From contig CALLAA010000048.1 of assembly GCA_938002955.1 (NCBI GenBank), positions 17,841 through 81,840 on the forward strand: 64,000 nucleotides of DNA, written 5' to 3'. Of the stretch, positions 1 to 64,000 are shown in pieces. The translations under genes were made by a program, and so were the position numbers. The stretch comes from an uncultured Acidimicrobiales bacterium. Its GTDB lineage: Bacteria; Actinomycetota; Acidimicrobiia; Acidimicrobiales; SHLQ01. Below the pieces are notes generated by a model. The model was given only the letters and a program-made list of their open reading frames with translations, had not been told where the DNA came from and made no database searches. Position 1 is the stretch's first letter. Each line of letters opens with the position of its first letter.

Positions 1-1148
1 TCGACACCTGCGTTCTTGGCTTCGTTACGATCGAAGAGGTTGATCTTTGTCTCTTCCTGGAGTTCGTAGCCCTCCTCGATTCCCTTCATGCCAGCGGCGA
101 GTATGAGCGAGAACGCAAGGTACGGGTTGCAAGCCGGGTCGGGGGAGCGATATTCGATGCGGGTTGCGTCCGGTTTGTTGGTCTTGGTTACGGGAACCCG
201 AACGAGGGTGCTCTGGTTGTTCCTGGCCCATGACACGTATCGAGGTGCTTCGAGTCCGTCGTTGAGCCGCTTGTAGGAGTTGATCAGCTGGTTGGTAACA
301 GCGGTGATTTCTCGGGCGTGGCGCAGCGTGCCTGCGATGAACTGCTGGGCGACGGTGCTCAAGCCGTACTCGTGGTCGGGGTCGTAGAACGCGTTCTGTC
401 CGTCGCGCCATAGCGACATGTGGGTGTGCATGCCCGAGCCCTGGACACCGTCGAGCGGCTTGGGCATGAACGTGGCGTGTACCCCGCGCTCTTGGGCAAC
501 CTTCTTGACGGCTAAGCGGAACGTCATGATCGAGTCCGCCATGGCGAGCGCCTCGGTGTATTGCAGGTCGATCTCGTGCTGGCTCGGCGCGTCTTCGTGA
601 AAGCTGTACTCGACCGGGATCGACAACGCTTCGAGCATGTGGATTGTGGTCATCCGCAGGTCGCTTGCGACATCGGCTGTCGTGAGGTCGAAGTAGGAGG
701 CCGTGTCGATCGGGGCGATGTTGCTCGGGTCGTCGCTCTTGAAATAGAAGAACTCGATTTCGGGCGCTACGAAGAAAGTGAAGCCTGCTTCGTGTGCCTT
801 TTGGAGGTTCCGCCGAAGCACCTGACGTGGATCTCCAGCGAATGGGGAACCGTCGAGCTGTTCGATGTTGCAGAAGATGAGGGCGGACGGCTCGTCGTCT
901 CTGGCCCACGGAAGCAACTCAAAGGTTCGGGCATCGGGTCGAGCGAGGACGTCGCTTTCCTGTACGCGACTGAATCCGTCGATCGATGACCCGTCGAATT
1001 GGAGTCCTTCTTCGAAGACCTTTTCGAGTTCGGCGGGAGAGATCGCAACCGACTTGTGCTGACCGAGAACGTCGGTAAACCACAGCCGAACCAGCCGCAC
1101 TCCACGTTCTTCGACAGTGCGAAGGACGTACTTTTCTTGGGGTTCCAT
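1..1148 (-). CDS. glnA: glutamine synthetase type I (GlnA2-like), C-terminus cut by window edge
   Basis: Not in the ORF track because it runs off position 1. Reverse complement from ATG (1148..1146) reads MEPQEKYVLRTVEERGVRLVRLWFTDVLGQHKSVAI...FHEDAPSQHEIDL...GSGMHTHMSLW...NSYKRL...NPYLAFSLILAAG with no stops. Listed ORFs 25..909(-) and 767..1105(-) are off-frame shadows. Confidence 0.85.
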   Translation of the reverse strand, partial: MEPQEKYVLRTVEERGVRLVRLWFTDVLGQHKSVAISPAELEKVFEEGLQFDGSSIDGFSRVQESDVLARPDARTFELLPWARDDEPSALIFCNIEQLDGSPFAGDPRQVLRRNLQKAHEAGFTFFVAPEIEFFYFKSDDPSNIAPIDTASYFDLTTADVASDLRMTTIHMLEALSIPVEYSFHEDAPSQHEIDLQYTEALAMADSIMTFRLAVKKVAQERGVHATFMPKPLDGVQGSGMHTHMSLWRDGQNAFYDPDHEYGLSTVAQQFIAGTLRHAREITAVTNQLINSYKRLNDGLEAPRYVSWARNNQSTLVRVPVTKTNKPDATRIEYRSPDPACNPYLAFSLILAAGMKGIEEGYELQEETKINLFDRNEAKNAGV

Positions 1149-1342
1149 CCCGCTATGGTCTCACCGCTCGGTCCAAACGGCCACTTAGACCATCGCGCGG
1201 TTCACAAAGCGTTAACAGAGCGGATGTTCGGACCGTGACGGGTCGCGGCTACGGTCTCGTTGTCCGGAGTTATCCGCCATGGCCGTCGGTAGCTCGGATG
1301 CGCAAATACCTTGCGTTATTTCCCCAACTAAGGAGTACTCGG

Positions 1343-2353
1343 ATGGTTTACCGAGCTGAATACATTTGGATCGACGGCAACGAGCCGACCAAAGAAGTTC
1401 GATCCAAGACCAAGATTCTTGAAGATGGCGCAGAGCCTGGAATCTGGGGCTACGACGGCTCCAGCACGAATCAGGCACCTGGCGACAAGAGCGACATCGT
1501 TCTGAAGCCGGTTGCGACGTTCCCGGATCCGATCCGTGGCGGCAACAACATTCTCGTGATGTGCGAGTCGCTGTTCGTCGACATGTCACCGATCCCGACC
1601 AACACGCGTGCGCTTGCCCGTGAGGCCGAGGACAAGTACGGCGATCAGGAGCCATGGTTTGGTCTCGAGCAGGAGTACACGCTCCTCGACCCAGAGACCA
1701 AGTGGCCATACGGCTTCCCGCCTGCTGGCTTCCCTGGACCGCAGGGTCCGTACTACTGCGGCGTCGGTGCACTTCGCATTGCAGGTCGTGACCTTGTCGA
1801 GTTGCACACCGACTGGTGCATCGCTGCTGGTCTGAAGATCTCGGGCACCAACGCCGAGGTCATGCCTGGACAGTGGGAGTTCCAGATCGGTCCAGCCGGA
1901 ACCACCGAGGTTGGCGATCACCTGTGGATTGCTCGCTACTTGTTGTATCGGGCAGGCGAGGAGTTCAACATCGAGGTATCGATCGATGCCAAGCCAATGA
2001 AGGGCGACTGGAACGGTGCAGGTATGCACACGAACTTCTCGACCAAGGCCATGCGTGAGGGCTACGACCCAATCATCGCTGCGTGTGAAGCAATGGGCGC
2101 CGACGGCGTTCCAGAGAAGCACCTCGCCGGTTACGGCATTGGTATCGAGGAGCGCCTGACCGGTGCTCACGAGACCCAGCGGTTCGACCAGTTCAGCTAC
2201 GGCGTATCCGACCGTGGTGCATCGATTCGTATCCCATGGCAGGTCGAGCAAGATCAGAAGGGCTACATCGAGGATCGTCGCCCGAACGCAAATGCTGACC
2301 CCTACGTGGTTGCTGCGCTGCTGACCGACACGATCGGTTCTGCACTGGCGTAA
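1343..2353 (+). CDS. glnII: glutamine synthetase type II (eukaryote-like GSII)
   Basis: MVYRAEYIWIDG..., GYDGSSTNQAPG, FGLEQEYTL, GTNAEVMPGQWEFQIGP, DWNGAGMHTNFS and RRPNANADPY are GSII hallmarks. AAGGAG lies 6 nt upstream of ATG 1343; the track ORF starts earlier at 1235. Confidence 0.85.
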   Translation: MVYRAEYIWIDGNEPTKEVRSKTKILEDGAEPGIWGYDGSSTNQAPGDKSDIVLKPVATFPDPIRGGNNILVMCESLFVDMSPIPTNTRALAREAEDKYGDQEPWFGLEQEYTLLDPETKWPYGFPPAGFPGPQGPYYCGVGALRIAGRDLVELHTDWCIAAGLKISGTNAEVMPGQWEFQIGPAGTTEVGDHLWIARYLLYRAGEEFNIEVSIDAKPMKGDWNGAGMHTNFSTKAMREGYDPIIAACEAMGADGVPEKHLAGYGIGIEERLTGAHETQRFDQFSYGVSDRGASIRIPWQVEQDQKGYIEDRRPNANADPYVVAALLTDTIGSALA

Positions 2354-2444
2354 GGCCAGCGATCATGGCGTAAGGCCAAAATCCGTTATGCATCGGGAGC
2401 TCGCTTCGGCGGGCTCCCGTTGTCGTTTTGCCGGTGGCGCCTTG

Positions 2445-2822
2445 TCAGGCGGTTGGTGTGCGCTCGGCTGCTACCGGCGTGCCCTGGTGGAACTCGAGGA
2501 GCCAGCGGTCGCCGTTGTGACGCCATAGCGAGGATCGATTGGCGATGTTGCCGGCCACGATCGAGGTGTAGGTGCAGAGAACGACCGACGGTTCTATCGT
2601 GCGGGCGACGAAATTCGGAAGCGGCAGCTCGACGGGGATGTAGTCCGAGATCGGGATCGTCATGATCGACTCGCGATTCCAGACCCGACCAGAGGCACCG
2701 TGTTCGGTGAACTCTGGAGCAAGGGCCGCATCGAACCATTCGGGGTTACCGCGGGTCTCAGAGACCCACATGGCTTCTTCGAGCGTGCGGAAGTCCTCGA
2801 GCTGCTCTCCGGTCAAGTTCAT
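2445..2822 (-). CDS. small NTF2/SnoaL-like (DUF4440-type) protein
   Basis: 125-aa ORF with a pattern typical of DUF4440/SnoaL-fold proteins (EEAMW...F..L..DF.E.G.SG). Family assignment is by eye only. Confidence 0.45.
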   Translation of the reverse strand: MNLTGEQLEDFRTLEEAMWVSETRGNPEWFDAALAPEFTEHGASGRVWNRESIMTIPISDYIPVELPLPNFVARTIEPSVVLCTYTSIVAGNIANRSSLWRHNGDRWLLEFHQGTPVAAERTPTA

Positions 2823-2884
2823 TTGGTGAGTATCTCACAGCACCGTTCCCGCTGATCGCCGCCTGGGCCTCGTAGCCTTGAGCT

Positions 2885-4579
2885 GTGGCTGTTCTCCGTG
2901 TCGCTATCTGTCAGATCAACACCAAAGTGGGCGACCTTGAGGGCAACGCCGACAAGGTCCGTGCGTGGATGCGTGATGCCGAACGCGAAGGCGCTGACCT
3001 TGCCCTCTTCCCGGAGCTGACGATCACCGGATATCCCCCGGAGGATCTTCTGCTGAAGCCGAACTTCATTGCGGAGAACATTCGGGTTCTGCACGAACTT
3101 GCCGCAGACATCACAGGCCATTGTGTGGCGGTGGTCGGCTTCGCCGATGGCGAAGGTCATGGTCAGAGTTACAACGGTCTGGCCGTCATCGCCAATGGCG
3201 AGGTGAAGTCCACCTATCACAAGCGGGCCCTGCCGAACTACGGCGTGTTCGACGAAGAGCGGGTGTTCGTCCCAGGCGCTGAGCCAATGGAGCTGCACCG
3301 GGTCGCTGGCATCAACGTTGGTCTGTCGATCTGTGAGGATGGCTGGATCGCTGGCGGCCCAATTCCACAGCTCGCCGCAGGTGGCGCCCAGATCATCGTG
3401 AACATGAATGCGTCTCCGTACTACCGACGCAAGACCGAACGCCGCCAGGAGGTCATGGCGGAACGGGTCGCCGAATCGGGTGGGGTTCCCTTTGTGTACG
3501 GCAACCAGGTCGGTGGCCAAGACGAGCTGGTATTCGATGGGTCGTCGTTTGTCCTCGACGAACACGGCAAGCTCATGGCCCGAGCCGGCCACTGCGTTGA
3601 AGAACTGCTGGTCGTCGATGTCCCTGCTATCGAAAGTACGGTCGCACCCGAGGCGACCTTCCCCGTGGTGAATATCTCCGATGCCACCGGGCGCGATGTT
3701 GAAGCTGCGACACCTCGAATCGCACCGTTGCTCAACGAGCTCGACGAACTACATGACGCGCTGGTGCTCGCCACGCGCGACTACGTACAGAAGAATGGGT
3801 TCCAAGACATCTGCCTTGGACTTTCCGGTGGTATCGACTCGACGCTCACCGCAGCGATTGCCGCCGATGCGCTCGGTCCGGAGAATGTTCACTGCGTGCT
3901 CATGCCCAGTAGGTACTCGAGCGACCACTCGGTAACCGACGCCGAAGAGTTCGCCGAGCGGCTCGGGGTCTCCCATCGCACGATCCCTATCGAACCGGGC
4001 CACGCAGCGTTCCTCGACATGTTCGCGGACTCGTTCGCTGGTCGTGAAGAAGGGTTGACCGAAGAGAACCTGCAATCGAGGATTCGCGGCGTCATTCTCA
4101 TGGGTCTCACCAACAAGTTTGGTTGGTTGGTGTTGACGACCGGGAACAAGAGCGAAGCCGCTGTTGGCTACTCGACCCTCTACGGCGATACCGCAGGGGC
4201 GTACGCGGTCATCAAGGATGTGTACAAGCTCGATGTGTATGCGTTGTCCCGCCGCTTCAACGAGCGGGCGGGCCGTGAGGTCATTCCAGAGTCGGTCATC
4301 ACAAAGCCCCCGTCAGCCGAGTTGCGACCCGATCAACGAGATGACCAGAGTCTTCCTCCGTACGAGGAACTCGACCCGCTGCTCGAGGCGTACATCGAAG
4401 GCGACCGGACCATGAGCGAGCTGATCGAGATGGGTTTTGATGAGGAGACCGTCAAGCGCATCACTCGGTTGGTGGACATCAGCGAATTCAAGCGCCGCCA
4501 GACACCGTTGGGTGCTCGGGTTACCAAGAAGGGCTTCGGACGCGACCGTCGATTGCCGATTACCAACGGCTTCCGCTAA
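2885..4579 (+). CDS. nadE: glutamine-dependent NAD+ synthetase
   Basis: N-terminal nitrilase/CN-hydrolase domain (LRVAICQINTKVGDLEGN..., FPELTITGYPPEDL, ICEDGW) plus a C-terminal NAD synthetase domain (GLSGGIDST PP-loop). Confidence 0.9.
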   Translation: MAVLRVAICQINTKVGDLEGNADKVRAWMRDAEREGADLALFPELTITGYPPEDLLLKPNFIAENIRVLHELAADITGHCVAVVGFADGEGHGQSYNGLAVIANGEVKSTYHKRALPNYGVFDEERVFVPGAEPMELHRVAGINVGLSICEDGWIAGGPIPQLAAGGAQIIVNMNASPYYRRKTERRQEVMAERVAESGGVPFVYGNQVGGQDELVFDGSSFVLDEHGKLMARAGHCVEELLVVDVPAIESTVAPEATFPVVNISDATGRDVEAATPRIAPLLNELDELHDALVLATRDYVQKNGFQDICLGLSGGIDSTLTAAIAADALGPENVHCVLMPSRYSSDHSVTDAEEFAERLGVSHRTIPIEPGHAAFLDMFADSFAGREEGLTEENLQSRIRGVILMGLTNKFGWLVLTTGNKSEAAVGYSTLYGDTAGAYAVIKDVYKLDVYALSRRFNERAGREVIPESVITKPPSAELRPDQRDDQSLPPYEELDPLLEAYIEGDRTMSELIEMGFDEETVKRITRLVDISEFKRRQTPLGARVTKKGFGRDRRLPITNGFR

Positions 4580-4645
4580 CGGTCCAGTCGGATCGACGCG
4601 AAGGCGGGTGCATCCAAGAGGCCTACGTGGGCCGTAAAGCCCAGT

Positions 4646-5554
4646 ATGGAGACGCCCGCTGACGCCACCGAACAACCGAAATCCTCGACGACGGTCGAAC
4701 CTGGCGATGGTGCAACGGTCGCCGCTGCGCCCACTTCCGAGCCCGCCACTGAACGTACCGATGAAGCTGCCGCCGGTTCGGAATCGGCTGGACCGACCGG
4801 CCTTCGCTTAGCCGTCTCGAGCGTGGGTGTGTTTCTGGCGATCGTTGCCATTGGCGGCATCATCGGCGTTACCTCAGGAGCTGGAAATGCTGACGCATCG
4901 ACGGCGTCGGCGATGATCGATACCGCAGCCCTCGATACGGCGATGATCGACACCGCCGTTGTGGACTCCGCCGTTTTCGAAAGTGCCATCCTCGACGCCG
5001 CGGTCGCACGCACCGACGCTGCACCGGAAACCACGGCACCGGAAATCACGGCACCGGAAACCACGGCCGTACCGACCACGCTTGCGCCGGCTCCGACGAC
5101 CTCAGTGGCGGCCGAGTCCGAGCCGACAGCGACAATCACCGCAGCCGACGTCACGGTGACTGAACCGGTCACCGTGGTGCGCGGCGTCACCGAACTCGCC
5201 CTCCCACTCGTCGATGAAGCGCCCACGGCTGCACCGGTCACTGGACCGGATCCCACCGAGATCGAGTTTCTTGAGTTGCCCAAAGCGGTCTATGACCGGT
5301 TCACGCTGAGGACCGGAGATTCGTTCGCGATCAACATTGCTGCGAACGACAAAATCGGCGGAGTTCTGCAATCGGTAACACTCACCGGGCTGGGCGAGCT
5401 CGCACCGGGCTTCTCGTTGAGCGCTGATGGAACCGTGTCGGGTGTGGCGTCCGAATGCGGGGCATGGAGGGCGCAATACGCCATAAATTCAACAAATCCC
5501 GCGGTTGGCACGTCATGGATCGATATCACGGTGAGCGGCTGCTCGGGCACGTGA
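4646..5554 (+). CDS. membrane-anchored repeat protein with C-terminal Ig/cadherin-like domain
   Basis: TM helix LAVSSVGVFLAIVAIGGIIGV, then low-complexity repeats (AAPETTAPEITAPETTA = 3 x 15 bp at 5021..5065). C-terminus DRFTLRTGDSFAINIAANDK...GFSLSADGTVSG resembles putative-Ig/cadherin-like repeats. Confidence 0.5.
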   Translation: METPADATEQPKSSTTVEPGDGATVAAAPTSEPATERTDEAAAGSESAGPTGLRLAVSSVGVFLAIVAIGGIIGVTSGAGNADASTASAMIDTAALDTAMIDTAVVDSAVFESAILDAAVARTDAAPETTAPEITAPETTAVPTTLAPAPTTSVAAESEPTATITAADVTVTEPVTVVRGVTELALPLVDEAPTAAPVTGPDPTEIEFLELPKAVYDRFTLRTGDSFAINIAANDKIGGVLQSVTLTGLGELAPGFSLSADGTVSGVASECGAWRAQYAINSTNPAVGTSWIDITVSGCSGT

Positions 5555-5734
5555 TGTTACTTTCGACACATTTTCAGCCATTCGCGCGGTGTTGTGGGCC
5601 TGATCGGTCGGTAGGGTTTCCCTTCAGGTCGACTTGTTATTGGTCGAAACAACTGCATCACCCGTACTAACGGGAGCCGTAGTCAACAACAGCGGTGGCG
5701 CAACCCGCCGCTGTGAAACCAGAAGAGGAAACTC

Positions 5735-6670
<936 letters not shown>

Positions 6671-6704
6671 GCGCATTGTTGCCTAACCCACGGTTGCAGA
6701 GCTG

Positions 6705-6857
6705 ATGGGTCTTATCGGCCTCTACGCGTTGATCATCTTCGTCGTGTTCGCGCTCGTCGGTGGCCTCGCGGTGTTTCTCATCATCCGCAACCAACCTGAG
6801 CCGGGTGATGATGACCTACCGCCGCGAGGAGTTCCCTGGGACGACGCCAATCGCTGA
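6705..6857 (+). CDS. possible 50-aa single-pass membrane peptide
   Basis: ATG..TGA ORF below the 60-aa track cutoff: MGLIGLYALIIFVVFALVGGLAVFLIIRNQPEPGDDDLPPRGVPWDDANR. One clean TM helix plus an acidic tail. It fills the gap between the sigma gene and selC. Confidence 0.35.
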   Translation: MGLIGLYALIIFVVFALVGGLAVFLIIRNQPEPGDDDLPPRGVPWDDANR

Positions 6858-6884
6858 AACCGGTCGGTATCATGTTGGCACCAT

Positions 6885-6980
6885 GGAGGTGTCTGAGTAC
6901 CTGGTGGGCTCCCCCGCCTTCAAAGCGGGCGATACGGGCGATCCCCGTATGGCGGGTTCGATTCCCGTCCACCTCCGCCA
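6885..6980 (+). tRNA. selC: tRNA-Sec (selenocysteine tRNA), anticodon UCA
   Basis: GGAGGTG...CACCTCC-G-CCA acceptor. T arm GCGGG-TTCGATT-CCCGT. Anticodon stem CCCGC/GCGGG with loop CTTCAAA (UCA at 6920..6922). 7-bp variable arm ATACGGG/CCCGTAT. 13 stacked acceptor+T pairs, G73, encoded CCA. Close in layout to E. coli selC. Confidence 0.8.
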
Positions 6981-7026
6981 TTCTCTTTGCCGTGTCTCTC
7001 TTTCCCGTGTCGTTGGGTTCGCCGTT

Positions 7027-7467
7027 GTGATGCTCGCCGTGCTCGTCGGCGTCGGATCTCCCGCCGGGGCTAGTGCCCGGGTGTTGGAGTCTTCTCCGGC
7101 CGACGGGGACGCACTCGCCGTCCTCGACGTGATCACGTTCGAATTCGACTCGTTGCTCGTTCCGGCGGGCGCGGAGATCTCGGTGACCAAGCTCGACGGC
7201 ACGGTCGTGTCGGTCAGCCCAGCGACCGTTGACGGTGCGGTGCTTTCGGCGACGGTGCTCGAGCCGGTCCCGTCGGGCAACTATTCGGTTGCGTACTCGG
7301 TGGAGTCCGCCGATGGCGATCAGAACACGGGGGCTATTCGAGTCGAGGTGAATTCGCCCGACCAAGCGTTCTCAGGCGGCCTGCTCGTCGTCATCGCGAT
7401 CGCCGTCGCGATGTTCAGCTATCTCGCGTTCGTTTTCCGCGCAGACCAACGCCGACGACGTCGGTAG
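7027..7467 (+). CDS. CopC-domain protein with C-terminal membrane anchor
   Basis: LESSPADGDAL...ITFEFDSLL...SGNYSVAYSVESADGD matches the CopC fold pattern. C-terminal TM GGLLVVIAIAVAMFSYLAFVF followed by RRRRR. The track ORF (from 6760) overlaps selC, so the start was moved to GTG 7027 or ATG 7030 and remains uncertain. Confidence 0.55.
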   Translation: MMLAVLVGVGSPAGASARVLESSPADGDALAVLDVITFEFDSLLVPAGAEISVTKLDGTVVSVSPATVDGAVLSATVLEPVPSGNYSVAYSVESADGDQNTGAIRVEVNSPDQAFSGGLLVVIAIAVAMFSYLAFVFRADQRRRRR

Positions 7468-7537
7468 TCAGAAACGTGGAACTATTGAGCCACGAGGCCG
7501 ACGGGAAGCGCTCACTGCATATGACGTCCACACACCC

Positions 7538-8383
7538 ATGACCACTACACACCGGGTTACGACCGCCGATGGCCTTGGACTGCACGTCGTCGAGGACGGA
7601 CCCGCCGACGGGGTACCCGTCCTCTTCGTCCACGGATGGCCCGATACGTCGCATGTGTGGCGGCACCAAGTGTCGGCCCTCGTCAACGCCGGCTACCGGG
7701 CTATCACCGTCGACCAGCGAGGGTTCGGACGCTCCGACCGGCCCGAGGACGTTGCCGGGTTCCACGTGTTCAACGCAATGGCCGACATCGGGTCCATCCT
7801 CGACAGCCTGGAAATTTCCTCGGCTCACCTGGTAGGTCACGACTGGGGAGCGCCACCGTGTTGGCTGACGGCGATGTTCGCCCCCGAGCGGGTTTCTTCG
7901 CTGATCGCTATGTCGGTCGGGCATCCCCTTGCTTTTCGAAGCGCAGGTCTCGAACAGCGTCAGCGCAGTTTCTACATGTTGCTCTTTCAATTCGTCGACG
8001 TTGCGGAGCAATGGTTGCGAGCCGACGAGTGGGCCAATCTTCGGATGCTCATCCACAACCCCGCTGATTTCGATGCACGTGTCGCCGAGCTAGAAAAGCC
8101 AGGGGCGCTTACCGCGTCGCTCAACTGGTATCGAGCCAACGTCGCCCCCGAGTCGATCATTGCCGAACCCGCTGACCTTCCACCGGTGAGCCGACCGACG
8201 CTCGGCATCATGGGCGCTGACGATTGGGCCTTGCTGCCCAAGCAGATGGTGGAGAGTGAACAGTACGTTGAAGCGGAGTGGCAGTACGCCGAGGTCCCCA
8301 ATGCTGCGCATTGGATGCAGACCGAACAACCCGAGGCGGTAAATACGTTGTTGTGCACGTGGCTCGAAGGACACGCATCATGA
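7538..8383 (+). CDS. alpha/beta hydrolase, epoxide-hydrolase/haloalkane-dehalogenase-like
   Basis: HGWP oxyanion motif (LFVHGWPDTS), Asp nucleophile elbow (LVGHDWGA) and C-terminal AAHWMQTEQPE. Confidence 0.8.
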   Translation: MTTTHRVTTADGLGLHVVEDGPADGVPVLFVHGWPDTSHVWRHQVSALVNAGYRAITVDQRGFGRSDRPEDVAGFHVFNAMADIGSILDSLEISSAHLVGHDWGAPPCWLTAMFAPERVSSLIAMSVGHPLAFRSAGLEQRQRSFYMLLFQFVDVAEQWLRADEWANLRMLIHNPADFDARVAELEKPGALTASLNWYRANVAPESIIAEPADLPPVSRPTLGIMGADDWALLPKQMVESEQYVEAEWQYAEVPNAAHWMQTEQPEAVNTLLCTWLEGHAS

Positions 8384-9426
8384 AGCGACGCATTGGTGCT
8401 GTGGCTTGCGCATTCATGCTCGTTGGACTGGCCGTTCCCGCACACGCACAAGAGCCGATCGATGTTCCTGGCGAGGTGGTTGTCGTGCCGCTTGCCGCCG
8501 AGTCTCCGATACAGCTCGACGGCGACCTCGGCGACTGGGCCACGTTGCCTGCGATCGTCACGAACGACGGGCCCATGCCTTCGCTCGACCCGGCCAACAG
8601 TGGACAGATGCGATGGCAAGTTGCGGCTGACGCGACCACGTTCTACTTCGCTGCCACGATCACCGACGACAACATCGTCGCTGGCCGGAATGGTGACGAC
8701 TACTGGAATGAAGATTCGATCGAGCTTTACCTTGATCTCTCCGGTGACGACACCTTGAGGTCATACGGTGATGGCGTTGGCCAGATCACGTTTTCCGCCG
8801 TCGATCGAGGCAACACGGACCCAGAACAACTCTCTCTGTCCGGTAGCGGAGCGCCGGACTTTGACGTGCGTGGTTTCGTGTTCGCAACGACCGCGGGTTG
8901 GGGTGTCGAGATGGCCATCGACATGACCGACAAGATCGTTCCGACGAGTGGCAAGTCGATTGGATTCCAAGTTCAGGCCAATGGCTCGAGCGGGGGCGAC
9001 CGCGACCTGAAGCTCAGCTGGTCGCTCGCCGATACCGACGACACCAGCTACCAGGACCCGAGTGTCTTTGGCCGTGCGGTGTTCTTTGATCCGGGCGCCG
9101 CTGCGATTGTCGACGAGACCGAGCCGGTTATCGACGACGAGGCCGAGGTCGCCAGCGAGGAATCTGTCGATGTCGCGATTGCTGAGCAGGGTTCGGTCGA
9201 GCCAGTCCCAGCCGAGGTCGTCACCGAGTCCAACGATGATGAGCCCAAGCCCGGTCGCACGCTGCTCTATGCGGCGATCTTCTCCGCAGCGTCGATCTTG
9301 GTGGGTGGCCTATGGTTCGAGCGCCGTCGGAAAAAGTCTGAGGCGGCCGCTGCGGCGACGGCTGCAGAAGTCGACGACCAAGAGGACGTCGACGATCTCA
9401 TCGCAAGCATCCTCGACGATCAGTAG
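8380..9426 (+). CDS. secreted, C-terminally anchored carbohydrate-binding (CBM9/DOMON-like) protein
   Basis: ATGA overlap with the upstream stop. Signal peptide MKRRIGAVACAFMLVGLAVPAHA. DGDLGDW...YFAATITDD...YWNEDSIELYLD...GWGVEMAI...FQVQANG resembles CBM9. Acidic linker plus TM plus RRRKK. Confidence 0.55.
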   Translation: MKRRIGAVACAFMLVGLAVPAHAQEPIDVPGEVVVVPLAAESPIQLDGDLGDWATLPAIVTNDGPMPSLDPANSGQMRWQVAADATTFYFAATITDDNIVAGRNGDDYWNEDSIELYLDLSGDDTLRSYGDGVGQITFSAVDRGNTDPEQLSLSGSGAPDFDVRGFVFATTAGWGVEMAIDMTDKIVPTSGKSIGFQVQANGSSGGDRDLKLSWSLADTDDTSYQDPSVFGRAVFFDPGAAAIVDETEPVIDDEAEVASEESVDVAIAEQGSVEPVPAEVVTESNDDEPKPGRTLLYAAIFSAASILVGGLWFERRRKKSEAAAAATAAEVDDQEDVDDLIASILDDQ

Positions 9427-9483
9427 CGGTCGAATCGGTCGAGCGGTTTGGGGCCTATGGCTCGCCGCTGAGTAACGAACGAG

Positions 9484-10326
9484 TCAGTCCCTACCGATGG
9501 TGTTTTTGCCGTCGGCTTCATCGAACAGTTTCGGGTATGGGCGACCAATACCGATGAGCCGGTGAAAGAGCTCGGTGCCACGGTCGACGACATTTTGGGG
9601 CACGCCGGAGAGCTGATCTTCGAGCGGGATGATGAATTTCGGCAAGTACTCGATCAGGATCGCGGTGCGATCGTGGTCAGATTCATTTGGCATGGCGCAG
9701 TGCCACACCATGCCGTTGAAGATGATCGCATCGCCAGGGTTTCCCGACATTCGTCCACAGTTGGCAAAGAACGACTCGCGATCTTCGTTGTCGGGATAGT
9801 TGAGGTCAACTTGTGAGCCTGGCAGGAATGCACTCGCGCCGGACACCTCGTTGAACGGATCGAGGGGGATCGTGATCTGCAGGTTGAGCGGGTAGCTGGA
9901 GTTGATCCGAGCGGGGAAGCCGTCGCGGTCGTACATGTCCCAGTAGGGGTAGTCGATGTGCGGCTCTTGTCCAGGGCCGCCGGGAAGCAACCGGTTGGCG
10001 GCGATCGATCCGAGGTGGAACTTGTTGCCGAGAAACGCCGACGTGATCTTGACGACGTCGGGGTGTTGCACCATCGACTCGAAGACCTTGCCCTTGGCTA
10101 ACAGATTCCAGACCCGCCGCTGAAGATGCAGCTTGTCGTGGTTTGCGCCTTGGAAATGGGTTTCTTTGTCTTGATCCTTGGAGTAGTCCATGATCAGCTC
10201 GCGTGCTTCGCGTACGGTTCCTTCGTCGAACGCGCCGCGAATCGCGACGGCACCGTTGCCGGTGAGGAGTTCGTCGATGATCTCCTCGATGTTCTCGTCG
10301 ATCTTCGTGACATCTACTTCGTACAT
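9484..10326 (-). CDS. phytanoyl-CoA dioxygenase (PhyH) family Fe(II)/2-oxoglutarate oxygenase
   Basis: GQEPHIDYPYW (HxD facial triad), GDAIIFNGMVWHCAMPN and R..ILIEY are typical of PhyH-family enzymes. Confidence 0.8.
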   Translation of the reverse strand: MYEVDVTKIDENIEEIIDELLTGNGAVAIRGAFDEGTVREARELIMDYSKDQDKETHFQGANHDKLHLQRRVWNLLAKGKVFESMVQHPDVVKITSAFLGNKFHLGSIAANRLLPGGPGQEPHIDYPYWDMYDRDGFPARINSSYPLNLQITIPLDPFNEVSGASAFLPGSQVDLNYPDNEDRESFFANCGRMSGNPGDAIIFNGMVWHCAMPNESDHDRTAILIEYLPKFIIPLEDQLSGVPQNVVDRGTELFHRLIGIGRPYPKLFDEADGKNTIGRD

Positions 10327-10343
10327 GGCTCTCCTCCCAGGTT

Positions 10344-10388
10344 TTTGTGAGCGATTCTGCAGCGTGAGCCTGCAAAATCGCTCACAAA
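10344..10388. repeat. 45-bp palindromic REP-like element, copy A (near-perfect hairpin)
   Basis: TTTGTGAGCGATTCTGCAG-CGTGAGC-CTGCAAAATCGCTCACAAA: 19-bp arms with 1 mismatch and a 7-nt loop. Lies between the xylA stop and the phyH RBS. Its reverse complement matches copies at 19852 and 19912 over the first 24 nt (1 mismatch) and the last 11 nt. Confidence 0.8.
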
Positions 10389-10391
10389 TCT

Positions 10392-11723
10392 TTACTTGAT
10401 GCGTTCGATGGTCCGGTTGACGATGTTCTCGATCATCTCTTGTTGTCCGCTGACCGGTGTGGGGTCGATGTTGTTTGCCAGGACGTCGGCGTGGAGTTCG
10501 GCCAAGCCGACCTCGCCAGCGAGAATCTTCTGGCCCCGATCGGTGCCCCAGCCCGAATAGCGCTCCTCGACGAGGGATGCGATTTCGCCGTCTTCGATGA
10601 GGGCTGCGGCAACGAGCAGGCTGCGGGCCATCGTGTCCATGGCCCCGATGTGGCCATGGAACAGATCGTTGGGGTGCATGCTCTGGCGGCGCAGCTTGGT
10701 GTCGAACATGAAGCCGCCGGTCGTGAAACCGCCACCGAGCAGAATCTCATAGACACCGAGGCTCATCTGCTCGACAGAGTTCGGGAACTGATCGGTGTCC
10801 CATCCAAGGCGATCGTCGCCACGGTTGGCGTCGACCGAACCAAAGATGCCGTTGGTAACGGCTTGCTTGACCTCGTGGTTGAAATCGTGGCCGCTGAGCG
10901 TTGCGTGGTTGACCTCGATGTTGACCTTGATCTCGTTCTCGAGGCCGTAGTGCTGCAAGAAGCCGTACACCGTTGCCGAGTCATAGTCGTACTGATGCTT
11001 GGTGGGTTCCTGAGGCTTCGGCTCGATGAGGATGGTGCCGTCGAAACCGATCTGGCGCTTGTAGTCAACGACCATGTGGAGGAACCGGCCGAGCTGATCG
11101 AGCTCCTGGGCCATGTTGGTGTTTAGGAGCATCTCGTAGCCTTCACGCCCACCCCACAGCACGTAGTTCTGTCCGCCGAGCCGGTGGGTCGCGTCCATGC
11201 AGTGCTTCACCTGAGCAGCTGCGTGGGCGAACACGTCGGGGTTTGGGTTGGTAGATGCGCCAGCGGCGTAGCGAGGATTCACGAACGCTTGGGCTGTACC
11301 CCAGAGAAGCTTGGTTCCGGTGTCGGCCATCTTGGCCTCGGCGTAGTCGACCATGGTGTCGAGGTTGCTGCAGCTCTCGGCGAAGGTGTCTCCCTCTGGG
11401 GCGATATCGCGGTCGTGAAAGCTCCAGAACGGAATGCCGAGCTTGTCGAAGAACTCAAAAGCGACATCCATCTTCAGGCGAGCGGCGTCCATGGGGTCCA
11501 TGGCCGGATCGAACCACGGGCGGTCGAAGGTGCCGGTTCCGAAGATGTCCGCGCCCTGCCAGGCAAAGCTGTGCCAGTAGCACACCGCCATACGGAGCTG
11601 GTCCTCCATGGACTTGCCCATGACGATGCGATCCTTGTCGTACCAACGAAAGGCAAATGGATTGTCGGAGTCTGGGCCCTCGTATGCAATAGGGGCGGGG
11701 ACATCGGAAAAGAAGTCGGTCAT
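10392..11723 (-). CDS. xylA: xylose isomerase
   Basis: [44 protein letters not shown] and NIEVNHATL are canonical XylA motifs. Confidence 0.9.
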
Positions 11724-11773
11724 TGTTCCTTCTTGGTATGGCCGTGAATGGCGAACGTGGTGTGGCGAAGTGG

Positions 11774-12760
11774 CTAGTTAGGGCCCGTGGACGATCGGGT
11801 CACGAGCCGCGGTTGGATGAGTTCGTGTTTGGCCGCAGTGCGGCCCTCGATGCGTTCGAGCAGTAACTCGGTAGAGCGCCGCCCGAACAGCTGTCGAGGT
11901 TGATGCACCGTGGTGAGCGACAGTGCACCGAGGCCAGCGAGGAGGGTGTCGTCGTAGCCGACGATCGACACATCGTCGGGGACACGTGCACCAATGCTGC
12001 GAAGATGCGACAGCACACCGGTTGCAGACAGATCGTTTGCGGCAAAGATCGCCGTTGGCGGCTCTTTGAGTTTCATGAGGTTGGCGGCTGCGCTCATGCC
12101 GGCGTGTTCGTTGAAGTCGCCGTCGAAGACGATTGGCGCGAGGCCGCGATCGGACATCGAGTTCATGAACCCGCGTCGTCGTTCAGGCGCGCCGGGGGCG
12201 TTGCCCGCGTCGATATGGGCAATTCGTGTGTGCCCGAGCTTGGTGAGGTGATCGACGACCAGCTCAGATCCGTGTGCTTCGTCGTTGCAGACGGTGTCCA
12301 TCGATTCGGGTTCATCGAAGTTGGCAACGGCGACGGTCGGGGTTTGTTGTGCGACCTCGTCGAACACTTCGCCGGAGAATCGTGCCGCGCCAAGAACGAT
12401 GCCGTCGGTGCGCATGTTGAGCAGCGTTTCGATGGCTGCGTGCTCGCCGGACTCGCGCTGCCAACCCGACGTGATAAGGAGTTCCATACCCGCTTCTGCT
12501 GCGGCTGCCGCGACACCTTCAGCGAGTTCGGTGAAGTACGGGTTGTGCAGGTCGTTCAGCATTACACCGATGGTGTTGGTCTGTCCGCTGGCCAGATTGC
12601 GTGCCCACACGTTGGGCCGGTATCCGAGTTCGTTGGCCGATGCGAGCACCTTCTTGCGGCTCCGGTCCGAAACCCGGGGTGAATCGCGCATGACGAGAGA
12701 CACCAGGGCGCGCGAAACGCCCGCGTGTGCCGCAACATCGTCCATGGTTGGCTGACCCAT
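11774..12760 (-). CDS. LacI-family transcriptional regulator
   Basis: N-terminal [31 protein letters not shown]...ELGYRPN plus a periplasmic-binding-fold effector domain. Confidence 0.9.
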
Positions 12761-12794
12761 ACGGTTGGAACCATAGCGAGCTTCGTCGCCGTTG

Positions 12795-12810
12795 TATAGA
12801 GCGCTCTACT
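12795..12810. promoter_or_regulatory. candidate LacI-type operator 1 (TATAGAGCGCTCTACT)
   Basis: 12-bp perfect palindrome TAGAGCGCTCTA, 35 bp upstream of the LacI-family gene start in the divergent intergenic region. Confidence 0.5.
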
Positions 12811-12926
12811 ATTTACTCAGCGGTGACCCATTGATTTCACAGGGGACCGCGAAAAATCTTCCATTTTCAGTGTTCGATGGCTTGACGAAGTGGGTCACCT
12901 TGACTACGTTGAGACTCCGGTCACGT

Positions 12927-12942
12927 AGTAGAGCGCTCTACT
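12927..12942. promoter_or_regulatory. candidate LacI-type operator 2 (AGTAGAGCGCTCTACT)
   Basis: 16-bp perfect palindrome with a central CG, as in LacI/GalR operators. It follows a TTGACT hexamer (12899..12904) upstream of the iol operon. Confidence 0.55.
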
Positions 12943-13015
12943 GAACTCCGCTTAGCGGCCAAATACTGTTCGAATCTGACGCACCGTCGTCAAATAATGA
13001 GGTCAAGTACTCACT

Positions 13016-13909
13016 ATGGGTTTCATGAGTCGCATGGCGACAGCCCCCATCTCATGGGGAATTTGCGAAGTGCCGGGATGGGGCGTGCAGCTCCCCGTCG
13101 ACCGGGTGCTTTCCGAAATGGCTCAGATGGGTTTCCCTGCCACGGAGCTTGGTTCGGAGGGGTATCTACCCTCCAGCCCCGCCGAGCTGAACTCCGTGCT
13201 CGGTGAGTACGACCTCGACCTTCTCGCCGCATTCGTGCCCATGCTCGTGCACGACCCCGCCGAAGCCGACGAGACGATCCGTCGCGCCCAAGACATGGCA
13301 GCGCTGTTGCAAGCGACCGGAGCCACGTACTTCAACACCTCGCCGGTCACTACCTGGGACTGGGCTCCACGACGTGAGCTCACCGAGGACGAATGGACCC
13401 ACACCTGGATGATGTTCGACCGCATCGAGGAGATCTGCGAAGCGCACGGTCTCATTCAAGTTCTTCACGAACACGTCGGCACGATCATCGAGACCAAAGA
13501 AGAGATCCAGCGCACCGTCGACAACTCGTCGATCCGCTTCGTGCTCGACACGGCACACTTTGCCGTCGGCGGATACGACCCGGTCGACTTCGTGGCGAAT
13601 CATGGTGATCGCGTCGGCCTGGTTCACATTAAAGATTGCGACCTCGCGATGGCCAAAAAGCTCAACGACGGAGAGGTCACGCTGATGGAAGCAGTCCAAG
13701 CCGGACTCTTCCCAAACGTCGGTCGCGGTGACCTCGACATCGATCGTGTAATAGCCTCACTCGAGAGCGCGGGGTACGACGGCTGGTACGTACTCGAACA
13801 AGACACAGCAATTACCGGAGCCGAACCAGCTCCAGGTGAAGGACCAATCGAAGACGTTCAGGCGAACGTCACCTATCTCCGGGAACTCGAACAACGACTC
13901 GCATCCTGA
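13016..13909 (+). CDS. iolE: inosose dehydratase-like sugar phosphate isomerase/epimerase (IolE/MocC-type TIM barrel)
   Basis: ISWGICEVPGWG..., HEHVGTIIETKEEI, VLDTAHF, VHIKD and GWYVLEQD mirror the IolE pattern. Confidence 0.7.
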   Translation: MGFMSRMATAPISWGICEVPGWGVQLPVDRVLSEMAQMGFPATELGSEGYLPSSPAELNSVLGEYDLDLLAAFVPMLVHDPAEADETIRRAQDMAALLQATGATYFNTSPVTTWDWAPRRELTEDEWTHTWMMFDRIEEICEAHGLIQVLHEHVGTIIETKEEIQRTVDNSSIRFVLDTAHFAVGGYDPVDFVANHGDRVGLVHIKDCDLAMAKKLNDGEVTLMEAVQAGLFPNVGRGDLDIDRVIASLESAGYDGWYVLEQDTAITGAEPAPGEGPIEDVQANVTYLRELEQRLAS

Positions 13910-13980
13910 CCACGGTCACGAACGAAACGTTGCACGAGCGCCCGAGAAAAACAAAGAAAGCCCAACAGGAGGGGAACCCA

Positions 13981-15003
13981 ATGAAGAACATGCGTTGGCT
14001 GGCCATGCTGCTAGCTCTCGTCATGGTTGCCGCAGCTTGCGGTAGCGATGCAAGTACAGAAGACGCCGCAACAGGCGACGATGATGCAGCAGAAACTGCA
14101 GATGACAGCGGGGACGAAGCAGTCGAAGCCACCCAAGGCGGAGACCTGACGTTCCACATGATCACGCACTCTGACGATGGTCCGTTCTGGTCCGTTCTCA
14201 AGCGTGGTGCTGAAGCTGCCGCAGCTGACGTAGGCGTTGAACTCGTCTGGCAGGGCTCGAACAACGACGCTGCTGTTCAGGCTGAGCTCATCGATGCAGC
14301 TGTTGCTGCTGGTTCGGACGGCATCGCCGCTTCGCTTCCAAACGTCGACGCTGTTGCACCTGGCCTCAAGGCAGCTGTTGCTGCTGGCATCCCGGTCTAC
14401 ACGCTGAACTCGGGCGCAAACGACTTCCAAGAACTCGGAGCTACCACCCACGTTGGACAGACCGAGGTCATCGCCGGTAACGGCGCTGGTCTTCGTTTCA
14501 ACGACGCTGGCGCTACCACGATCCTTTGCGGTCGTCAGGAGCCAGACAACGGTGCACTCATCGAGCGCTGTGACGGTCTCGCCGAGACCTTCAACGGAAC
14601 CGTTATCTCCGAGTTCATGGATCTCGACGCTGACCAGGCCGCACAGGAAGCAGCGATCAACGCTGCTCTCGCTGCGAACCCGGACATCGACGGCTTCATG
14701 GGCGTTGGACCAGTCATCACCATGTCCGGTCTTCGTGCAGCTGATGCACTCGGCCGTGACCTCGTCATCGGTGGCTTCGACATCACGCCAGAACTCCTCG
14801 ATGCAATCGAGGCCGGCGAGGTGCTCTTCACCGTTGACCAGCAGCAGTACCTCCAGGGTTACATCCCAGTCATCCTGATGTACCTCGAGAACACCAACTC
14901 GAACACCCTCGGTGGCGGCCTGCCAATCCTTACCGGACCTGGCTTCGTCACCGGAGACAACGCAACCGCTGTGAAGGAACTCGTCGCAGCTGGTACCCGC
15001 TAA
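13981..15003 (+). CDS. ABC sugar/inositol-binding lipoprotein (CUT2, periplasmic binding protein type I)
   Basis: AGGAGG RBS, lipobox MKNMRWLAMLLALVMVAAACGS and an acidic linker, then an RbsB-like fold (FWSVLKRGAE..., GFDITPE..., VDQQQYLQGY). Confidence 0.8.
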   Translation: MKNMRWLAMLLALVMVAAACGSDASTEDAATGDDDAAETADDSGDEAVEATQGGDLTFHMITHSDDGPFWSVLKRGAEAAAADVGVELVWQGSNNDAAVQAELIDAAVAAGSDGIAASLPNVDAVAPGLKAAVAAGIPVYTLNSGANDFQELGATTHVGQTEVIAGNGAGLRFNDAGATTILCGRQEPDNGALIERCDGLAETFNGTVISEFMDLDADQAAQEAAINAALAANPDIDGFMGVGPVITMSGLRAADALGRDLVIGGFDITPELLDAIEAGEVLFTVDQQQYLQGYIPVILMYLENTNSNTLGGGLPILTGPGFVTGDNATAVKELVAAGTR

Positions 15004-15052
15004 CCCACTGGTTTAGCGCAGCGTTGTTTATCAACGTGTTGTACTGACGTTC

Positions 15053-15094
15053 GGGGGCCGACCCGCAAGGGCTCGGCCCCCAGACGTTTCTTTT
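15053..15094 (+). terminator. intrinsic terminator/attenuator between binding-protein and permease genes
   Basis: GGGGGCCGACCC-GCAA-GGGCTCGGCCCCC (12 pairs, one bulge, GNRA loop) followed by AGACGTTTCTTTT. Confidence 0.55.
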
Positions 15095-15116
15095 AGTTCT
15101 AGGGGGAGAGAAATAG

Positions 15117-17231
15117 ATGTCTGACACTGCCGTCCCGGACGTGGGAAACAGTGACGCAAACGCCGCAGCTGCGGCAGCCGATGCAATGGCTGCAACGCTT
15201 GCCGGAGGGGCCGACGAACGGCTTGCTTATCGAGGAGTGTTCCAACGCCTCTTCGTCCGTCCAGAGATTGGTGCCATCGTCGGCGCCGCTGCGATCTGGG
15301 CTTTCTTTTGGGCCGTCTCACGCGAGTTCGGTACCGCTGGCGGTATGTCGTCGATTCTCGACGTGTCCGCAACGCTCGGCATCATGGCTGTTGCCGTTTC
15401 GCTACTGATGATCGGTGGCGAGTTCGATCTTTCTTCAGGTGCAGCTACCGGCACCTTTGCAATCATCACGATCTTGTTGGTCAAAGACGTCGGCGACCTC
15501 GGCGGTGCTGGCCTCAGTCTGTGGATCGCCATCCCACTATCACTGCTATTTGCTCTCGGCCTCGGCTGGATAAACGGCATGATGGTCGAGAGAACGGGGC
15601 TACCGAGTTTCATTGTCACGCTGGCCACCTTCTTTGTGTTGCGTGGCTTCAAGCTCGGTTTCTCCAAGCTCATCATCGACAACCTCACCGTTGGCCGCAT
15701 CAGTGAAGCTCAAGGCCGCGGCTATGAGTTCTGGGAGCCAATCTTCGCCACGGTCTGGATCCGCAACGAACATCAGCTCGAGGCTCGCGACGCGATCTAC
15801 ACCATTGGCATTCTCGGCGGCCTTGCCCTCTTGGCGTTCGCCGTCGCCGAACTCAACTTCGCCCGACGCGACAAGCTCAACCCAGGCGGTCTTCCGATCT
15901 TCGGTGCAGGTGTCGCTGGTGTGATCGCCGGAATCCTCTACATGCACAACTCCGATGGGGTCAGCGCGAACTCGATCGCTGCGGCGATTATCGGTGTTGC
16001 TGGTCTCGCTGCATTTGTTGGCTTCTGCATGTGGCGCTACGAGCGTCAAGAAGCCGGCTCATTGCAGCTCGATGCTTCCGTATCGAAGCTGCTCGCCGCT
16101 GGTGTCATTGCGTCCGTGCTCGCGATGGCCTTCGCCGTCGTCTTCGACGTCGACTCCCAAGAACCGGTCCTCGATCTGGTTGGCGCCTTGCGTTGGCCAT
16201 TCGTGATCGCCGCTGGGGCCTACGCCGCCTTCCGGGCGTTCCAGAAGAGCGCCGGAGACAGCAACACCCAATCGCAGACCCTGATCAACGTGTCGAGCAT
16301 CGCTGCTGCTTCAGCGTTCACGATGTACGCGTTCATGTTCATGACCACCGAACAGGGACTTCGTTCGATCCTCTTTGGCGTCACGATGCTCGCTGGCCTG
16401 ATCCTGTTGGCTATCGCTGCTGGCAACGCCGGTCGCAATAGTCCAATCACCCGGGGCCTGGTTCTGACGGTGTTCTCGGCTGTGCTCGTGGCGCTTGCCT
16501 TCTTCATCCGGAGCCAATCCGCATCGGTGAAGTTCCGTTCCGAGCTGTTCTCCGTCTTGTTGGTGAGCGCACTGGTGTTCTTCGTCTGGGCGGTGTGCTC
16601 GACGATGTTTACCCAGCGCCGCTTCCAAGAGGCCAAAGCTGATGGGTTCGGCACGACGCTCGCGCAGGTGGGCGGTGCTGCGATCGCAGTCGGAATCATC
16701 ATCAAGTTGCTCTTTACAACGCAGGCAGAGCTCGACGCAGGTATTGCCCGTGCTGGCTTCCGCATCAGCATCTTGTGGTTCCTTGGCTTCTCGCTCTTCG
16801 CAACGTGGCTCCTCGGCCGGACCAAGTTCGGATCGTGGATCTTTGCTGTGGGTGGCAACAAGCAAGCTGCTCGCCAAGTCGGTGTGCCAGCCGCCCGGAC
16901 CAAGACCCAGCTATTCATGATCGTCTCGGTCGCGGCGTGGCTTGTTGGTTTGCTTCTCGCCTTCCGCCTCGACACCGTGCAGTCCGTTGCCGGTAACGGC
17001 CTCGAGTTTGAGTACATCATCGCTGCGGTGGTCGGTGGCACATTGCTCACCGGCGGCTACGGCTCAGCATTCGGTGCAGCGATCGGCGCGATCATCGTCG
17101 CAATGACCAAGCAGGGCATTCCATCGGCCCGCTGGAACTCGGACTGGCGTTTCGCCTTCCTCGGCATCATCTTGCTCACCGCAGTGATTGCCAACAACTT
17201 CATCAAGACCAAAGCGGAGGAGTCCCGATGA
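15117..17231 (+). CDS. CUT2-type ABC permease with large internal multi-TM insertion (704 aa)
   Basis: The N-terminal part ([36 protein letters not shown]) and the C-terminal part ([17 protein letters not shown]..., [13 protein letters not shown]) are RbsC/BPD_transp_2-like. About 370 aa with ~10 hydrophobic helices lie between them. Confidence 0.8.
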
Positions 17232-18043
17232 CCGAAGCTCAAGATCTCGTTGGCGGCGAACAGCCGCTCCTCGAACTCGACGGTATTGGCAAGTTCTACG
17301 GCAACATCATCGCCCTCCAGGGCATCACGACCGAGGTGCGCGCGGGGGAAGTTACCTGCGTGCTCGGGGACAATGGTGCTGGTAAGTCGACCTTCATCAA
17401 GATCCTCGCGGGCGTGCATAAGCACGACGCTGGCGACTTCCGGCTCGAAGGTAAGCCGGTCGACTTCAACTCGCCTCGCGAAGCTCTCGACGCGGGTATC
17501 GCAGCCGTGTATCAGGACCTCGCCATGGTGCCGCTCATGTCGGTATGGCGAAACTTCTTCCTTGGCGCCGAACCAACAAAGGGCGTCTTCCCTGTGCGTT
17601 GGGTCGACAAGCCTGAGGCGAAGCGGATCGCGAAGGAAGAGATGGCCAAGATGGGCATCGATATTCGCGATACCGAACAGCCAGTGGGCACCTTGTCCGG
17701 TGGTGAGCGTCAGTCGGTGGCTATTGCCCGTGCCGTGTACTACGGAGCGAAGGTCCTTATTCTCGATGAGCCGACGTCGGCTCTTGGTGTGAAGCAGTCG
17801 GGTGTTGTCCTGCGTTACATCGTTGAGGCGGCCAAGCGTGGCCTCGGCGTTATTTTCATTACGCACAACCCTGCGCACGCCTACCCGGTGGGCGATCGCT
17901 TTCTCATCCTGAACCGTGGCCAGTCCATGGGTAACTTCGCCAAGGAAGAGATCACCCAGCAAGAGCTCACCCAGCTGATGGCCGGTGGCGCCGAGCTCGA
18001 GCAGCTTCAGCACGAACTCGAAGCCGCTATCGCGGGGAAGTAG
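17228..18043 (+). CDS. ABC transporter ATP-binding protein (single NBD)
   Basis: Walker [10 protein letters not shown], signature LSGGERQ, Walker [13 protein letters not shown] overlap with the permease gene. Confidence 0.9.
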
Positions 18044-18104
18044 CAGTACCTCTGTAGTTGTCTGCGCCCGTGTGGCGCCAGGAATCCTCCCAAGGAGGCT
18101 CGAT

Positions 18105-18908
18105 ATGAACTCGATGCGTCCGACCGTGGCGGATCTTCGTGCCGAAAAGGGCGTGCGTCAGCGTGCCAATGTCTATGTCGAAACGCTCGACGAAGCGCGC
18201 GCTGCGGGCGCCGCGGATATCGGAATCGTCACGGTGCAAGACGCCCTGATGAGCACCGAATTCCGTGATGCTGCTCCGTCGGCGTTCATGGTTGCTGGCC
18301 TCGACTATGGCGTACATGTCACGACTGATGACTATCTTCGGGCGGCGTTCGCGATGATGGCGCTCGGTGCCGACGCGGTGTGGAGTGCGGCGAGTCTCGA
18401 GACGATCGCACGGATGCGGTCTGAGGGAATCGCCGTTGTTGGCCATGTCGGGCTGATCCCGGCACGCCGTACCTGGACGGGTGGCTTTCGAGCGGTTGGC
18501 AAGACCGCCGAAACCGCGATGTCGGTATGGCAGCAGGTTGAGGACTTGACCGAGGCTGGTGCGTTCGCAGCGGAGATCGAAGTGGTTCCCGCCGCGGTCG
18601 CTTCAGCGATTTCAGCCAGGACGTCCCTGTACATGATTTCGATGGGGTCGGGGTCGGGTTGTGACGCCCAGTACTTGTTCTCGACGGACATCTTGGGAAC
18701 CAACCGAGGGCATGTTCCTCGCCATGCCAAGCAGTACCGCAACCTCGCAGCCGAGGAAGACCGCTTGCAGGCCGAGCGTGTTGCGGCGTTTCGTGAGTTC
18801 GCAGCTGACGTTCAGTCGGACGTGTTCTCGGACCCGTCACGGCTCGTTCCGATCGCCGATGACGAGCTTGCGTCGTTCGAGGCGCAACTCAATGGAGACC
18901 ATTCATGA
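18105..18908 (+). CDS. divergent ketopantoate hydroxymethyltransferase (PanB)-family protein
   Basis: GHVGLIPARRTWTGGFRAVGK (cf. PanB GHLGLTPQS..GGYKVQGR), EIEVVP, ISMGSGSGCDAQYL, PRHAKQY. AGGAGG RBS before ATG 18105. Confidence 0.7.
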   Translation: MNSMRPTVADLRAEKGVRQRANVYVETLDEARAAGAADIGIVTVQDALMSTEFRDAAPSAFMVAGLDYGVHVTTDDYLRAAFAMMALGADAVWSAASLETIARMRSEGIAVVGHVGLIPARRTWTGGFRAVGKTAETAMSVWQQVEDLTEAGAFAAEIEVVPAAVASAISARTSLYMISMGSGSGCDAQYLFSTDILGTNRGHVPRHAKQYRNLAAEEDRLQAERVAAFREFAADVQSDVFSDPSRLVPIADDELASFEAQLNGDHS

Positions 18909-19858
18909 CCGAGCTTGAAATTCTGACCTTGGGACGTGTGAGCGTCGACCTCTATGCCGAACAAGTGGGCCAGCCCATGCGGCACGTCACCTCATTCCGC
19001 AAATCGATAGGTGGCACGGCAACAAATGTGGCTGTAGCTGCAGCTCGCCTTGGGCGTAAGGCCGCACTGTGCACGAAGGTCGGCGACGACCAGTTCGGTG
19101 ACTACGTGCGATACGCGCTCGAGCACACCTTCGGTGTCGACAACCGGTTCATCACGACCGATCCGGAGTTGCAGACGCCGCTCGCGTTCGCCGAACTCGA
19201 TCCGCCAGAGGATCCGTCGATCATCTTCTATCGCGAACCGCGAGCCCCCGATCAGAACATCGCAGTTACCGATGTCGATCACGACGTCGTCCGAGACGTA
19301 CCGATTTTTTGGCTTCCTGCATCTCGCTTTTCCGATGAGGTCTCTGCCGAGACCGTTACGGCCCTGCTCGATATTCGTCAGCGCAAGAGCCACACCGTGC
19401 TCGACCTCGATTGGCGTCCAATGTTCTGGGAATCCCCTGAGCAGGCGACCGAAGCCATTGCGCCGATGCTCGATAAGTTCACGATCGCCATCGGCAACAA
19501 GGACGAATGCGAGATTGCGGTAGGGACGCGAGATCTCAACGTCGCCGCGGACCGACTCCTCGAAGCCGGCCTTGAGATGGCGGTGATGAAGCTTGGCGGT
19601 GACGGTGTCATGATCGCCACCGCCGATGGCACCAGAGTTTCGGTGCCGCCGTATCTCGTCGACGTCGTGTCGGGCCTCGGGTCGGGCGATGCGTTCGGCG
19701 GCGCGTTCTGCCACGGACTGCTCGAAGGGTGGGATCCCGAGACGATCATCAAGTGGGGGAATGCCGCAGGAGCGATCGTCGCGAGCCGACTCATGTGCGC
19801 CGACGACATGCCAACCGCCGAAGACATCACCACCCTCCTCGCCGAACGAGATTTGTGA
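18905..19858 (+). CDS. iolC: 5-dehydro-2-deoxygluconokinase (PfkB family)
   Basis: LGRVSVDLYAEQVG..., GGTATNVAVAAARLG, FYREP.APD and GSGDAFGGAF are typical of IolC. ATGA overlap with the upstream gene. Confidence 0.85.
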   Translation: MTELEILTLGRVSVDLYAEQVGQPMRHVTSFRKSIGGTATNVAVAAARLGRKAALCTKVGDDQFGDYVRYALEHTFGVDNRFITTDPELQTPLAFAELDPPEDPSIIFYREPRAPDQNIAVTDVDHDVVRDVPIFWLPASRFSDEVSAETVTALLDIRQRKSHTVLDLDWRPMFWESPEQATEAIAPMLDKFTIAIGNKDECEIAVGTRDLNVAADRLLEAGLEMAVMKLGGDGVMIATADGTRVSVPPYLVDVVSGLGSGDAFGGAFCHGLLEGWDPETIIKWGNAAGAIVASRLMCADDMPTAEDITTLLAERDL

Positions 19859-19896
19859 TGGATTTTGCAGGCTCAGCGAGCGCGATCGCTCACAAA
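19852..19896. repeat. 45-bp REP-like element, copy B1 (overlaps iolC stop codon)
   Basis: TTTGTGATGGATTTTGCAGGCTCAGCGAGCGCGATCGCTCACAAA. Terminal inverted repeat TTTGTGA.../...TCACAAA. First unit of a 60-bp-period tandem pair. Confidence 0.8.
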
Positions 19897-19911
19897 AACG
19901 TATCTCCAGGA

Positions 19912-19956
19912 TTTGTGAGCGTTTTTGCAGGCTCAGCGAGCGCGATCGCTCACAAA
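19912..19956. repeat. 45-bp REP-like element, copy B2
   Basis: TTTGTGAGCGTTTTTGCAGGCTCAGCGAGCGCGATCGCTCACAAA. 10-bp terminal inverted repeats TTTGTGAGCG/CGCTCACAAA. Confidence 0.8.
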
Positions 19957-19970
19957 TGTTTGGGGTGGCG

Positions 19971-20888
19971 ATGACGGTTTTGTGGTGGGTGCGTGGTCGC
20001 CCGGACCATCTTGAATCGGCACACGCCGACCACGGCTTCGACGTGCTCGGCCCGGACCTCGAGTCGCGCGGTGACGCAACGGCGATTCTGGCTGGCGGCG
20101 AGCCCTACACCGCCGAGGTCCTCGACGAACTCCCGAACCTCAAGGTCCTGGCACGTATTGGCATTGGGTACGACGCTGTCGACGTCGACGCTGCAACCGA
20201 GCGCGAAATCATGGTCACCAACACACCAGATGGACCCACCACGTCGACAGCCGAGCACACCATTGCGCTCATGATGGCTGTTGCACACGAGCTGACGGCC
20301 TCGGCGAACCGCCTGCGCTCTGCCACTGGAAACTATGTCTCGCACCAAAACAGCATGGAGCTCAACGGCCGGACGCTCGGGTTGCTCGGCTTCGGTCGGA
20401 TTGGCCAGGCAGTGGCCACCATGGCCGAGGCGATCGGCATGACGGTGTTGATCACCGATCCGGCCTTCGAGAACTCTGTCAGCATCGACGAACTGCTCGA
20501 ACACTCCGACGTGCTCTCGATCCACGCCCCTGCCACACCATCGACGGTCGGCCTTATCGACGCCGATGCGTTACATGCGATGAAGCCGGGTTCGATCCTG
20601 ATCAATTGTGCTCGAGGGCCGATCGTGGTGACGACCGATCTCGTCGCTGCGCTCGAGTCAGGCCACCTCATGGGTGCTGGACTCGATGTTACCGACCCCG
20701 AACCCCTCGACCTCGACCACCCGTTGCTCCACATGGACAACGTGATCGTCACTCCACATATCGCCTCGAACACCACCGCTGGCCGTGCCCGCATGGAACG
20801 CATGGCATTCGAACAAGTCGCACTGGCACTCGCCGGCGAGACACCAACTCAATTGCTCAACCCCGCCGTGCTCACCAACGGCAGCTAG
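19971..20888 (+). CDS. D-isomer-specific 2-hydroxyacid dehydrogenase (PGDH/GyaR-like)
   Basis: NLKVLARIGIGYDAVDVDAA, GRTLGLLGFGRIGQAVA (NAD site), NCARG, TPHIAS. The track ORF's upstream extension crosses the REP copies, so the start was set at ATG 19971. Confidence 0.8.
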   Translation: MTVLWWVRGRPDHLESAHADHGFDVLGPDLESRGDATAILAGGEPYTAEVLDELPNLKVLARIGIGYDAVDVDAATEREIMVTNTPDGPTTSTAEHTIALMMAVAHELTASANRLRSATGNYVSHQNSMELNGRTLGLLGFGRIGQAVATMAEAIGMTVLITDPAFENSVSIDELLEHSDVLSIHAPATPSTVGLIDADALHAMKPGSILINCARGPIVVTTDLVAALESGHLMGAGLDVTDPEPLDLDHPLLHMDNVIVTPHIASNTTAGRARMERMAFEQVALALAGETPTQLLNPAVLTNGS

Positions 20889-20911
20889 ATCTACCAACCA
20901 AGGAAATTGCA

Positions 20912-22084
20912 ATGGACCGTCAACCCCTCAGAATCGCAGTCATCGGCCTCGGCTGGATGGGTCAAGCCCATAGTCGAAGTTATGCCCGCATCCCGCAACT
21001 CTTCGAAGACCGCGAATACAACCCGGTGCTCGCTGTCTGCGCCGACAACATGGAGATGCGCCGCGACCAGGCAATTCATAGCTTCGGATTCGAAGACGCC
21101 GTCGCCGATTGGCGCGACATCATGGACCGAGACGACATCGATGTCGTTACCTGCACGGCGCCGAACATGTTGCATGAAGAGATTTGCGTCGCGGCAGCCG
21201 AGACGGGCAAGGCCATCTTCTGTGAGAAGCCGGTCGGTGGACGCCCAGACCAAACCGTTCGCGCCGAGCGGGCGGCGCGTCATGCTGGGGTCGTGAGCGG
21301 CGTCGGATACAACTATCGATTCGCTCCACTCGTGCAGTATCTGAAGAACCTCATCGAAGACGGGGAGCTCGGCGAAATCACGAACTATCGGGGCCGCTTC
21401 TTCTCGATGTACGGCAGCGATCCAATGGGCTTGCTCAGCTGGCGCTTCAAAGTCGATCAGTCCGGGTATGGCGTGAGCACCGACATTCTTAGTCACTCGA
21501 TGGACCTCGCGCACATGCTCGTCGGACCGATCACCAAGGTGATGGGAATGCAAAAGACGTTCATCACCGAGCGCCCGCTTCCCAAGGAAGGCGGCACCCA
21601 CTACGACCGCGGCGAACCTGGAGATCCGACCGGAGAGGTCACCAACGAGGACTACTTCGGCGCGTTCTGCGAATTCGAAAACGGTGCGATCGGCACCTTT
21701 GAAACCAGCCGAAGCATCATCGGTCCAGAGAGCCAGAACGCATTCGACGTGTACGGCACGAAGGGTGCTGCGAACTGGAACCTCGAGACCATGAACGAAA
21801 TGGGTCTCTTCTTGATGAAGGACCAAGCCCGCGGCTACACGACTGTTCGTGGCGGCGACCGTTACCCGTACCACGGCAACTTTGTCCCCGGTGACGCGAA
21901 CAGCATCGCGTTCGAAGATCTCGTGACCATCGAGGACTACGAGTTCCTGAAGGCTGTTGCCGCAGGCACAAAGCACTCGGCGAGCTTCAAGGAAGCCGTC
22001 GACTACGTGAGTGTGCAGGCCGCGCTCATCAAGTCGACCGAGACCGGAACCTGGCAAGACGTCGTCGACCTGACGGAGGACTGA
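20912..22084 (+). CDS. Gfo/Idh/MocA-family oxidoreductase (390 aa)
   Basis: LRIAVIGLGWMGQAHSRSY..., VTCTAPNMLHEE..., KAIFCEKPVGG. Confidence 0.8.
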   Translation: MDRQPLRIAVIGLGWMGQAHSRSYARIPQLFEDREYNPVLAVCADNMEMRRDQAIHSFGFEDAVADWRDIMDRDDIDVVTCTAPNMLHEEICVAAAETGKAIFCEKPVGGRPDQTVRAERAARHAGVVSGVGYNYRFAPLVQYLKNLIEDGELGEITNYRGRFFSMYGSDPMGLLSWRFKVDQSGYGVSTDILSHSMDLAHMLVGPITKVMGMQKTFITERPLPKEGGTHYDRGEPGDPTGEVTNEDYFGAFCEFENGAIGTFETSRSIIGPESQNAFDVYGTKGAANWNLETMNEMGLFLMKDQARGYTTVRGGDRYPYHGNFVPGDANSIAFEDLVTIEDYEFLKAVAAGTKHSASFKEAVDYVSVQAALIKSTETGTWQDVVDLTED

Positions 22085-22089
22085 ACATC

Positions 22090-23946
22090 ATGACCAACAC
22101 CATTCGACTCACAACCTCGCAAGCGATCGTCAAGTACCTGATCGCCCAAAAGTCTGTCCAACGAGACGGAACCATCGCACCGCTCTTTGGTGGCGTGTAC
22201 GGAATCTTTGGTCATGGCAACGTCACGTCGCTTGGCCATGCGCTCGAACGCGCCAAGGACGAACTGCCCACCTATCGCGGCCAGAGCGAAGAAGGCATGG
22301 CGCTCGCCGGAGTTGCCTATGCCAAGGCGACCCGTCGCCGCCAAATCATGGTTGCGACGAGCTCGGTCGGTCCTGGCGCAACCAACATGGTGACCGCCGC
22401 TGGCGTTGCGCACAGCAACCGTCTTCCGCTGTTGCTGATCAGCGGAGACACGTTTACGAGTCGCATTCCGGATCCTGTTCTGCAGCAGGTCGAGCATTTC
22501 GGTGACCCGACGCAAACCGTGAACGACAGCTTCCGCGCCGTCACCCGGTACTGGGATCGCATTGTGCGCCCCGAGCAGCTCACGAGCTCGCTGCCACACG
22601 CCATCCAGACGATGCTCGATCCGGCCGATTGCGGTCCGGCCTTCATTGGCCTGCCGCAAGATATTGGTGCCGAGGCATGGGACTTCCCCGTCCATTTCTT
22701 CGACGAGGTCGTGCACGATATTGCTCGCCCGCGGGCGGACAAGCGTCAACTCGACAAGGCCATGGAGCTGCTTCGCACCGCCGAAAAGCCATTGATCGTC
22801 GCTGGTGGCGGCGTGCACTACAGCTTGGCGGAGCCTGAGTTGGCCGCGTTTGCGACGGCGCACAACATTCCCGTCGTCGAGACCGTTGCGGGGAAGGCGT
22901 GCATGGAATGGAACCACGCCATGTACGGCGGACCGATCGGTGTTACCGGAGGTACGTCGGCGAACGCGCTGGCCGGTGAAGCTGACGTCGTGCTCGCCGT
23001 CGGGACCCGACTGCTCGACTTCACGACCGGCTCATGGACCGTCTTCAAGAACGAGAAGGTCAAGATCATCGGCCTCAACACGGCGCGATTCGATGCGACC
23101 AAACGCCAATCGATTCCACTCGTCGGTGACGCCAAGGTGACCTTGGCCGAGATGACGTTGGGACTCGGGGACTACCGTGCCCCCGACTCGTGGACGACGA
23201 CCATGGCGACCGAGATCGCCCAGCACAACGCATACATCGACAAGATCGCAGCCAAGGAATCGACGAGTGAAAGTGGCTTGCCGACGTACGCCCAGGTCGT
23301 CGGTGCTGTCGATCGGCTCGCGGATGAGAACACCTTTGCGCTCGCTGCGGCCGGCGGCTTTCCCGGCGAGGTCAACAACGGTTGGCGTGCCAAGCACCTC
23401 AACAGCTTCGACTGTGAGTACGGCTTTAGCTGCATGGGATACGAGACCAGCGGTGGTTGGGGAGCGGCGATGGCCATGCCCGACAAGGACGTGGTGGTCT
23501 TCACCGGTGACGGCTCGTGGATGATGCTTAACAGCGACATCTACAGCTCGGTCATCCACGGTCACAAGATGATCGTCATCGTCTGCGACAACGGCGGATT
23601 CGCGGTCATCAATCGACTGCAGACCAACATGGGCGGCAACCCATACAACAACCTGATCAAGGACAACCCAACGGTGGTCAATCCCGTCGCTGTCGACTTT
23701 GCCAAGCATGCCGAGGCAATGGGCGCCATGAGCGAGACGGTGACGTCGATCGACGATCTTGAAGATGCCTACCGTCGGGCGAAGGCAGCCGACCGTACGT
23801 ACGTCATCTCCCTCGTTACCGATGCGTACAGCTGGACCGAGGGCGGTTCGTTCTGGGAGGTCGGCGTGCCCGAGGTGAGCGAACTCGAGACCGTTCTGGC
23901 CGCCAAGGCCGACATGGTTGAGGGCAAGAAAGAGCAACGACTGTGA
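22090..23946 (+). CDS. iolD: 3D-(3,5/4)-trihydroxycyclohexane-1,2-dione acylhydrolase (ThDP-dependent)
   Basis: MTNTIRLTTSQAIVKYLIAQ..., GIFGHGNV, GPGATNMVTAAG and GDGSWMMLNSD (ThDP motif), with the length typical of IolD. Confidence 0.9.
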   Translation: MTNTIRLTTSQAIVKYLIAQKSVQRDGTIAPLFGGVYGIFGHGNVTSLGHALERAKDELPTYRGQSEEGMALAGVAYAKATRRRQIMVATSSVGPGATNMVTAAGVAHSNRLPLLLISGDTFTSRIPDPVLQQVEHFGDPTQTVNDSFRAVTRYWDRIVRPEQLTSSLPHAIQTMLDPADCGPAFIGLPQDIGAEAWDFPVHFFDEVVHDIARPRADKRQLDKAMELLRTAEKPLIVAGGGVHYSLAEPELAAFATAHNIPVVETVAGKACMEWNHAMYGGPIGVTGGTSANALAGEADVVLAVGTRLLDFTTGSWTVFKNEKVKIIGLNTARFDATKRQSIPLVGDAKVTLAEMTLGLGDYRAPDSWTTTMATEIAQHNAYIDKIAAKESTSESGLPTYAQVVGAVDRLADENTFALAAAGGFPGEVNNGWRAKHLNSFDCEYGFSCMGYETSGGWGAAMAMPDKDVVVFTGDGSWMMLNSDIYSSVIHGHKMIVIVCDNGGFAVINRLQTNMGGNPYNNLIKDNPTVVNPVAVDFAKHAEAMGAMSETVTSIDDLEDAYRRAKAADRTYVISLVTDAYSWTEGGSFWEVGVPEVSELETVLAAKADMVEGKKEQRL

Positions 23947-24022
23947 TGGCCGTTCGCTTCGCTCACCCGCGATGGTTCTCGCCTGAGGGCTCGGTACGTG
24001 GCGTATCGCAGAAGGTCAAACG

Positions 24023-24991
24023 GTGAAACAGGTTGCCGTAATCGGCGCCGGTGGCATGGGGCGTTTCCACGCGGAAACGCTCCTTGCGATACCCGGCGTT
24101 GAAATTGCGGCTGTCTGCGACCCGTTCGAGGAAACGGCTCGCACGGTTGCAGAAGCGGTTCGTGCTCCGTGGAACACAGACCCGGTAGCGGTCGCGTCCG
24201 CTGGGTACGACGGTGTGGTGATTGCATCGCCCGATGACACTCATGCCGACCTGACGTTGGCCGCGCTCGAGGCCGGTAGTCGTGTGTTGTGCGAGAAGCC
24301 GTTGTCGCACGATCTCGCCGGCGCCCGAGCGGTGATTGCGAAAGAGGTGTCGATCGGCGAACGCCGGGTTCAGGTTGGCTTCATGCGTGAGGTCGACCCG
24401 GCGCACGCGGCGTTGGCCGAACAACTCACGGCGCTTGGCCACCTGCACTACTTGCGTTGTACGCATCGCAATACCAACGCCGAGGCCAGACCACCGGCAA
24501 CGGTTTTGGTGCAATCGCTCATCCACGACATCCATACGGTCCATTGGCTCGGCGGCCGCGTGATCGATGTTGATGCACGCGCCATCGAGCGGCCAGGCGG
24601 CCTCGACCATGTTCTGCTGGTATTGCGGCTTGAATCCGGTGCGACCGCCACGGTCGAGTTCAGCGACAATACCTACGCCTATGAGGTCGAGGTTGAGGCG
24701 ACGTCGGTCAACGGCATGGTGGCAACCAGTGCCCCCCAACGGCCGCGGCTTCGGATTGACGGCGACTACCGGACCCCGATTGGCGATGACTGGTTCGGCT
24801 GGTTTGCCGAGGCGTACCGAATTCAGGATCGGCTGTGGGTCGAGTCGATGTCCGCTCCTCAAGCGAGTGGGCCGTCGGCGGTCGATGGGCTCGCAGCCCA
24901 ACTGGTCGCGGAAGCCGCGCTGACCTCGATTGCCGAAGGCCGGGCGGTAGCTGTTGCGCCCGTTGACGTTCCAGAGATGTATCGGCCATGA
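24023..24991 (+). CDS. inositol dehydrogenase-like Gfo/Idh/MocA oxidoreductase (B. subtilis IolG-type)
   Basis: VAVIGAGGMGRFHAE, VLCEKPL, RRVQVGFMRE..., CTHRN. GTG start. Confidence 0.75.
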   Translation: MKQVAVIGAGGMGRFHAETLLAIPGVEIAAVCDPFEETARTVAEAVRAPWNTDPVAVASAGYDGVVIASPDDTHADLTLAALEAGSRVLCEKPLSHDLAGARAVIAKEVSIGERRVQVGFMREVDPAHAALAEQLTALGHLHYLRCTHRNTNAEARPPATVLVQSLIHDIHTVHWLGGRVIDVDARAIERPGGLDHVLLVLRLESGATATVEFSDNTYAYEVEVEATSVNGMVATSAPQRPRLRIDGDYRTPIGDDWFGWFAEAYRIQDRLWVESMSAPQASGPSAVDGLAAQLVAEAALTSIAEGRAVAVAPVDVPEMYRP

Positions 24992-26415
24992 CAGCGACGG
25001 TGCGCGACTACAGCTTGACCGGCGTCGAATCGACGCGTGCGGTAGAGCGTGGTCTCGCCAATGGTCAGTGGTTCCAAGCCGATATCGAACCGGACCGGCT
25101 TCGCGAACTTTCCGTCCGGCAAAACCTGCGGCCGGGTATCGACTTGGTCCTTTGGCTTGCTCTGATCGTCGCCTCCGGAGCTTTTGCCTGGAGTCAGCGA
25201 GGGAGCTGGTGGGCGGTGCCCGGATTCTTTGTGTACGGGACGTTGGTGGGTGGATCGACCGATGCCCGTTGGCATGAACATGGCCATGGGACGGCGTTCC
25301 GTAGCCAATGGCTAAACGATCTCGTGTACTACCCGGCCAGCTTCATGTTGGCTCGAGAGGCCACGTACTGGCGCTGGTCGCACTTTCGCCACCACACCGA
25401 CACGATCATCGTTGGGCGCGATGCAGAGATCATCTTTCCGCGGCCCCCGTCGGTTGCGAAGCTCGCGTGGCTGTTCACCCACCTCGAGGGTGGTAGCGGC
25501 CTGATACGCACGACCGTGAAGCACGCACTCGGTCAATCCGATGACAACATCGACGTGCTCGTGCCCGAAAGCGAACGCGGTCGGGTGTTCCTCGAGGCCC
25601 GAATCTATGTCGCCATCTGGGTCGCCACAATCGTGTGGGCGATCGCCACCCGATCGCTGTACCCACTGCTGCTCATCGGAGGTCCCACGTTCTACGGCGC
25701 TTGGCTCGTGTTGTTCTTCGGGGTAACACAGCACGCAGGTCTGCGCGAAGACGAGCTCGACCATCGCCGCTCGACCCGCACGGTTCTCGTCAATCCGGTG
25801 TTCCGGTTCTTGTATCTCAACATGAACTACCACGTGGAACATCACATGTTCCCAGCGGTGCCGTATTACAACCTTCCTGAGCTGCACGGCGAGATTCGCG
25901 AGCAGTTGGCCGAGCCGAAGCCCGGCATGATTTCGGCGTACAAAGAAATTTTCTACGCGTTTCGAGAACAAGCCAAAGATCCGTCGTGGGAGCTGCCACG
26001 GCACATTCCAGATGTCCCCGGGTGGCGCGGACCCATCGTTCAGGGTTTCGAGTGGGCGGGCGATAGCTCCGTCGACGGCTGGACCGACCTTGGCCCCGCC
26101 GATCTCGCTTCCGGCGCCATGCGTCCGGTCGACGTCGGCGACGCGAAGCTCTTGCTTGCGTGCACCGATACGGGCGACGTCGTGCTCGTCGATCGGATCT
26201 GTACCCACGGTGATGCTGACCTGGCGACCGGAACGATCCTCGGATGTGAGATCGAGTGTCCCAAGCACAACGGACGGTTCGACCTACGCACCGGTGAGGG
26301 AACTCGCCGTCCGATTCAGACCGCGCTGATGACGTACACCGTGCGCACCCGGAACGGTCGACTCGAAACACATATTGCGGCATCGGGCTCAGCTGCCAAT
26401 GGGGAGGAACGATGA
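24988..26415 (+). CDS. fusion of a membrane di-iron histidine-box oxygenase (FA-desaturase/XylM superfamily) and a Rieske [2Fe-2S] ferredoxin
   Basis: His boxes WHEHGHG, HFRHH and NYHVEHHMFP. C-terminal CTHGDADL...ECPKHNGRFDLRTG Rieske motif. ATGA overlaps at both ends. Confidence 0.8.
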   Translation: MTATVRDYSLTGVESTRAVERGLANGQWFQADIEPDRLRELSVRQNLRPGIDLVLWLALIVASGAFAWSQRGSWWAVPGFFVYGTLVGGSTDARWHEHGHGTAFRSQWLNDLVYYPASFMLAREATYWRWSHFRHHTDTIIVGRDAEIIFPRPPSVAKLAWLFTHLEGGSGLIRTTVKHALGQSDDNIDVLVPESERGRVFLEARIYVAIWVATIVWAIATRSLYPLLLIGGPTFYGAWLVLFFGVTQHAGLREDELDHRRSTRTVLVNPVFRFLYLNMNYHVEHHMFPAVPYYNLPELHGEIREQLAEPKPGMISAYKEIFYAFREQAKDPSWELPRHIPDVPGWRGPIVQGFEWAGDSSVDGWTDLGPADLASGAMRPVDVGDAKLLLACTDTGDVVLVDRICTHGDADLATGTILGCEIECPKHNGRFDLRTGEGTRRPIQTALMTYTVRTRNGRLETHIAASGSAANGEER

Positions 26416-27377
26416 GGGTTTGGATCAGTGGCGGAGGTGGCTTTGTCGGCTCGAATATCGTCCGTGCTGCGGTCGAGGCCGGTCACGACGTGCTGACGAC
26501 CGCTCACACCTTCACCCCACCGGAGATCACCCCATACGCGGTCAGTTCGCTCGACGTCACCAACCCCGAATCCGTTGCCATGAGCATCGAGGACTTCGGT
26601 GCCGACGTCGTCATCCACTGCGCGATCATGAACGACTGGGATCGAATGTACGGCGACCGTCACGCCGCTTGGGATGCATATGTCGGCGCGACTCGTGCAA
26701 CCGCCTACGCCGCGGTCGATGTCGACAGCGCCTACGTGCTCGTGTCGACGGACTGGGTCTTTGATGGCACACAGGCAGGAGCCGACGAGGACACGCCCCC
26801 GAATCCGATCAACTTGTACGGAGCGCTGAAGCTTGCGTCGGAAATGGTCGCGCTCGAGGCCGGAGGAGCGGTGGCACGAGTAAGCGGGGTGAACGGCATG
26901 CACCTCGCTCGGCCACAGACACCGAGGTCGCAAGATCGAGGGTTTGGATATTTCGTTGCGAGCATTGTTGACTCGCTTCGTTCCGGACTGCCGTTCACCG
27001 TTTGGGAATCCGACGACATCAACATGATCGCGACGCCATCGCTCGCGCTCGAATGCGGCGAGATCATGATGGCGATCGGCGAGACCAAGTCAACCGGGGT
27101 GTTCCACTGCTGCGGTGCAGACCCGATCACGCGCCGCGAGCTCGCGTTGCTCACCTGTGATGTGTTCGAACTCGACCATGACCTGCTTCGGTTCGGCCCG
27201 CCCGACCCGGCGTCGATGTTGGCCGCTCCCGTTCCCTACGACACGTCGTTATCGACGCCCCGAACCGATCGGGTTCTCGGGCGTCAGGCCACGCCAACAC
27301 GACACCTCATCGATCGATTTAAGAACCAATACTTCGCCGAAATCTCTCGGCCAAAATCATCAGGAGTCTCCACATGA
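26412..27377 (+). CDS. NAD(P)-dependent RmlD-like (extended SDR) reductase/epimerase
   Basis: MRVWISGGGGFVGSNIV..., VIHCA, STDWVFDG and NLYGALKLASE (YxxxK). Confidence 0.7.
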   Translation: MRVWISGGGGFVGSNIVRAAVEAGHDVLTTAHTFTPPEITPYAVSSLDVTNPESVAMSIEDFGADVVIHCAIMNDWDRMYGDRHAAWDAYVGATRATAYAAVDVDSAYVLVSTDWVFDGTQAGADEDTPPNPINLYGALKLASEMVALEAGGAVARVSGVNGMHLARPQTPRSQDRGFGYFVASIVDSLRSGLPFTVWESDDINMIATPSLALECGEIMMAIGETKSTGVFHCCGADPITRRELALLTCDVFELDHDLLRFGPPDPASMLAAPVPYDTSLSTPRTDRVLGRQATPTRHLIDRFKNQYFAEISRPKSSGVST

Positions 27378-28381
27378 CGAATCCGACTATCTCGGTGTTG
27401 GGCACGGGCCGCATCGGCAAGATGCACGCCGAGCTCATTGCACGCCAGGTGCCGGGTCTCGACCTGCACTCGGTGTACGACGTGTACACCGAGGGCGCAC
27501 AGGCTGTTGCCGATGACCTTGGTTGTCACCGTGCCGACAGCGTCGAGGAGATTATGGCGAGCGACGTTGACGCCATAGCGATCTGTACGAGCACCGACAC
27601 CCACGTCGACCTGGTGGTGGCAGCAGCCGAGGCCGGGAAGGCGATTTTCTTGGAGAAGCCGGTATCGCTGAACCTCGAGGAGGTCGATCGGGCTGTCGCC
27701 GCGATCAACGCCACTGGCGTTCCGATTCAGGTTGGCTTCAACCGTCGCTTCGACGCTGCTCACGCAGCTGTCCAGCAAGCGGTTGCCGACGGTGCGGTGG
27801 GCGATGTCCACATGGTCAAGATCACGAGTCGTGACCCGGCCCCGCCGCCCATCGACTACATCAAGGTGTCCGGCGGCATGTTCTGTGACATGACGATCCA
27901 CGACTTTGACATGGCCCGTTTCGTGACTGGCAGCGAGATCGTTGAGGTGTACGCAAAGGCCGCAGTGCGTGTCGATCCAGCGATCGGCGAAGCCGGCGAC
28001 GTCGACACGGCCATGCTGATCCTCACCCACGAAGACGGCACTCTGACCTACATCGATAACAGCCGCCAGGCCGTCTATGGCTACGACCAACGAGTTGAGG
28101 TCTTTGGGTCGGCGGGGATGGCAGCGTCGGAGAATCCTCGCGAACACACCGCCGAGGTGCACACTGCGGCGGGGACTCGCCAACAGAACATTCCGTACTT
28201 CTTTCTCGAGCGTTACATTCCGAGTTACCTCGCGGAGTGGACCGGCTTTGTCGATGGTCTGGCGTCGGGAACGATGCCTGTTGGGATCGACGACGGCCGA
28301 GCGCCGCTCGTCGCCGGACTTGCTGCCTGGAAGAGCTATCGCGAGGGCCGCCCGGTCCGTTGTGAGGAGATCGCACCATGA
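27374..28381 (+). CDS. iolG: myo-inositol 2-dehydrogenase (IdhA/IolG type)
   Basis: ISVLGTGRIGKMHAE, KAIFLEKPV, VGFNRRFD, ITSRDPAPPPIDYIKVSGGMFCDMTIHDFDMARF and YGYDQRVEVFGS closely follow rhizobial IdhA. Confidence 0.85.
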   Translation: MTNPTISVLGTGRIGKMHAELIARQVPGLDLHSVYDVYTEGAQAVADDLGCHRADSVEEIMASDVDAIAICTSTDTHVDLVVAAAEAGKAIFLEKPVSLNLEEVDRAVAAINATGVPIQVGFNRRFDAAHAAVQQAVADGAVGDVHMVKITSRDPAPPPIDYIKVSGGMFCDMTIHDFDMARFVTGSEIVEVYAKAAVRVDPAIGEAGDVDTAMLILTHEDGTLTYIDNSRQAVYGYDQRVEVFGSAGMAASENPREHTAEVHTAAGTRQQNIPYFFLERYIPSYLAEWTGFVDGLASGTMPVGIDDGRAPLVAGLAAWKSYREGRPVRCEEIAP

Positions 28382-29223
28382 GCGACCCGTACGAATTTGG
28401 ATCATTCGCTGGGAAGACTTGTGTCGTCACCGGTGGATCGCAGGGTCTTGGATTTGCTGTTGCCGAGTTGATGAAGGAACGTGGTGCCGAAGCGATCATG
28501 CTCGTCGGACGCGACCAGGCAAAGGGCGAAGCTGCTGCCGCGAGCCTCGATGGCGACGGCTGCACGGTCAGCTTCTTGTCGGCCGACCTCGCAACCACCG
28601 AAGGTGCCGAGCTGGTCGTCTCGACCGTCGACGAGCGCTACGGCATTGTCCACGCCCTTGCGGCGTGTGCTGCGGCGACCTGGCGCGGAACCGTGTGGAA
28701 CACGACCGGCGATATGTGGGACGAGATGTTGGCCGTCAACGTCAAAACCCAAGGGTTGCTGATCACTGGACTGGCCACGATTATGGCCCGCGAAGGTGTT
28801 GCGGGATCGATGGCGCTCGTTGGCTCGATCGCCCATCACGGCGGAATCGGTGAACTGTTCCCGTACGTGGTGGCGAAGCACGCGCTCGAAGCAATGGTTC
28901 GCCACGCGGGCTACTCCCTGCGAATGGAACGCATCCGGGTCAACCTGATCAATCCTGGCTGGATGGACACGCCCGCCGAAGATGGCGTGCAAAAGAAGTT
29001 CCACAATGCACCCGACGATTGGCTGGAAAAGGCTGAGAAAGAACAGCCCTTCGGCCGCCTCTTGAAGCCACAAGAAGTCGCTCGCGGGATCTGCTTCATG
29101 CTGAGCGACGAGTCCGGCATGATGTCGGGCGCATCGATCGACTTCGACCAAACCATGCCGGGTCAAGGCCCAGCGGCACCGTTCGAACCTGTACCTCGAC
29201 ACTTCCCCTGGGAGAACTCATGA
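28378..29223 (+). CDS. classical short-chain dehydrogenase/reductase
   Basis: TGGSQGLG cofactor motif and YVVAKHA (YxxxK). Confidence 0.85.
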   Translation: MSDPYEFGSFAGKTCVVTGGSQGLGFAVAELMKERGAEAIMLVGRDQAKGEAAAASLDGDGCTVSFLSADLATTEGAELVVSTVDERYGIVHALAACAAATWRGTVWNTTGDMWDEMLAVNVKTQGLLITGLATIMAREGVAGSMALVGSIAHHGGIGELFPYVVAKHALEAMVRHAGYSLRMERIRVNLINPGWMDTPAEDGVQKKFHNAPDDWLEKAEKEQPFGRLLKPQEVARGICFMLSDESGMMSGASIDFDQTMPGQGPAAPFEPVPRHFPWENS

Positions 29224-30161
29224 GCAATTCACTAGTCAGCAACACCGGCGGCGATGGGGTGCGCATCGACGTCACCCCCGAGAGCGCCGGCTGGCGTTTC
29301 TTGAGCTTTGCGAACGTGATGCTCGCCGCAGGCCAAAGCCACAGCGATCAGCGCGACGGGCAGGAGACGGCAATCGTGCCGCTCGCCGGGAGCGCAGTGG
29401 TGACCGCAGGAGGCCAAACGTTCGAGATCTCGCGCACCAGCGTGTTCGAGCAGATGCCTCAGATCGTGTACGTGACTCCCGGCGACGAGATGAGTGTTGT
29501 CGCAAGCACCGACTTTGAGTTTGCAATCGGTTCCGCACCGGCGACCGGCATGTACCCCACGCGACTCATTGTGCCCGAGGAGATGAAGAGTGAAGTCCGT
29601 GGTGGTGGCGCGTCGCATCGCCAGGTCAATCATGTTCTCGCGCCACCGATCGACGCGGAACGTCTGATTCTCTACGAGGTGTACGTCCCTCGAGGGATGT
29701 GGTCTGGTTGGGCTCCTCATCGCCACGATGGCGTCGACGGCTCGCCGTACCTGGAGGAGACGTACTTCTTCCGCATGGATCCAGGAAACGGGTTCGGTAT
29801 GCACCGCAACTGGGCGCCAGAGGATGGGTTCGACGAGACGGTCGTGATGCACGACGGCGACACGGTGCTCGTGCCCAAGGGCTTCCATTCTTCGGTCTCG
29901 TGTCCGAGTTCGAACCTGTTCTTCCTGAACTACTTGGCCGGTGAGATGGTCGACAAAGAGCGTTCGACCCCGCCGTGCTTCCACGAGGGGCACACATGGA
30001 TTCACGATGCCTGGGACAACGGTGACGAGGGAGCGTGGACGCAACCGGTCATGCAGACGCCGAACCTGAACAATCCAGGTGGCCTGCCGCTATCGGCGAT
30101 CGACGGCGACGTTCCCGATGACCCGTATCGAGTTTCGGGCACCAAGCCCGCCGACGACTAA
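29220..30161 (+). CDS. iolB: 5-deoxy-glucuronate isomerase
   Basis: Cupin-type pattern: GWRFLSF..., EVRGGG...RQVNHV, GWAPHRHDG and EETYFFRMDP are typical of IolB. Confidence 0.85.
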   Translation: MSNSLVSNTGGDGVRIDVTPESAGWRFLSFANVMLAAGQSHSDQRDGQETAIVPLAGSAVVTAGGQTFEISRTSVFEQMPQIVYVTPGDEMSVVASTDFEFAIGSAPATGMYPTRLIVPEEMKSEVRGGGASHRQVNHVLAPPIDAERLILYEVYVPRGMWSGWAPHRHDGVDGSPYLEETYFFRMDPGNGFGMHRNWAPEDGFDETVVMHDGDTVLVPKGFHSSVSCPSSNLFFLNYLAGEMVDKERSTPPCFHEGHTWIHDAWDNGDEGAWTQPVMQTPNLNNPGGLPLSAIDGDVPDDPYRVSGTKPADD

Positions 30162-30175
30162 GCCACGAGCGCCGC

Positions 30176-30217
30176 GGGGCCTGTCCCCATTGCCAACGTT
30201 CATGGGGCCTGTCCCCA
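30176..30217. repeat. direct repeat of a 14-nt hairpin-forming motif (GGGGCCTGTCCCCA x2, 28-bp spacing)
   Basis: Copies at 30176..30189 and 30204..30217 in the iolB-aldolase intergenic region. Confidence 0.6.
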
Positions 30218-30257
30218 ACAAAGAATCCGCTTCGAATACCCCCAAGGAATACGAAAT

Positions 30258-31145
30258 ATGAAGGCCATGACCCCCGGAAAGATGCGCGGCATCGACACCC
30301 TCTGCACCGATGAGGGTGTGATTGCGGTGCTCGCCATCGACCATCGAGATTCGCTCCGAGCGGTGTTGCCCGGCGAGGCGACCAACGACGAGCTGATCGA
30401 GTTCAAGATGGAACTGATCCGCGGCGTTGGACCCCAGGCCAGCGGCGTCATGCTCGAGCCCGAGTTCAGTCTGCCGTACGCCCTCGAGCGCGGTGTTCTT
30501 GCCGGAAGCCAAGGGTTTATGGCCGCACTCGAAGCGCAGGGATACATGCAGGACCCGTGGGCCGGGCCAACCCAGATGATGCCGGGCTGGTCTGCGCTCG
30601 ATGCCAAGAAGCTCGGCGCAGGTGCGGCGAAGCTCTTGTTGCCGTACGCCCCGGAGCGTCTCGACCACGCCGAACAGCAGCGTAAGGTCGTTGCCGACTC
30701 CGCTGCGGTCTGTGCCGATCTCGACATGGCCTTGTTGGTCGAGCCCGTTGCCTTCGGGATGAAGGATCATCAGCGGGCAGCGACGGTTCTCGAAACCGTC
30801 CAACAGCTCGCACCGCTGCCGATCGATGTGCTCAAGCTCGAGTTTCCCGGTGACCCGACAAACCCAGCTGGCTGGGCCGACGCATGTGCAGCCGTAAACG
30901 CCGCGTGTGAACAGCCGTGGGTGTTGTTGTCGTCGGGAGTGACCTTTGCCGAGTACAAGGCACAGCTCGAGGTTGCCTTCGACAATGGTTGTTCGGGGTT
31001 CACCGGTGGCCGCGCTATCTGGCGTCCGGCATCGGACGCCAGCCCGATGATGCGCAGTGAGGTGATCAGCGGGATGGTCAGCGATCAGTTCGCAGAGCTT
31101 CGTGCGCTCGCGGTCGCTAAGGCCAAGCCGTGGCGCGAGGTCTAG
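30258..31145 (+). CDS. class I aldolase of the tagatose-1,6-bisphosphate aldolase (LacD) family; probable DKGP aldolase of the iol pathway
   Basis: GVIAVLAIDHRDSL (cf. LacD ALAFDQRGAL), DVLKLEFP (Schiff-base Lys region), LSSGV and GGRAIW. Confidence 0.75.
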   Translation: MKAMTPGKMRGIDTLCTDEGVIAVLAIDHRDSLRAVLPGEATNDELIEFKMELIRGVGPQASGVMLEPEFSLPYALERGVLAGSQGFMAALEAQGYMQDPWAGPTQMMPGWSALDAKKLGAGAAKLLLPYAPERLDHAEQQRKVVADSAAVCADLDMALLVEPVAFGMKDHQRAATVLETVQQLAPLPIDVLKLEFPGDPTNPAGWADACAAVNAACEQPWVLLSSGVTFAEYKAQLEVAFDNGCSGFTGGRAIWRPASDASPMMRSEVISGMVSDQFAELRALAVAKAKPWREV

Positions 31146-31155
31146 TCGAGACGCT

Positions 31156-32070
31156 CTAGCCGAGTGCGGCGATGATCTGGCCGAGGCCATCGATTGAGGC
31201 GCTTGTCGATTCGGCGACAACCTGCATGTTGAGTGTCGAGCAGCCGGCTTCGATGTATGGCTGGAGGGTCTCAGCCACCATGTCGGGCGTGCCATAGGGA
31301 ACGTACTTCTCGAAGGATTCGAACGGGATCTTGTAGAAGTCTTCCATGGCCGACGCAACGAACGCTCGAGCCTCTTCGGGTGTGTCGCCGACGCCGATCC
31401 ACGGTTGGTATCCGTGCTGCCAGCCGACATCGGCACGGTCGTGTTGCTCGGCAACCTCATCGACGATGCCGACCGCTTCGGCGAACCGACGTGGGGAACA
31501 CCAGGCGCCGAGCCACCCATCGCCAAACTTTGCCGTTCGATGCAGTGCCGCATCCGACCTGCCGCCAATAATCAGCGGAACGGCCGGATTGACCGCGGGA
31601 CGGATCTGCGCGGCGTCCAACTGGAAAAACTCACCGTCGAAGTCGAGGGGCTCGCCGGTCATCAACGCACGGATGATTTGCAAGCATTCGTCGGTACGCC
31701 GCCCGCGGGTGCGTGGGTCCACACCACAGATCTCGATCTCGTGGCGATCTTCCCCGCCGATGCCGACCCCGAGCGTCATGCGGCCCGGAGCGACGGTCGA
31801 CATCGTGGCCAACTGGCGAGCGACGGGAAGCGGATGCCGAAGTGCCAGGAGGTAAACGCCGATCATCACATCGATCGATGGGTGCAGCTGCGCGAGCGAT
31901 GCGACTTCGATGAACCCATCTGTCCCGCTGCCATCGCGAAATGACACGTGGTCAGCAATGAAGACCTGATCGACGCCGACCTCGGTCAGACGAGCGAGCA
32001 GCTGCTGTTTCTCTTCGAATGAGTACGACCAGAACCCTGCGGGTGTCGCCGCGCCGATCTTCAGCGTCAC
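31156..32070 (-). CDS. LLM-class (luciferase-like) flavin/F420-dependent oxidoreductase
   Basis: VDQVFIADHV..., MTLGVGIGG, GRRTDECLQIIRAL. Start set to GTG 32070, which forms a GTGA overlap with the upstream stop; the track start is 32091. Confidence 0.75.
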   Translation of the reverse strand: MTLKIGAATPAGFWSYSFEEKQQLLARLTEVGVDQVFIADHVSFRDGSGTDGFIEVASLAQLHPSIDVMIGVYLLALRHPLPVARQLATMSTVAPGRMTLGVGIGGEDRHEIEICGVDPRTRGRRTDECLQIIRALMTGEPLDFDGEFFQLDAAQIRPAVNPAVPLIIGGRSDAALHRTAKFGDGWLGAWCSPRRFAEAVGIVDEVAEQHDRADVGWQHGYQPWIGVGDTPEEARAFVASAMEDFYKIPFESFEKYVPYGTPDMVAETLQPYIEAGCSTLNMQVVAESTSASIDGLGQIIAALG

Positions 32071-33533
32071 AGATCCTCCAGCGGTGCCCACGTGCTGTGG
32101 GTGCCACTAGAGATTCGTTCAGGGAGGCGGATGCGCGCAACCGGCTCGTCGCTCGGGCGTGTCGCATCGAGAATCACGCACTCGCTGACATTGTTCACCG
32201 CGTCGGTGGTGAAGGTGATCAGATAGCCATCGTCTTCGGCCGCCGACCCGGCACGTGGTGCCATTACCGTCTCACTCACATAGACGTGGTCGCCGAACTC
32301 GACGACCTCTTCGGTGCCCGCCTCCACGTCGTGCTTGATCACGGCATCGAACGCGAACAGATCGTGCGCGGCACGGGCCTCGTAGGCATAGCGATATGGG
32401 CGACCGCCGTACCGGCCGTTGATCATCGGGAACTCGGCACACCGCTCCGACAGCGACTCCTCTGTGGTTTGGCCCGTGACCAGGTTGAAGCGCCAACGAT
32501 GAGCGCGGGCTTCGAGACGGTTCATATCGAGGGTTTCGAACCCCTTGTGGACCCCTTCGCCACGGGCGGTTCCACGAGCGGTCGGGTTGTGTTGGAAGAA
32601 GCCGTCGAGCACAACCTCGTCGCCATCTTCGTACGCGTTTATCCAGTGAAGGACAAAGGTCGGTTCGGCCTCGAACCAGCGAATGTCATCGGTGGATCCG
32701 TGGCGAGGAATGAGTGCGAATCGACTGGGCATGTCGCGATGAAAGCGGTTGCTGTAGTAGCCGTCGGCGAGTGCTTGTGGGTCCCAGAACAACGGAAGAT
32801 CGTTGAGGATCGTCCAGTTCTCGGTAAAGGCCATGTCGTGAGGTAGGCGGGGACCCGGCAGTGGAATGTCGACGTAGTTGGTGAGCTCGCCCGCGTTGTT
32901 GACGACGCCGTAGTGCATGTGGGGAGCGTCGACGCCATAGTTGAAGAAGAGCAAGTCGCCGGTGTGTTCGTCGAGCTTTGGATGGGCCGACACACCTTCG
33001 GCGGGGAAGAAGCCGTCCCAGGTGGTCTTGCCGAGGTTTTCGAGGGTGCGTGGGTCGAGGGCGTAGAGCTCGCCGCATTGGTAGAAGCTGGCGAGTGCTT
33101 GGCCTCGATGCACAATGACGTCGGTGCTCGCGTTGTCCTTCATGAGCGACCGAGCTCCGGAGCCGGTGGTAGCGATTGCGTTGGACGGATGTTCGGTGAT
33201 GCCTGCCCACAGGCTTTGCTTTGCCTCTTGTTCGGCGAGGAAGCCATCGGTGTGCACGAAGCGGTTCGAGTAGCGGGCTTCTCCTGCCTCGAAACTCATC
33301 GAGTGCAGCATGCCGTCGCCGTCGAAGGGGTGATACCGCTTGATGGGCTCGAAGAGGGCAACCTCGGTGTTTCGGATGTACGCGCCGTTGAGGTCGTCTG
33401 GAATCTCGCCGATCACGTCGAGGTCCCACGCGTCGAATTCGTTTGTCTGCGACTGCCAGATGCCGGTCCGGTACGGATGGTCGTCGTCGGGAGGGAGAGC
33501 CGAATCGACGGTGTTGCGATGTTCGATACGCAT
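32067..33533 (-). CDS. carotenoid/stilbene cleavage oxygenase (CCO/RPE65 family)
   Basis: HPFDGDGMLH, multiple conserved His and the length are typical. Start moved to MRIEHRN (33533); the upstream 105 codons of the track ORF overlap the divergent promoter. Confidence 0.85.
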   Translation of the reverse strand: MRIEHRNTVDSALPPDDDHPYRTGIWQSQTNEFDAWDLDVIGEIPDDLNGAYIRNTEVALFEPIKRYHPFDGDGMLHSMSFEAGEARYSNRFVHTDGFLAEQEAKQSLWAGITEHPSNAIATTGSGARSLMKDNASTDVIVHRGQALASFYQCGELYALDPRTLENLGKTTWDGFFPAEGVSAHPKLDEHTGDLLFFNYGVDAPHMHYGVVNNAGELTNYVDIPLPGPRLPHDMAFTENWTILNDLPLFWDPQALADGYYSNRFHRDMPSRFALIPRHGSTDDIRWFEAEPTFVLHWINAYEDGDEVVLDGFFQHNPTARGTARGEGVHKGFETLDMNRLEARAHRWRFNLVTGQTTEESLSERCAEFPMINGRYGGRPYRYAYEARAAHDLFAFDAVIKHDVEAGTEEVVEFGDHVYVSETVMAPRAGSAAEDDGYLITFTTDAVNNVSECVILDATRPSDEPVARIRLPERISSGTHSTWAPLEDL

Positions 33534-33583
33534 GAAGGGCTTTCCCTGTCGAAGTTGTTTTACTAGTATCACTCTACAATCTT

Positions 33584-33610
33584 GTTCACGCAACCAGATT
33601 CGTGGTGAAC
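33584..33610. promoter_or_regulatory. imperfect inverted repeat, candidate TetR operator
   Basis: GTTCACG-N10-CGTGGTGAAC in the 105-bp divergent region between the CCO and TetR genes. Confidence 0.25.
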
Positions 33611-33638
33611 TGTCCGTACCGAACATGAGAGGGACCTG

Positions 33639-34265
33639 TTGAGTAACTCCGACGAGCCAATGAAGCTCTTCCGCGACGCCGACCACCTCGGTGAAGCGCG
33701 GACCAGCACGGCTCGAACTGCGCGGAGTCGCCGCACCCGAGCCGCCCTCGTCGCCGCGGTGCGAGACGAGCTTCGCTCCACCGGAGCATTCACCGCCGAA
33801 ACAGTGGCGGATCGAGCCGATTGCTCGCCGGCGACCTTCTATGGACACTTCGCAACAAAAGACGATGCGCTCACGGCCGCCTTTGAGTTCGTTCTGATCG
33901 AGATGTTCGAGATGCTTCGCGACACAATCACCGAAGATCGGATCGACGCAGGGGACCTCGACGCAACCGTTCGCGACTTTGTCGAGCGTCAGGCCGACAT
34001 CTTCCGGACCGAGAGCCTGGTCTTTCGGACCGCGCTATCTCGCCTGCCAGCACACAAGGCATTGCGTCACCTGTATCGAGAAGCCGAGCGCGTCTCGCTC
34101 GAACACCTGGCATTCGTCCTCGGAGACAAAGCACTCGCCGAGCGCGTCCTGGTCGTATCGCAGGGTCTCAACAACCCGAGGGCGCTACGGACAGACGCCC
34201 AACACGTACGAAACGAATTCGCTCGTTCGCTTACCGACATGATTCACCGAGGACTATCGACATGA
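33639..34265 (+). CDS. TetR/AcrR-family transcriptional regulator
   Basis: RRTRAALVAAVRDELRSTGAFTAETVADRADCSPATFYGHF HTH signature. TTG start (alternative ATG at 33660). Confidence 0.85.
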   Translation: MSNSDEPMKLFRDADHLGEARTSTARTARSRRTRAALVAAVRDELRSTGAFTAETVADRADCSPATFYGHFATKDDALTAAFEFVLIEMFEMLRDTITEDRIDAGDLDATVRDFVERQADIFRTESLVFRTALSRLPAHKALRHLYREAERVSLEHLAFVLGDKALAERVLVVSQGLNNPRALRTDAQHVRNEFARSLTDMIHRGLST

Positions 34266-35845
34266 CTACCTTCAACGCCCTGTTGGCCGCGGCGGTTGCG
34301 TCCAAGCCCGATGCTCTTGCGGTCGCAGACGCACCGAACCGAGGTGACTTCTTCTCCGGGGAGCCGCGCCGCCTGACGTGGAGCGACGTGGCGGCCTCGG
34401 TTGAGTCGGCGTCGGCTGCGTTGGCCACGGCTGGCGTCACCGCCGGAGATGCGGTCGCGATTCAGCTGCCGAATACTGTCGAGCTTCCGGTTGCCATCCT
34501 GGCGTGTGCACGTCTCGGCGCCGTCGCCACGCCATTCCCTGTTCAGCACCGTGAACACGAGTTGCGCCAGGGCCTCGAGGCGTCCGGTGCCAGGCACCTC
34601 GTCACCGCGGCCCGTCCCGACCGCCCCGATCTGCTGGCCGCATCACAAGGGGTCCTCGACGATTTCGGTGCGGCGATGCTCACCTTTGGCGACGAACACC
34701 CGGACGGTTCGGTCGCCATATCGCTCGATGACGTGGCAGACGCACCGCAGGCCCATGAGGCGGGACAGGACGACATCGTCACGATCTGCTGGACGTCGGG
34801 CACGACCGGCGTGCCGAAAGGTGTGCCACGCAGTCACGCAAACTGGATGGCGACGTCGGGATCGCAGGTGAGTGCACTCGACCTCAATTCCGAAGACAAG
34901 ATCCTGTGTCCGTTCCCGTTGGTGAACATGGCCGGTATCGGCGGCATGCTCGTGCCGTGGCTTGATACAGCGAGCACGCTCGTGTTGCACAACCCGATCG
35001 ATCTCATGGTGTTCCTCGGTCAGATCGGCAGCGAGCAGATCACGTACACGGTCGCACCACCACCGCTGCTCAACATGTTGCTTCGCAACGAGGCCATGCT
35101 CGAGAGCATCGACATGTCGCACCTGCGCAAGATTACGTCCGGCTCGGCGCCACTCGATCCGTGGATGGTCGCGGGCTGGCAAGACCGTGGCATGGAGATT
35201 GTCAACGCCTTTGGTTCGAACGAAGGTGCAGCGATGATCTCGACGTTGGCGACGGTCCCCGACCCAGCTCAGCGCGCCCGATACTTCCCGCGCCCAACGT
35301 GGCCTGGAGTCGAAGCCCGAATCGTCGATCTCGATACGGGCGTCGAGATATCTGAACCGAACAGCGACGGCGAGCTGCGGTTCCGTGGCCCAACCGTGTT
35401 CGGTGGTTACCTCGGTAGTGATGGGGCGGAATTCGACAGTGACGGGTGGTACCGGACTGGCGACATCTTCAGAATCGTCGAAGAGGACCCCAACCTGCTG
35501 CAGTTCGTCGACCGAGCGAAAGACATCGTCATTCGCGGCGGGATGAACGTGTCGGCCGCGGAAGTGGAGGCGCTCGTGTCGTCTCATGAGAGCGTTGCGG
35601 AGTGCAGCGTCGTTGCCTACCCAGACCCCGACCTCGGAGAACGTGTTGGGGTTTTCGTGGTGGCAGCCACCGAAGCCGAACCGACGCTCGACGGGATCGT
35701 CGACCATCTCCGGAGCCAGAACATCGCAAGCTACAAACTGCCCGAACGCCTCGAGCTCATCGACGTTCTTCCACGCAATCCGGTGGGGAAGATCGTCAAG
35801 GGTGACCTTCGAGAGAAATGGGCAACGGAAGGAGCGGAAGCATGA
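34262..35845 (+). CDS. acyl-CoA synthetase / AMP-dependent ligase
   Basis: AMP-binding motif ICWTSGTTGVPKGV, YRTGD, and GKIVK near the C-terminus. Confidence 0.85.
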   Translation: MTTFNALLAAAVASKPDALAVADAPNRGDFFSGEPRRLTWSDVAASVESASAALATAGVTAGDAVAIQLPNTVELPVAILACARLGAVATPFPVQHREHELRQGLEASGARHLVTAARPDRPDLLAASQGVLDDFGAAMLTFGDEHPDGSVAISLDDVADAPQAHEAGQDDIVTICWTSGTTGVPKGVPRSHANWMATSGSQVSALDLNSEDKILCPFPLVNMAGIGGMLVPWLDTASTLVLHNPIDLMVFLGQIGSEQITYTVAPPPLLNMLLRNEAMLESIDMSHLRKITSGSAPLDPWMVAGWQDRGMEIVNAFGSNEGAAMISTLATVPDPAQRARYFPRPTWPGVEARIVDLDTGVEISEPNSDGELRFRGPTVFGGYLGSDGAEFDSDGWYRTGDIFRIVEEDPNLLQFVDRAKDIVIRGGMNVSAAEVEALVSSHESVAECSVVAYPDPDLGERVGVFVVAATEAEPTLDGIVDHLRSQNIASYKLPERLELIDVLPRNPVGKIVKGDLREKWATEGAEA

Positions 35846-37059
35846 TGACTCAGAAGGTAAGCATCCTGGGGGGACATCAGAGCGACTTTGCCGACAACCT
35901 CGCAAAGTCTGGAGGCTCGGTCGAGACGCTGGTGGAAGACACCATTCGCAAGACCGCCGTAGACGCGCAGATCGAATTGAGCGACATCGACACCATTCAT
36001 GTCGGCAACGCCTTCGGGCAGCTCTACACCGGTCAGGGCCACATGGGCGCCATGCCCGCGACCGTTGTGCCGGAGCTATGGGGCGTTCCCGCCATGCGCC
36101 ACGAGGCGGCGTGTGCGTCCGCGTCCATGGCGACACTGGCCGCCATGGCCGAGATCGAGAGCGGTCGCTACGACTGTGTGTTGGTCTTGGGCGCTGAGCA
36201 GGAAAAGACCATGCCCGGGCCACAGGCCGCAGCGGTGCAAGAGGCCGCAGCATGGGTTGGGCCTGACACCGAAGGTGCCACCTACATCTGGCCCGAGACC
36301 TTCGATCAGCTCGCCGACGAGTACGACCGGCGTTACGGCATCGACGACATTCATCTCCGCGCCATTGGCGAACTCAACCTGCGAAACGCAAAAGCGAATC
36401 CGAACGCACAGACGCGAGGCTGGGAACTCTCGGCCGATACGTGTAGCGACAACGACGATGTGAACCCGGTCGTGGCTGGACGCTTGCGCCGCAACGACAT
36501 CACCCAGATTACCGATGGTGCCGTGGGCCTGCTTCTGGTTTCGGACCGTTGGCTCGCCGAACATGGCCGAACACCACGTTCTCGAATCGCTGGTTGGGGA
36601 CATTCAACCGTTGGCCTTGGCTTGCGCCAAAAGCTCGATCGCAACAGCGACTCGACGTTCGTCATGCCACATGTACGCCAAGCGATCACGGACGCTTTCG
36701 GTCGGGCGAGCATCGCCGATGTTGGGGATCTCGACGCCATCGAGACGCACGATTGCATGACGCCGTCGGAGTATCTGGCGATCGATCACTTCGGCATCAC
36801 CGAACCGGGGGAGAGCTGGAAGGCGGTCGAAGACGGTTCGCTCGAACGTGACGGGCGTATCCCGATGAATCCGAGCGGGGGCTTGATCGGTGGCGGCCAT
36901 CCGGTCGGCGCGACGGGCGCTCGAATGTTGCTCGATGCCACCAAACAGGTATCGGCAAGCGCTGGTGACTACCAGGTCGATGACGCCAAGCGAGTCGCCA
37001 CGCTGAACATTGGCGGCAGCACGGCGACCACGGCGTGCTTCGTGGTCGAAGGCGTCTAA
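35842..37059 (+). CDS. SCP2-type thiolase
   Basis: Nucleophile region EAACASAS, HDCM (SCP2-thiolase HDCF-type motif) and GGGHPVGATG. ATGA overlap with the ligase gene. Confidence 0.8.
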   Translation: MMTQKVSILGGHQSDFADNLAKSGGSVETLVEDTIRKTAVDAQIELSDIDTIHVGNAFGQLYTGQGHMGAMPATVVPELWGVPAMRHEAACASASMATLAAMAEIESGRYDCVLVLGAEQEKTMPGPQAAAVQEAAAWVGPDTEGATYIWPETFDQLADEYDRRYGIDDIHLRAIGELNLRNAKANPNAQTRGWELSADTCSDNDDVNPVVAGRLRRNDITQITDGAVGLLLVSDRWLAEHGRTPRSRIAGWGHSTVGLGLRQKLDRNSDSTFVMPHVRQAITDAFGRASIADVGDLDAIETHDCMTPSEYLAIDHFGITEPGESWKAVEDGSLERDGRIPMNPSGGLIGGGHPVGATGARMLLDATKQVSASAGDYQVDDAKRVATLNIGGSTATTACFVVEGV

Positions 37060-37062
37060 CCC

Positions 37063-38280
37063 GTGGCGGGTGTTGCGGACGTCTTTGTGTTCGATGCCCT
37101 TCGGGCGCCGCGGACCAAGGGGCGTCCCGGCGGTGGACTCTCCTCGCTATTGCCACATCAGGTCGTGGCGCAGCTCATCGATGCCATGCGTGCTCGTACG
37201 AGTGCCGATGCCGTCGACGCAATCGATAGCTTCGTTTTGAGTTGCGTCGGACAGGTTGGGGCGCAGGGCGGCCACCTTGCGCTCGTGAGCAAGCTCGAAG
37301 CCGCGCTGCCCGAAACCGTTTCGGCCCAGACGATCAACAACTATTGCGTTGGCGGGCTCACCGCGGTGGGCAACGCGTTTGCGGCTGTGCGGTCTGGTCA
37401 GCAACAGCTTGTTCTCGCCGGCGGCGTCGAGATGATGTCGCACGTTCGCTTCCTCGGTGACGAAGCAGCGCTGTACACCGATGAAACCGTGTCGTCAGCG
37501 CTGCGTTGGGCCCCGGTCGGCGTGGCCGCTGATCATCTCGCTGTTCGCCATGGTGTCGAACGTGCCGAGCTCGACTCGATCGCGATGGAGTCTCATCGAC
37601 GGGCTGCAGCCGCGTGGGATGCAGGTCGCTACGAAGACCAGGTGGTGTCGGTCAATGGCGCCGATGGAACCGTGGTCGATAGCGACGAGACCATCAAGCG
37701 GGATTTCACAGCGGAGGGTCTTGCCGCCCTCGATCCCGTCTTTGCCCAGATGGGTGAAGCGCAGTTCGATTCGGTGCTTGCTGGCGATGTTGTTGGTGAT
37801 GGCGTTGCCGTCGATCACCGCCATACCATCGCCCACTGCCCGCCGATCTCCGATGGCGCCGCTCTGCTTCTCATCGGTACGGCCGAGGCGGGCCGCGAAT
37901 TCGGACTCGAGCCGTTGGTGCGGATCGACGCCGTCGCCGAAGCCGGCGGAAACGCCATCGAACAGCTGACCGCTGGCGAAACCGCAATGCAGCGTGCGTT
38001 GCAACTCGCCGATGCCGACCTGTCGGGCATGGACCTCATCGAATACATGGAGGCGTTCGCGGTGGTGCCAGCGCTCTTCGCTCGCGCCCACAATGTCGAC
38101 CCCGAGCTCGTCAATCCGAATGGGGGGCACCTTGCGATGGGGCATCCAATGGGTGCTACGGGAGCGATTTTGGCCACGGCGGTCGCCCACGAACTCCGGC
38201 GTAGTGGTGGCCAACGAGGCATCGCCGTTGCGCACGGTGGCTCCGGCGTCGGCGCCGCAGCCGTCTTCTCCGCCGCGTAA
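37063..38280 (+). CDS. thiolase-family protein (acetyl-CoA C-acyltransferase-like, atypical C-terminal motif)
   Basis: NNYCVGGL (nucleophile Cys), GGHLAMGHPMGATG. The expected CxGGGxG motif reads AHGGSGVG. Confidence 0.75.
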   Translation: MAGVADVFVFDALRAPRTKGRPGGGLSSLLPHQVVAQLIDAMRARTSADAVDAIDSFVLSCVGQVGAQGGHLALVSKLEAALPETVSAQTINNYCVGGLTAVGNAFAAVRSGQQQLVLAGGVEMMSHVRFLGDEAALYTDETVSSALRWAPVGVAADHLAVRHGVERAELDSIAMESHRRAAAAWDAGRYEDQVVSVNGADGTVVDSDETIKRDFTAEGLAALDPVFAQMGEAQFDSVLAGDVVGDGVAVDHRHTIAHCPPISDGAALLLIGTAEAGREFGLEPLVRIDAVAEAGGNAIEQLTAGETAMQRALQLADADLSGMDLIEYMEAFAVVPALFARAHNVDPELVNPNGGHLAMGHPMGATGAILATAVAHELRRSGGQRGIAVAHGGSGVGAAAVFSAA

Positions 38281-38370
38281 CCCCGGCGCTCGGGGTGCGG
38301 GTCGGGTTGGCCGAGCGATAGCCGGACGTAGCGACGAACGTGAGTCGAAACCGTTGGCTACCATCTGGAC

Positions 38371-39729
38371 ATGAGTACGAGCGAGCTGTTTCGATCTCGA
38401 TCTCTGCGTTCCTTGGCGGGACTTTTGTTTCTTTTGCTTGCCGCATGCGGGGTTGATGACACGGTGGTTGACCCATCGGCACAGGACGCGAGCGATGCGT
38501 TGACACCGGTGCTTCCTGCTCCCGATGTTTCCGACACCGAGGCAACCGAGGATGCGTCGACGTCGGCCGCATCTTCTGACACGACAACATCTTCGGTCAC
38601 GACAACGACGGCAGCGACCCCAACGACAACGACCCCAACGACGACGGCTCCGACGACGATGGCTATAACCATTCCCGACACCCCCTTGGCCCAGATCGGC
38701 CTCGAGCTCGATCTGATCGCGACGCTGAGCGGCCCGGTTGGCCTGGTGAGCCGCCCCGGCTCGGCCGACCTGTTCGTCATCGAGCAGCAGGGCCGTATTG
38801 TTCGCCTTCCCGGCGGGGAGGCCGATGGCGCCGACACGACACTCGACATCCGTGGCACGGTGAGTCTGGGCAACGAGCAAGGGTTGCTGGGCATGGCCTT
38901 TTCGCCCGACGGTGACACGTTGTACATCAACTACACCGACGGCAGCGGCGATACGCAGGTCGCTCGCCTGGCGATGAACGGCACCGTTGCCAATGCAGCA
39001 AGCCAGGAGGTTCTGCTCACGGTTGGTCAACCTCAGGGAAATCACAACGGCGGTTGGCTCGGCTTTGGGCCCGACGGCTACCTCTACATCGGCATGGGTG
39101 ATGGCGGCGGCCAGGGAGACCCCGGCGAACATGGGCAGAACCCAGACACCGCACTCGGATCGATCCTTCGGATCGATGTCGCTATGGACACCGGGTATGG
39201 CATTCCATCGGACAATCCGTTCGTCGATGGCCAGACTCCTGAGGTGTTTATCTGGGGTGTTCGCAACGCCTGGCGCAACGGATTTGATCGAGTGACCGGA
39301 GACCTCTGGGTCGGCGACGTTGGTCAAGACCGCTTCGAGGAGATCACCGTTCTTCGAGCGGCCGACGGTGGTGGCAATGGCGCCAACCTCGGCTGGAATG
39401 CGGTCGAGGGAGACGAGTCATTTCGAGGGGCGGCGATTCCCGACGGACATGTCGGACCCGCCGTTGCCTACGGTCACTCCGGCGGACGATGCTCCGTCAC
39501 AGGCGGAGACGTGTACCGCGGCGACAGCATCGCGGCGCTGCATGGCACCTACCTCTTCGGCGACTTCTGCACCGGCGAGATCTTTGGGTATCGGGTCGAT
39601 GGCAGCTCGGCCGATGTGCGACTCGACCTGCCAGCGGTTGATCGACTGAGCAGCTTCGGCATCGACAACGACGGGGAAATGTACGCGATAAGCGGAAGCG
39701 GCGGCGTCTACCGAATCGTCGCCGGCTAG
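38371..39729 (+). CDS. PQQ-dependent sugar (glucose/sorbosone) dehydrogenase lipoprotein
   Basis: Lipobox LLFLLLAACG, a Thr-rich linker, then GNEQGLLGMAF, GNHNGGWLGFGPDGYLYIGMGDGG and GVRNAWR. Confidence 0.8.
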   Translation: MSTSELFRSRSLRSLAGLLFLLLAACGVDDTVVDPSAQDASDALTPVLPAPDVSDTEATEDASTSAASSDTTTSSVTTTTAATPTTTTPTTTAPTTMAITIPDTPLAQIGLELDLIATLSGPVGLVSRPGSADLFVIEQQGRIVRLPGGEADGADTTLDIRGTVSLGNEQGLLGMAFSPDGDTLYINYTDGSGDTQVARLAMNGTVANAASQEVLLTVGQPQGNHNGGWLGFGPDGYLYIGMGDGGGQGDPGEHGQNPDTALGSILRIDVAMDTGYGIPSDNPFVDGQTPEVFIWGVRNAWRNGFDRVTGDLWVGDVGQDRFEEITVLRAADGGGNGANLGWNAVEGDESFRGAAIPDGHVGPAVAYGHSGGRCSVTGGDVYRGDSIAALHGTYLFGDFCTGEIFGYRVDGSSADVRLDLPAVDRLSSFGIDNDGEMYAISGSGGVYRIVAG

Positions 39730-40544
39730 CTCGAGGAGCGCTTGGAGCGCAGGTACCAGCTCGCGCCACCGGCCAAGGCACCCGCTCCGGCGACGAGGGC
39801 GCCAGTTCGTGCGTGATCGCCAACGCGTTGGCGAAGCGGTAGTTCGTTGGAGAAGGTGCGGATCTCCCAGCCCCGGTCCGTCGCGATTTTGGCCAACGCT
39901 CGATCCGGGTTGATCACGATTGGATGCCCAACGGCTTCGAGCATAGGGAGGTCGGTGATCGAGTCGGTGTAGGCGTACGACTCCGACAGGTCGAGGTCGT
40001 GTTCGAGTGAGAGCGCCTCCATTGCGTCCACCTTGTACGGGCCGTAGGAGTAGAACTCGACTTCGCCGGTGTACTTACCTGCACGGTCGGTTTGGGCGAT
40101 CGTTGCGACCGCGCCGTCCGCGCCCAAGTACTTCGACAGCGGCACGACGATCTCTTCGGGTGATGCCGACACCATGAACACTTTGTGGCCCGCTGCCTTG
40201 TGGGCGGCGATCTCGTCGACGGCTTCGCGGAACACGATTGGTTCGATGACATCTTCGAGAGCATCGGTGACAAGGCTCGCCATCTGGCGCTTATCCCAGC
40301 CTTTGCAGAGGCGGAGCGCGTTGTTGCGCATGTCTTCCATGCGGTCGTGGTCGGCGCCCAGGTACTTAAAGACGAGGCGACCCCAGACCGCCCGCAGAAT
40401 GAGACGTGAATCGATGAATCCGGCCTCGCGCAGCGTGGAGCTAAACGCGAACAGGGCCGCGTCCGCGATGGTTGTCTTATCGAGATCGAAGAATGCCGCC
40501 GCGCCACGGGCGGGAATCACTGCTGGTTCGCCCATGAACTCCAC
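39726..40544 (-). CDS. HAD-IB family hydrolase (SerB-like) with C-terminal hydrophobic tail
   Basis: FFDLDKTTI (DxDxT), VSASPEE, YTDSITDLPML. Confidence 0.8.
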   Translation of the reverse strand: MEFMGEPAVIPARGAAAFFDLDKTTIADAALFAFSSTLREAGFIDSRLILRAVWGRLVFKYLGADHDRMEDMRNNALRLCKGWDKRQMASLVTDALEDVIEPIVFREAVDEIAAHKAAGHKVFMVSASPEEIVVPLSKYLGADGAVATIAQTDRAGKYTGEVEFYSYGPYKVDAMEALSLEHDLDLSESYAYTDSITDLPMLEAVGHPIVINPDRALAKIATDRGWEIRTFSNELPLRQRVGDHARTGALVAGAGALAGGASWYLRSKRSSS

Positions 40545-40701
40545 ACTATTCGCCCCAGCTTGTCGTTGGTCGTCACCGTGCGCGAACGTTTGTCACGTCG
40601 CTTCGGCAACGTTCTTGTTCACGGATGCCTCTGCACCGTTCGAACCATCTACTTCCCCCAATTCGTCTACGCACGTCGTGCGTCTGCTTTGGGTGGTGTC
40701 T

Positions 40702-41415
40702 ATGTTGTGGTCCTTTTGTTCATCAAAGGGTGGTGTTGGTACGTCGGTGGTTGCGGCGGCTTTTGCTGGTGAGCTCGCACGGGCCAGTGGCGACCAGGTG
40801 GTGCTCGTCGACTTCTGCGGAGCGCAACCAGATATGTGCGGCCTTGCGGCGGCCGATGCTCCCGGTGTCGTCGACTGGCTGCTGTCGTCGTCTGATGTTG
40901 GTGTCGATGCGCTCGAGAATCTGCTGATCGAGGTTGCGCCAGGTCTTCTCATGTTGCCGAGGGGAAGCCAACCGCTTCCACGAACGGCCGGGCAGATCGA
41001 TCCGAACCGGATCGGCATGCTCATTGGGGCGCTGGTCGCAATGGAAGCGGTCGCGGATGTCGGCGTTGTCGACCTCGACCCGCTCAGTCCAACGGTTCTC
41101 CTCGTCGCTGGTAGCCAGCGGTCGGTCACGGTGGTCCGATCGTGTTACCTCGGGCTCCGAGAGCTTGGGCGTCTGCCCGTCGTGGCGGACCTATTGGTCG
41201 AGGTGGTCGAGGCTGGCCGGTCGTTGAGGACGCTCGATATCGAAGCTGTCGCTGGGGTTCCGGTGCATGCCAAGCTTCGCGTCGATCCAGCCATTGCGCG
41301 TTCGGTGGACGCCGGACGGATCCTCGAGCGTCCGCCGCGTGCGTTACGGCGACTCGCGCAGGACCTTCGCAGCACCCACGCGGAGATGCTCGAGCCAGTG
41401 GGAATCGGACGATGA
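40702..41415 (+). CDS. TadZ/CpaE/Ssd-like ParA-fold protein with degenerate Walker A
   Basis: CSSKGGVGTSVVAAAFA: deviant Walker A with the signature Lys but no GK[ST] lysine. First gene of the Tad-like cluster. Start could be GTG 40693/40696. The track ORF start (40069) is antisense to the HAD gene. Confidence 0.65.
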   Translation: MLWSFCSSKGGVGTSVVAAAFAGELARASGDQVVLVDFCGAQPDMCGLAAADAPGVVDWLLSSSDVGVDALENLLIEVAPGLLMLPRGSQPLPRTAGQIDPNRIGMLIGALVAMEAVADVGVVDLDPLSPTVLLVAGSQRSVTVVRSCYLGLRELGRLPVVADLLVEVVEAGRSLRTLDIEAVAGVPVHAKLRVDPAIARSVDAGRILERPPRALRRLAQDLRSTHAEMLEPVGIGR

Positions 41416-42545
41416 CGGTTCGCAACGTGACGAGGCCTAATCAGCTGGTGGACGAGGTCCACCACGCGTTGTGGGCCGAGCTCACTCAAGCAGGTGATGG
41501 CGCCGGTGCGCGCGCCGATATCGAAGGTCGGGTCCGGGCGCTGATCGGTGAGCGGGAACCGCTCGCCCCGCACCATCTGATCGAGACCGTCATCGCCGAG
41601 GTCATGGCACGCGTCGACGGCCTTGGTCCGCTTCACGAGTTCGGCACCGACGAATCGGTGAGCGAGATCATGGTTAACGGCGACGGTCACGTGTGGTTGG
41701 AGCGGTCGGGTGAGCTGGTCCGCACCGGACGGCTCCTCGATGCCGACTCCGTCGATCATTTGGTCCGACGGTTAGCGGCGAGCGTCGGTCGGCGAATCGA
41801 CTTTACGAATCCGAGTGTTGATGTTCGCCTCCACGACGGCTCGCGGCTCCATGCCATCATTCCGCCGCTCGCCATCGACGGGCCGTGCGTGACGATTCGT
41901 CGGTTTCGTGCTGCCGCGCCTCACCTCGATGAGCTTGCCTCACCGCGGGCCGCCGAGCTGCTTCGCCGGGCGGTCTCGAATCAGGAGACCGTGATCATCG
42001 CTGGCGGCACATCATCGGGGAAGACGACGTTACTCAATGCCCTGGTCGGCGAGATCGATCGAGACGCGCGAATAGTGACGATCGAGGACGCAGCCGAGCT
42101 TCGGCTTCCGGGGCGACATGTCGTGCGGTTGGAGACACGTCGACCGAGCGAGGGAGCAGCGGAGGTGACGTTGCGCGAGCTGACTCGACATGCACTTCGG
42201 ATGCGCCCGGACCGCATTATCTGTGGCGAGATGCGGGGACCCGAAGCGCTCGACTTGATCCAAGCAATGAACACTGGCCATCGCGGTTCGATGTCGACGG
42301 TGCATGCCAACACCCCTGTCGATGTGATGCGGCGGATCGAGACGATGATGTTGCTCGCCGATGCGGAGCTCCCGCTCTCGGCTATTCGCGATCAACTGCG
42401 ATCCTGCATCGACCTGGTGGTGATGATGCGACGCGAAGTGACCGGAGCGCGGCGCGTGTCCACGATTGCGGCCATTCCGAACGAACCATCGGACGTCTGG
42501 GCGGTCGAGGCGATGTATGACGCGGGCCAGGCGGGGGATCGATGA
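41412..42545 (+). CDS. cpaF: CpaF/TadA-type secretion ATPase
   Basis: EIMVNG, Walker A GGTSSGKTTLLNAL, TIEDAAEL, GEMRG.EA..LIQAMNTGH.GS.STVHAN. ATGA overlap upstream. Confidence 0.9.
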   Translation: MTVRNVTRPNQLVDEVHHALWAELTQAGDGAGARADIEGRVRALIGEREPLAPHHLIETVIAEVMARVDGLGPLHEFGTDESVSEIMVNGDGHVWLERSGELVRTGRLLDADSVDHLVRRLAASVGRRIDFTNPSVDVRLHDGSRLHAIIPPLAIDGPCVTIRRFRAAAPHLDELASPRAAELLRRAVSNQETVIIAGGTSSGKTTLLNALVGEIDRDARIVTIEDAAELRLPGRHVVRLETRRPSEGAAEVTLRELTRHALRMRPDRIICGEMRGPEALDLIQAMNTGHRGSMSTVHANTPVDVMRRIETMMLLADAELPLSAIRDQLRSCIDLVVMMRREVTGARRVSTIAAIPNEPSDVWAVEAMYDAGQAGDR

Positions 42546-43330
42546 GACCACGACCCGTAGCCGCCCAGCGGGGTGCGACGTCACGGACGACGCGAACCCT
42601 GCAGTTGGATGTCCAGCTGCGCAAACGGCTCGCTCCACTGGGCATGACGTTTACCTGGTCGCCGACCCTTGTCCTCGGCGGGGCGACGGCTGGGCTGTTG
42701 CTCATGGCGGTCCGCTTTGGCGGCTCGCTCGGGTTCATGGCCGTGCTTGGCGCTCTCGTGCTTGGTTGGCTGAGTCTCGAACGCATCGGTGCGGCCATGC
42801 TTCGCCGACGCAGTGACCGAATGCTCCCCGAGCTTGCGCTTCGGTTAGCGCGGTCGTTGCGCAGCGGTCTTCCGCCAGAGCGCGCGATCGAACATGTTGC
42901 GAGCGAGCTCGATGGCGGGCATCCACGGTTCGCGCTCGTCGCCGCACAGCTGCGCGCTGGTCGGCCGGTAGTTCCCGCGGTCGAGTCGTGGCTGCGTTCA
43001 GCGTCAGGAGACGCCGAGCAACTGCTGGCGGCTGGTCTGCTGCTCGGCATTCAGCACGGGGGAGACCTGGCGACCGCTATCGACGGGGTGGGTGAGGGGT
43101 TGCGGGACGATCTCGATCTCGACGCTCGCCGACGAGTGCTTCTCACCCAGTCGCGGATGTCGGCGGCGGTGTTGGTCGGCTTGCCTGTGGCCTTCGCTCT
43201 CGTCGCGTCGGGCTTGCACGGCGGATCGATCTACGAGGGGACGATGGGTGTTGGACTGCTCGTTGCCGGGGTGCTGCTCGATCTTGTCGGTGTCCTATGG
43301 ATGCGATCGCTGATGCGAGGACTGTCATGA
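42542..43330 (+). CDS. tadB: TadB-like type II secretion system F-family membrane protein
   Basis: Position after cpaF, T2SSF-like loop (LPPERAIEHVA...GGDLATAID) and flanking TM helices. Confidence 0.7.
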   Translation: MRPRPVAAQRGATSRTTRTLQLDVQLRKRLAPLGMTFTWSPTLVLGGATAGLLLMAVRFGGSLGFMAVLGALVLGWLSLERIGAAMLRRRSDRMLPELALRLARSLRSGLPPERAIEHVASELDGGHPRFALVAAQLRAGRPVVPAVESWLRSASGDAEQLLAAGLLLGIQHGGDLATAIDGVGEGLRDDLDLDARRRVLLTQSRMSAAVLVGLPVAFALVASGLHGGSIYEGTMGVGLLVAGVLLDLVGVLWMRSLMRGLS

Positions 43331-43893
43331 CCGTCCTCTTCGCCGCAGGCATCCTCGTCAGTATCAGCCTCTACGTCACCAAGCGCTGGATACTTCCGAT
43401 TCGGCGTCGGCGGCGTAGCGAACGCCGGACGACCTACAACATCGCCCGCGGTCTGCCGACCGCAGTCGTGCTCCTTCAGCTCGCGATTCGAAGCGGGGCA
43501 CACCCCCGCAACGCGCTTGCCGCCGTTGTCGATCTTCCTTTTGACTCGGGGGCGGTGACCGAGGTTGCGACGTTGTTTCGCGCCGTTCACGAACGGCTCG
43601 AGCTCGGTGCGGATATGACCTCGGCAATGCTGGCCCTGCAGCGTCCGGCGCCGGACGTTAACCGAGTGCTCGACGCGCTTCGTCGTGCTGAGGTCGACGG
43701 TGGTCCGGTAGCGACGCATCTGGAAGTGCTGGTGAGCGATCTTCGAAGTCAACGTCGAACCGTGCTCGACGGAGCGGCGCAGCGACTCACCATTTCGATG
43801 CTCTTCCCGCTCGTTCTGTGCATCCTTCCCGCGTTCGTCCTGCTCGCGGTCGTCCCGTTGGTTCTGGCAGCGCTTCGAGGCCTCCCGGGGTAG
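43327..43893 (+). CDS. tadC: TadC-like type II secretion system F-family membrane protein
   Basis: ATGA overlap with tadB. N-terminal TM plus a T2SSF-like core plus C-terminal TMs (ISMLFPLVLCILPAFVLLAVVPLVLAAL). Confidence 0.7.
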   Translation: MTVLFAAGILVSISLYVTKRWILPIRRRRRSERRTTYNIARGLPTAVVLLQLAIRSGAHPRNALAAVVDLPFDSGAVTEVATLFRAVHERLELGADMTSAMLALQRPAPDVNRVLDALRRAEVDGGPVATHLEVLVSDLRSQRRTVLDGAAQRLTISMLFPLVLCILPAFVLLAVVPLVLAALRGLPG

Positions 43894-43974
43894 GCCCGTC
43901 CACATCGTGCTCTTTCTCGGTCAGAGGCAACCCGCCAGAGGACCCGCATACGTACAACTACTGAAAGGCAACCA

Positions 43975-44175
43975 ATGTTGCATCCACTCATCACACTCAT
44001 GACCGTCCTGCATCACCGAGTGCGCGACGACAGGGGGCAGTCGACAGCCGAGTACGCCCTGTTGCTGCTCGGCGCGGCGACCATTGCGCTAATCGTCGTC
44101 ACGTGGGCAACGAGTACCGGGAAGATCGGTGAGCTCTTTGACGCGGTGATCGACTCGATTATCGGCAAAGTCTGA
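43975..44175 (+). CDS. flp: Flp-like pilin (DUF4244-type)
   Basis: 66 aa with the G/QSTAEYALLLLGAATIALIV prepilin motif (G-x-x-T-A-E-Y plus a hydrophobic helix). Confidence 0.7.
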   Translation: MLHPLITLMTVLHHRVRDDRGQSTAEYALLLLGAATIALIVVTWATSTGKIGELFDAVIDSIIGKV

Positions 44176-44549
44176 TGCGGGCGAGCGGTATGGGTCGGGG
44201 CGATGATCGCGGTCAGGCCACGGTGGAGTTCGCCCTGATCCTGCCGCTGCTCATGTTGTGCATCGTGGGGATTGTCTGGGTTGGTCAGGTGATGACCTCT
44301 CAGGTTCGCGTGGAGCATGCAGCGCGTGAGGGTGCTCGGGCGGCGGCGGTCGAGCCGGAGCGGGCTTCTGCGAGAGCGGCGGTGGCTGTTGGTCGGTCGA
44401 TGCCAGAAGCTGCGGTGTCGACACGGCTCGGTGCGGAGTATGTGACGGTGGTGGTCTCGGTCGAGGTATCGGGTGTGCCGTTTATCGGCGTAGGCGCCCG
44501 GCGGTTAGAGGCTGAAGCTCACATGAGAAGAGAAGACCTCCTCGACTAG
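44175..44549 (+). CDS. tadE: TadE-like pseudopilin
   Basis: RGQATVEFALILPLLMLCIVGIV TadE N-terminal motif. TGATG overlap with flp. Confidence 0.75.
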   Translation: MRASGMGRGDDRGQATVEFALILPLLMLCIVGIVWVGQVMTSQVRVEHAAREGARAAAVEPERASARAAVAVGRSMPEAAVSTRLGAEYVTVVVSVEVSGVPFIGVGARRLEAEAHMRREDLLD

Positions 44550-44797
44550 TCGGTCCGTCAGGGTCTCGAGGGCCGTGCGTCAGCAGAGTGTCGCCAAAGT
44601 TGAGGCTCGAAGTTCAGGTTAAGCCGTGTGTCCTAGTGCACGTTGGCTGCTTCTTGCGATCGATCGATGTCCGCTCAGCCATGCCGATACAGGGGTTTAG
44701 GGCGTTGTGAGGTCGCCGGAATGTGCCCGTCGTTACATGGCAAACAGGGTCATTCGGCACTGTAGAAAAATTGCGAAATTGTCGAAGAACAGGGGGC

Positions 44798-46681
44798 ATG
44801 ACAAAAGGACCAACTCGTGGGGCGGGTGAACGCTCGAGGACGTGGGGCTCGCGGCCGCTGCTCGCTCGCCTGGTCCGGTGGTTCCTGTTCTTCTTGCCGA
44901 TCGTCGTTGGTTGGCTTTCCGTTCGGCTCATGGGCGAGTTCTTCTGGCGTCCCGAAGGCTGGTCGGGACTGCTCGCCTGGGTCGCACAAGCGATCGTCGT
45001 TGCGTCGGTCACGGCACAGCTGACGCAGCGCCTCACGAAACGGTTCGCTCCGATCACGGCGCTGCTCAACATGACCATGGTGTTCCCCGACCATGCGCCA
45101 TCTCGCTTCGGCGTGACGCTGCGCGCAGGCAACCTCAAGCGCCTCACCGACGACCAGCTCACGCTGAGTTCTGACACCCAGGAAGCCGCCGAGCGGGCGA
45201 TGGAACTGGTCGCGTCACTCGGGCGCCATGAGCCCAAGACCCGTGGCCACACCGAACGCGTCCGCACCTACGCAGAGCTCATTGGCCAGGAGATGGGCCT
45301 TCCCGAAGACGAGCTGAACCGTCTTCGCTGGGGTGTGCTTCTCCACGACATCGGCAAGTTGAAGGTTCCCGCTCGCATCTTGAACAAGCCGGGCGCACCG
45401 ACCGACGACGAATGGATGATTCTCAAGCAGCATCCGGCCGAGGGGCAAAAGATCCTGGCTCCGCTCGAAGAGTGGCTTGGCGAATGGGCCTTTGGCGCGT
45501 TGCATCATCACGAGCGCTGGGACGGCACGGGGTATCCGTCGGGGCTCAAAGGCACCGACATCTCCCTTTGTGGTCGAATCGCCGCCGTCGCCGATGCCTA
45601 CGACGTCATCACCTCTGCTCGCAGCTACAAAGAAGCGCTGTCGCCAGAAGAAGCCCGCGAAGAACTGGTCCGGTGCGCCGGGGAACAATTCGACCCTGTT
45701 GTCGTCAAGGCGTTCCTTCGCATCGGACTCGACGAACATCAGCGATCGCTCGGTTGGCTGGCCTGGCTCTTCGAGCTACCCGCTGTTCTGCGGTTTACGC
45801 ACACGATCGCGACGGCTGCACCGACGGCGGTGTCGGCCACGGCCACCGCCGCAACCGCAGTTGCGGTATCTCTGGCCTCGGTCGTGGGCATTGCCGACGC
45901 CGATACTCCGCCGGCCGCGGTGGCGTTCGATGCCACCGCAGAGACCGCGGCGCCGGCGCGGGAGCTCATCTCTACCTCGGTCGAGACGGAGACAACGACA
46001 CCGCCGTCGACCCAAGCAGTGAGCAGCAACCGCACCCAGGTAAACGCCGCCGACTCCGCAGTCAGCGACGCACTGTCGCTCCAGTCATCGACGACAACGT
46101 CAACCACGACGACCACCATTGCGCCGACCACGACAACCTCGACGACCACGATTGCGCCAACCACGACGGTTTCACAACGGGTAGTCGCTACGACCACGAC
46201 GACCGCGGCTCCTCGAAAGACGACCACCACAGCTGCACCCACAACAACGACCTCGACAACCACCACGACCACAACGGCCGCTCCTACGACAACCACCACG
46301 ACAGCCGCTCCTACGACAACCACTACGACAGCCGCTCCGACGACAACCACCACGACGGCCGCTCCGACGACAACCATCACGACGGCCGCCCCGGATACGG
46401 GAACGGCGCCAAATGCTCGATTCGACTACTTTTTTGTCGAAGAGGACAAGGACACGAAGCTCTGGGTGTTGTTCAACGACTCTGAAGGGTCCGATCCAAT
46501 AGTCAGCGTCAGAGTCATCGAACAGCCCGGGAAAGCACAGCAATTCTCCTGGCACAACGACCATTTCCACTACACGAGCGAGAAAGACACCGCCGGCGAA
46601 AACGACTGGTTCCGATACGAAGCATGTGACGCTGCGGGGCGTTGCGACGACGCCAAGGTCGTCATCTCGATCTACGACTAG
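44798..46681 (+). CDS. membrane HD-GYP domain protein with Thr-rich linker and C-terminal cadherin/Ig-like domain
   Basis: 2 N-terminal TMs, HDIGKLKVP...HHERWDGTGYP (HD-GYP) and a hydrophobic stretch after the domain. Then TTTTTTAAP repeats and a C-terminus VLFNDSEGSDPI...FHYTS...NDWFRYEACD...AKVVISI (VCBS/cadherin-like pattern). Alternative GTG start at 44723. Confidence 0.8.
   Translation: MTKGPTRGAGERSRTWGSRPLLARLVRWFLFFLPIVVGWLSVRLMGEFFWRPEGWSGLLAWVAQAIVVASVTAQLTQRLTKRFAPITALLNMTMVFPDHAPSRFGVTLRAGNLKRLTDDQLTLSSDTQEAAERAMELVASLGRHEPKTRGHTERVRTYAELIGQEMGLPEDELNRLRWGVLLHDIGKLKVPARILNKPGAPTDDEWMILKQHPAEGQKILAPLEEWLGEWAFGALHHHERWDGTGYPSGLKGTDISLCGRIAAVADAYDVITSARSYKEALSPEEAREELVRCAGEQFDPVVVKAFLRIGLDEHQRSLGWLAWLFELPAVLRFTHTIATAAPTAVSATATAATAVAVSLASVVGIADADTPPAAVAFDATAETAAPARELISTSVETETTTPPSTQAVSSNRTQVNAADSAVSDALSLQSSTTTSTTTTTIAPTTTTSTTTIAPTTTVSQRVVATTTTTAAPRKTTTTAAPTTTTSTTTTTTTAAPTTTTTTAAPTTTTTTAAPTTTTTTAAPTTTITTAAPDTGTAPNARFDYFFVEEDKDTKLWVLFNDSEGSDPIVSVRVIEQPGKAQQFSWHNDHFHYTSEKDTAGENDWFRYEACDAAGRCDDAKVVISIYD
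46277..46384 (+). repeat. 27-bp tandem repeat x4 (encodes AAPTTTTTT) inside the HD-GYP gene
   Basis: GCCGCTCC(T/G)ACGACAACCA(C/T)(C/T)ACGAC(A/G) repeated head-to-tail at 46277, 46304, 46331 and 46358, with degenerate copies flanking. Confidence 0.85.
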
Positions 46682-46722
46682 CCACCACATCGACCGCTCT
46701 GGCGGCCAGACTCTCTACTGCC

Positions 46723-48048
46723 ATGACTATCTCCCCCCTCCGCCGCCGCTCACTTCCCACAATCCTTGCTGCCGCCGCTCTCCTCGCGAGCGCATGCACT
46801 GGATCGACCGCGTCCACCGACGGCGGCACCACCACGAGCGCTGCTCCGCCGGTGACCGCCGAGCCCCTTCCCGAAATCGATCCGGCTCCGAGCGCCCCGG
46901 TTGGCCTCATCGTCGTTCGTTCCGGAGACGGAGCGATCGAGTTGGCGTGGGACGCATCGCGAGACGAAACGGTGATGTCCTACGAAGTAACCCGAGTGAG
47001 TCCAAGTGGCACCACCGAACGCTTCGAGACCGGGGTGCCCTCCTATCTGGATCGCGGTCTCGAGGATGGCACGATCTTCACGTACCAGGTCAAAGCCATC
47101 GGCACCGGTGGAGAGAGTGACGGCAGCGATGCCGTAACCGCACAGGTGGGCGTCGATTCCAACGCGCCGAAGGCCCCGAACCGCCCCGTCATTACCGAGA
47201 CGGCTACCGGTGTTGAGTTGGCCTGGAACGCCGTCAACGACATTTCGGGGATCGACCGTTACGTCATCACCCGAACACTCGATGGCGAGACGACGGAGAT
47301 AGACGTCGGCACCGAAACGACGTACGTCGACGAGATCGACGCCGGCTTGGTCGTGACGTACTCGGTCCGAGCAGTCGACGCGGCCCGCAACGAATCAGAA
47401 CCGAGTCGCAACAGCACCGTGCTCTCGGGCACGAGCGCGAACGGTGTTGTCGTCGTCGTGTCGGCCCAAGAAGACCCCGAGAACGATCCCGCCACCGCTC
47501 GACTGGAACGCGAACTACTCGACGCTGGTTATGCACTGACCTGGTTCGAAGACGATGTCTTCGATGCCAACGTGACCACCGCTGACGACATCGTGATCCT
47601 GCTCGGAGATGTCCTCGGTGAAGGGTTCGACTGGAATATCTTCGCCACCGACGCCACCGTCATTGGTCTCAAGTCGATGTTCGTGCAGGCCGGCGGAATT
47701 ACCGAGAACCCACCGAAGCTCGATCGACTCGCCCAGCTCGACTACCTCGCTCCCGGCAAGGACGAGCGCGAGGTTGCACTCACGACGACCCCGCGTCCAA
47801 AGCCCGTCGTATATATCCCAGCGAATGAGCTGTTGCCCTCGGTGCAGACGTGGGCTCGGCCCGTGTGGTCAGACGACATTGCCGTCGCCGGCCTCATCGA
47901 CAAGGGCGAAGAACTCGCGAACGAAAAGCCAGCGCCGGGGTGTCGTGCGTTCTTCCCCGGGAATGCATCGAGCCTGAGCGAACAGACCGACGACGCCTGG
48001 GAACTCCTGATCGAGTTCGTCGGCGACGTCCGCTCGGTTTGCCAATAG
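46723..48048 (+). CDS. lipoprotein with two fibronectin type III domains and an uncharacterised C-terminal domain
   Basis: Lipobox LAAAALLASACTGS. FN3 patterns PSAPVGLIVVRSGDGAIELAWDAS...YEV...FTYQVKA and PNRPVITETATGVELAWNAV...YVI...VTYSVRAVD. Confidence 0.7.
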   Translation: MTISPLRRRSLPTILAAAALLASACTGSTASTDGGTTTSAAPPVTAEPLPEIDPAPSAPVGLIVVRSGDGAIELAWDASRDETVMSYEVTRVSPSGTTERFETGVPSYLDRGLEDGTIFTYQVKAIGTGGESDGSDAVTAQVGVDSNAPKAPNRPVITETATGVELAWNAVNDISGIDRYVITRTLDGETTEIDVGTETTYVDEIDAGLVVTYSVRAVDAARNESEPSRNSTVLSGTSANGVVVVVSAQEDPENDPATARLERELLDAGYALTWFEDDVFDANVTTADDIVILLGDVLGEGFDWNIFATDATVIGLKSMFVQAGGITENPPKLDRLAQLDYLAPGKDEREVALTTTPRPKPVVYIPANELLPSVQTWARPVWSDDIAVAGLIDKGEELANEKPAPGCRAFFPGNASSLSEQTDDAWELLIEFVGDVRSVCQ

Positions 48049-48051
48049 GCG

Positions 48052-48972
48052 TCAGTTGACGATGACGCGCTGGGCGTCTTCGCTCTCGAAGTACTCGTGG
48101 CACGCATCGACAAACGCTCGGACGAGCCGACGAGGGTTGTTCGAGAAGTAGCCGGTGGCAATGCGCAAGCGCGGAATCGACTTGTCGAGCGGTAACGCGA
48201 CGACACGTTTGCCGTTGTAGGCAACATCGGTCAGCGGAACCATGTGCAGGATGGAAACGCCAAGGCCTTCGGCGACCAAGCTGCGGACCATCTCGAGTGT
48301 GGTCGCCGTACAGACCTCGCGCGGCGCAATGCCGGCGTCGTGCACGATCTTTCGGTAGTACTCAACAATGTTTGGCAGGTCGAGCAGGATCAGTTGTTCC
48401 TCGCCGATATCGGCCATCTGCAGATCGGCCGCATCGATCAAATGGTGCCCTTCGGGGACGAGGAGATACGGCTGCAGATCGAGCAGCGTCTGATAGGTCA
48501 CCTCTGGCTTCATGTTCTCGGCGAAGCAGATGATGACGTCGAACGTGCCGGCGATCAGCCCCTCCTGTGCGGCCTGGTCGTCACACGCAATGAACTTGAT
48601 GTCGAGGTCGGTGTTCCCCTCGAAGATCTTTGCCACGAGCGGGGGAAGAAACGCGGGTGCAACCGGCGCGTAGTAGCCGACCCGCAAGGTGCCGGTGAGC
48701 TGGGTGCGAAGGTCGGCGCCTTCCTTCAATAGATTGCGGTATTCGTCGACGAGGCTTTGAATCTTGGGCATGAGGTCGTGGCCCGACGCGGTGAGGGCAA
48801 TCCCACGAGACCGGCTTCGGCTGGTGAGCTGTAGACCGAATGCCCTTTCCACTTGATTGACCCCGGCGAGTACCGCAGACGGCACAACGTGCAGCGACTT
48901 TGCTGCCGCCGAGATCGAGCCGGCTTCGACGGCCGTCAGGAAATAGTTGAGGGCTTTCAGCGAGACATCCAT
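48052..48972 (-). CDS. LysR-family transcriptional regulator
   Basis: LKALNYFLTAVEAGSISAAAKSLHVVPSAVLAGVNQVE HTH plus a LysR substrate-binding domain. Confidence 0.9.
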   Translation of the reverse strand: MDVSLKALNYFLTAVEAGSISAAAKSLHVVPSAVLAGVNQVERAFGLQLTSRSRSRGIALTASGHDLMPKIQSLVDEYRNLLKEGADLRTQLTGTLRVGYYAPVAPAFLPPLVAKIFEGNTDLDIKFIACDDQAAQEGLIAGTFDVIICFAENMKPEVTYQTLLDLQPYLLVPEGHHLIDAADLQMADIGEEQLILLDLPNIVEYYRKIVHDAGIAPREVCTATTLEMVRSLVAEGLGVSILHMVPLTDVAYNGKRVVALPLDKSIPRLRIATGYFSNNPRRLVRAFVDACHEYFESEDAQRVIVN

Positions 48973-49033
48973 GCAATCACCGTATTCAAAAAGTATGACA
49001 ACGGTAGTTGTTTATTTCTTGTTTCGTGAATTC

Positions 49034-49432
49034 ATGAGACCACGTACCGTACGGTCCGTGGCTCTTTATGTTGAGGTCCCCACCTCTATCGCAGACGTTA
49101 TGGTCGAAGAACGTCTCGCATCGGTCACGCGGCCACAGCGCAACACCCGAGTGCGCCGACGGGCCCTCGACCTTTCGCTCGGCGTGCAAGCCGACGACAC
49201 GGTGCGTGTGACCGTCCTAGAGACTCCACAGACGCTCGCCCGTCTCAAGGAACTTATCTTGGCGTGGCGTTCAGAATTCTCTGCTACAGATACATCCGAA
49301 CTGATCGTGCGCTCATCAGAAGCGGCGCTTACCGTGCGGGCAAACGACGTCGACAGTCAGAGTCACGTCGCACTGATGATCGACAACGCCTTTGCGCCAG
49401 CAGTCGAACGGCGAGCGGCAACCGCCAACTGA
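49034..49432 (+). CDS. hypothetical protein (orphan, lower third-position GC than neighbours)
   Basis: ORF divergent from LysR with no recognisable motif. Many A/T-ending codons. Start chosen at ATG 49034. Confidence 0.3.
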   Translation: MRPRTVRSVALYVEVPTSIADVMVEERLASVTRPQRNTRVRRRALDLSLGVQADDTVRVTVLETPQTLARLKELILAWRSEFSATDTSELIVRSSEAALTVRANDVDSQSHVALMIDNAFAPAVERRAATAN

Positions 49433-49433
49433 G

Positions 49434-51776
49434 CTACAACAGTTGATCGAGTAGCGCGATCGCCGCGTGCTTGTCGAGCGGCTCGTTGCCATTGCCGCAT
49501 TTGGGTGACTGCACACATGACGGGCAACCATCGGTGCATGCGCACGCGGCCATAGCGTCGCGGGTCGCTGCCAGGTGGCGGTGACGTTCCCGGAAACCGA
49601 GCTCGGCAATCCCAGACCCGCCGGGGTGGGCATCGTAGATGAAGATCGTTGGGCCACCGGCTCCCGTGTGCCACGGCGTCGAGACGCCACCGACATCCCA
49701 ACGGTCACAGATCGTGAACAGCGGCAACATCCCAATGCCCGCGTGCTCCGCGGCGTGCAGTGCTCCAGGAACCTGACTCGCATCGATTCCGGCGGCCTCG
49801 ATGATCGATGTCGGAATCACGTACCAGAACGCACGGGTGTGCAGGGTCTGGGCCGGCAGGTCGAGCGTTTCGTTCGCTAGAATCCGGCGACTGCGAACCT
49901 CCCGACGTTGGTATCCGGTCACCTGGCTCGTGACGTCGACCGCTCCGACGCAGACCTCGGCACCGCTCGTGCCAAACGGCAAGAGTTCGTCGGTCTTGAC
50001 GACGCTGATATCGACCTTGGTGCGAGCCTGGGTGTAGTGCTCGCCGTCGGATTCCTCGACCGTCGCGACCCGATCCTCGAGATCGAGGTTCGTGACCCGA
50101 TACGGCTTGCCCTGGTGCAGGTAGATGGCGCCGGGGTGCGTGACCGAGCACGCCCGTTCCGCATCGACCGTGCCGACGATCGATCCGTTCTTGCGGACGA
50201 TCTGCACCTCGTCAGAACTCCCGGACCGCAGACCGATGCCGCGAGATGGACGACCGCGCCCGGCGTACACCCCTAGGGGCGAACCGACCCCGGATGGCTT
50301 CAGCAACATGGTGTCGTCGAGAACGAGGTCACGGACACCATCGGCCAGCGAATCGCCCCAGTACGCCTCGTCGGCATAGGCGATCGGCTTCTCAAAGGCT
50401 GCACACGCCAGGTGCGGACCCAAAATGAACGGGTTGTCCGGGTTGATGACCGCTTGCTCTGCAGTGCGCTCGAGGAGCTCTGTTGGATGGGCCATGATCC
50501 ATTGATCGAGCTGATCGTCGCCGGCGACCAGAACCGCAGCGGATCGCTGCTGCCCTCGCCCCGCCCTACCGATCTGTTGCCACATCGATGCGACGGTTCC
50601 CGGGAAGCCGTTGAGTACGCATGCGTCGAGTCCGCCGACGTCGATGCCGAGTTCGAGCGCAGAGGTCGCAACCACACCCTTCAGCGTTCCCTCGAACAGC
50701 TCGTGCTCGATCGTGCGACGCTCGTTCGGCAAGTAGCCGGCCCGATACGCACGGATCGCGTCACTGGAGTCTTTCGGCAGGCGGCGTGCAATGTCGGACG
50801 TGACAAGCTCCGCGCCCCTGCGGCTTCGGCAAAAGACGATGGTCCGATGATCTCGCTTAATCAGCTCGGCCCCGATGCTCGCAGTCTCGGCGTTGGATGA
50901 GCTCCGCAATCCTTGGGCCGCATCGAGGATCGGCGGGTTGAGCATCACGATCGTGCGTTCGCCGCGTGGAGAGCCATCGTTGGTGACCTCGGTGACGGGC
51001 ACACCGCAGAGCTGAGAGGCCAAGGTTCCGGGCTCGCCGATCGTCGCGGAGGTGAAGATGAACTTGGGGTCGCTGCCGTAGTGGTGGCACAACCGGCGAA
51101 GTCGGCGGAGCACGTGCGACACGTGGGTGCCGAACACGCCACGCAAGACGTGGAGCTCGTCGATGACGACGTGATCGAGCCGGCCGAGGAACGTCGCCCA
51201 TCGAGCGTGACCGGGAAGCACCGCGGCGTGGAGCATTTCGGGGTTGGTGAGCACCACGTTCGCGGTCGAACGAACCCATGTGCGTTGCTCAGGGCTCGAA
51301 TCGCCGTCGTAGGTACCGGCGACCACCTCGGGAAAGCCGTGGGCGTGGAACGCACGAAGCTGGTCCTGAGCCAACGCCTTCGTGGGGAACAACAACAGCG
51401 CCGTGCCGGTATTGCCCGGACGTGCAGCAGCTTCGGCGATCGGAATTTGGTAGCAGCGCGACTTGCCCGACGCGGTTCCTGTCGCGACGACGATCGAATG
51501 GCCGGCGCGAACCAGATCGATGGCCTCGGCCTGATGGGTGAAGAGACGTTGGTCGCCCAGCGCCTTTTGCACGCCGTCGCTGATGGGGGCAATCGCGTTT
51601 GCGAATCGAGCGGGGCGGGCCGGTTGGTGGGCGACGTGAGCAAGGCGGCCATCGGCGGCCAACGCATCGATCAGTTCATCGAAGTGATCGCCGTCGAACG
51701 AGGCCGCGTTTGTGAGATCGATACCGTCGGCTGTGTCGCAATCAACGACCAGACCCGGGACCTCCGCGATTGCCAT
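49434..51776 (-). CDS. mrfA: DEAD/DEAH-box helicase with C-terminal DUF1998 zinc domain (MrfA/YprA family)
   Basis: TGTASGKS (motif I), DELH (motif II), SAT, and C-terminal CTDGCPSCVQSPKCGNGNEPLDK four-Cys module. Confidence 0.85.
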   Translation of the reverse strand: MAIAEVPGLVVDCDTADGIDLTNAASFDGDHFDELIDALAADGRLAHVAHQPARPARFANAIAPISDGVQKALGDQRLFTHQAEAIDLVRAGHSIVVATGTASGKSRCYQIPIAEAAARPGNTGTALLLFPTKALAQDQLRAFHAHGFPEVVAGTYDGDSSPEQRTWVRSTANVVLTNPEMLHAAVLPGHARWATFLGRLDHVVIDELHVLRGVFGTHVSHVLRRLRRLCHHYGSDPKFIFTSATIGEPGTLASQLCGVPVTEVTNDGSPRGERTIVMLNPPILDAAQGLRSSSNAETASIGAELIKRDHRTIVFCRSRRGAELVTSDIARRLPKDSSDAIRAYRAGYLPNERRTIEHELFEGTLKGVVATSALELGIDVGGLDACVLNGFPGTVASMWQQIGRAGRGQQRSAAVLVAGDDQLDQWIMAHPTELLERTAEQAVINPDNPFILGPHLACAAFEKPIAYADEAYWGDSLADGVRDLVLDDTMLLKPSGVGSPLGVYAGRGRPSRGIGLRSGSSDEVQIVRKNGSIVGTVDAERACSVTHPGAIYLHQGKPYRVTNLDLEDRVATVEESDGEHYTQARTKVDISVVKTDELLPFGTSGAEVCVGAVDVTSQVTGYQRREVRSRRILANETLDLPAQTLHTRAFWYVIPTSIIEAAGIDASQVPGALHAAEHAGIGMLPLFTICDRWDVGGVSTPWHTGAGGPTIFIYDAHPGGSGIAELGFRERHRHLAATRDAMAACACTDGCPSCVQSPKCGNGNEPLDKHAAIALLDQLL

Positions 51777-51815
51777 ACCGCCAGTATCGCACCTGCCTAT
51801 GTCATCGAGCGGGCA

Positions 51816-53249
51816 CTAGCCGACGAGCGCAACCCGCTTTTGGTTTCCGCCCGCACGCTTTGCTTGGTACATGGCCGCGTCCGCGGTCGAAAGCAGGTGT
51901 TCGAGTTGGGCGGGCTCCTCGCTCACGACGATGCCGATGCTCGCCGACACAATCACCTCGATACCCCCGATGTCGATCGGTTTGGCGATCGCATCCAACA
52001 ACCGATCGGCCACCGTCTGGGCATACCCCGAGTCGAGGTCATTGCGAACAGTGTCGCTCAACATGACCGCAAACTCGTCGCCACCGAGTCGGGCGGCGTG
52101 GTCATCGACCCGCGTGATCGAGCGGATTCGATTCGCGGCCGCTTTCAAGACGATGTCACCAGCGTGATGGCCGAACCGATCGTTCACTGGCTTCAGGCCA
52201 TCGATGTCGACATAGAGCACGGCGACCGAGCTGGTCGACATGGACTCCACGACGTTGGTGTAAAAGCCCGACCGATTCGGCAGCCCGGTCAGCCCATCGT
52301 GATTTGCTGCATGACGTAAGAGCTCATCGGCTTGGGCACGAAACAGGACAACACCAGCAAGTTCGGCCGCTCGTTGAATCCGGAACAGCGTTCCCGTCGA
52401 CGGGATCTGGCGCTCGGTGCTGCACACGACAATTCGGTAGGTCGACGACATCATCGATGACGTCACCGACACGAACCACAGGTCCTGATAGCCGAGGGCC
52501 CGAAGATCGTCGCCCAACATGAACGGGATGTCGTCGACATCGAGATACTGCGGTGTGGGTGCTGGCTCCGACCACGGCATGTTCCCGAACTGTTTGTCGA
52601 CGAGCTCGAGCAACTCGGGGGACGTGGAGGCCACGGGCCGGAATGCACCCTCGTCGCCGCGCTCGAGCACCATTGCGTCGAGCTTCAACGGCGGCAGGCT
52701 GATCATGTCGAGAACCATGCGCAGCAGATTTTCGACCGGCTCACTGGTCGCGAGACCCGTGAAGACCCGACGCATCAGTTCTTGGCTGTGCGCCGGTCGC
52801 ACGTCGTACAGGATGCCGCCGATCGTTGGATCGTGCAGTCCGCTCAGGCCGGTGACCTCGACGGGCAGAATGTCGCCGCTCGCCGTGATCATTCGAAAGC
52901 TGACCGACGCCCACGGGGTACCGTCGGCCTCGTCGTCAGAGGCCGTGAACCCTCGCACGGCCGTGCCGTTAATCACCGACGTTGTGACACCGGAGAACGC
53001 CTCGATGAGCCACTCATGGTCCAACGGATGGATGTACTCCATCACGTTTGTGCCCTGGCCCTCCTCAAGGGTGTGGCCAGTGAGCTTCGTCAACGCTCGG
53101 TTGCCGTAGATGATGTTGCCTTCAGGATCGACCACCAATAACGCCCCAGGCATGTTCTCCAGGACGTGTTGATGAAAGGTAGAAGTGTCGCCGCCGTTTG
53201 TGCTGACCGGTAGTCCCTGCGATGTCGAGGGTCGCCCATTACTCGTCAT
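51816..53249 (-). CDS. PAS/GAF-like sensor diguanylate cyclase (GGDEF)
   Basis: PAS-like VLENMPGALLVVDPEGNIIYGN, DGLTGLPNR, RLGGDEFAV with an RVDD I-site 5 residues upstream. Start moved to MTSNGRP (53249). Confidence 0.85.
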   Translation of the reverse strand: MTSNGRPSTSQGLPVSTNGGDTSTFHQHVLENMPGALLVVDPEGNIIYGNRALTKLTGHTLEEGQGTNVMEYIHPLDHEWLIEAFSGVTTSVINGTAVRGFTASDDEADGTPWASVSFRMITASGDILPVEVTGLSGLHDPTIGGILYDVRPAHSQELMRRVFTGLATSEPVENLLRMVLDMISLPPLKLDAMVLERGDEGAFRPVASTSPELLELVDKQFGNMPWSEPAPTPQYLDVDDIPFMLGDDLRALGYQDLWFVSVTSSMMSSTYRIVVCSTERQIPSTGTLFRIQRAAELAGVVLFRAQADELLRHAANHDGLTGLPNRSGFYTNVVESMSTSSVAVLYVDIDGLKPVNDRFGHHAGDIVLKAAANRIRSITRVDDHAARLGGDEFAVMLSDTVRNDLDSGYAQTVADRLLDAIAKPIDIGGIEVIVSASIGIVVSEEPAQLEHLLSTADAAMYQAKRAGGNQKRVALVG

Positions 53250-53453
53250 TTGTTTGTCTTTCCCGCTCTTGCCCTGCCGAGTTCCACCATTTGGAACGTA
53301 TGACAGTCCGTTCTTCGGCAGGTCGAACGTCCAGCTCAAGCCCTTTTCAAGACAACCGCCATCCGCCGACCAGATCCGCTGTGCGCAATGTAGCCCAAAT
53401 GACGCGGCGGGGATCGGCCTTTTGTCTACCCGTCCGGCGGTTACATTGAGATA

Positions 53454-53801
53454 GTGCACATCTTCAGCAGAACCGATGAGGAATCGAAGGCGGTGATCGT
53501 CAGCGTGTCCGGAGATGTCGATGTTGCCGCGCTGCCATCGTTGCAATCGGCTCTCGACCGTTCGCTGTTGGTTGGTGCCACCGCAATCGTTCTCGACCTG
53601 GGCGAGGTCGACAGCATCGACTCGATGGGACTGGCGCTGGTGTCGGGGTTGTCTTCACAGTGCGCTCGAGCCGACTCATTGTCTGCAGTGTCGGTGTCGA
53701 ATCCCGACATACGCTCCTATCTCGCCGAGCACGGCGTTGACGCACCGCTGTTTGCAAACGTCGCCGCAGCGCTGGCCTCGTTCGAGGCCGCTATCCAATG
53801 A
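53454..53801 (+). CDS. STAS-domain anti-sigma-factor antagonist (RsbV/SpoIIAA-like)
   Basis: VSVSGDVDVAALPSLQSAL...VLDLGEVDSIDSMGLALV contains the phosphorylatable Ser context DSIDS. GTG start. Confidence 0.8.
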   Translation: MHIFSRTDEESKAVIVSVSGDVDVAALPSLQSALDRSLLVGATAIVLDLGEVDSIDSMGLALVSGLSSQCARADSLSAVSVSNPDIRSYLAEHGVDAPLFANVAAALASFEAAIQ

Positions 53802-53828
53802 GCACCGGCGATCCAATGAGCACCGGCG
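53793..53828 (+). repeat. perfect 18-bp tandem duplication across the STAS/kinase gene junction
   Basis: ATCCAATGAGCACCGGCG x2. It duplicates the ATGA stop/start overlap and gives MSTGDPMSTGDE. Confidence 0.9.
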
Positions 53829-54256
53829 ATGAAGTCATCATTCGCGTCCCGGCGAAGTCCGACTACGTCGCGCTCGTGCGTGTCGTACTCGCTGCGGCCG
53901 CAGCCATCGACCCCGAGTCCCGCGACGATCGAATCGACGATCTGCGAATCGCCGTATCTGAAGCGGTCACGAACGCCGTCGAAGCGCACCAGACCGCCGG
54001 TACCGACAGCCACGTCGAAGTTCGCTGCTTTACCGACGGTCATCATGTCGAGGTCACGGTTCGCGATCGCGGACCTGGCTTCGACCCAGATGACGTTCCC
54101 GTCGTGCCCGACGCGGAAACGCCCGAACGCCTCTTCTTCGAGAACGGCCTCGGCCTTCCGCTTATGCGCAAGCTCGTCGACAAGACCGACATCGAAACGG
54201 GAGACGACGGAACGCTCGTCCGGCTCATCATCGATACATCGCTCTCGCCGGACTGA
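53798..54256 (+). CDS. anti-sigma factor serine kinase (RsbW/SpoIIAB-like HATPase_c)
   Basis: AVSEAVTNAVEAH (N box), VRDRGPGFDP (G1) and GLGLPLMRKLVD (G2). Confidence 0.8.
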   Translation: MSTGDPMSTGDEVIIRVPAKSDYVALVRVVLAAAAAIDPESRDDRIDDLRIAVSEAVTNAVEAHQTAGTDSHVEVRCFTDGHHVEVTVRDRGPGFDPDDVPVVPDAETPERLFFENGLGLPLMRKLVDKTDIETGDDGTLVRLIIDTSLSPD

Positions 54257-54425
54257 TCGGTTCCCACCTGTACAGATTTTCTTTCGAACACGGCCGCTTA
54301 ATAGGCGGCTGAACCGACCGAGTGGAAGTAAAACCCGCTAAAGAACGGAGGAAATCGGCTCGTAGCGGCCAGAATGTCGTTTTGTATGTGGGCCGCTCAC
54401 ACCCGTATTTACTTCTTTTAGGACC

Positions 54426-55802
54426 ATGGCCGGAAACCAACTCCCCCCATCACAGCTGACTTGGATTGGTAGCGATAAGCGTCTCGCTCGCACCGTTGCG
54501 CGCCCCGTCTTGAACTTCATGGCGATCGAGGCGGCCTCGGGCATCGTGCTCGTCATCGCCACCATCATCGCCCTCGTTTGGGCGAACTCGCCGTGGTCTG
54601 GCAGCTATCACGAGATCCTCGACCTCCACCTCGTCATCGACTTCGGAGGCACCCACATCCTCGACGAGTCCGTCGAGCACCTCATCAACGATGGCCTCAT
54701 GGCCATCTTCTTCTTCGTCGTCGGCCTCGAGATCAAACGCGAGCTCGTCGCTGGCGAGTTGCGAGATCCACGAGCTGCCGCACTTCCTTCGATTGCGGCA
54801 ATCGGCGGCATGGTCGTTCCCGCAGGGCTCTATTTCATGCTCAACACGTCAAGTCCGGAGTCCGCGGGCTGGGGAATTCCAATGGCGACGGACATTGCGT
54901 TCGCCCTCGGCGTGATGTCGCTGCTCGGAAAGCGAGTGCCTACCCAGCTCAAGCTGTTCTTGCTCACGCTTGCCATCGTCGATGATGTCGGCGCAATCGC
55001 CGTGATCGCGATCTTCTATTCAAAGGGATTCAGCGCACCCTGGTTTGCGATCGCTGTCGGTCTGCTCGTCCTGCTCTTCATCATGCAGAAGGCCAAGATT
55101 TGGTACACGCCCGTGTATGTGTTGATCGGCGTGGTTGTGTGGTACGCCGTGCTCGAATCCGGGGTCCACGCGACGATCGCGGGTGTCGCCCTTGGCCTGC
55201 TGACGCCCGCAACGCCGCTTCAGCGAGAGGTTAAGCCCGGCGAAGTTGTCGGAACGGTCGTTGATCCCGAAGATTTGAACGCGGCCTCGGCCCGGCGCGC
55301 AAACCTGTACGTGCGCGAGTCGGTATCGGTGGCCGAACGGCTCGAAACCCTCATCCATCCGTTCTCCAGTTTCATCATTCTTCCGGTCTTCGCACTCGCG
55401 AATGCCGGTATCGAATTGTCGTTGGACGGCATTCGGGACGCGTCGACGTCGACGGTAACGCTCGGCATCATCTTGGGCCTCGTCGTCGGAAAGACCGTTG
55501 GTGTGACGCTGTTTGCGTACCTCGCGGTTGCGTCTGGAATTTCCTCCCTGCCACGCAACGTCACCTGGCCGCAGGTGGTCGCCGTTGCGATGCTGGCTGG
55601 AATCGGGTTTACCGTGGCGCTGTTTATCACTGGCCTTGCGTTCGAGGAAGAACTGCTCGACACGCAAGCCCGCATGGGAATCCTGCTCGCCTCGTTGCTC
55701 GCGTCGGTCCTCGGTGCGTTCCTTCTCGCGAGGTCGACTCGCCCAATCCCCAACGATGATGGCGAATCTGCCACATCCCCAGCACCTGCAGAGGTTTCAT
55801 AA
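54426..55802 (+). CDS. nhaA: Na+/H+ antiporter NhaA
   Basis: WANSPW, INDGLMAIFFFVVGLEIKRE, GWGIPMATDIAFALG and AIVDDVGAI are canonical NhaA motifs. Confidence 0.9.
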   Translation: MAGNQLPPSQLTWIGSDKRLARTVARPVLNFMAIEAASGIVLVIATIIALVWANSPWSGSYHEILDLHLVIDFGGTHILDESVEHLINDGLMAIFFFVVGLEIKRELVAGELRDPRAAALPSIAAIGGMVVPAGLYFMLNTSSPESAGWGIPMATDIAFALGVMSLLGKRVPTQLKLFLLTLAIVDDVGAIAVIAIFYSKGFSAPWFAIAVGLLVLLFIMQKAKIWYTPVYVLIGVVVWYAVLESGVHATIAGVALGLLTPATPLQREVKPGEVVGTVVDPEDLNAASARRANLYVRESVSVAERLETLIHPFSSFIILPVFALANAGIELSLDGIRDASTSTVTLGIILGLVVGKTVGVTLFAYLAVASGISSLPRNVTWPQVVAVAMLAGIGFTVALFITGLAFEEELLDTQARMGILLASLLASVLGAFLLARSTRPIPNDDGESATSPAPAEVS

Positions 55803-55804
55803 AT

Positions 55805-58507
55805 ATGCCTGCACTCGTAATCGTGGAGAGCCCCGCAAAGGCCAAAAAGATTGCGGAGTACCTCGGCGATGATTTCATGGTCGAGTCATCGATCGGCCAT
55901 ATTCGCGACCTTCCGCGCAACGCCGCCGACGTACCGGCTGCGTATAAGGGCGAGAAGTGGAGCCGGATGGGCATCGATGTCGACAATGACTTCAAGCCTC
56001 TCTACGTGGTGTCGGCCGACAAGAAGGATCAGATCAAGAAGCTCAAGTCGCTGCTCAAGGAAAGCGACGAGCTCTATCTCGCAACGGATGAGGATCGCGA
56101 GGGCGAAGCTATTGCCTGGCACCTGCTCGAGGTGCTCAACCCGCAGGTTCCCGTCAAGCGCATGGTGTTCCACGAGATCACCAAGAAGGCGATCATCTCC
56201 GCGCTAGAAAACCCCCGCGAGCTCGACCGGCACCTGGTCGACGCCCAGGAGGCTCGGCGCATGCTCGACCGCCTGTACGGATACGAAGTGTCTCCGGTGC
56301 TCTGGAAGAAGGTCATGCCTCGTCTGAGCGCCGGACGGGTGCAAAGTGTTGCGACCCGAATTGTGGTCGAGCGCGAACGCGAACGTATGGCGTTCATCCG
56401 TGCGTCCTACTGGGACCTTGAAGCGACCTTTGAGAAGATCGGCGAAGCGGGAGCCGGCGCTCCGGCACAGTTCAACGCAAAGCTCCTCGAACTCGATGGC
56501 AAGCGCGTGGCGAGCGGCAAGGACTTCGACGACACCGGAAAGCTCAGCAAGGCCGAAGCGGTCGTGCTCGACGAGGCCGGTGCTGCCGGACTCGTGACGG
56601 CGCTCGACGGCGCGGACTTTGCGGTGCGCTCGGTCGAACCAAAGCCGTACCGCCGTCGCCCATCGGCGCCGTTTATGACCTCGACGTTCCAGCAAGAAGC
56701 CGGACGCAAGCTCGGTATGAGTTCGTCGATGGCGATGCGCGCTGCGCAGTCGCTGTACGAAAAGGGTCTGATCACCTACATGCGTACCGACTCGACGACG
56801 TTGTCGTCGACCGCGGTCGAGGCTGCTCGTAGCGTCGTCAAGAGCGAGTACGGCGAGGAGTTCCTTCCGGCCGAACCGCGCGAGTACGCCACGAAGTCGA
56901 AGAACGCTCAGGAAGCCCACGAGGCAATCCGTCCCGCCGGTGAGACCTTCGAAACGCCCAAGGCTGTCGCTGGCCTGGTCGCCAAGTCCGAGGCTCGTGT
57001 GTACGAGCTCATCTGGAAGCGCACCGTTGCTTCACAGATGACCGACGCCACGGGCGAGACGGTTTCGGTCCGGGTTGGGGCAAAAGCGTCCGACGGGCGC
57101 GACGCCGAGTTCTCGGCCAGTGGCACGATCATTTCCCACCAGGGATTCCGTCGCGCCTACATCGAAGACACCGATGGAGAGGCCGACGAAAGCGAGTCGA
57201 AGCAACTCCCCGCACTCGCGGTCAACGACTCGGTCCGCTCTGAGGCGATCACCGCCGATGGCCACGAGACCCAGCCGCCAGCGCGCTACACCGAGGCCTC
57301 CTTGGTGAAGAAGCTCGCCGAACTCGAGATTGGTCGTCCGTCGACGTACGCCTCGATCATGGGCACCATTCAAGATCGAGAGTACGTGTGGAAGAAGGGC
57401 TCGGCGCTCATTCCATCGTTCACCGCGTTCTCCGTCGTCGGTCTGCTCGAGCAGCACTTCCCAGACTTGGTCGATTACACCTACACACGGCGTATGGAAC
57501 AGGACCTCGACTCGATCGCTGGTGGTACCGGTGAGGCCATTCCGTGGTTGAAGAAGTTCTACTTCGGAAACGACGACACCGAGGGTCTGAAGCACAAGGT
57601 CGATGAGCGCCTCGGCGAAATCGATGCCCGAGCCATCAACTCGATCCCGCTCGGCGTCACCGAAGACGGCGAAATGGTCGTTGCTCGTGTCGGCAAGTAC
57701 GGCCCGTACGTGCAACGTGGGGAGAACGACACTGCGTCGATTCCCGACGACATCCCACCGGACGACCTCACTGTTGACCGCGCTGTCGAGTACATCGAGA
57801 ATGCCGCAAAGGGCCCCCTCTCGCTCGGAGATGACCCCGAGACCGGGATGCCGGTCTATGTCATGACCGGTCGCTTTGGCGACTACGTTCAGCTCGGCGA
57901 GATGGTCGACGGCGAAGATAAGCCAAAGCGAGCCTCGTTGTTCGCCACGATGAAGACAGACACGATCACCCTCGATGACGCATTGAAGCTGCTTTCGCTG
58001 CCGCGTGTCGTCGGTGTCGATCCGGCCGACAACGTCGAGATCACGGTACAGAACGGCCGCTACGGCCCGTACCTCAAGAAGGAGAAGGACTCTCGGTCGC
58101 TCGAGACCGAAGAGCAGCTCTTCACCATCACCCTCGAGGACTGCCTGAAGATTTTGGCCCAGCCAAAGACGCGTCGCGGTCAGGTCGTCAAGCCGCCATT
58201 GCGCGAGATGGGTATCGACCCAGATACCGAGAAGCAGATGATCGTCAAAGACGGTCGTTTTGGCCCGTACGTCACCGATGGCGAAACAAACGCGTCCCTG
58301 CGAAAGGGCGACACGGTCGAAGAACTGACCGACGAGCGTGCAGCGGAGCTGCTCGCCATTCGACGTGCCGCCGGTCCAGCCAAGAAAAAGAAGAAGAAAA
58401 AGGCTCCGGCGAAGAAGAAGGCTCCAGCCAAGAAGAAGGCAGCGGCCAAGAAGAAAGCTCCGGCGAAGAAGAAGGCGGCCGCCGAAACAGCCGCTGAAGA
58501 CGCCTAG
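55805..58507 (+). CDS. topA: DNA topoisomerase I with lysine-repeat C-terminal tail
   Basis: MPALVIVESPAKAKKI (Toprim), ATDEDREGEAIAWH, ITYMRTDS (active-site Tyr region). C-terminus KKKKKKKAPAKKKAPAKKKAAAKKKAPAKKKAAA. Confidence 0.95.
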   Translation: MPALVIVESPAKAKKIAEYLGDDFMVESSIGHIRDLPRNAADVPAAYKGEKWSRMGIDVDNDFKPLYVVSADKKDQIKKLKSLLKESDELYLATDEDREGEAIAWHLLEVLNPQVPVKRMVFHEITKKAIISALENPRELDRHLVDAQEARRMLDRLYGYEVSPVLWKKVMPRLSAGRVQSVATRIVVERERERMAFIRASYWDLEATFEKIGEAGAGAPAQFNAKLLELDGKRVASGKDFDDTGKLSKAEAVVLDEAGAAGLVTALDGADFAVRSVEPKPYRRRPSAPFMTSTFQQEAGRKLGMSSSMAMRAAQSLYEKGLITYMRTDSTTLSSTAVEAARSVVKSEYGEEFLPAEPREYATKSKNAQEAHEAIRPAGETFETPKAVAGLVAKSEARVYELIWKRTVASQMTDATGETVSVRVGAKASDGRDAEFSASGTIISHQGFRRAYIEDTDGEADESESKQLPALAVNDSVRSEAITADGHETQPPARYTEASLVKKLAELEIGRPSTYASIMGTIQDREYVWKKGSALIPSFTAFSVVGLLEQHFPDLVDYTYTRRMEQDLDSIAGGTGEAIPWLKKFYFGNDDTEGLKHKVDERLGEIDARAINSIPLGVTEDGEMVVARVGKYGPYVQRGENDTASIPDDIPPDDLTVDRAVEYIENAAKGPLSLGDDPETGMPVYVMTGRFGDYVQLGEMVDGEDKPKRASLFATMKTDTITLDDALKLLSLPRVVGVDPADNVEITVQNGRYGPYLKKEKDSRSLETEEQLFTITLEDCLKILAQPKTRRGQVVKPPLREMGIDPDTEKQMIVKDGRFGPYVTDGETNASLRKGDTVEELTDERAAELLAIRRAAGPAKKKKKKKAPAKKKAPAKKKAAAKKKAPAKKKAAAETAAEDA

Positions 58508-58596
58508 ACAAAAAGCCTCCATTTTGGTGTCTGCCTGCCGATTGACCTCCTAAGCGCGTCATTCACGACGGTGCGTTACTTGGGAGCAACACCGCA

Positions 58597-59976
58597 ATGT
58601 CCGAACAGTTCGCAATGCAACCAGACGAGTTCGATTCAACGAACAATCGTCTCGATTCAATCCTCGATCGCCTCAACGCGCTCGGTGAGTCGGCCGCCTC
58701 GATGAAGGACGCGCCTCTGCGTCCATTGCAGAGCGTGCCACCCCTCGACCCGAGCGCCGCAGGCGTCGTCGAGACACCAGCGCCGACCCCGCCGCCGAAT
58801 CTTGGACTGGTTCCGCCGGTCGAGGCTGCACCTGTAGTCGACACGCAGTCTCTCGCTCAGCCCCCGGCCCAACCAATCGCCCAACCGGTCCCACAGCCTG
58901 TTGCACAACCTGCTGCACAGCCAACGCCTGCGCAACCGCCGGTAGCCGAAACGCCGATGGCCCCAGCGCCGCTGGTCGAGCCCGAAGCCGTCGTGCCGCC
59001 AGTGGTCGCAACGCCATCGCCCGCCGACACGTTCACTCCAGTCGAGAGTGTCGTTGCCGAAGCGACCGCACCAACGTCCGACATGGCCGACCCTGCTCCG
59101 GTTGCCGTCGAACACTATGGCCTCGACCTTACGCCAGCGCCCGTCGAACCGGCAGCTGAAGCGACTCAGGTCGAGTCAATGGAATCCGCTGATGTCTTCG
59201 AGCTCGATACGGCGAGCCTCGAGGCCGAGGCTGCAATCGATACTCCCGAAGCACCAACGTCGATCTTCTCGCTCGCATCAAGCGAGCCGGAGACCGCCCC
59301 AGATGAAGTCGACGGTTGGGTAAGCCACCATGGCGATGACTCAGCATCTGGTGATGTTGCATCGGTCGACGAAGATGTCGATCCAATGTGGGCCATCGAT
59401 CCCATCGAGCCAACGGTTATCGAGCCAACGGCTATCGACGAGAATCCGTTCGCCGTCACGGAAGATACGGTCGACACCGCCTTCTTCGAAACCTCTACGG
59501 TCGACGTATCCGAACCCGTCGAAGCGCCTGTCGAGGACTTCTTTGCTGCACTTGAGGAATCCGAAGAGCCGGTCAACATCGCCGGAATCGACATGGCGCC
59601 GGCGATCGAAGAAACTCCTGCTGCCGACGTGGATGCCTTTACGTCCGACGACGAGTTGCCGATCCCGGACTTCACCGGCGTGTACAACGAGAGCCCGACC
59701 GAGAGCGGCTTTTGGGCCGACTCCGAAGAGAGCGTGCCAAAGTCTGTCGAACCGAGCATGGGTCAGATCTCGGCTCGACGTGAAGAGCTCGACAAGCTCC
59801 GCCCGGTTGAGGGCGAGGAGAGTGTTGCGCTCGAGAAGGAATCCGCAGACCGCTCGGTCATGATGCAGATCGTCGGCGTGATCTTCGTCGGTATTCTCGC
59901 CGTGCTCGCAGTGTTCCTGCTGGACCCTGCTGCGGTTGCCGACATGCGTGAGAGCCTCGAGGGGCTTCTGCCATAA
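58597..59976 (+). CDS. hypothetical acidic, Pro/Gln-repeat, C-terminally anchored protein
   Basis: AQPPAQPIAQPVPQPVAQPAAQPTPAQPP repeats, long D/E-rich disordered stretch and a single C-terminal TM VMMQIVGVIFVGILAVLAVFLL. Confidence 0.5.
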   Translation: MSEQFAMQPDEFDSTNNRLDSILDRLNALGESAASMKDAPLRPLQSVPPLDPSAAGVVETPAPTPPPNLGLVPPVEAAPVVDTQSLAQPPAQPIAQPVPQPVAQPAAQPTPAQPPVAETPMAPAPLVEPEAVVPPVVATPSPADTFTPVESVVAEATAPTSDMADPAPVAVEHYGLDLTPAPVEPAAEATQVESMESADVFELDTASLEAEAAIDTPEAPTSIFSLASSEPETAPDEVDGWVSHHGDDSASGDVASVDEDVDPMWAIDPIEPTVIEPTAIDENPFAVTEDTVDTAFFETSTVDVSEPVEAPVEDFFAALEESEEPVNIAGIDMAPAIEETPAADVDAFTSDDELPIPDFTGVYNESPTESGFWADSEESVPKSVEPSMGQISARREELDKLRPVEGEESVALEKESADRSVMMQIVGVIFVGILAVLAVFLLDPAAVADMRESLEGLLP

Positions 59977-59991
59977 CTCGACGTTGCCGAG

Positions 59992-61131
59992 CTAGGTGGG
60001 GCTTGGCTCCGGGCTCGGTGCCTCGTCGGACCGGCGCGGGTACTTGACCCGGAACGCAAGCCAAGCAAAGAAGCCGCTCGCGATCGGAAGCCAGAGTGAA
60101 ATGCCCCGATAGGCGAGGACGGCGACGGTTGCGCGGTCGGCCGGGATGCCGGACAAGGTCAGTACTTCGATCAATCCCAGTTCGACGAATCCGGTTCCGC
60201 CTGGGGTGATCGAGATCATCGACAGCACTGCACCGCCGGCGTAGGCGATCATGACGAGGCTGAGTCGCGGCTGAGCATCGACGGCGTAGAGCGCAAAGAC
60301 CAACACGAGATAGTCAAAGGTCCAGTTGAGCGCACTCGCTGCTGTTGCCTGAGGCCAGCGGTCTCCGAGCAGCGACGCGAGCCGATCGCGCTCGGTGACC
60401 AGCGTCTTGGCGTCTACGTGCCAGCCTTTGCGAAAGATCCGTCCGGCAAAGCGGAGCACGCGGTCGATACCGCGACCTGCAGCGAGGAGCGGGGTCGTGG
60501 TGCGAAGCGCAAGCGCGCCGACGGCGAGTAGGAGAACGCAGAGAACTCCCGATGCGATCGCGATCGGTGAGATGCCCTCGGGAATTGGTGAGCCAAATAG
60601 CGCGATCGTGACACCGATGGCCGGGATCGCGGCGAGCGCGGCGGTGGAGAGCAGGGACATCGCTGCCAGAGCGCCCCCTGCCTGGGTGGGGTGGGTGCCG
60701 CTTACCGCGAGCATCCGGTACAAGGTGGCCCCGCCAGCAGCGGCTCCGCCGCCCCCAGGGACGACGCGGCTCACGGAGTTTGACGTGAGTTGGCTGGTGG
60801 CGGCCACGAACCAGGAGACCTTTGGAAGCAGCAGGCGGATAAGCCACCACAAGCAGGTGAAGCTCAGAATTTCAGCCACGACCATCAGCACGAACCACCA
60901 TGGCCGGATCGTTCGGAGGCGGTCGGACTCACTGACGACCTCGAGCAGTCGATCGAACAGCTGCGGCGCGATGAGGAAGATGATCAGGATCGATACGGCG
61001 AGCAGAAGGGCGCGCCGAACCGCGCTTCCGATGTAGTCGAGCTCGCCAATGGCGGGCATGCCCGTGGGTCTCCAGGCATGAGCAGCGCGCGAGGTATCGT
61101 CCTCTTCGTCGCTCACGGGACCCGATTCCAT
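59992..61131 (-). CDS. polytopic membrane protein, possibly UPF0104/LPG-synthase-TM (flippase-like) family
   Basis: About 8 predicted helices. The family guess rests on overall pattern only. Confidence 0.4.
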   Translation of the reverse strand: MESGPVSDEEDDTSRAAHAWRPTGMPAIGELDYIGSAVRRALLLAVSILIIFLIAPQLFDRLLEVVSESDRLRTIRPWWFVLMVVAEILSFTCLWWLIRLLLPKVSWFVAATSQLTSNSVSRVVPGGGGAAAGGATLYRMLAVSGTHPTQAGGALAAMSLLSTAALAAIPAIGVTIALFGSPIPEGISPIAIASGVLCVLLLAVGALALRTTTPLLAAGRGIDRVLRFAGRIFRKGWHVDAKTLVTERDRLASLLGDRWPQATAASALNWTFDYLVLVFALYAVDAQPRLSLVMIAYAGGAVLSMISITPGGTGFVELGLIEVLTLSGIPADRATVAVLAYRGISLWLPIASGFFAWLAFRVKYPRRSDEAPSPEPSPT

Positions 61132-61222
61132 ATCGGCAGGCTATCCGCGCTGATGCTGGCAAGTTGCTGCAGAGGTGACGTCCGACGTTCGTGGTCGCGG
61201 CTTCCGTTGGTAGTTTCTTTGG

Positions 61223-61864
61223 GTGCCGATGACCAACCACACCTCTCCCGAGCGCGACGCGTCTCGCGGAACACTGATCGTGTTCGAAGGTGGCGATGGA
61301 TCGGGAAAGTCCACGCAGGCACAACGCCTGGCCACACGCCTCGACGCCGTGTTTACTCGGGAGCCTGGCGGCACACCGATCGGCGATCTGATTCGTTCAC
61401 TCGTGCTCGATCCCGATCACACCGAACTGGCTGATCGAACCGAGGCGCTGCTCATGGCGGCAGCACGCGCCCAACACGTCGACGAGCTGATCGAACCGTC
61501 GCTCCGGGCAGGCCGCCACGTTGTCAGCGATCGCTATGTTGCATCGTCGCTTGCGTATCAAGGTGTCGGTCGTGGGCTCGGCGTCGATGTGATTGCCGAA
61601 CTCAACCGCTTCGCGACCGACGGTCTGATGCCCGATCTGACCGTATTTCTTGACGCGGACCCAATGGCCGCTCGCGATCGGCTCGGCTCGGACCTCGACA
61701 GGATCGAAAATGCTGGCGCCGCCCTTGGCGAACAGGTCGTCGACACGTATCGCATGTTGGCCGCCGCCGACCCCGAGGGGTGGGTCGTCATCGACGCGAA
61801 CGGAACCATCGACGAAGTCGGCGACCGTGTGGATGCAGCGCTCGGCGCACGGCTGGGGTTGTAG
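61223..61864 (+). CDS. tmk: dTMP (thymidylate) kinase
   Basis: LIVFEGGDGSGKSTQ P-loop, TREPGGT, DRY. GTG 61223 or ATG 61229. Confidence 0.9.
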   Translation: MPMTNHTSPERDASRGTLIVFEGGDGSGKSTQAQRLATRLDAVFTREPGGTPIGDLIRSLVLDPDHTELADRTEALLMAAARAQHVDELIEPSLRAGRHVVSDRYVASSLAYQGVGRGLGVDVIAELNRFATDGLMPDLTVFLDADPMAARDRLGSDLDRIENAGAALGEQVVDTYRMLAAADPEGWVVIDANGTIDEVGDRVDAALGARLGL

Positions 61865-62893
61865 ATGAGCGATCCGTTCGACGACGTCATTGGCCAGCAG
61901 CGCGTCATAGAACAGCTGCGCGCTGCGGTGCAAGAGCCGGTGCATGCCTATTTGTTCCTCGGTCCTCGGGGGTCCGGCCGCCGCAGAGCGGCAGCGCGCA
62001 TGGCGGGTGAGCTCGTCGGTGACGATGCGGACCGCGAGCGAAATCGGACGTTGGCCGCTCGTGAGGAACACCCCGACCTTGTGGTCTTTGAGCCCGAGGG
62101 GACCTCGTTTCGAATCGACGAGGCTGACGCGGTGGTGATCGCGGCGTCACGAGCTCCCACCGAGGCAGGTCGCAAGGTGATTCTTATCGATCGCTTCCAT
62201 GATGCGACCGCAGAAGCAGCGGCCAAGCTCCTGAAACCGATCGAGGAACCAAACCCATCGACGGTCTTCATTTTGTTGACCGAGCACGTCCCGCCCGAGC
62301 ACATCACCATCGCGTCCCGGTCGACGACGATCGACTTCCCAGCGGTCAGTATCGAGGCGATCACCGAAGCGCTCGTCGCACGCGGCGTCGACCCGGCGAT
62401 TGCCGAGTCGGCGGGTCGCGGATCCGGTGGCGATGTTGGTCGGGCCGAGCTGCTCGTTTCCGATGATGCCTTTGGTCTGCGCCAGGACCTGTGGTCAAGC
62501 CTTCCGTCGAGGCTCGATGGCACTGGCTACACGGTGGGTCAGATCGTCGAAGAGATACGTTCGGCTATCGACGATGCACAAGCTCCGCTCGACGCCCGTC
62601 ATGCAGCGGAGTCCGAGACGATGGACGAGACCGAGGAACTCACCGGAACTCGTGGTTCTGGCCGGCGCGCCATGGAGACTCGCCACAAGCGCGAGGCCCG
62701 CCTCCACCGAACCGACGAATGGCGAATGGGGCTCGCGACACTCGCACGTCGCTACCGGGAGGGTCTCACCGACCCACACACCGATCTCGCCGTCTTCGAT
62801 ACGTTGCGGGAAGCCGCTGATGCATTGACCCGCAACCCAAACGAAGAGTTGTGGTTGTCGTCGTTGCTCTTTGCCTTGCCAGCCAAGCGGTAG
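61865..62893 (+). CDS. holB: DNA polymerase III subunit delta'
   Basis: VIGQQRVIEQLRAAV....HAYLFLGPRGSGRR..A..., position directly after tmk, AAA+-like core (KVILIDRF). Confidence 0.85.
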   Translation: MSDPFDDVIGQQRVIEQLRAAVQEPVHAYLFLGPRGSGRRRAAARMAGELVGDDADRERNRTLAAREEHPDLVVFEPEGTSFRIDEADAVVIAASRAPTEAGRKVILIDRFHDATAEAAAKLLKPIEEPNPSTVFILLTEHVPPEHITIASRSTTIDFPAVSIEAITEALVARGVDPAIAESAGRGSGGDVGRAELLVSDDAFGLRQDLWSSLPSRLDGTGYTVGQIVEEIRSAIDDAQAPLDARHAAESETMDETEELTGTRGSGRRAMETRHKREARLHRTDEWRMGLATLARRYREGLTDPHTDLAVFDTLREAADALTRNPNEELWLSSLLFALPAKR

Positions 62894-62896
62894 TTG

Positions 62897-63817
62897 CTAC
62901 TTCTGTAGCGAGACCCATTCGACTCGGTGGTTCTCACCTTTGGTGAGAATGCAGTTCGCTCGTTGTCTGGTGGGGGCGATGTTTTGTTCGAGGTTTGGTG
63001 CATTGATGCCATCCCAAAGCTCGGTTGCAACCGTAGTAGCTTCTTCGGTATTTAGTCCCGAGTAGTGACGGAAATAGGAATCGGGATTCGCAAAGACCGA
63101 GTCTCGCAATGCGAGAAAGCGATCGACATACCATTGCTTAATGATCGCTTCCTCAGCATCGACATAAATCGAGAAGTCAAAGAAGTCCGAGACGACAAGA
63201 CTCGATGATCCTTGGTTTCCTTGCAACACATTCAGTCCCTCGACGATCAGCACGTCAGGCTGGCGAATGGTGATGTGTTGGTCGGGAACGATGTCGTAGC
63301 TCAGGTGTGAGTACACGGGTGCGACCACGTCTGGGTCCCCGGATTTCACGGCTCGCATGACATCGAGGAGCGCAGCGGTGTCGTAACTCTCGGGAAAACC
63401 CTTTCGGCGCATGAGTCCGCGACGCTCGAGTTCGGCGTTGGGATAGAGGAACCCATCGGTCGTGATCAGTCCGACGTTGGGGTGGTCCGGCCACCGTGAC
63501 AGCAGGGTCTGTAGCACTCGAGCCGTGGTGCTCTTTCCAACGGCAACAGAGCCGCCAAGACCAATGATGTAGGGGACTGGGGCCGGTTCGGTCGTGAGAA
63601 ACGTATCGGTCACGGCAGCCAGTTGCTGGATGGCCGTGATGTGCAAATTGAGCAGCCGCGACAGCGGCAGATACACGTCTTCGACCTCGTCGGTGTCGAG
63701 GCGCTCGTTAATGCCACGGATCGCCACGAGCTCGTCGTTCGAGAGGGTCATCGGGGTCGACTCTCGAAGCGCCGCCCACGTTGGCCTATCGAACTCCTCA
63801 AAGCGCTCGTTCACCAC
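62897..63817 (-). CDS. coaA: type I pantothenate kinase
   Basis: [21 protein letters not shown]...[10 protein letters not shown]..., [16 protein letters not shown] (P-loop) and [12 protein letters not shown] parallel E. coli CoaA. Start set to GTG 63817; the track start is 63949. Confidence 0.85.
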
Positions 63818-64000
63818 GACACTTTGGCCTATCGCTGTTCGTGTTGCTGAATCCGCTGCGCAGATTCTTGGCAATCTTGCTAGAGCGGTTGCTAGAGCGC
63901 TGAGTTTGACCGATCGGTCGGCGAATGACGATCGACACTTGGTCGGCAAAGGGCTTAGGATCTATTGCGGGATTGACCACGATAAGGACTGTCAAATGGA

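Follow-up and report, generated by a model that had tools for sequence, protein, structure and literature searches.

The window, as we call the whole 64,000-nucleotide stretch of Acidimicrobiia DNA analysed here, carries an inositol (iol) operon, within which lies a gene for a membrane histidine-box oxygenase fused to a Rieske ferredoxin. The operon, the regulatory gene that diverges from it and the parts of the fusion are as follows.

11774-12760, minus strand: LacI-family regulator, divergent from the operon
13016-13909, plus strand: IolE-like (MocC-like) TIM barrel (TIGR04379, 166 bits, below the cutoff of 290)
13930-18043, plus strand: sugar/cyclitol ABC transporter, comprising a substrate-binding protein (SBP, 13930-15003), a double-length permease (15117-17231) and an ATPase (17228-18043)
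18105-18908, plus strand: PanB-like hydroxymethyltransferase paralogue, not a true PanB (PF02548, 7.5e-38)
18905-19858, plus strand: IolC, 5-dehydro-2-deoxygluconokinase (TIGR04382, 344 bits, cutoff 300)
19956-20888, plus strand: D-2-hydroxyacid dehydrogenase family protein, conserved in 12 related iol loci
20912-22084, plus strand: Gfo/Idh/MocA dehydrogenase, levoglucosan-dehydrogenase-like, with 61-67% identical orthologues in 18 loci
22090-23946, plus strand: IolD (TIGR04377, 817 bits, cutoff 715)
24023-24991, plus strand: Gfo/Idh/MocA dehydrogenase, weakly IolG-like (IolG match of 160 bits, below the cutoff of 355)
24988-26415, plus strand: fusion gene, 475 aa, ATG start (ORF call, Pfam, alignment and models)
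Residues 1 to ~345 of the fusion: MocD-like membrane di-iron oxygenase module
25273-25287, plus strand: His box 1, HEHGH (residues 96-100), H96 and H100 both invariant in 81/81 relatives
25381-25395, plus strand: His box 2, HFRHH (residues 132-136), H132, H135 and H136 invariant in 81/81 relatives
25831-25845, plus strand: His box 3, HVEHH (residues 282-286), H282, H285 and H286 invariant in 81/81 relatives
Residues ~346-365 of the fusion: linker of about 20 residues between the oxygenase module and the Rieske domain
26083-26370, plus strand: Rieske [2Fe-2S] ferredoxin domain, residues ~366-461 (Pfam, ligand conservation, Foldseek)
26200-26208 and 26257-26268, plus strand: Rieske cluster ligands, C405/H407 and C424/H427 respectively
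26412-27377, plus strand: RmlD-like NAD(P)-dependent reductase/epimerase, with orthologues in related loci
27374-28381, plus strand: IolG, inositol 2-dehydrogenase (TIGR04380, 415 bits, cutoff 355)
28378-29223, plus strand: SDR oxidoreductase, PRK06198 type
29220-30161, plus strand: IolB (TIGR04378, 223 bits, cutoff 205)
30258-31145, plus strand: DeoC/LacD-family aldolase, IolJ-like, the last gene of the operon

The preliminary description of this DNA had proposed that the 475-residue ORF joins a histidine-box module of the desaturase/XylM type to a C-terminal Rieske module. Both modules were recovered by Pfam, FA_desaturase (PF00487) on residues 73-316 (E = 1.6e-38, 133 bits) and Rieske (PF00355) on residues 371-450 (E = 8e-12, 45 bits), with scores far above the Pfam gathering scores, and all the quoted motifs were found (for the Rieske domain, CTH at 405-407 and CPKH at 424-427). 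Alignment of relatives identified four further invariant histidines, H179, H249, H259 and H300, and showed the Rieske ligands to be kept in 73-74 of 74 proteins. Four transmembrane helices are predicted in the module N-terminal to the Rieske domain, and the AF2 model of the fusion has a pLDDT of 85.7. When models were searched with Foldseek, the Rieske domain matched the ferredoxin of 3-nitrotoluene dioxygenase (5bok; TM 0.92, rmsd 1.2 Å); when the whole fusion sequence was compared with the PDB, Rieske ferredoxins were the only matches (2qpz, 2e-13). The fused domain is of the electron-carrier type, having CxH...CxxH ligands and a fold of about 100 residues, and no catalytic mononuclear-iron domain. 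The N-terminal module has no PDB sequence match at E ≤ 0.01, and a model of this module alone retrieved AlkB and SCD1 as distant folds (TMq 0.38-0.47 for AlkB, with E = 2e-3 for the 0.47 match). Membership of the desaturase superfamily stands; the label "XylM-type" is loose, AlkB being so distant. An identical protein is encoded on an independent 8-kb contig and both domains occupy a single ORF in all 120 best homologues, so the joining of the two modules did not arise in assembly. In concept it resembles the natural AlkB-AlkG fusion (alkane 1-monooxygenase plus rubredoxin; 8f6t, 8sbb), where a membrane His-box di-iron hydroxylase is likewise covalently joined to a one-electron carrier; there, however, the carrier is a rubredoxin and the substrate an alkane, whereas the carrier here is a Rieske domain.

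Profile scores confirmed the neighbours previously assigned to the fusion (Gfo/Idh/MocA, RmlD-like, IolG, SDR and IolB), and the IolG, IolD, IolB and IolC proteins all pass their equivalog cutoffs. The two "inositol dehydrogenases" of the preliminary description comprise one true IolG (27374-28381) and one protein that is weakly IolG-like (24023-24991). The gene for the latter, which is translationally coupled to the fusion, was considered as a conserved partner ("GFO2") and dropped, its ~30% matches in the census being IolG paralogues; a true orthologue lies directly upstream of the fusion only in the closest relatives, L094 and L095. The fusion's most consistent non-canonical neighbour is the RmlD-like gene, with orthologues 47-53% identical at 12 of the sampled genomic loci and others in L092-L095. 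All five ATGA stop/start overlaps reported for this region, at 24988, 26412, 27374, 28378 and 29220, are present. Such coupling is common in high-G+C operons and is therefore not special in itself. MocC-like and MocB-like partners are present as described, both scoring below their family cutoffs: the IolE-like protein is 30% identical to IolE/MocC of the moc locus, and the best NCBIfam match of the SBP is the rhizopine SBP (NF052284, 194 bits against a cutoff of 420). For the TIM-barrel partners of the split modules (see below), which receive no NCBIfam assignment, an IolI-type inosose isomerase was considered, which would point to pinitol and D-chiro-inositol; this was dropped as an argument for the window, whose own barrel is closer to IolE than to them. 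With no IolI-type TIM barrel in the window, the specific argument for pinitol or D-chiro-inositol falls away. The operon contains no aminotransferase, as previously noted, and no deaminase; a MocR (PLP-type) regulator is also absent from it, its regulator being the LacI protein, whose gene adjoins a true xylA.

The fusion proved abundant rather than rare: its homologues number in the thousands and fall into three architectures. The two-domain form, as in the window, is found in Acidimicrobiia, which record titles place largely in marine, sponge or soil metagenomes. Its genes lie in iol clusters at 15 of 25 genomic loci (10 do not) and in all three further long contigs, so that the form is not mostly found outside cyclitol clusters. 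In a neighbour-joining tree, which gives approximate distances, carries no support values and was read in qualitative terms only, iol linkage spans several sub-branches of the clade. The three-domain form, a separate clade, comprises desaturase, Rieske and FNR-type reductase domains in about 760 residues (P0124 is an example) and occurs in Verrucomicrobiota, Acidobacteriota, Bacteroidales, Chloroflexota and others. Its oxygenase and Rieske modules are 41-45% identical to those of the window, with all ligands kept, but it carries its own NAD(P)H reductase domain, which the fusion of the window does not, and is therefore fully self-sufficient. The three-domain genes neighbour aldose-1-epimerase at 20 of 62 non-iol loci, and also TIM-barrel isomerases and transporters of the sugar MFS or RhaT type; none of the three-domain loci sampled adjoins iol genes. 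Neither these self-sufficient relatives nor the presence of a PanB-like gene in the operon of the fusion featured in the preliminary description.

The third architecture is the split MocD/E/F form of Proteobacteria. The rhizobial moc locus had been taken as the only precedent for such a pair near iol genes, but LacI-regulated split mocDE(F)-like modules adjoin iolG or iol clusters in Burkholderia, Nitratireductor, Aestuarium and Marivivens. LacI-regulated split modules are also found on Rhizobium, Sinorhizobium and Agrobacterium plasmids; like the fusion, they are uncharacterised. They share with the window the LacI regulator, the iolG/iol neighbourhood, a TIM-barrel partner and a PanB-like partner, and their oxygenase is 45-49% identical to the N-terminal module. 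They differ in that the genes are separate, usually accompanied by an HcaD-type FAD reductase, and in that their TIM barrel belongs to another subfamily than the IolE-like protein of the window. The mocDEF-xylA2 genes of P. syringae form another split module (PMC5132102).

For comparison with an authentic moc locus we used L096, from Rhizobium indicum pPR13E04, whose identity is attested by NCBIfam matches above cutoff for MocR (739 bits, cutoff 650) and for the MocE family (178 bits, cutoff 136). The N-terminal module of the fusion is 42.4% identical to MocD of this locus over 344 residues (E = 1e-90). The likening of the Rieske module to MocE holds to the extent of 40% identity over 65 residues, but the domain misses the MocE-family cutoff (TIGR02377, 54.5 bits against 136), for which the Rieske partners of split systems score 171-178 bits; its HcaC-type match reaches 55.9 bits. 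The oxygenase and Rieske families are the same in MocD-MocE-MocF as in the fusion and come in the same order. The two loci also have in common Gfo/Idh/MocA dehydrogenases, an IolE-type TIM barrel, a sugar SBP, the link to the iol pathway and a PanB-like paralogue (58.5% identical). In the window, however, the MocD and MocE modules form one polypeptide, encoded inside an iol operon of an Acidimicrobiia genome; LacI takes the place of MocR, and the MocF reductase, purU and the amine-handling genes of the moc locus are absent. A MocD-MocE-like reading of the fusion is thus supported by sequence comparison. As described in PMC5789663 and PMC10107442, the model of Bahar et al. (1998) gives 3-O-methyl-scyllo-inosamine, an O-methyl cyclitol, as the substrate of MocDEF; the demethylase role, as presented in PMC5789663, is a genetic model.

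The PanB-like protein scores 117 bits, against PanB cutoffs of 207 and 272 (its start was taken at the ATG that follows AAGGAGG). It is 58.5-60% identical to the products of PanB-like genes located after MocDEF in L096, L089 and L081. Such a gene directly follows MocDEF in the authentic moc locus, together with purU, and in Agrobacterium, together with purU and folD; it also occurs after MocDEF in Rhizobium, S. meliloti, Labrys, Aestuarium and Marivivens, and was found in 8 of 16 split loci sampled. One or both of purU and folD are present in L096, L082 and L089, and no homologue of either was found in the 64-kb window. The PanB-like/purU/folD linkage suggests release of a C1 unit that is passed to tetrahydrofolate, and the strongest sign of such release is the PanB-like gene within the operon. 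Among two-domain loci this gene is present in the window and in one other (L094), indicating that it is not obligatory for the clade.

On balance we think it probable that the fusion is a membrane-anchored monooxygenase of the MocD/MocE type that demethylates O-methyl cyclitols and feeds the iol pathway, with C1 transfer by the PanB-like protein. The same proposal, a partly self-sufficient methyl-cyclitol demethylase, had been made for the fusion before and held in every test that sequence comparison afforded. The observations behind it are the domain architecture and ligand conservation, the homology to MocD and MocE, the embedding in an iol operon and the recurrent PanB-like/purU/folD linkage. 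The ABC transporter of the operon would bring in the substrate, one of the O-methylated cyclitols (pinitol, ononitol, bornesitol or a marine analogue). The eight histidines of the His boxes, with the further invariant ones, would hold a di-iron centre at the cytoplasmic face of the membrane, to which the tethered Rieske domain would pass single electrons. BLAST searches with MocF and the FNR domain of the three-domain form found no MocF-like or FNR-like reductase in the 64-kb window, in line with the preliminary description, and none in two-domain iol loci; one weak match (24%) fell in a non-iol locus. The Rieske domain would accordingly have to draw its electrons from an NAD(P)H-dependent ferredoxin reductase whose gene lies outside the window. 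Hydroxylation of the O-methyl group would give a hemiacetal, expected to collapse into the free cyclitol and a C1 unit at the level of formaldehyde, which the PanB-like paralogue would hand to tetrahydrofolate. The freed cyclitol might then be oxidised and epimerised by the extra Gfo/Idh/MocA, RmlD-like and SDR enzymes before entering the IolG-IolE-IolD-IolB-IolC-aldolase sequence. Soluble oxygenases that demethylate ethers include Rieske/mononuclear-iron enzymes, such as guaiacol demethylase (7qwt) or VanAB, and the P450 that demethylates 6-O-methyl-galactose in marine Bacteroidetes. Like the fusion as proposed here, they demethylate oxidatively with release of formaldehyde and receive electrons through a ferredoxin, but the scaffold is entirely different: in the window it is a membrane di-iron His-box protein, with the Rieske domain merely a carrier.

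It is possible, though doubtful, that the oxygenase and the PanB-like protein form a two-step, formaldehyde-free system in which the hydroxymethyl group is transferred from the methylated cyclitol directly to tetrahydrofolate. The methyl group hydroxylated could then be an O-methyl or even a C-methyl, and FolD and PurU would complete the route where present. Circumstantial support for O-demethylation comes from R. mesoamericanum, whose mocDEF homologues are induced by a root exudate with pinitol as main component (PMC5789663). Erwinia degrades pinitol without any demethylase (PMC9788770); demethylation is therefore not the sole bacterial route. The literature searched contained no characterisation of the fused protein, of a bacterial pinitol or ononitol demethylase of its type, or of the PanB-like partner.

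Other activities can be envisaged for the fusion. The public annotation names it "fatty acid desaturase" and it does carry the Pfam FA_desaturase domain; yet DesB, the lipid-desaturase equivalog that matches it best, reaches 34 bits where 500 are required, the setting among genes of sugar or cyclitol catabolism is kept across phyla, and the gene shares stop/start overlaps with iol genes, making an ordinary acyl-lipid desaturase or hydroxylase that lies in the operon by chance extremely improbable. An oxygenase for true rhizopine (3-O-methyl-scyllo-inosamine) or another aminocyclitol, to which the identity with authentic MocD and the best family of the SBP might point, is very unlikely: the regulator is LacI and not MocR, amine-removing genes are lacking from the operon (see above), the SBP falls far below its equivalog cutoff, the carriers are Acidimicrobiia whose metagenomes are largely of marine, sponge or soil origin, and rhizopines are seldom encountered in nature (PMC6668481). 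The enzyme might instead demethylate an O-methylated aldose or uronic acid from plant, algal or bacterial sugars, its location among iol genes reflecting co-regulation only. The sugar contexts of the three-domain relatives, never beside iol genes, agree with this idea, as do the CUT1-type sugar ABC genes at one two-domain locus (L016) and the xylA beside the LacI gene; nevertheless, the ATGA-coupled position amid iol genes, a placement kept across the sub-branches of the two-domain clade, and the separateness of that clade from the three-domain one render it quite improbable.

A cyclitol substrate leaves two variants of the chemistry. The oxygenase could hydroxylate or desaturate a ring C-H of an unmethylated cyclitol (quercitol-type deoxy-inositols, cyclohexanetetrols, conduritols), so that the iol pathway would receive inositols or inososes and no C1 unit would be set free. 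The PF00487 superfamily includes both hydroxylases and desaturases, and the CrtR and GntB hydroxylase models match the fusion weakly; the PanB-like gene is missing from most iol loci of the two-domain form, and the extra reductases and dehydrogenases fit cyclitol tailoring. We nonetheless regard this activity as unlikely, since MocD proteins, the nearest relatives with an assigned function, are tied to a methyl ether, and since the PanB-like/purU/folD linkage and the PanB-like gene of the operon itself would go unexplained. PanB natively transfers a hydroxymethyl group between carbons beside a carbonyl. This is what a C-methyl branch would need: the oxygenase would convert the C-methyl of laminitol or mytilitol, from marine algae, into a C-hydroxymethyl, a dehydrogenase would make the neighbouring ketone, and PanB chemistry in reverse would yield the charged tetrahydrofolate and an inosose. 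Many carriers are marine or sponge-associated and the operon has several extra dehydrogenases to offer. The MocDEF-PanB-like-purU arrangement, however, also exists in the authentic rhizopine locus, where the substrate is an O-methyl ether, and in soil or plant rhizobia and Agrobacterium, settings in which, to our knowledge, C-methyl inositols are not expected; moreover, the usual substrate of PanB is an alpha-keto acid, bound through Mg2+, and cyclitols lack a carboxylate group. We judge the C-methyl route to have little likelihood, and retain O-demethylation as the probable activity of the fusion.

Legumes, conifers, mangroves and some algae contain methylated inositols (pinitol, ononitol, quebrachitol and others), which rank with the most plentiful of their soluble carbon compounds. 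For the demethylation of these inositols the literature searched offers no characterised bacterial enzyme, the sole model being the genetically inferred MocDEF system for a rare rhizopine. The window provides a compact, bounded candidate, with catalyst and carrier in one polypeptide and the iol operon, a transporter, a LacI regulator and a C1-handling partner around it, so that the question of demethylation becomes directly testable. The comparative picture turns what was a rhizobial curiosity into a widespread family, with three fusion states, a PanB-like/purU/folD module and self-sufficient forms beside sugar genes. Both the fused and the self-sufficient forms would make appealing simple biocatalysts, and appealing components for signalling circuits that use rhizopines or cyclitols. 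The formaldehyde-free system, if true, would supply a missing bacterial route for the turnover of pinitol-type osmolytes, with three architectures distributed over six or more phyla and with carriers that include the Acidimicrobiia abundant in the sea and in sponges.

The reading frame at 24988-26415 (+) starts with ATG and encodes 475 amino acids, among which Pfam placed an FA_desaturase domain (PF00487, residues 73-316, E 1.6e-38) and a Rieske domain (PF00355, residues 371-450, E 8e-12). The preliminary description had reported a fusion of two such modules, tied into the inositol operon by a chain of ATGA stop/start overlaps. The fusion is real: every motif it quoted was located in the ORF and all five overlaps (24988, 26412, 27374, 28378 and 29220) were confirmed.

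Motifs of the fusion protein (residues)
96-100, histidine box HEHGH
132-136, histidine box HFRHH
282-286, histidine box HVEHH
405-407, Rieske motif CTH
424-427, Rieske motif CPKH

Codon-position G+C in the ORF (64/48/72%) matches what a genuine gene should show in a window of 61.5% G+C. A separate public contig of 8 kb encodes an identical protein, and each of the 120 best database homologues (51-84% identity) has the two domains within a single ORF, so the fusion is no product of misassembly.

Across 81 aligned relatives, drawn from every architecture, the eight histidines of the boxes are invariant, as are H249, H259 and H300, while H179 is kept in 79; where a Rieske domain is present (74 sequences), its four ligands are kept in 73-74. 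An AlphaFold model (pLDDT 85.7, pTM 0.73), together with hydropathy, places two helical hairpins at about 47-91 and 194-249, the usual desaturase layout. Given the even number of membrane passes and the known topology of the superfamily, the N-terminus, the histidine boxes and the Rieske domain should all lie on the cytoplasmic side. In the model, a low-confidence linker (353-358) leads into a beta-rich C-terminal domain that superposes on the Rieske ferredoxin components of aromatic dioxygenases (5bok, TM 0.92, rmsd 1.2 Å; sequence match to 2qpz, 2e-13), which identifies it as an electron carrier rather than an oxygenase alpha subunit. A sequence search of solved structures detected no relative of the oxygenase module; by fold, its nearest neighbor is the desaturase-like subunit of the algal Ycf2/Orf2971-FtsHi complex (TM ~0.6), followed by AlkB and AlkB-AlkG (TM 0.38-0.47) and then SCD1.

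Genes of the operon and its flanks, in window order
9484-10326 (-), PhyH-family dioxygenase
10392-11723 (-), true xylose isomerase (TIGR02630, 663 bits)
11774-12760, divergent, LacI regulator
13016-31145 (+), gene string, first half: IolE-like TIM barrel; solute-binding protein (SBP); double-length permease (15117-17231); ATPase; PanB-like protein (18105-18908); IolC; 2-hydroxyacid dehydrogenase
middle: Gfo/Idh/MocA dehydrogenase; IolD; second Gfo/Idh/MocA dehydrogenase; fusion
last part, after the fusion: RmlD-like reductase; IolG; SDR; IolB; DeoC/LacD aldolase
31156-32091 (-), F420-type LLM oxidoreductase
32067-33848 (-), RPE65-family carotenoid-cleavage-type oxygenase

IolG, IolD, IolB and IolC pass their NCBIfam equivalog cutoffs; the IolE-like protein scores below its own (166 against 290), and the SBP, whose best match is the rhizopine SBP, falls short of that cutoff (194 against 420). 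The permease is a 704-residue BPD_transp_2 protein with two matched stretches, and fused permeases recur in two related loci (L092 and L093; 635-751 residues). No MocF-type or FNR-type ferredoxin reductase, and no purU or folD, was found within the 64-kb window. The flanking genes, namely xylA and PhyH upstream and the LLM oxidoreductase, RPE65 oxygenase and acyl-CoA genes downstream, are unrelated to the operon. Neither the LLM gene, which fits an actinobacterial origin, nor the RPE65 gene is linked to the operon in relatives. Xylose-isomerase-like genes recur near the oxygenase family: an XylA2_C-domain protein and an FGGY kinase follow the iol aldolase in L093 (15174-17963), a Burkholderia locus encodes a 344-residue "xylose isomerase" without Pfam match (L084:6546-7580), and xylA2 lies beside mocDEF in P. 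syringae (PMC5132102). A PhyH gene occurs near the oxygenase in L016.

The authentic rhizopine locus of Rhizobium indicum plasmid pPR13E04 (L096) served as reference. There, iolE, Gfo/Idh/MocA genes and an SBP gene are divergent from genes for MocR, the desaturase, MocE and an FAD reductase, and further downstream come genes for a DegT-type aminotransferase and an MFS protein. The regulator scores 739 against a cutoff of 650 on the NCBIfam equivalog "rhizopine catabolism transcriptional regulator MocR", and the ferredoxin 178 against 136 on the MocE family model. The oxygenase module of the fusion is 42.4% identical to this MocD over 344 residues (E 1e-90), and its Rieske domain is 40% identical to MocE over 65 residues. 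The interpretation given in the preliminary description is largely right. The Rieske domain reaches only 54.5 bits on the 136-bit model and so does not strictly belong to the MocE family, although it is clearly related. The known relative, the MocD/E/F oxygenase system, is itself known only genetically. The fusion differs from it in being covalently joined, in belonging to a different phylum, and in lying within a full iol operon under LacI control and without amine-handling genes.

The family is large. The whole protein matches more than 5,000 clusters at 90% identity, and relatives are encoded in at least 591 stretches of a species-representative genome set. The oxygenase module alone matches 3,367 clusters at 50% identity (234 at E < 1e-30), with fused and unfused lengths interleaved.

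Architectures of the family
Two-domain, ~470 residues: Acidimicrobiia; 48-84% identical to the window fusion, in the clade that includes it
Three-domain, ~760 residues, with a C-terminal FNR-type reductase (PF00175): Verrucomicrobiota, Acidobacteriota, Bacteroidales, Chloroflexota, Planctomycetes; 41-45% identical to the window fusion
Split, desaturase (~350-390 residues), MocE-family ferredoxin and usually an HcaD-type FAD reductase: Alpha- and Betaproteobacteria

The three-domain forms (L024, L026-L080, for example L045:9923-12235; protein P0124) would be fully self-sufficient membrane monooxygenases. JGI labels many two-domain proteins (for example P0005, P0007, P0011) "Na+-transporting NADH:ubiquinone oxidoreductase subunit F". 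They contain nothing NqrF-like, and the label was probably carried over from the three-domain forms with their NqrF/FNR-like reductase domain. In a rough distance tree, the two-domain proteins P0145, P0172 and P0182 stand on distant branches of the wider family amid unfused forms, suggesting that the desaturase-Rieske fusion arose more than once. A "Bifidobacterium breve" MAG contig (L017; CALQEM020000224.1, 5.7 kb) bearing an Acidimicrobiia-type fusion 50% identical to that of the window is probably a binning contaminant. In L025 (9908-11341), the ORF breaks within the Rieske domain just past the CTH motif, which is a frameshift, pseudogene or assembly error.

When an iol locus was defined by at least three of IolB, IolC, IolD, IolG and aldolase within 10 kb, 15 of 25 two-domain loci in the genomic sample qualified, spread across several sub-branches of the clade; one more, on a short contig, had two iol genes. 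All three independently chosen further long contigs also lay in iol clusters. Of 49 three-domain loci, none did. An aldose-1-epimerase gene, a recurrent neighbor of the three-domain forms, was directly upstream in 20 of 62 non-iol loci; sugar MFS and RhaT-like transporters, AraC regulators, TIM-barrel proteins and SDRs were other recurrent three-domain neighbors. This company, never including iol genes, suggests that methylated aldoses are the substrates of the three-domain forms. LacI regulation is typical of split systems, whose neighbors are iolG, a TIM-barrel protein and a sugar ABC transporter in Nitratireductor and Burkholderia; others directly adjoin iolG-iolC-iolD-iolE (Aestuarium, Marivivens). 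The LacI-type split paralogues share 52-81% identity with the L096 MocD and 45-49% with the window module. The most regular extra neighbor of two-domain fusions is the RmlD-like gene. In the window's 66%-identical relative (L094:11383-12135 and L095:2813-3565), an oppositely oriented gene for a PAP2-family phosphatase separates it from the fusion, so that the translational coupling found in the window is lost.

A clue to the chemistry came from the PanB-like gene. On the two PanB models, with cutoffs of 272 and 207 bits, its product reaches 117 and 96 and thus is not PanB; it is 58.5-60% identical to genes directly following MocDEF in several loci, all with PanB-model scores of 100-128 bits. 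A distinct subfamily in this score range, against cutoffs of 207/272, recurs in operons with MocDE(F)-type oxygenases and, at 51-60%, is better conserved across phyla than its oxygenase partner; to our knowledge, the published moc model does not include it.

Loci with genes of the PanB-like subfamily
window 18105-18908
L096:14759-16495
L089:14677-17305
L081:12194-13009
L087:10407-11204
L088:14398-15198
L094:2065-2874

The gene follows MocDEF in the authentic moc locus, ahead of purU, in Agrobacterium HAMBI 105, ahead of purU and folD, and in Rhizobium, S. meliloti pSymB, Labrys, Aestuarium and Marivivens. Nitratireductor has purU alone after MocF. Half of the sampled split loci (8/16) carry it; among two-domain loci only the window and L094 do, at the same operon position. 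In established biochemistry, PanB transfers a hydroxymethyl unit between 5,10-methylene-tetrahydrofolate and a carbon beside a carbonyl, and FolD and PurU take methylene-THF to formate by oxidation; oxidative demethylation would yield a formaldehyde-level C1 unit. With this linkage, the simplest reading is that the oxygenase reaction releases such a unit, which is channeled into the folate pool. O-demethylation is favored over attack on a C-methyl cyclitol, since the same module occurs in a locus whose substrate, 3-O-methyl-scyllo-inosamine, is an O-methyl ether.

Architecture, ligands, homology and gene context were directly observed; as to substrate, chemistry, reductase and the role of the PanB-like protein, we infer the following route. 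The ABC system would import a methylated cyclitol; an unlinked NAD(P)H-ferredoxin reductase would reduce the tethered Rieske cluster, which in turn would reduce the di-iron site. O2-dependent hydroxylation of the methyl group would give a hemiacetal that yields cyclitol and C1, the latter passed to THF by the PanB-like protein. The additional dehydrogenases and reductases would oxidise and epimerise the cyclitol, allowing the product to join the IolG/E/D/B/C/aldolase pathway.

The view of MocDEF as a "ferredoxin oxygenase" goes back to a model by Bahar et al. (1998), as relayed by later papers (PMC5789663, PMC10107442, PMC5132102). Rhizopine induces mocDEF (PMC10107442). Mimosa exudate, of which pinitol (145 µM) is the main component, induces the R. 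mesoamericanum homologues 1.5-2.1-fold (PMC5789663). In P. syringae pathovars that infect woody hosts, mocDEF lies beside xylA2 without mocCABR (PMC5132102); no demethylase requirement was found for pinitol use in Erwinia (PMC9788770). Acidimicrobiia from marine and sponge sources reportedly have iolCGDEB, the fusion gene being unmentioned (PMC12008989). Full-text literature searches turned up no paper dealing with the fused enzyme, with its substrate or with its PanB-like partner.

Automated annotation already picks up the domain combination and the family is common, which limits interest in the fusion; the family-wide picture and the folate-linked C1 module lift the fusion above ordinary annotation. 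Bacterial methyl-inositol demethylation, a long-missing activity, becomes directly testable.
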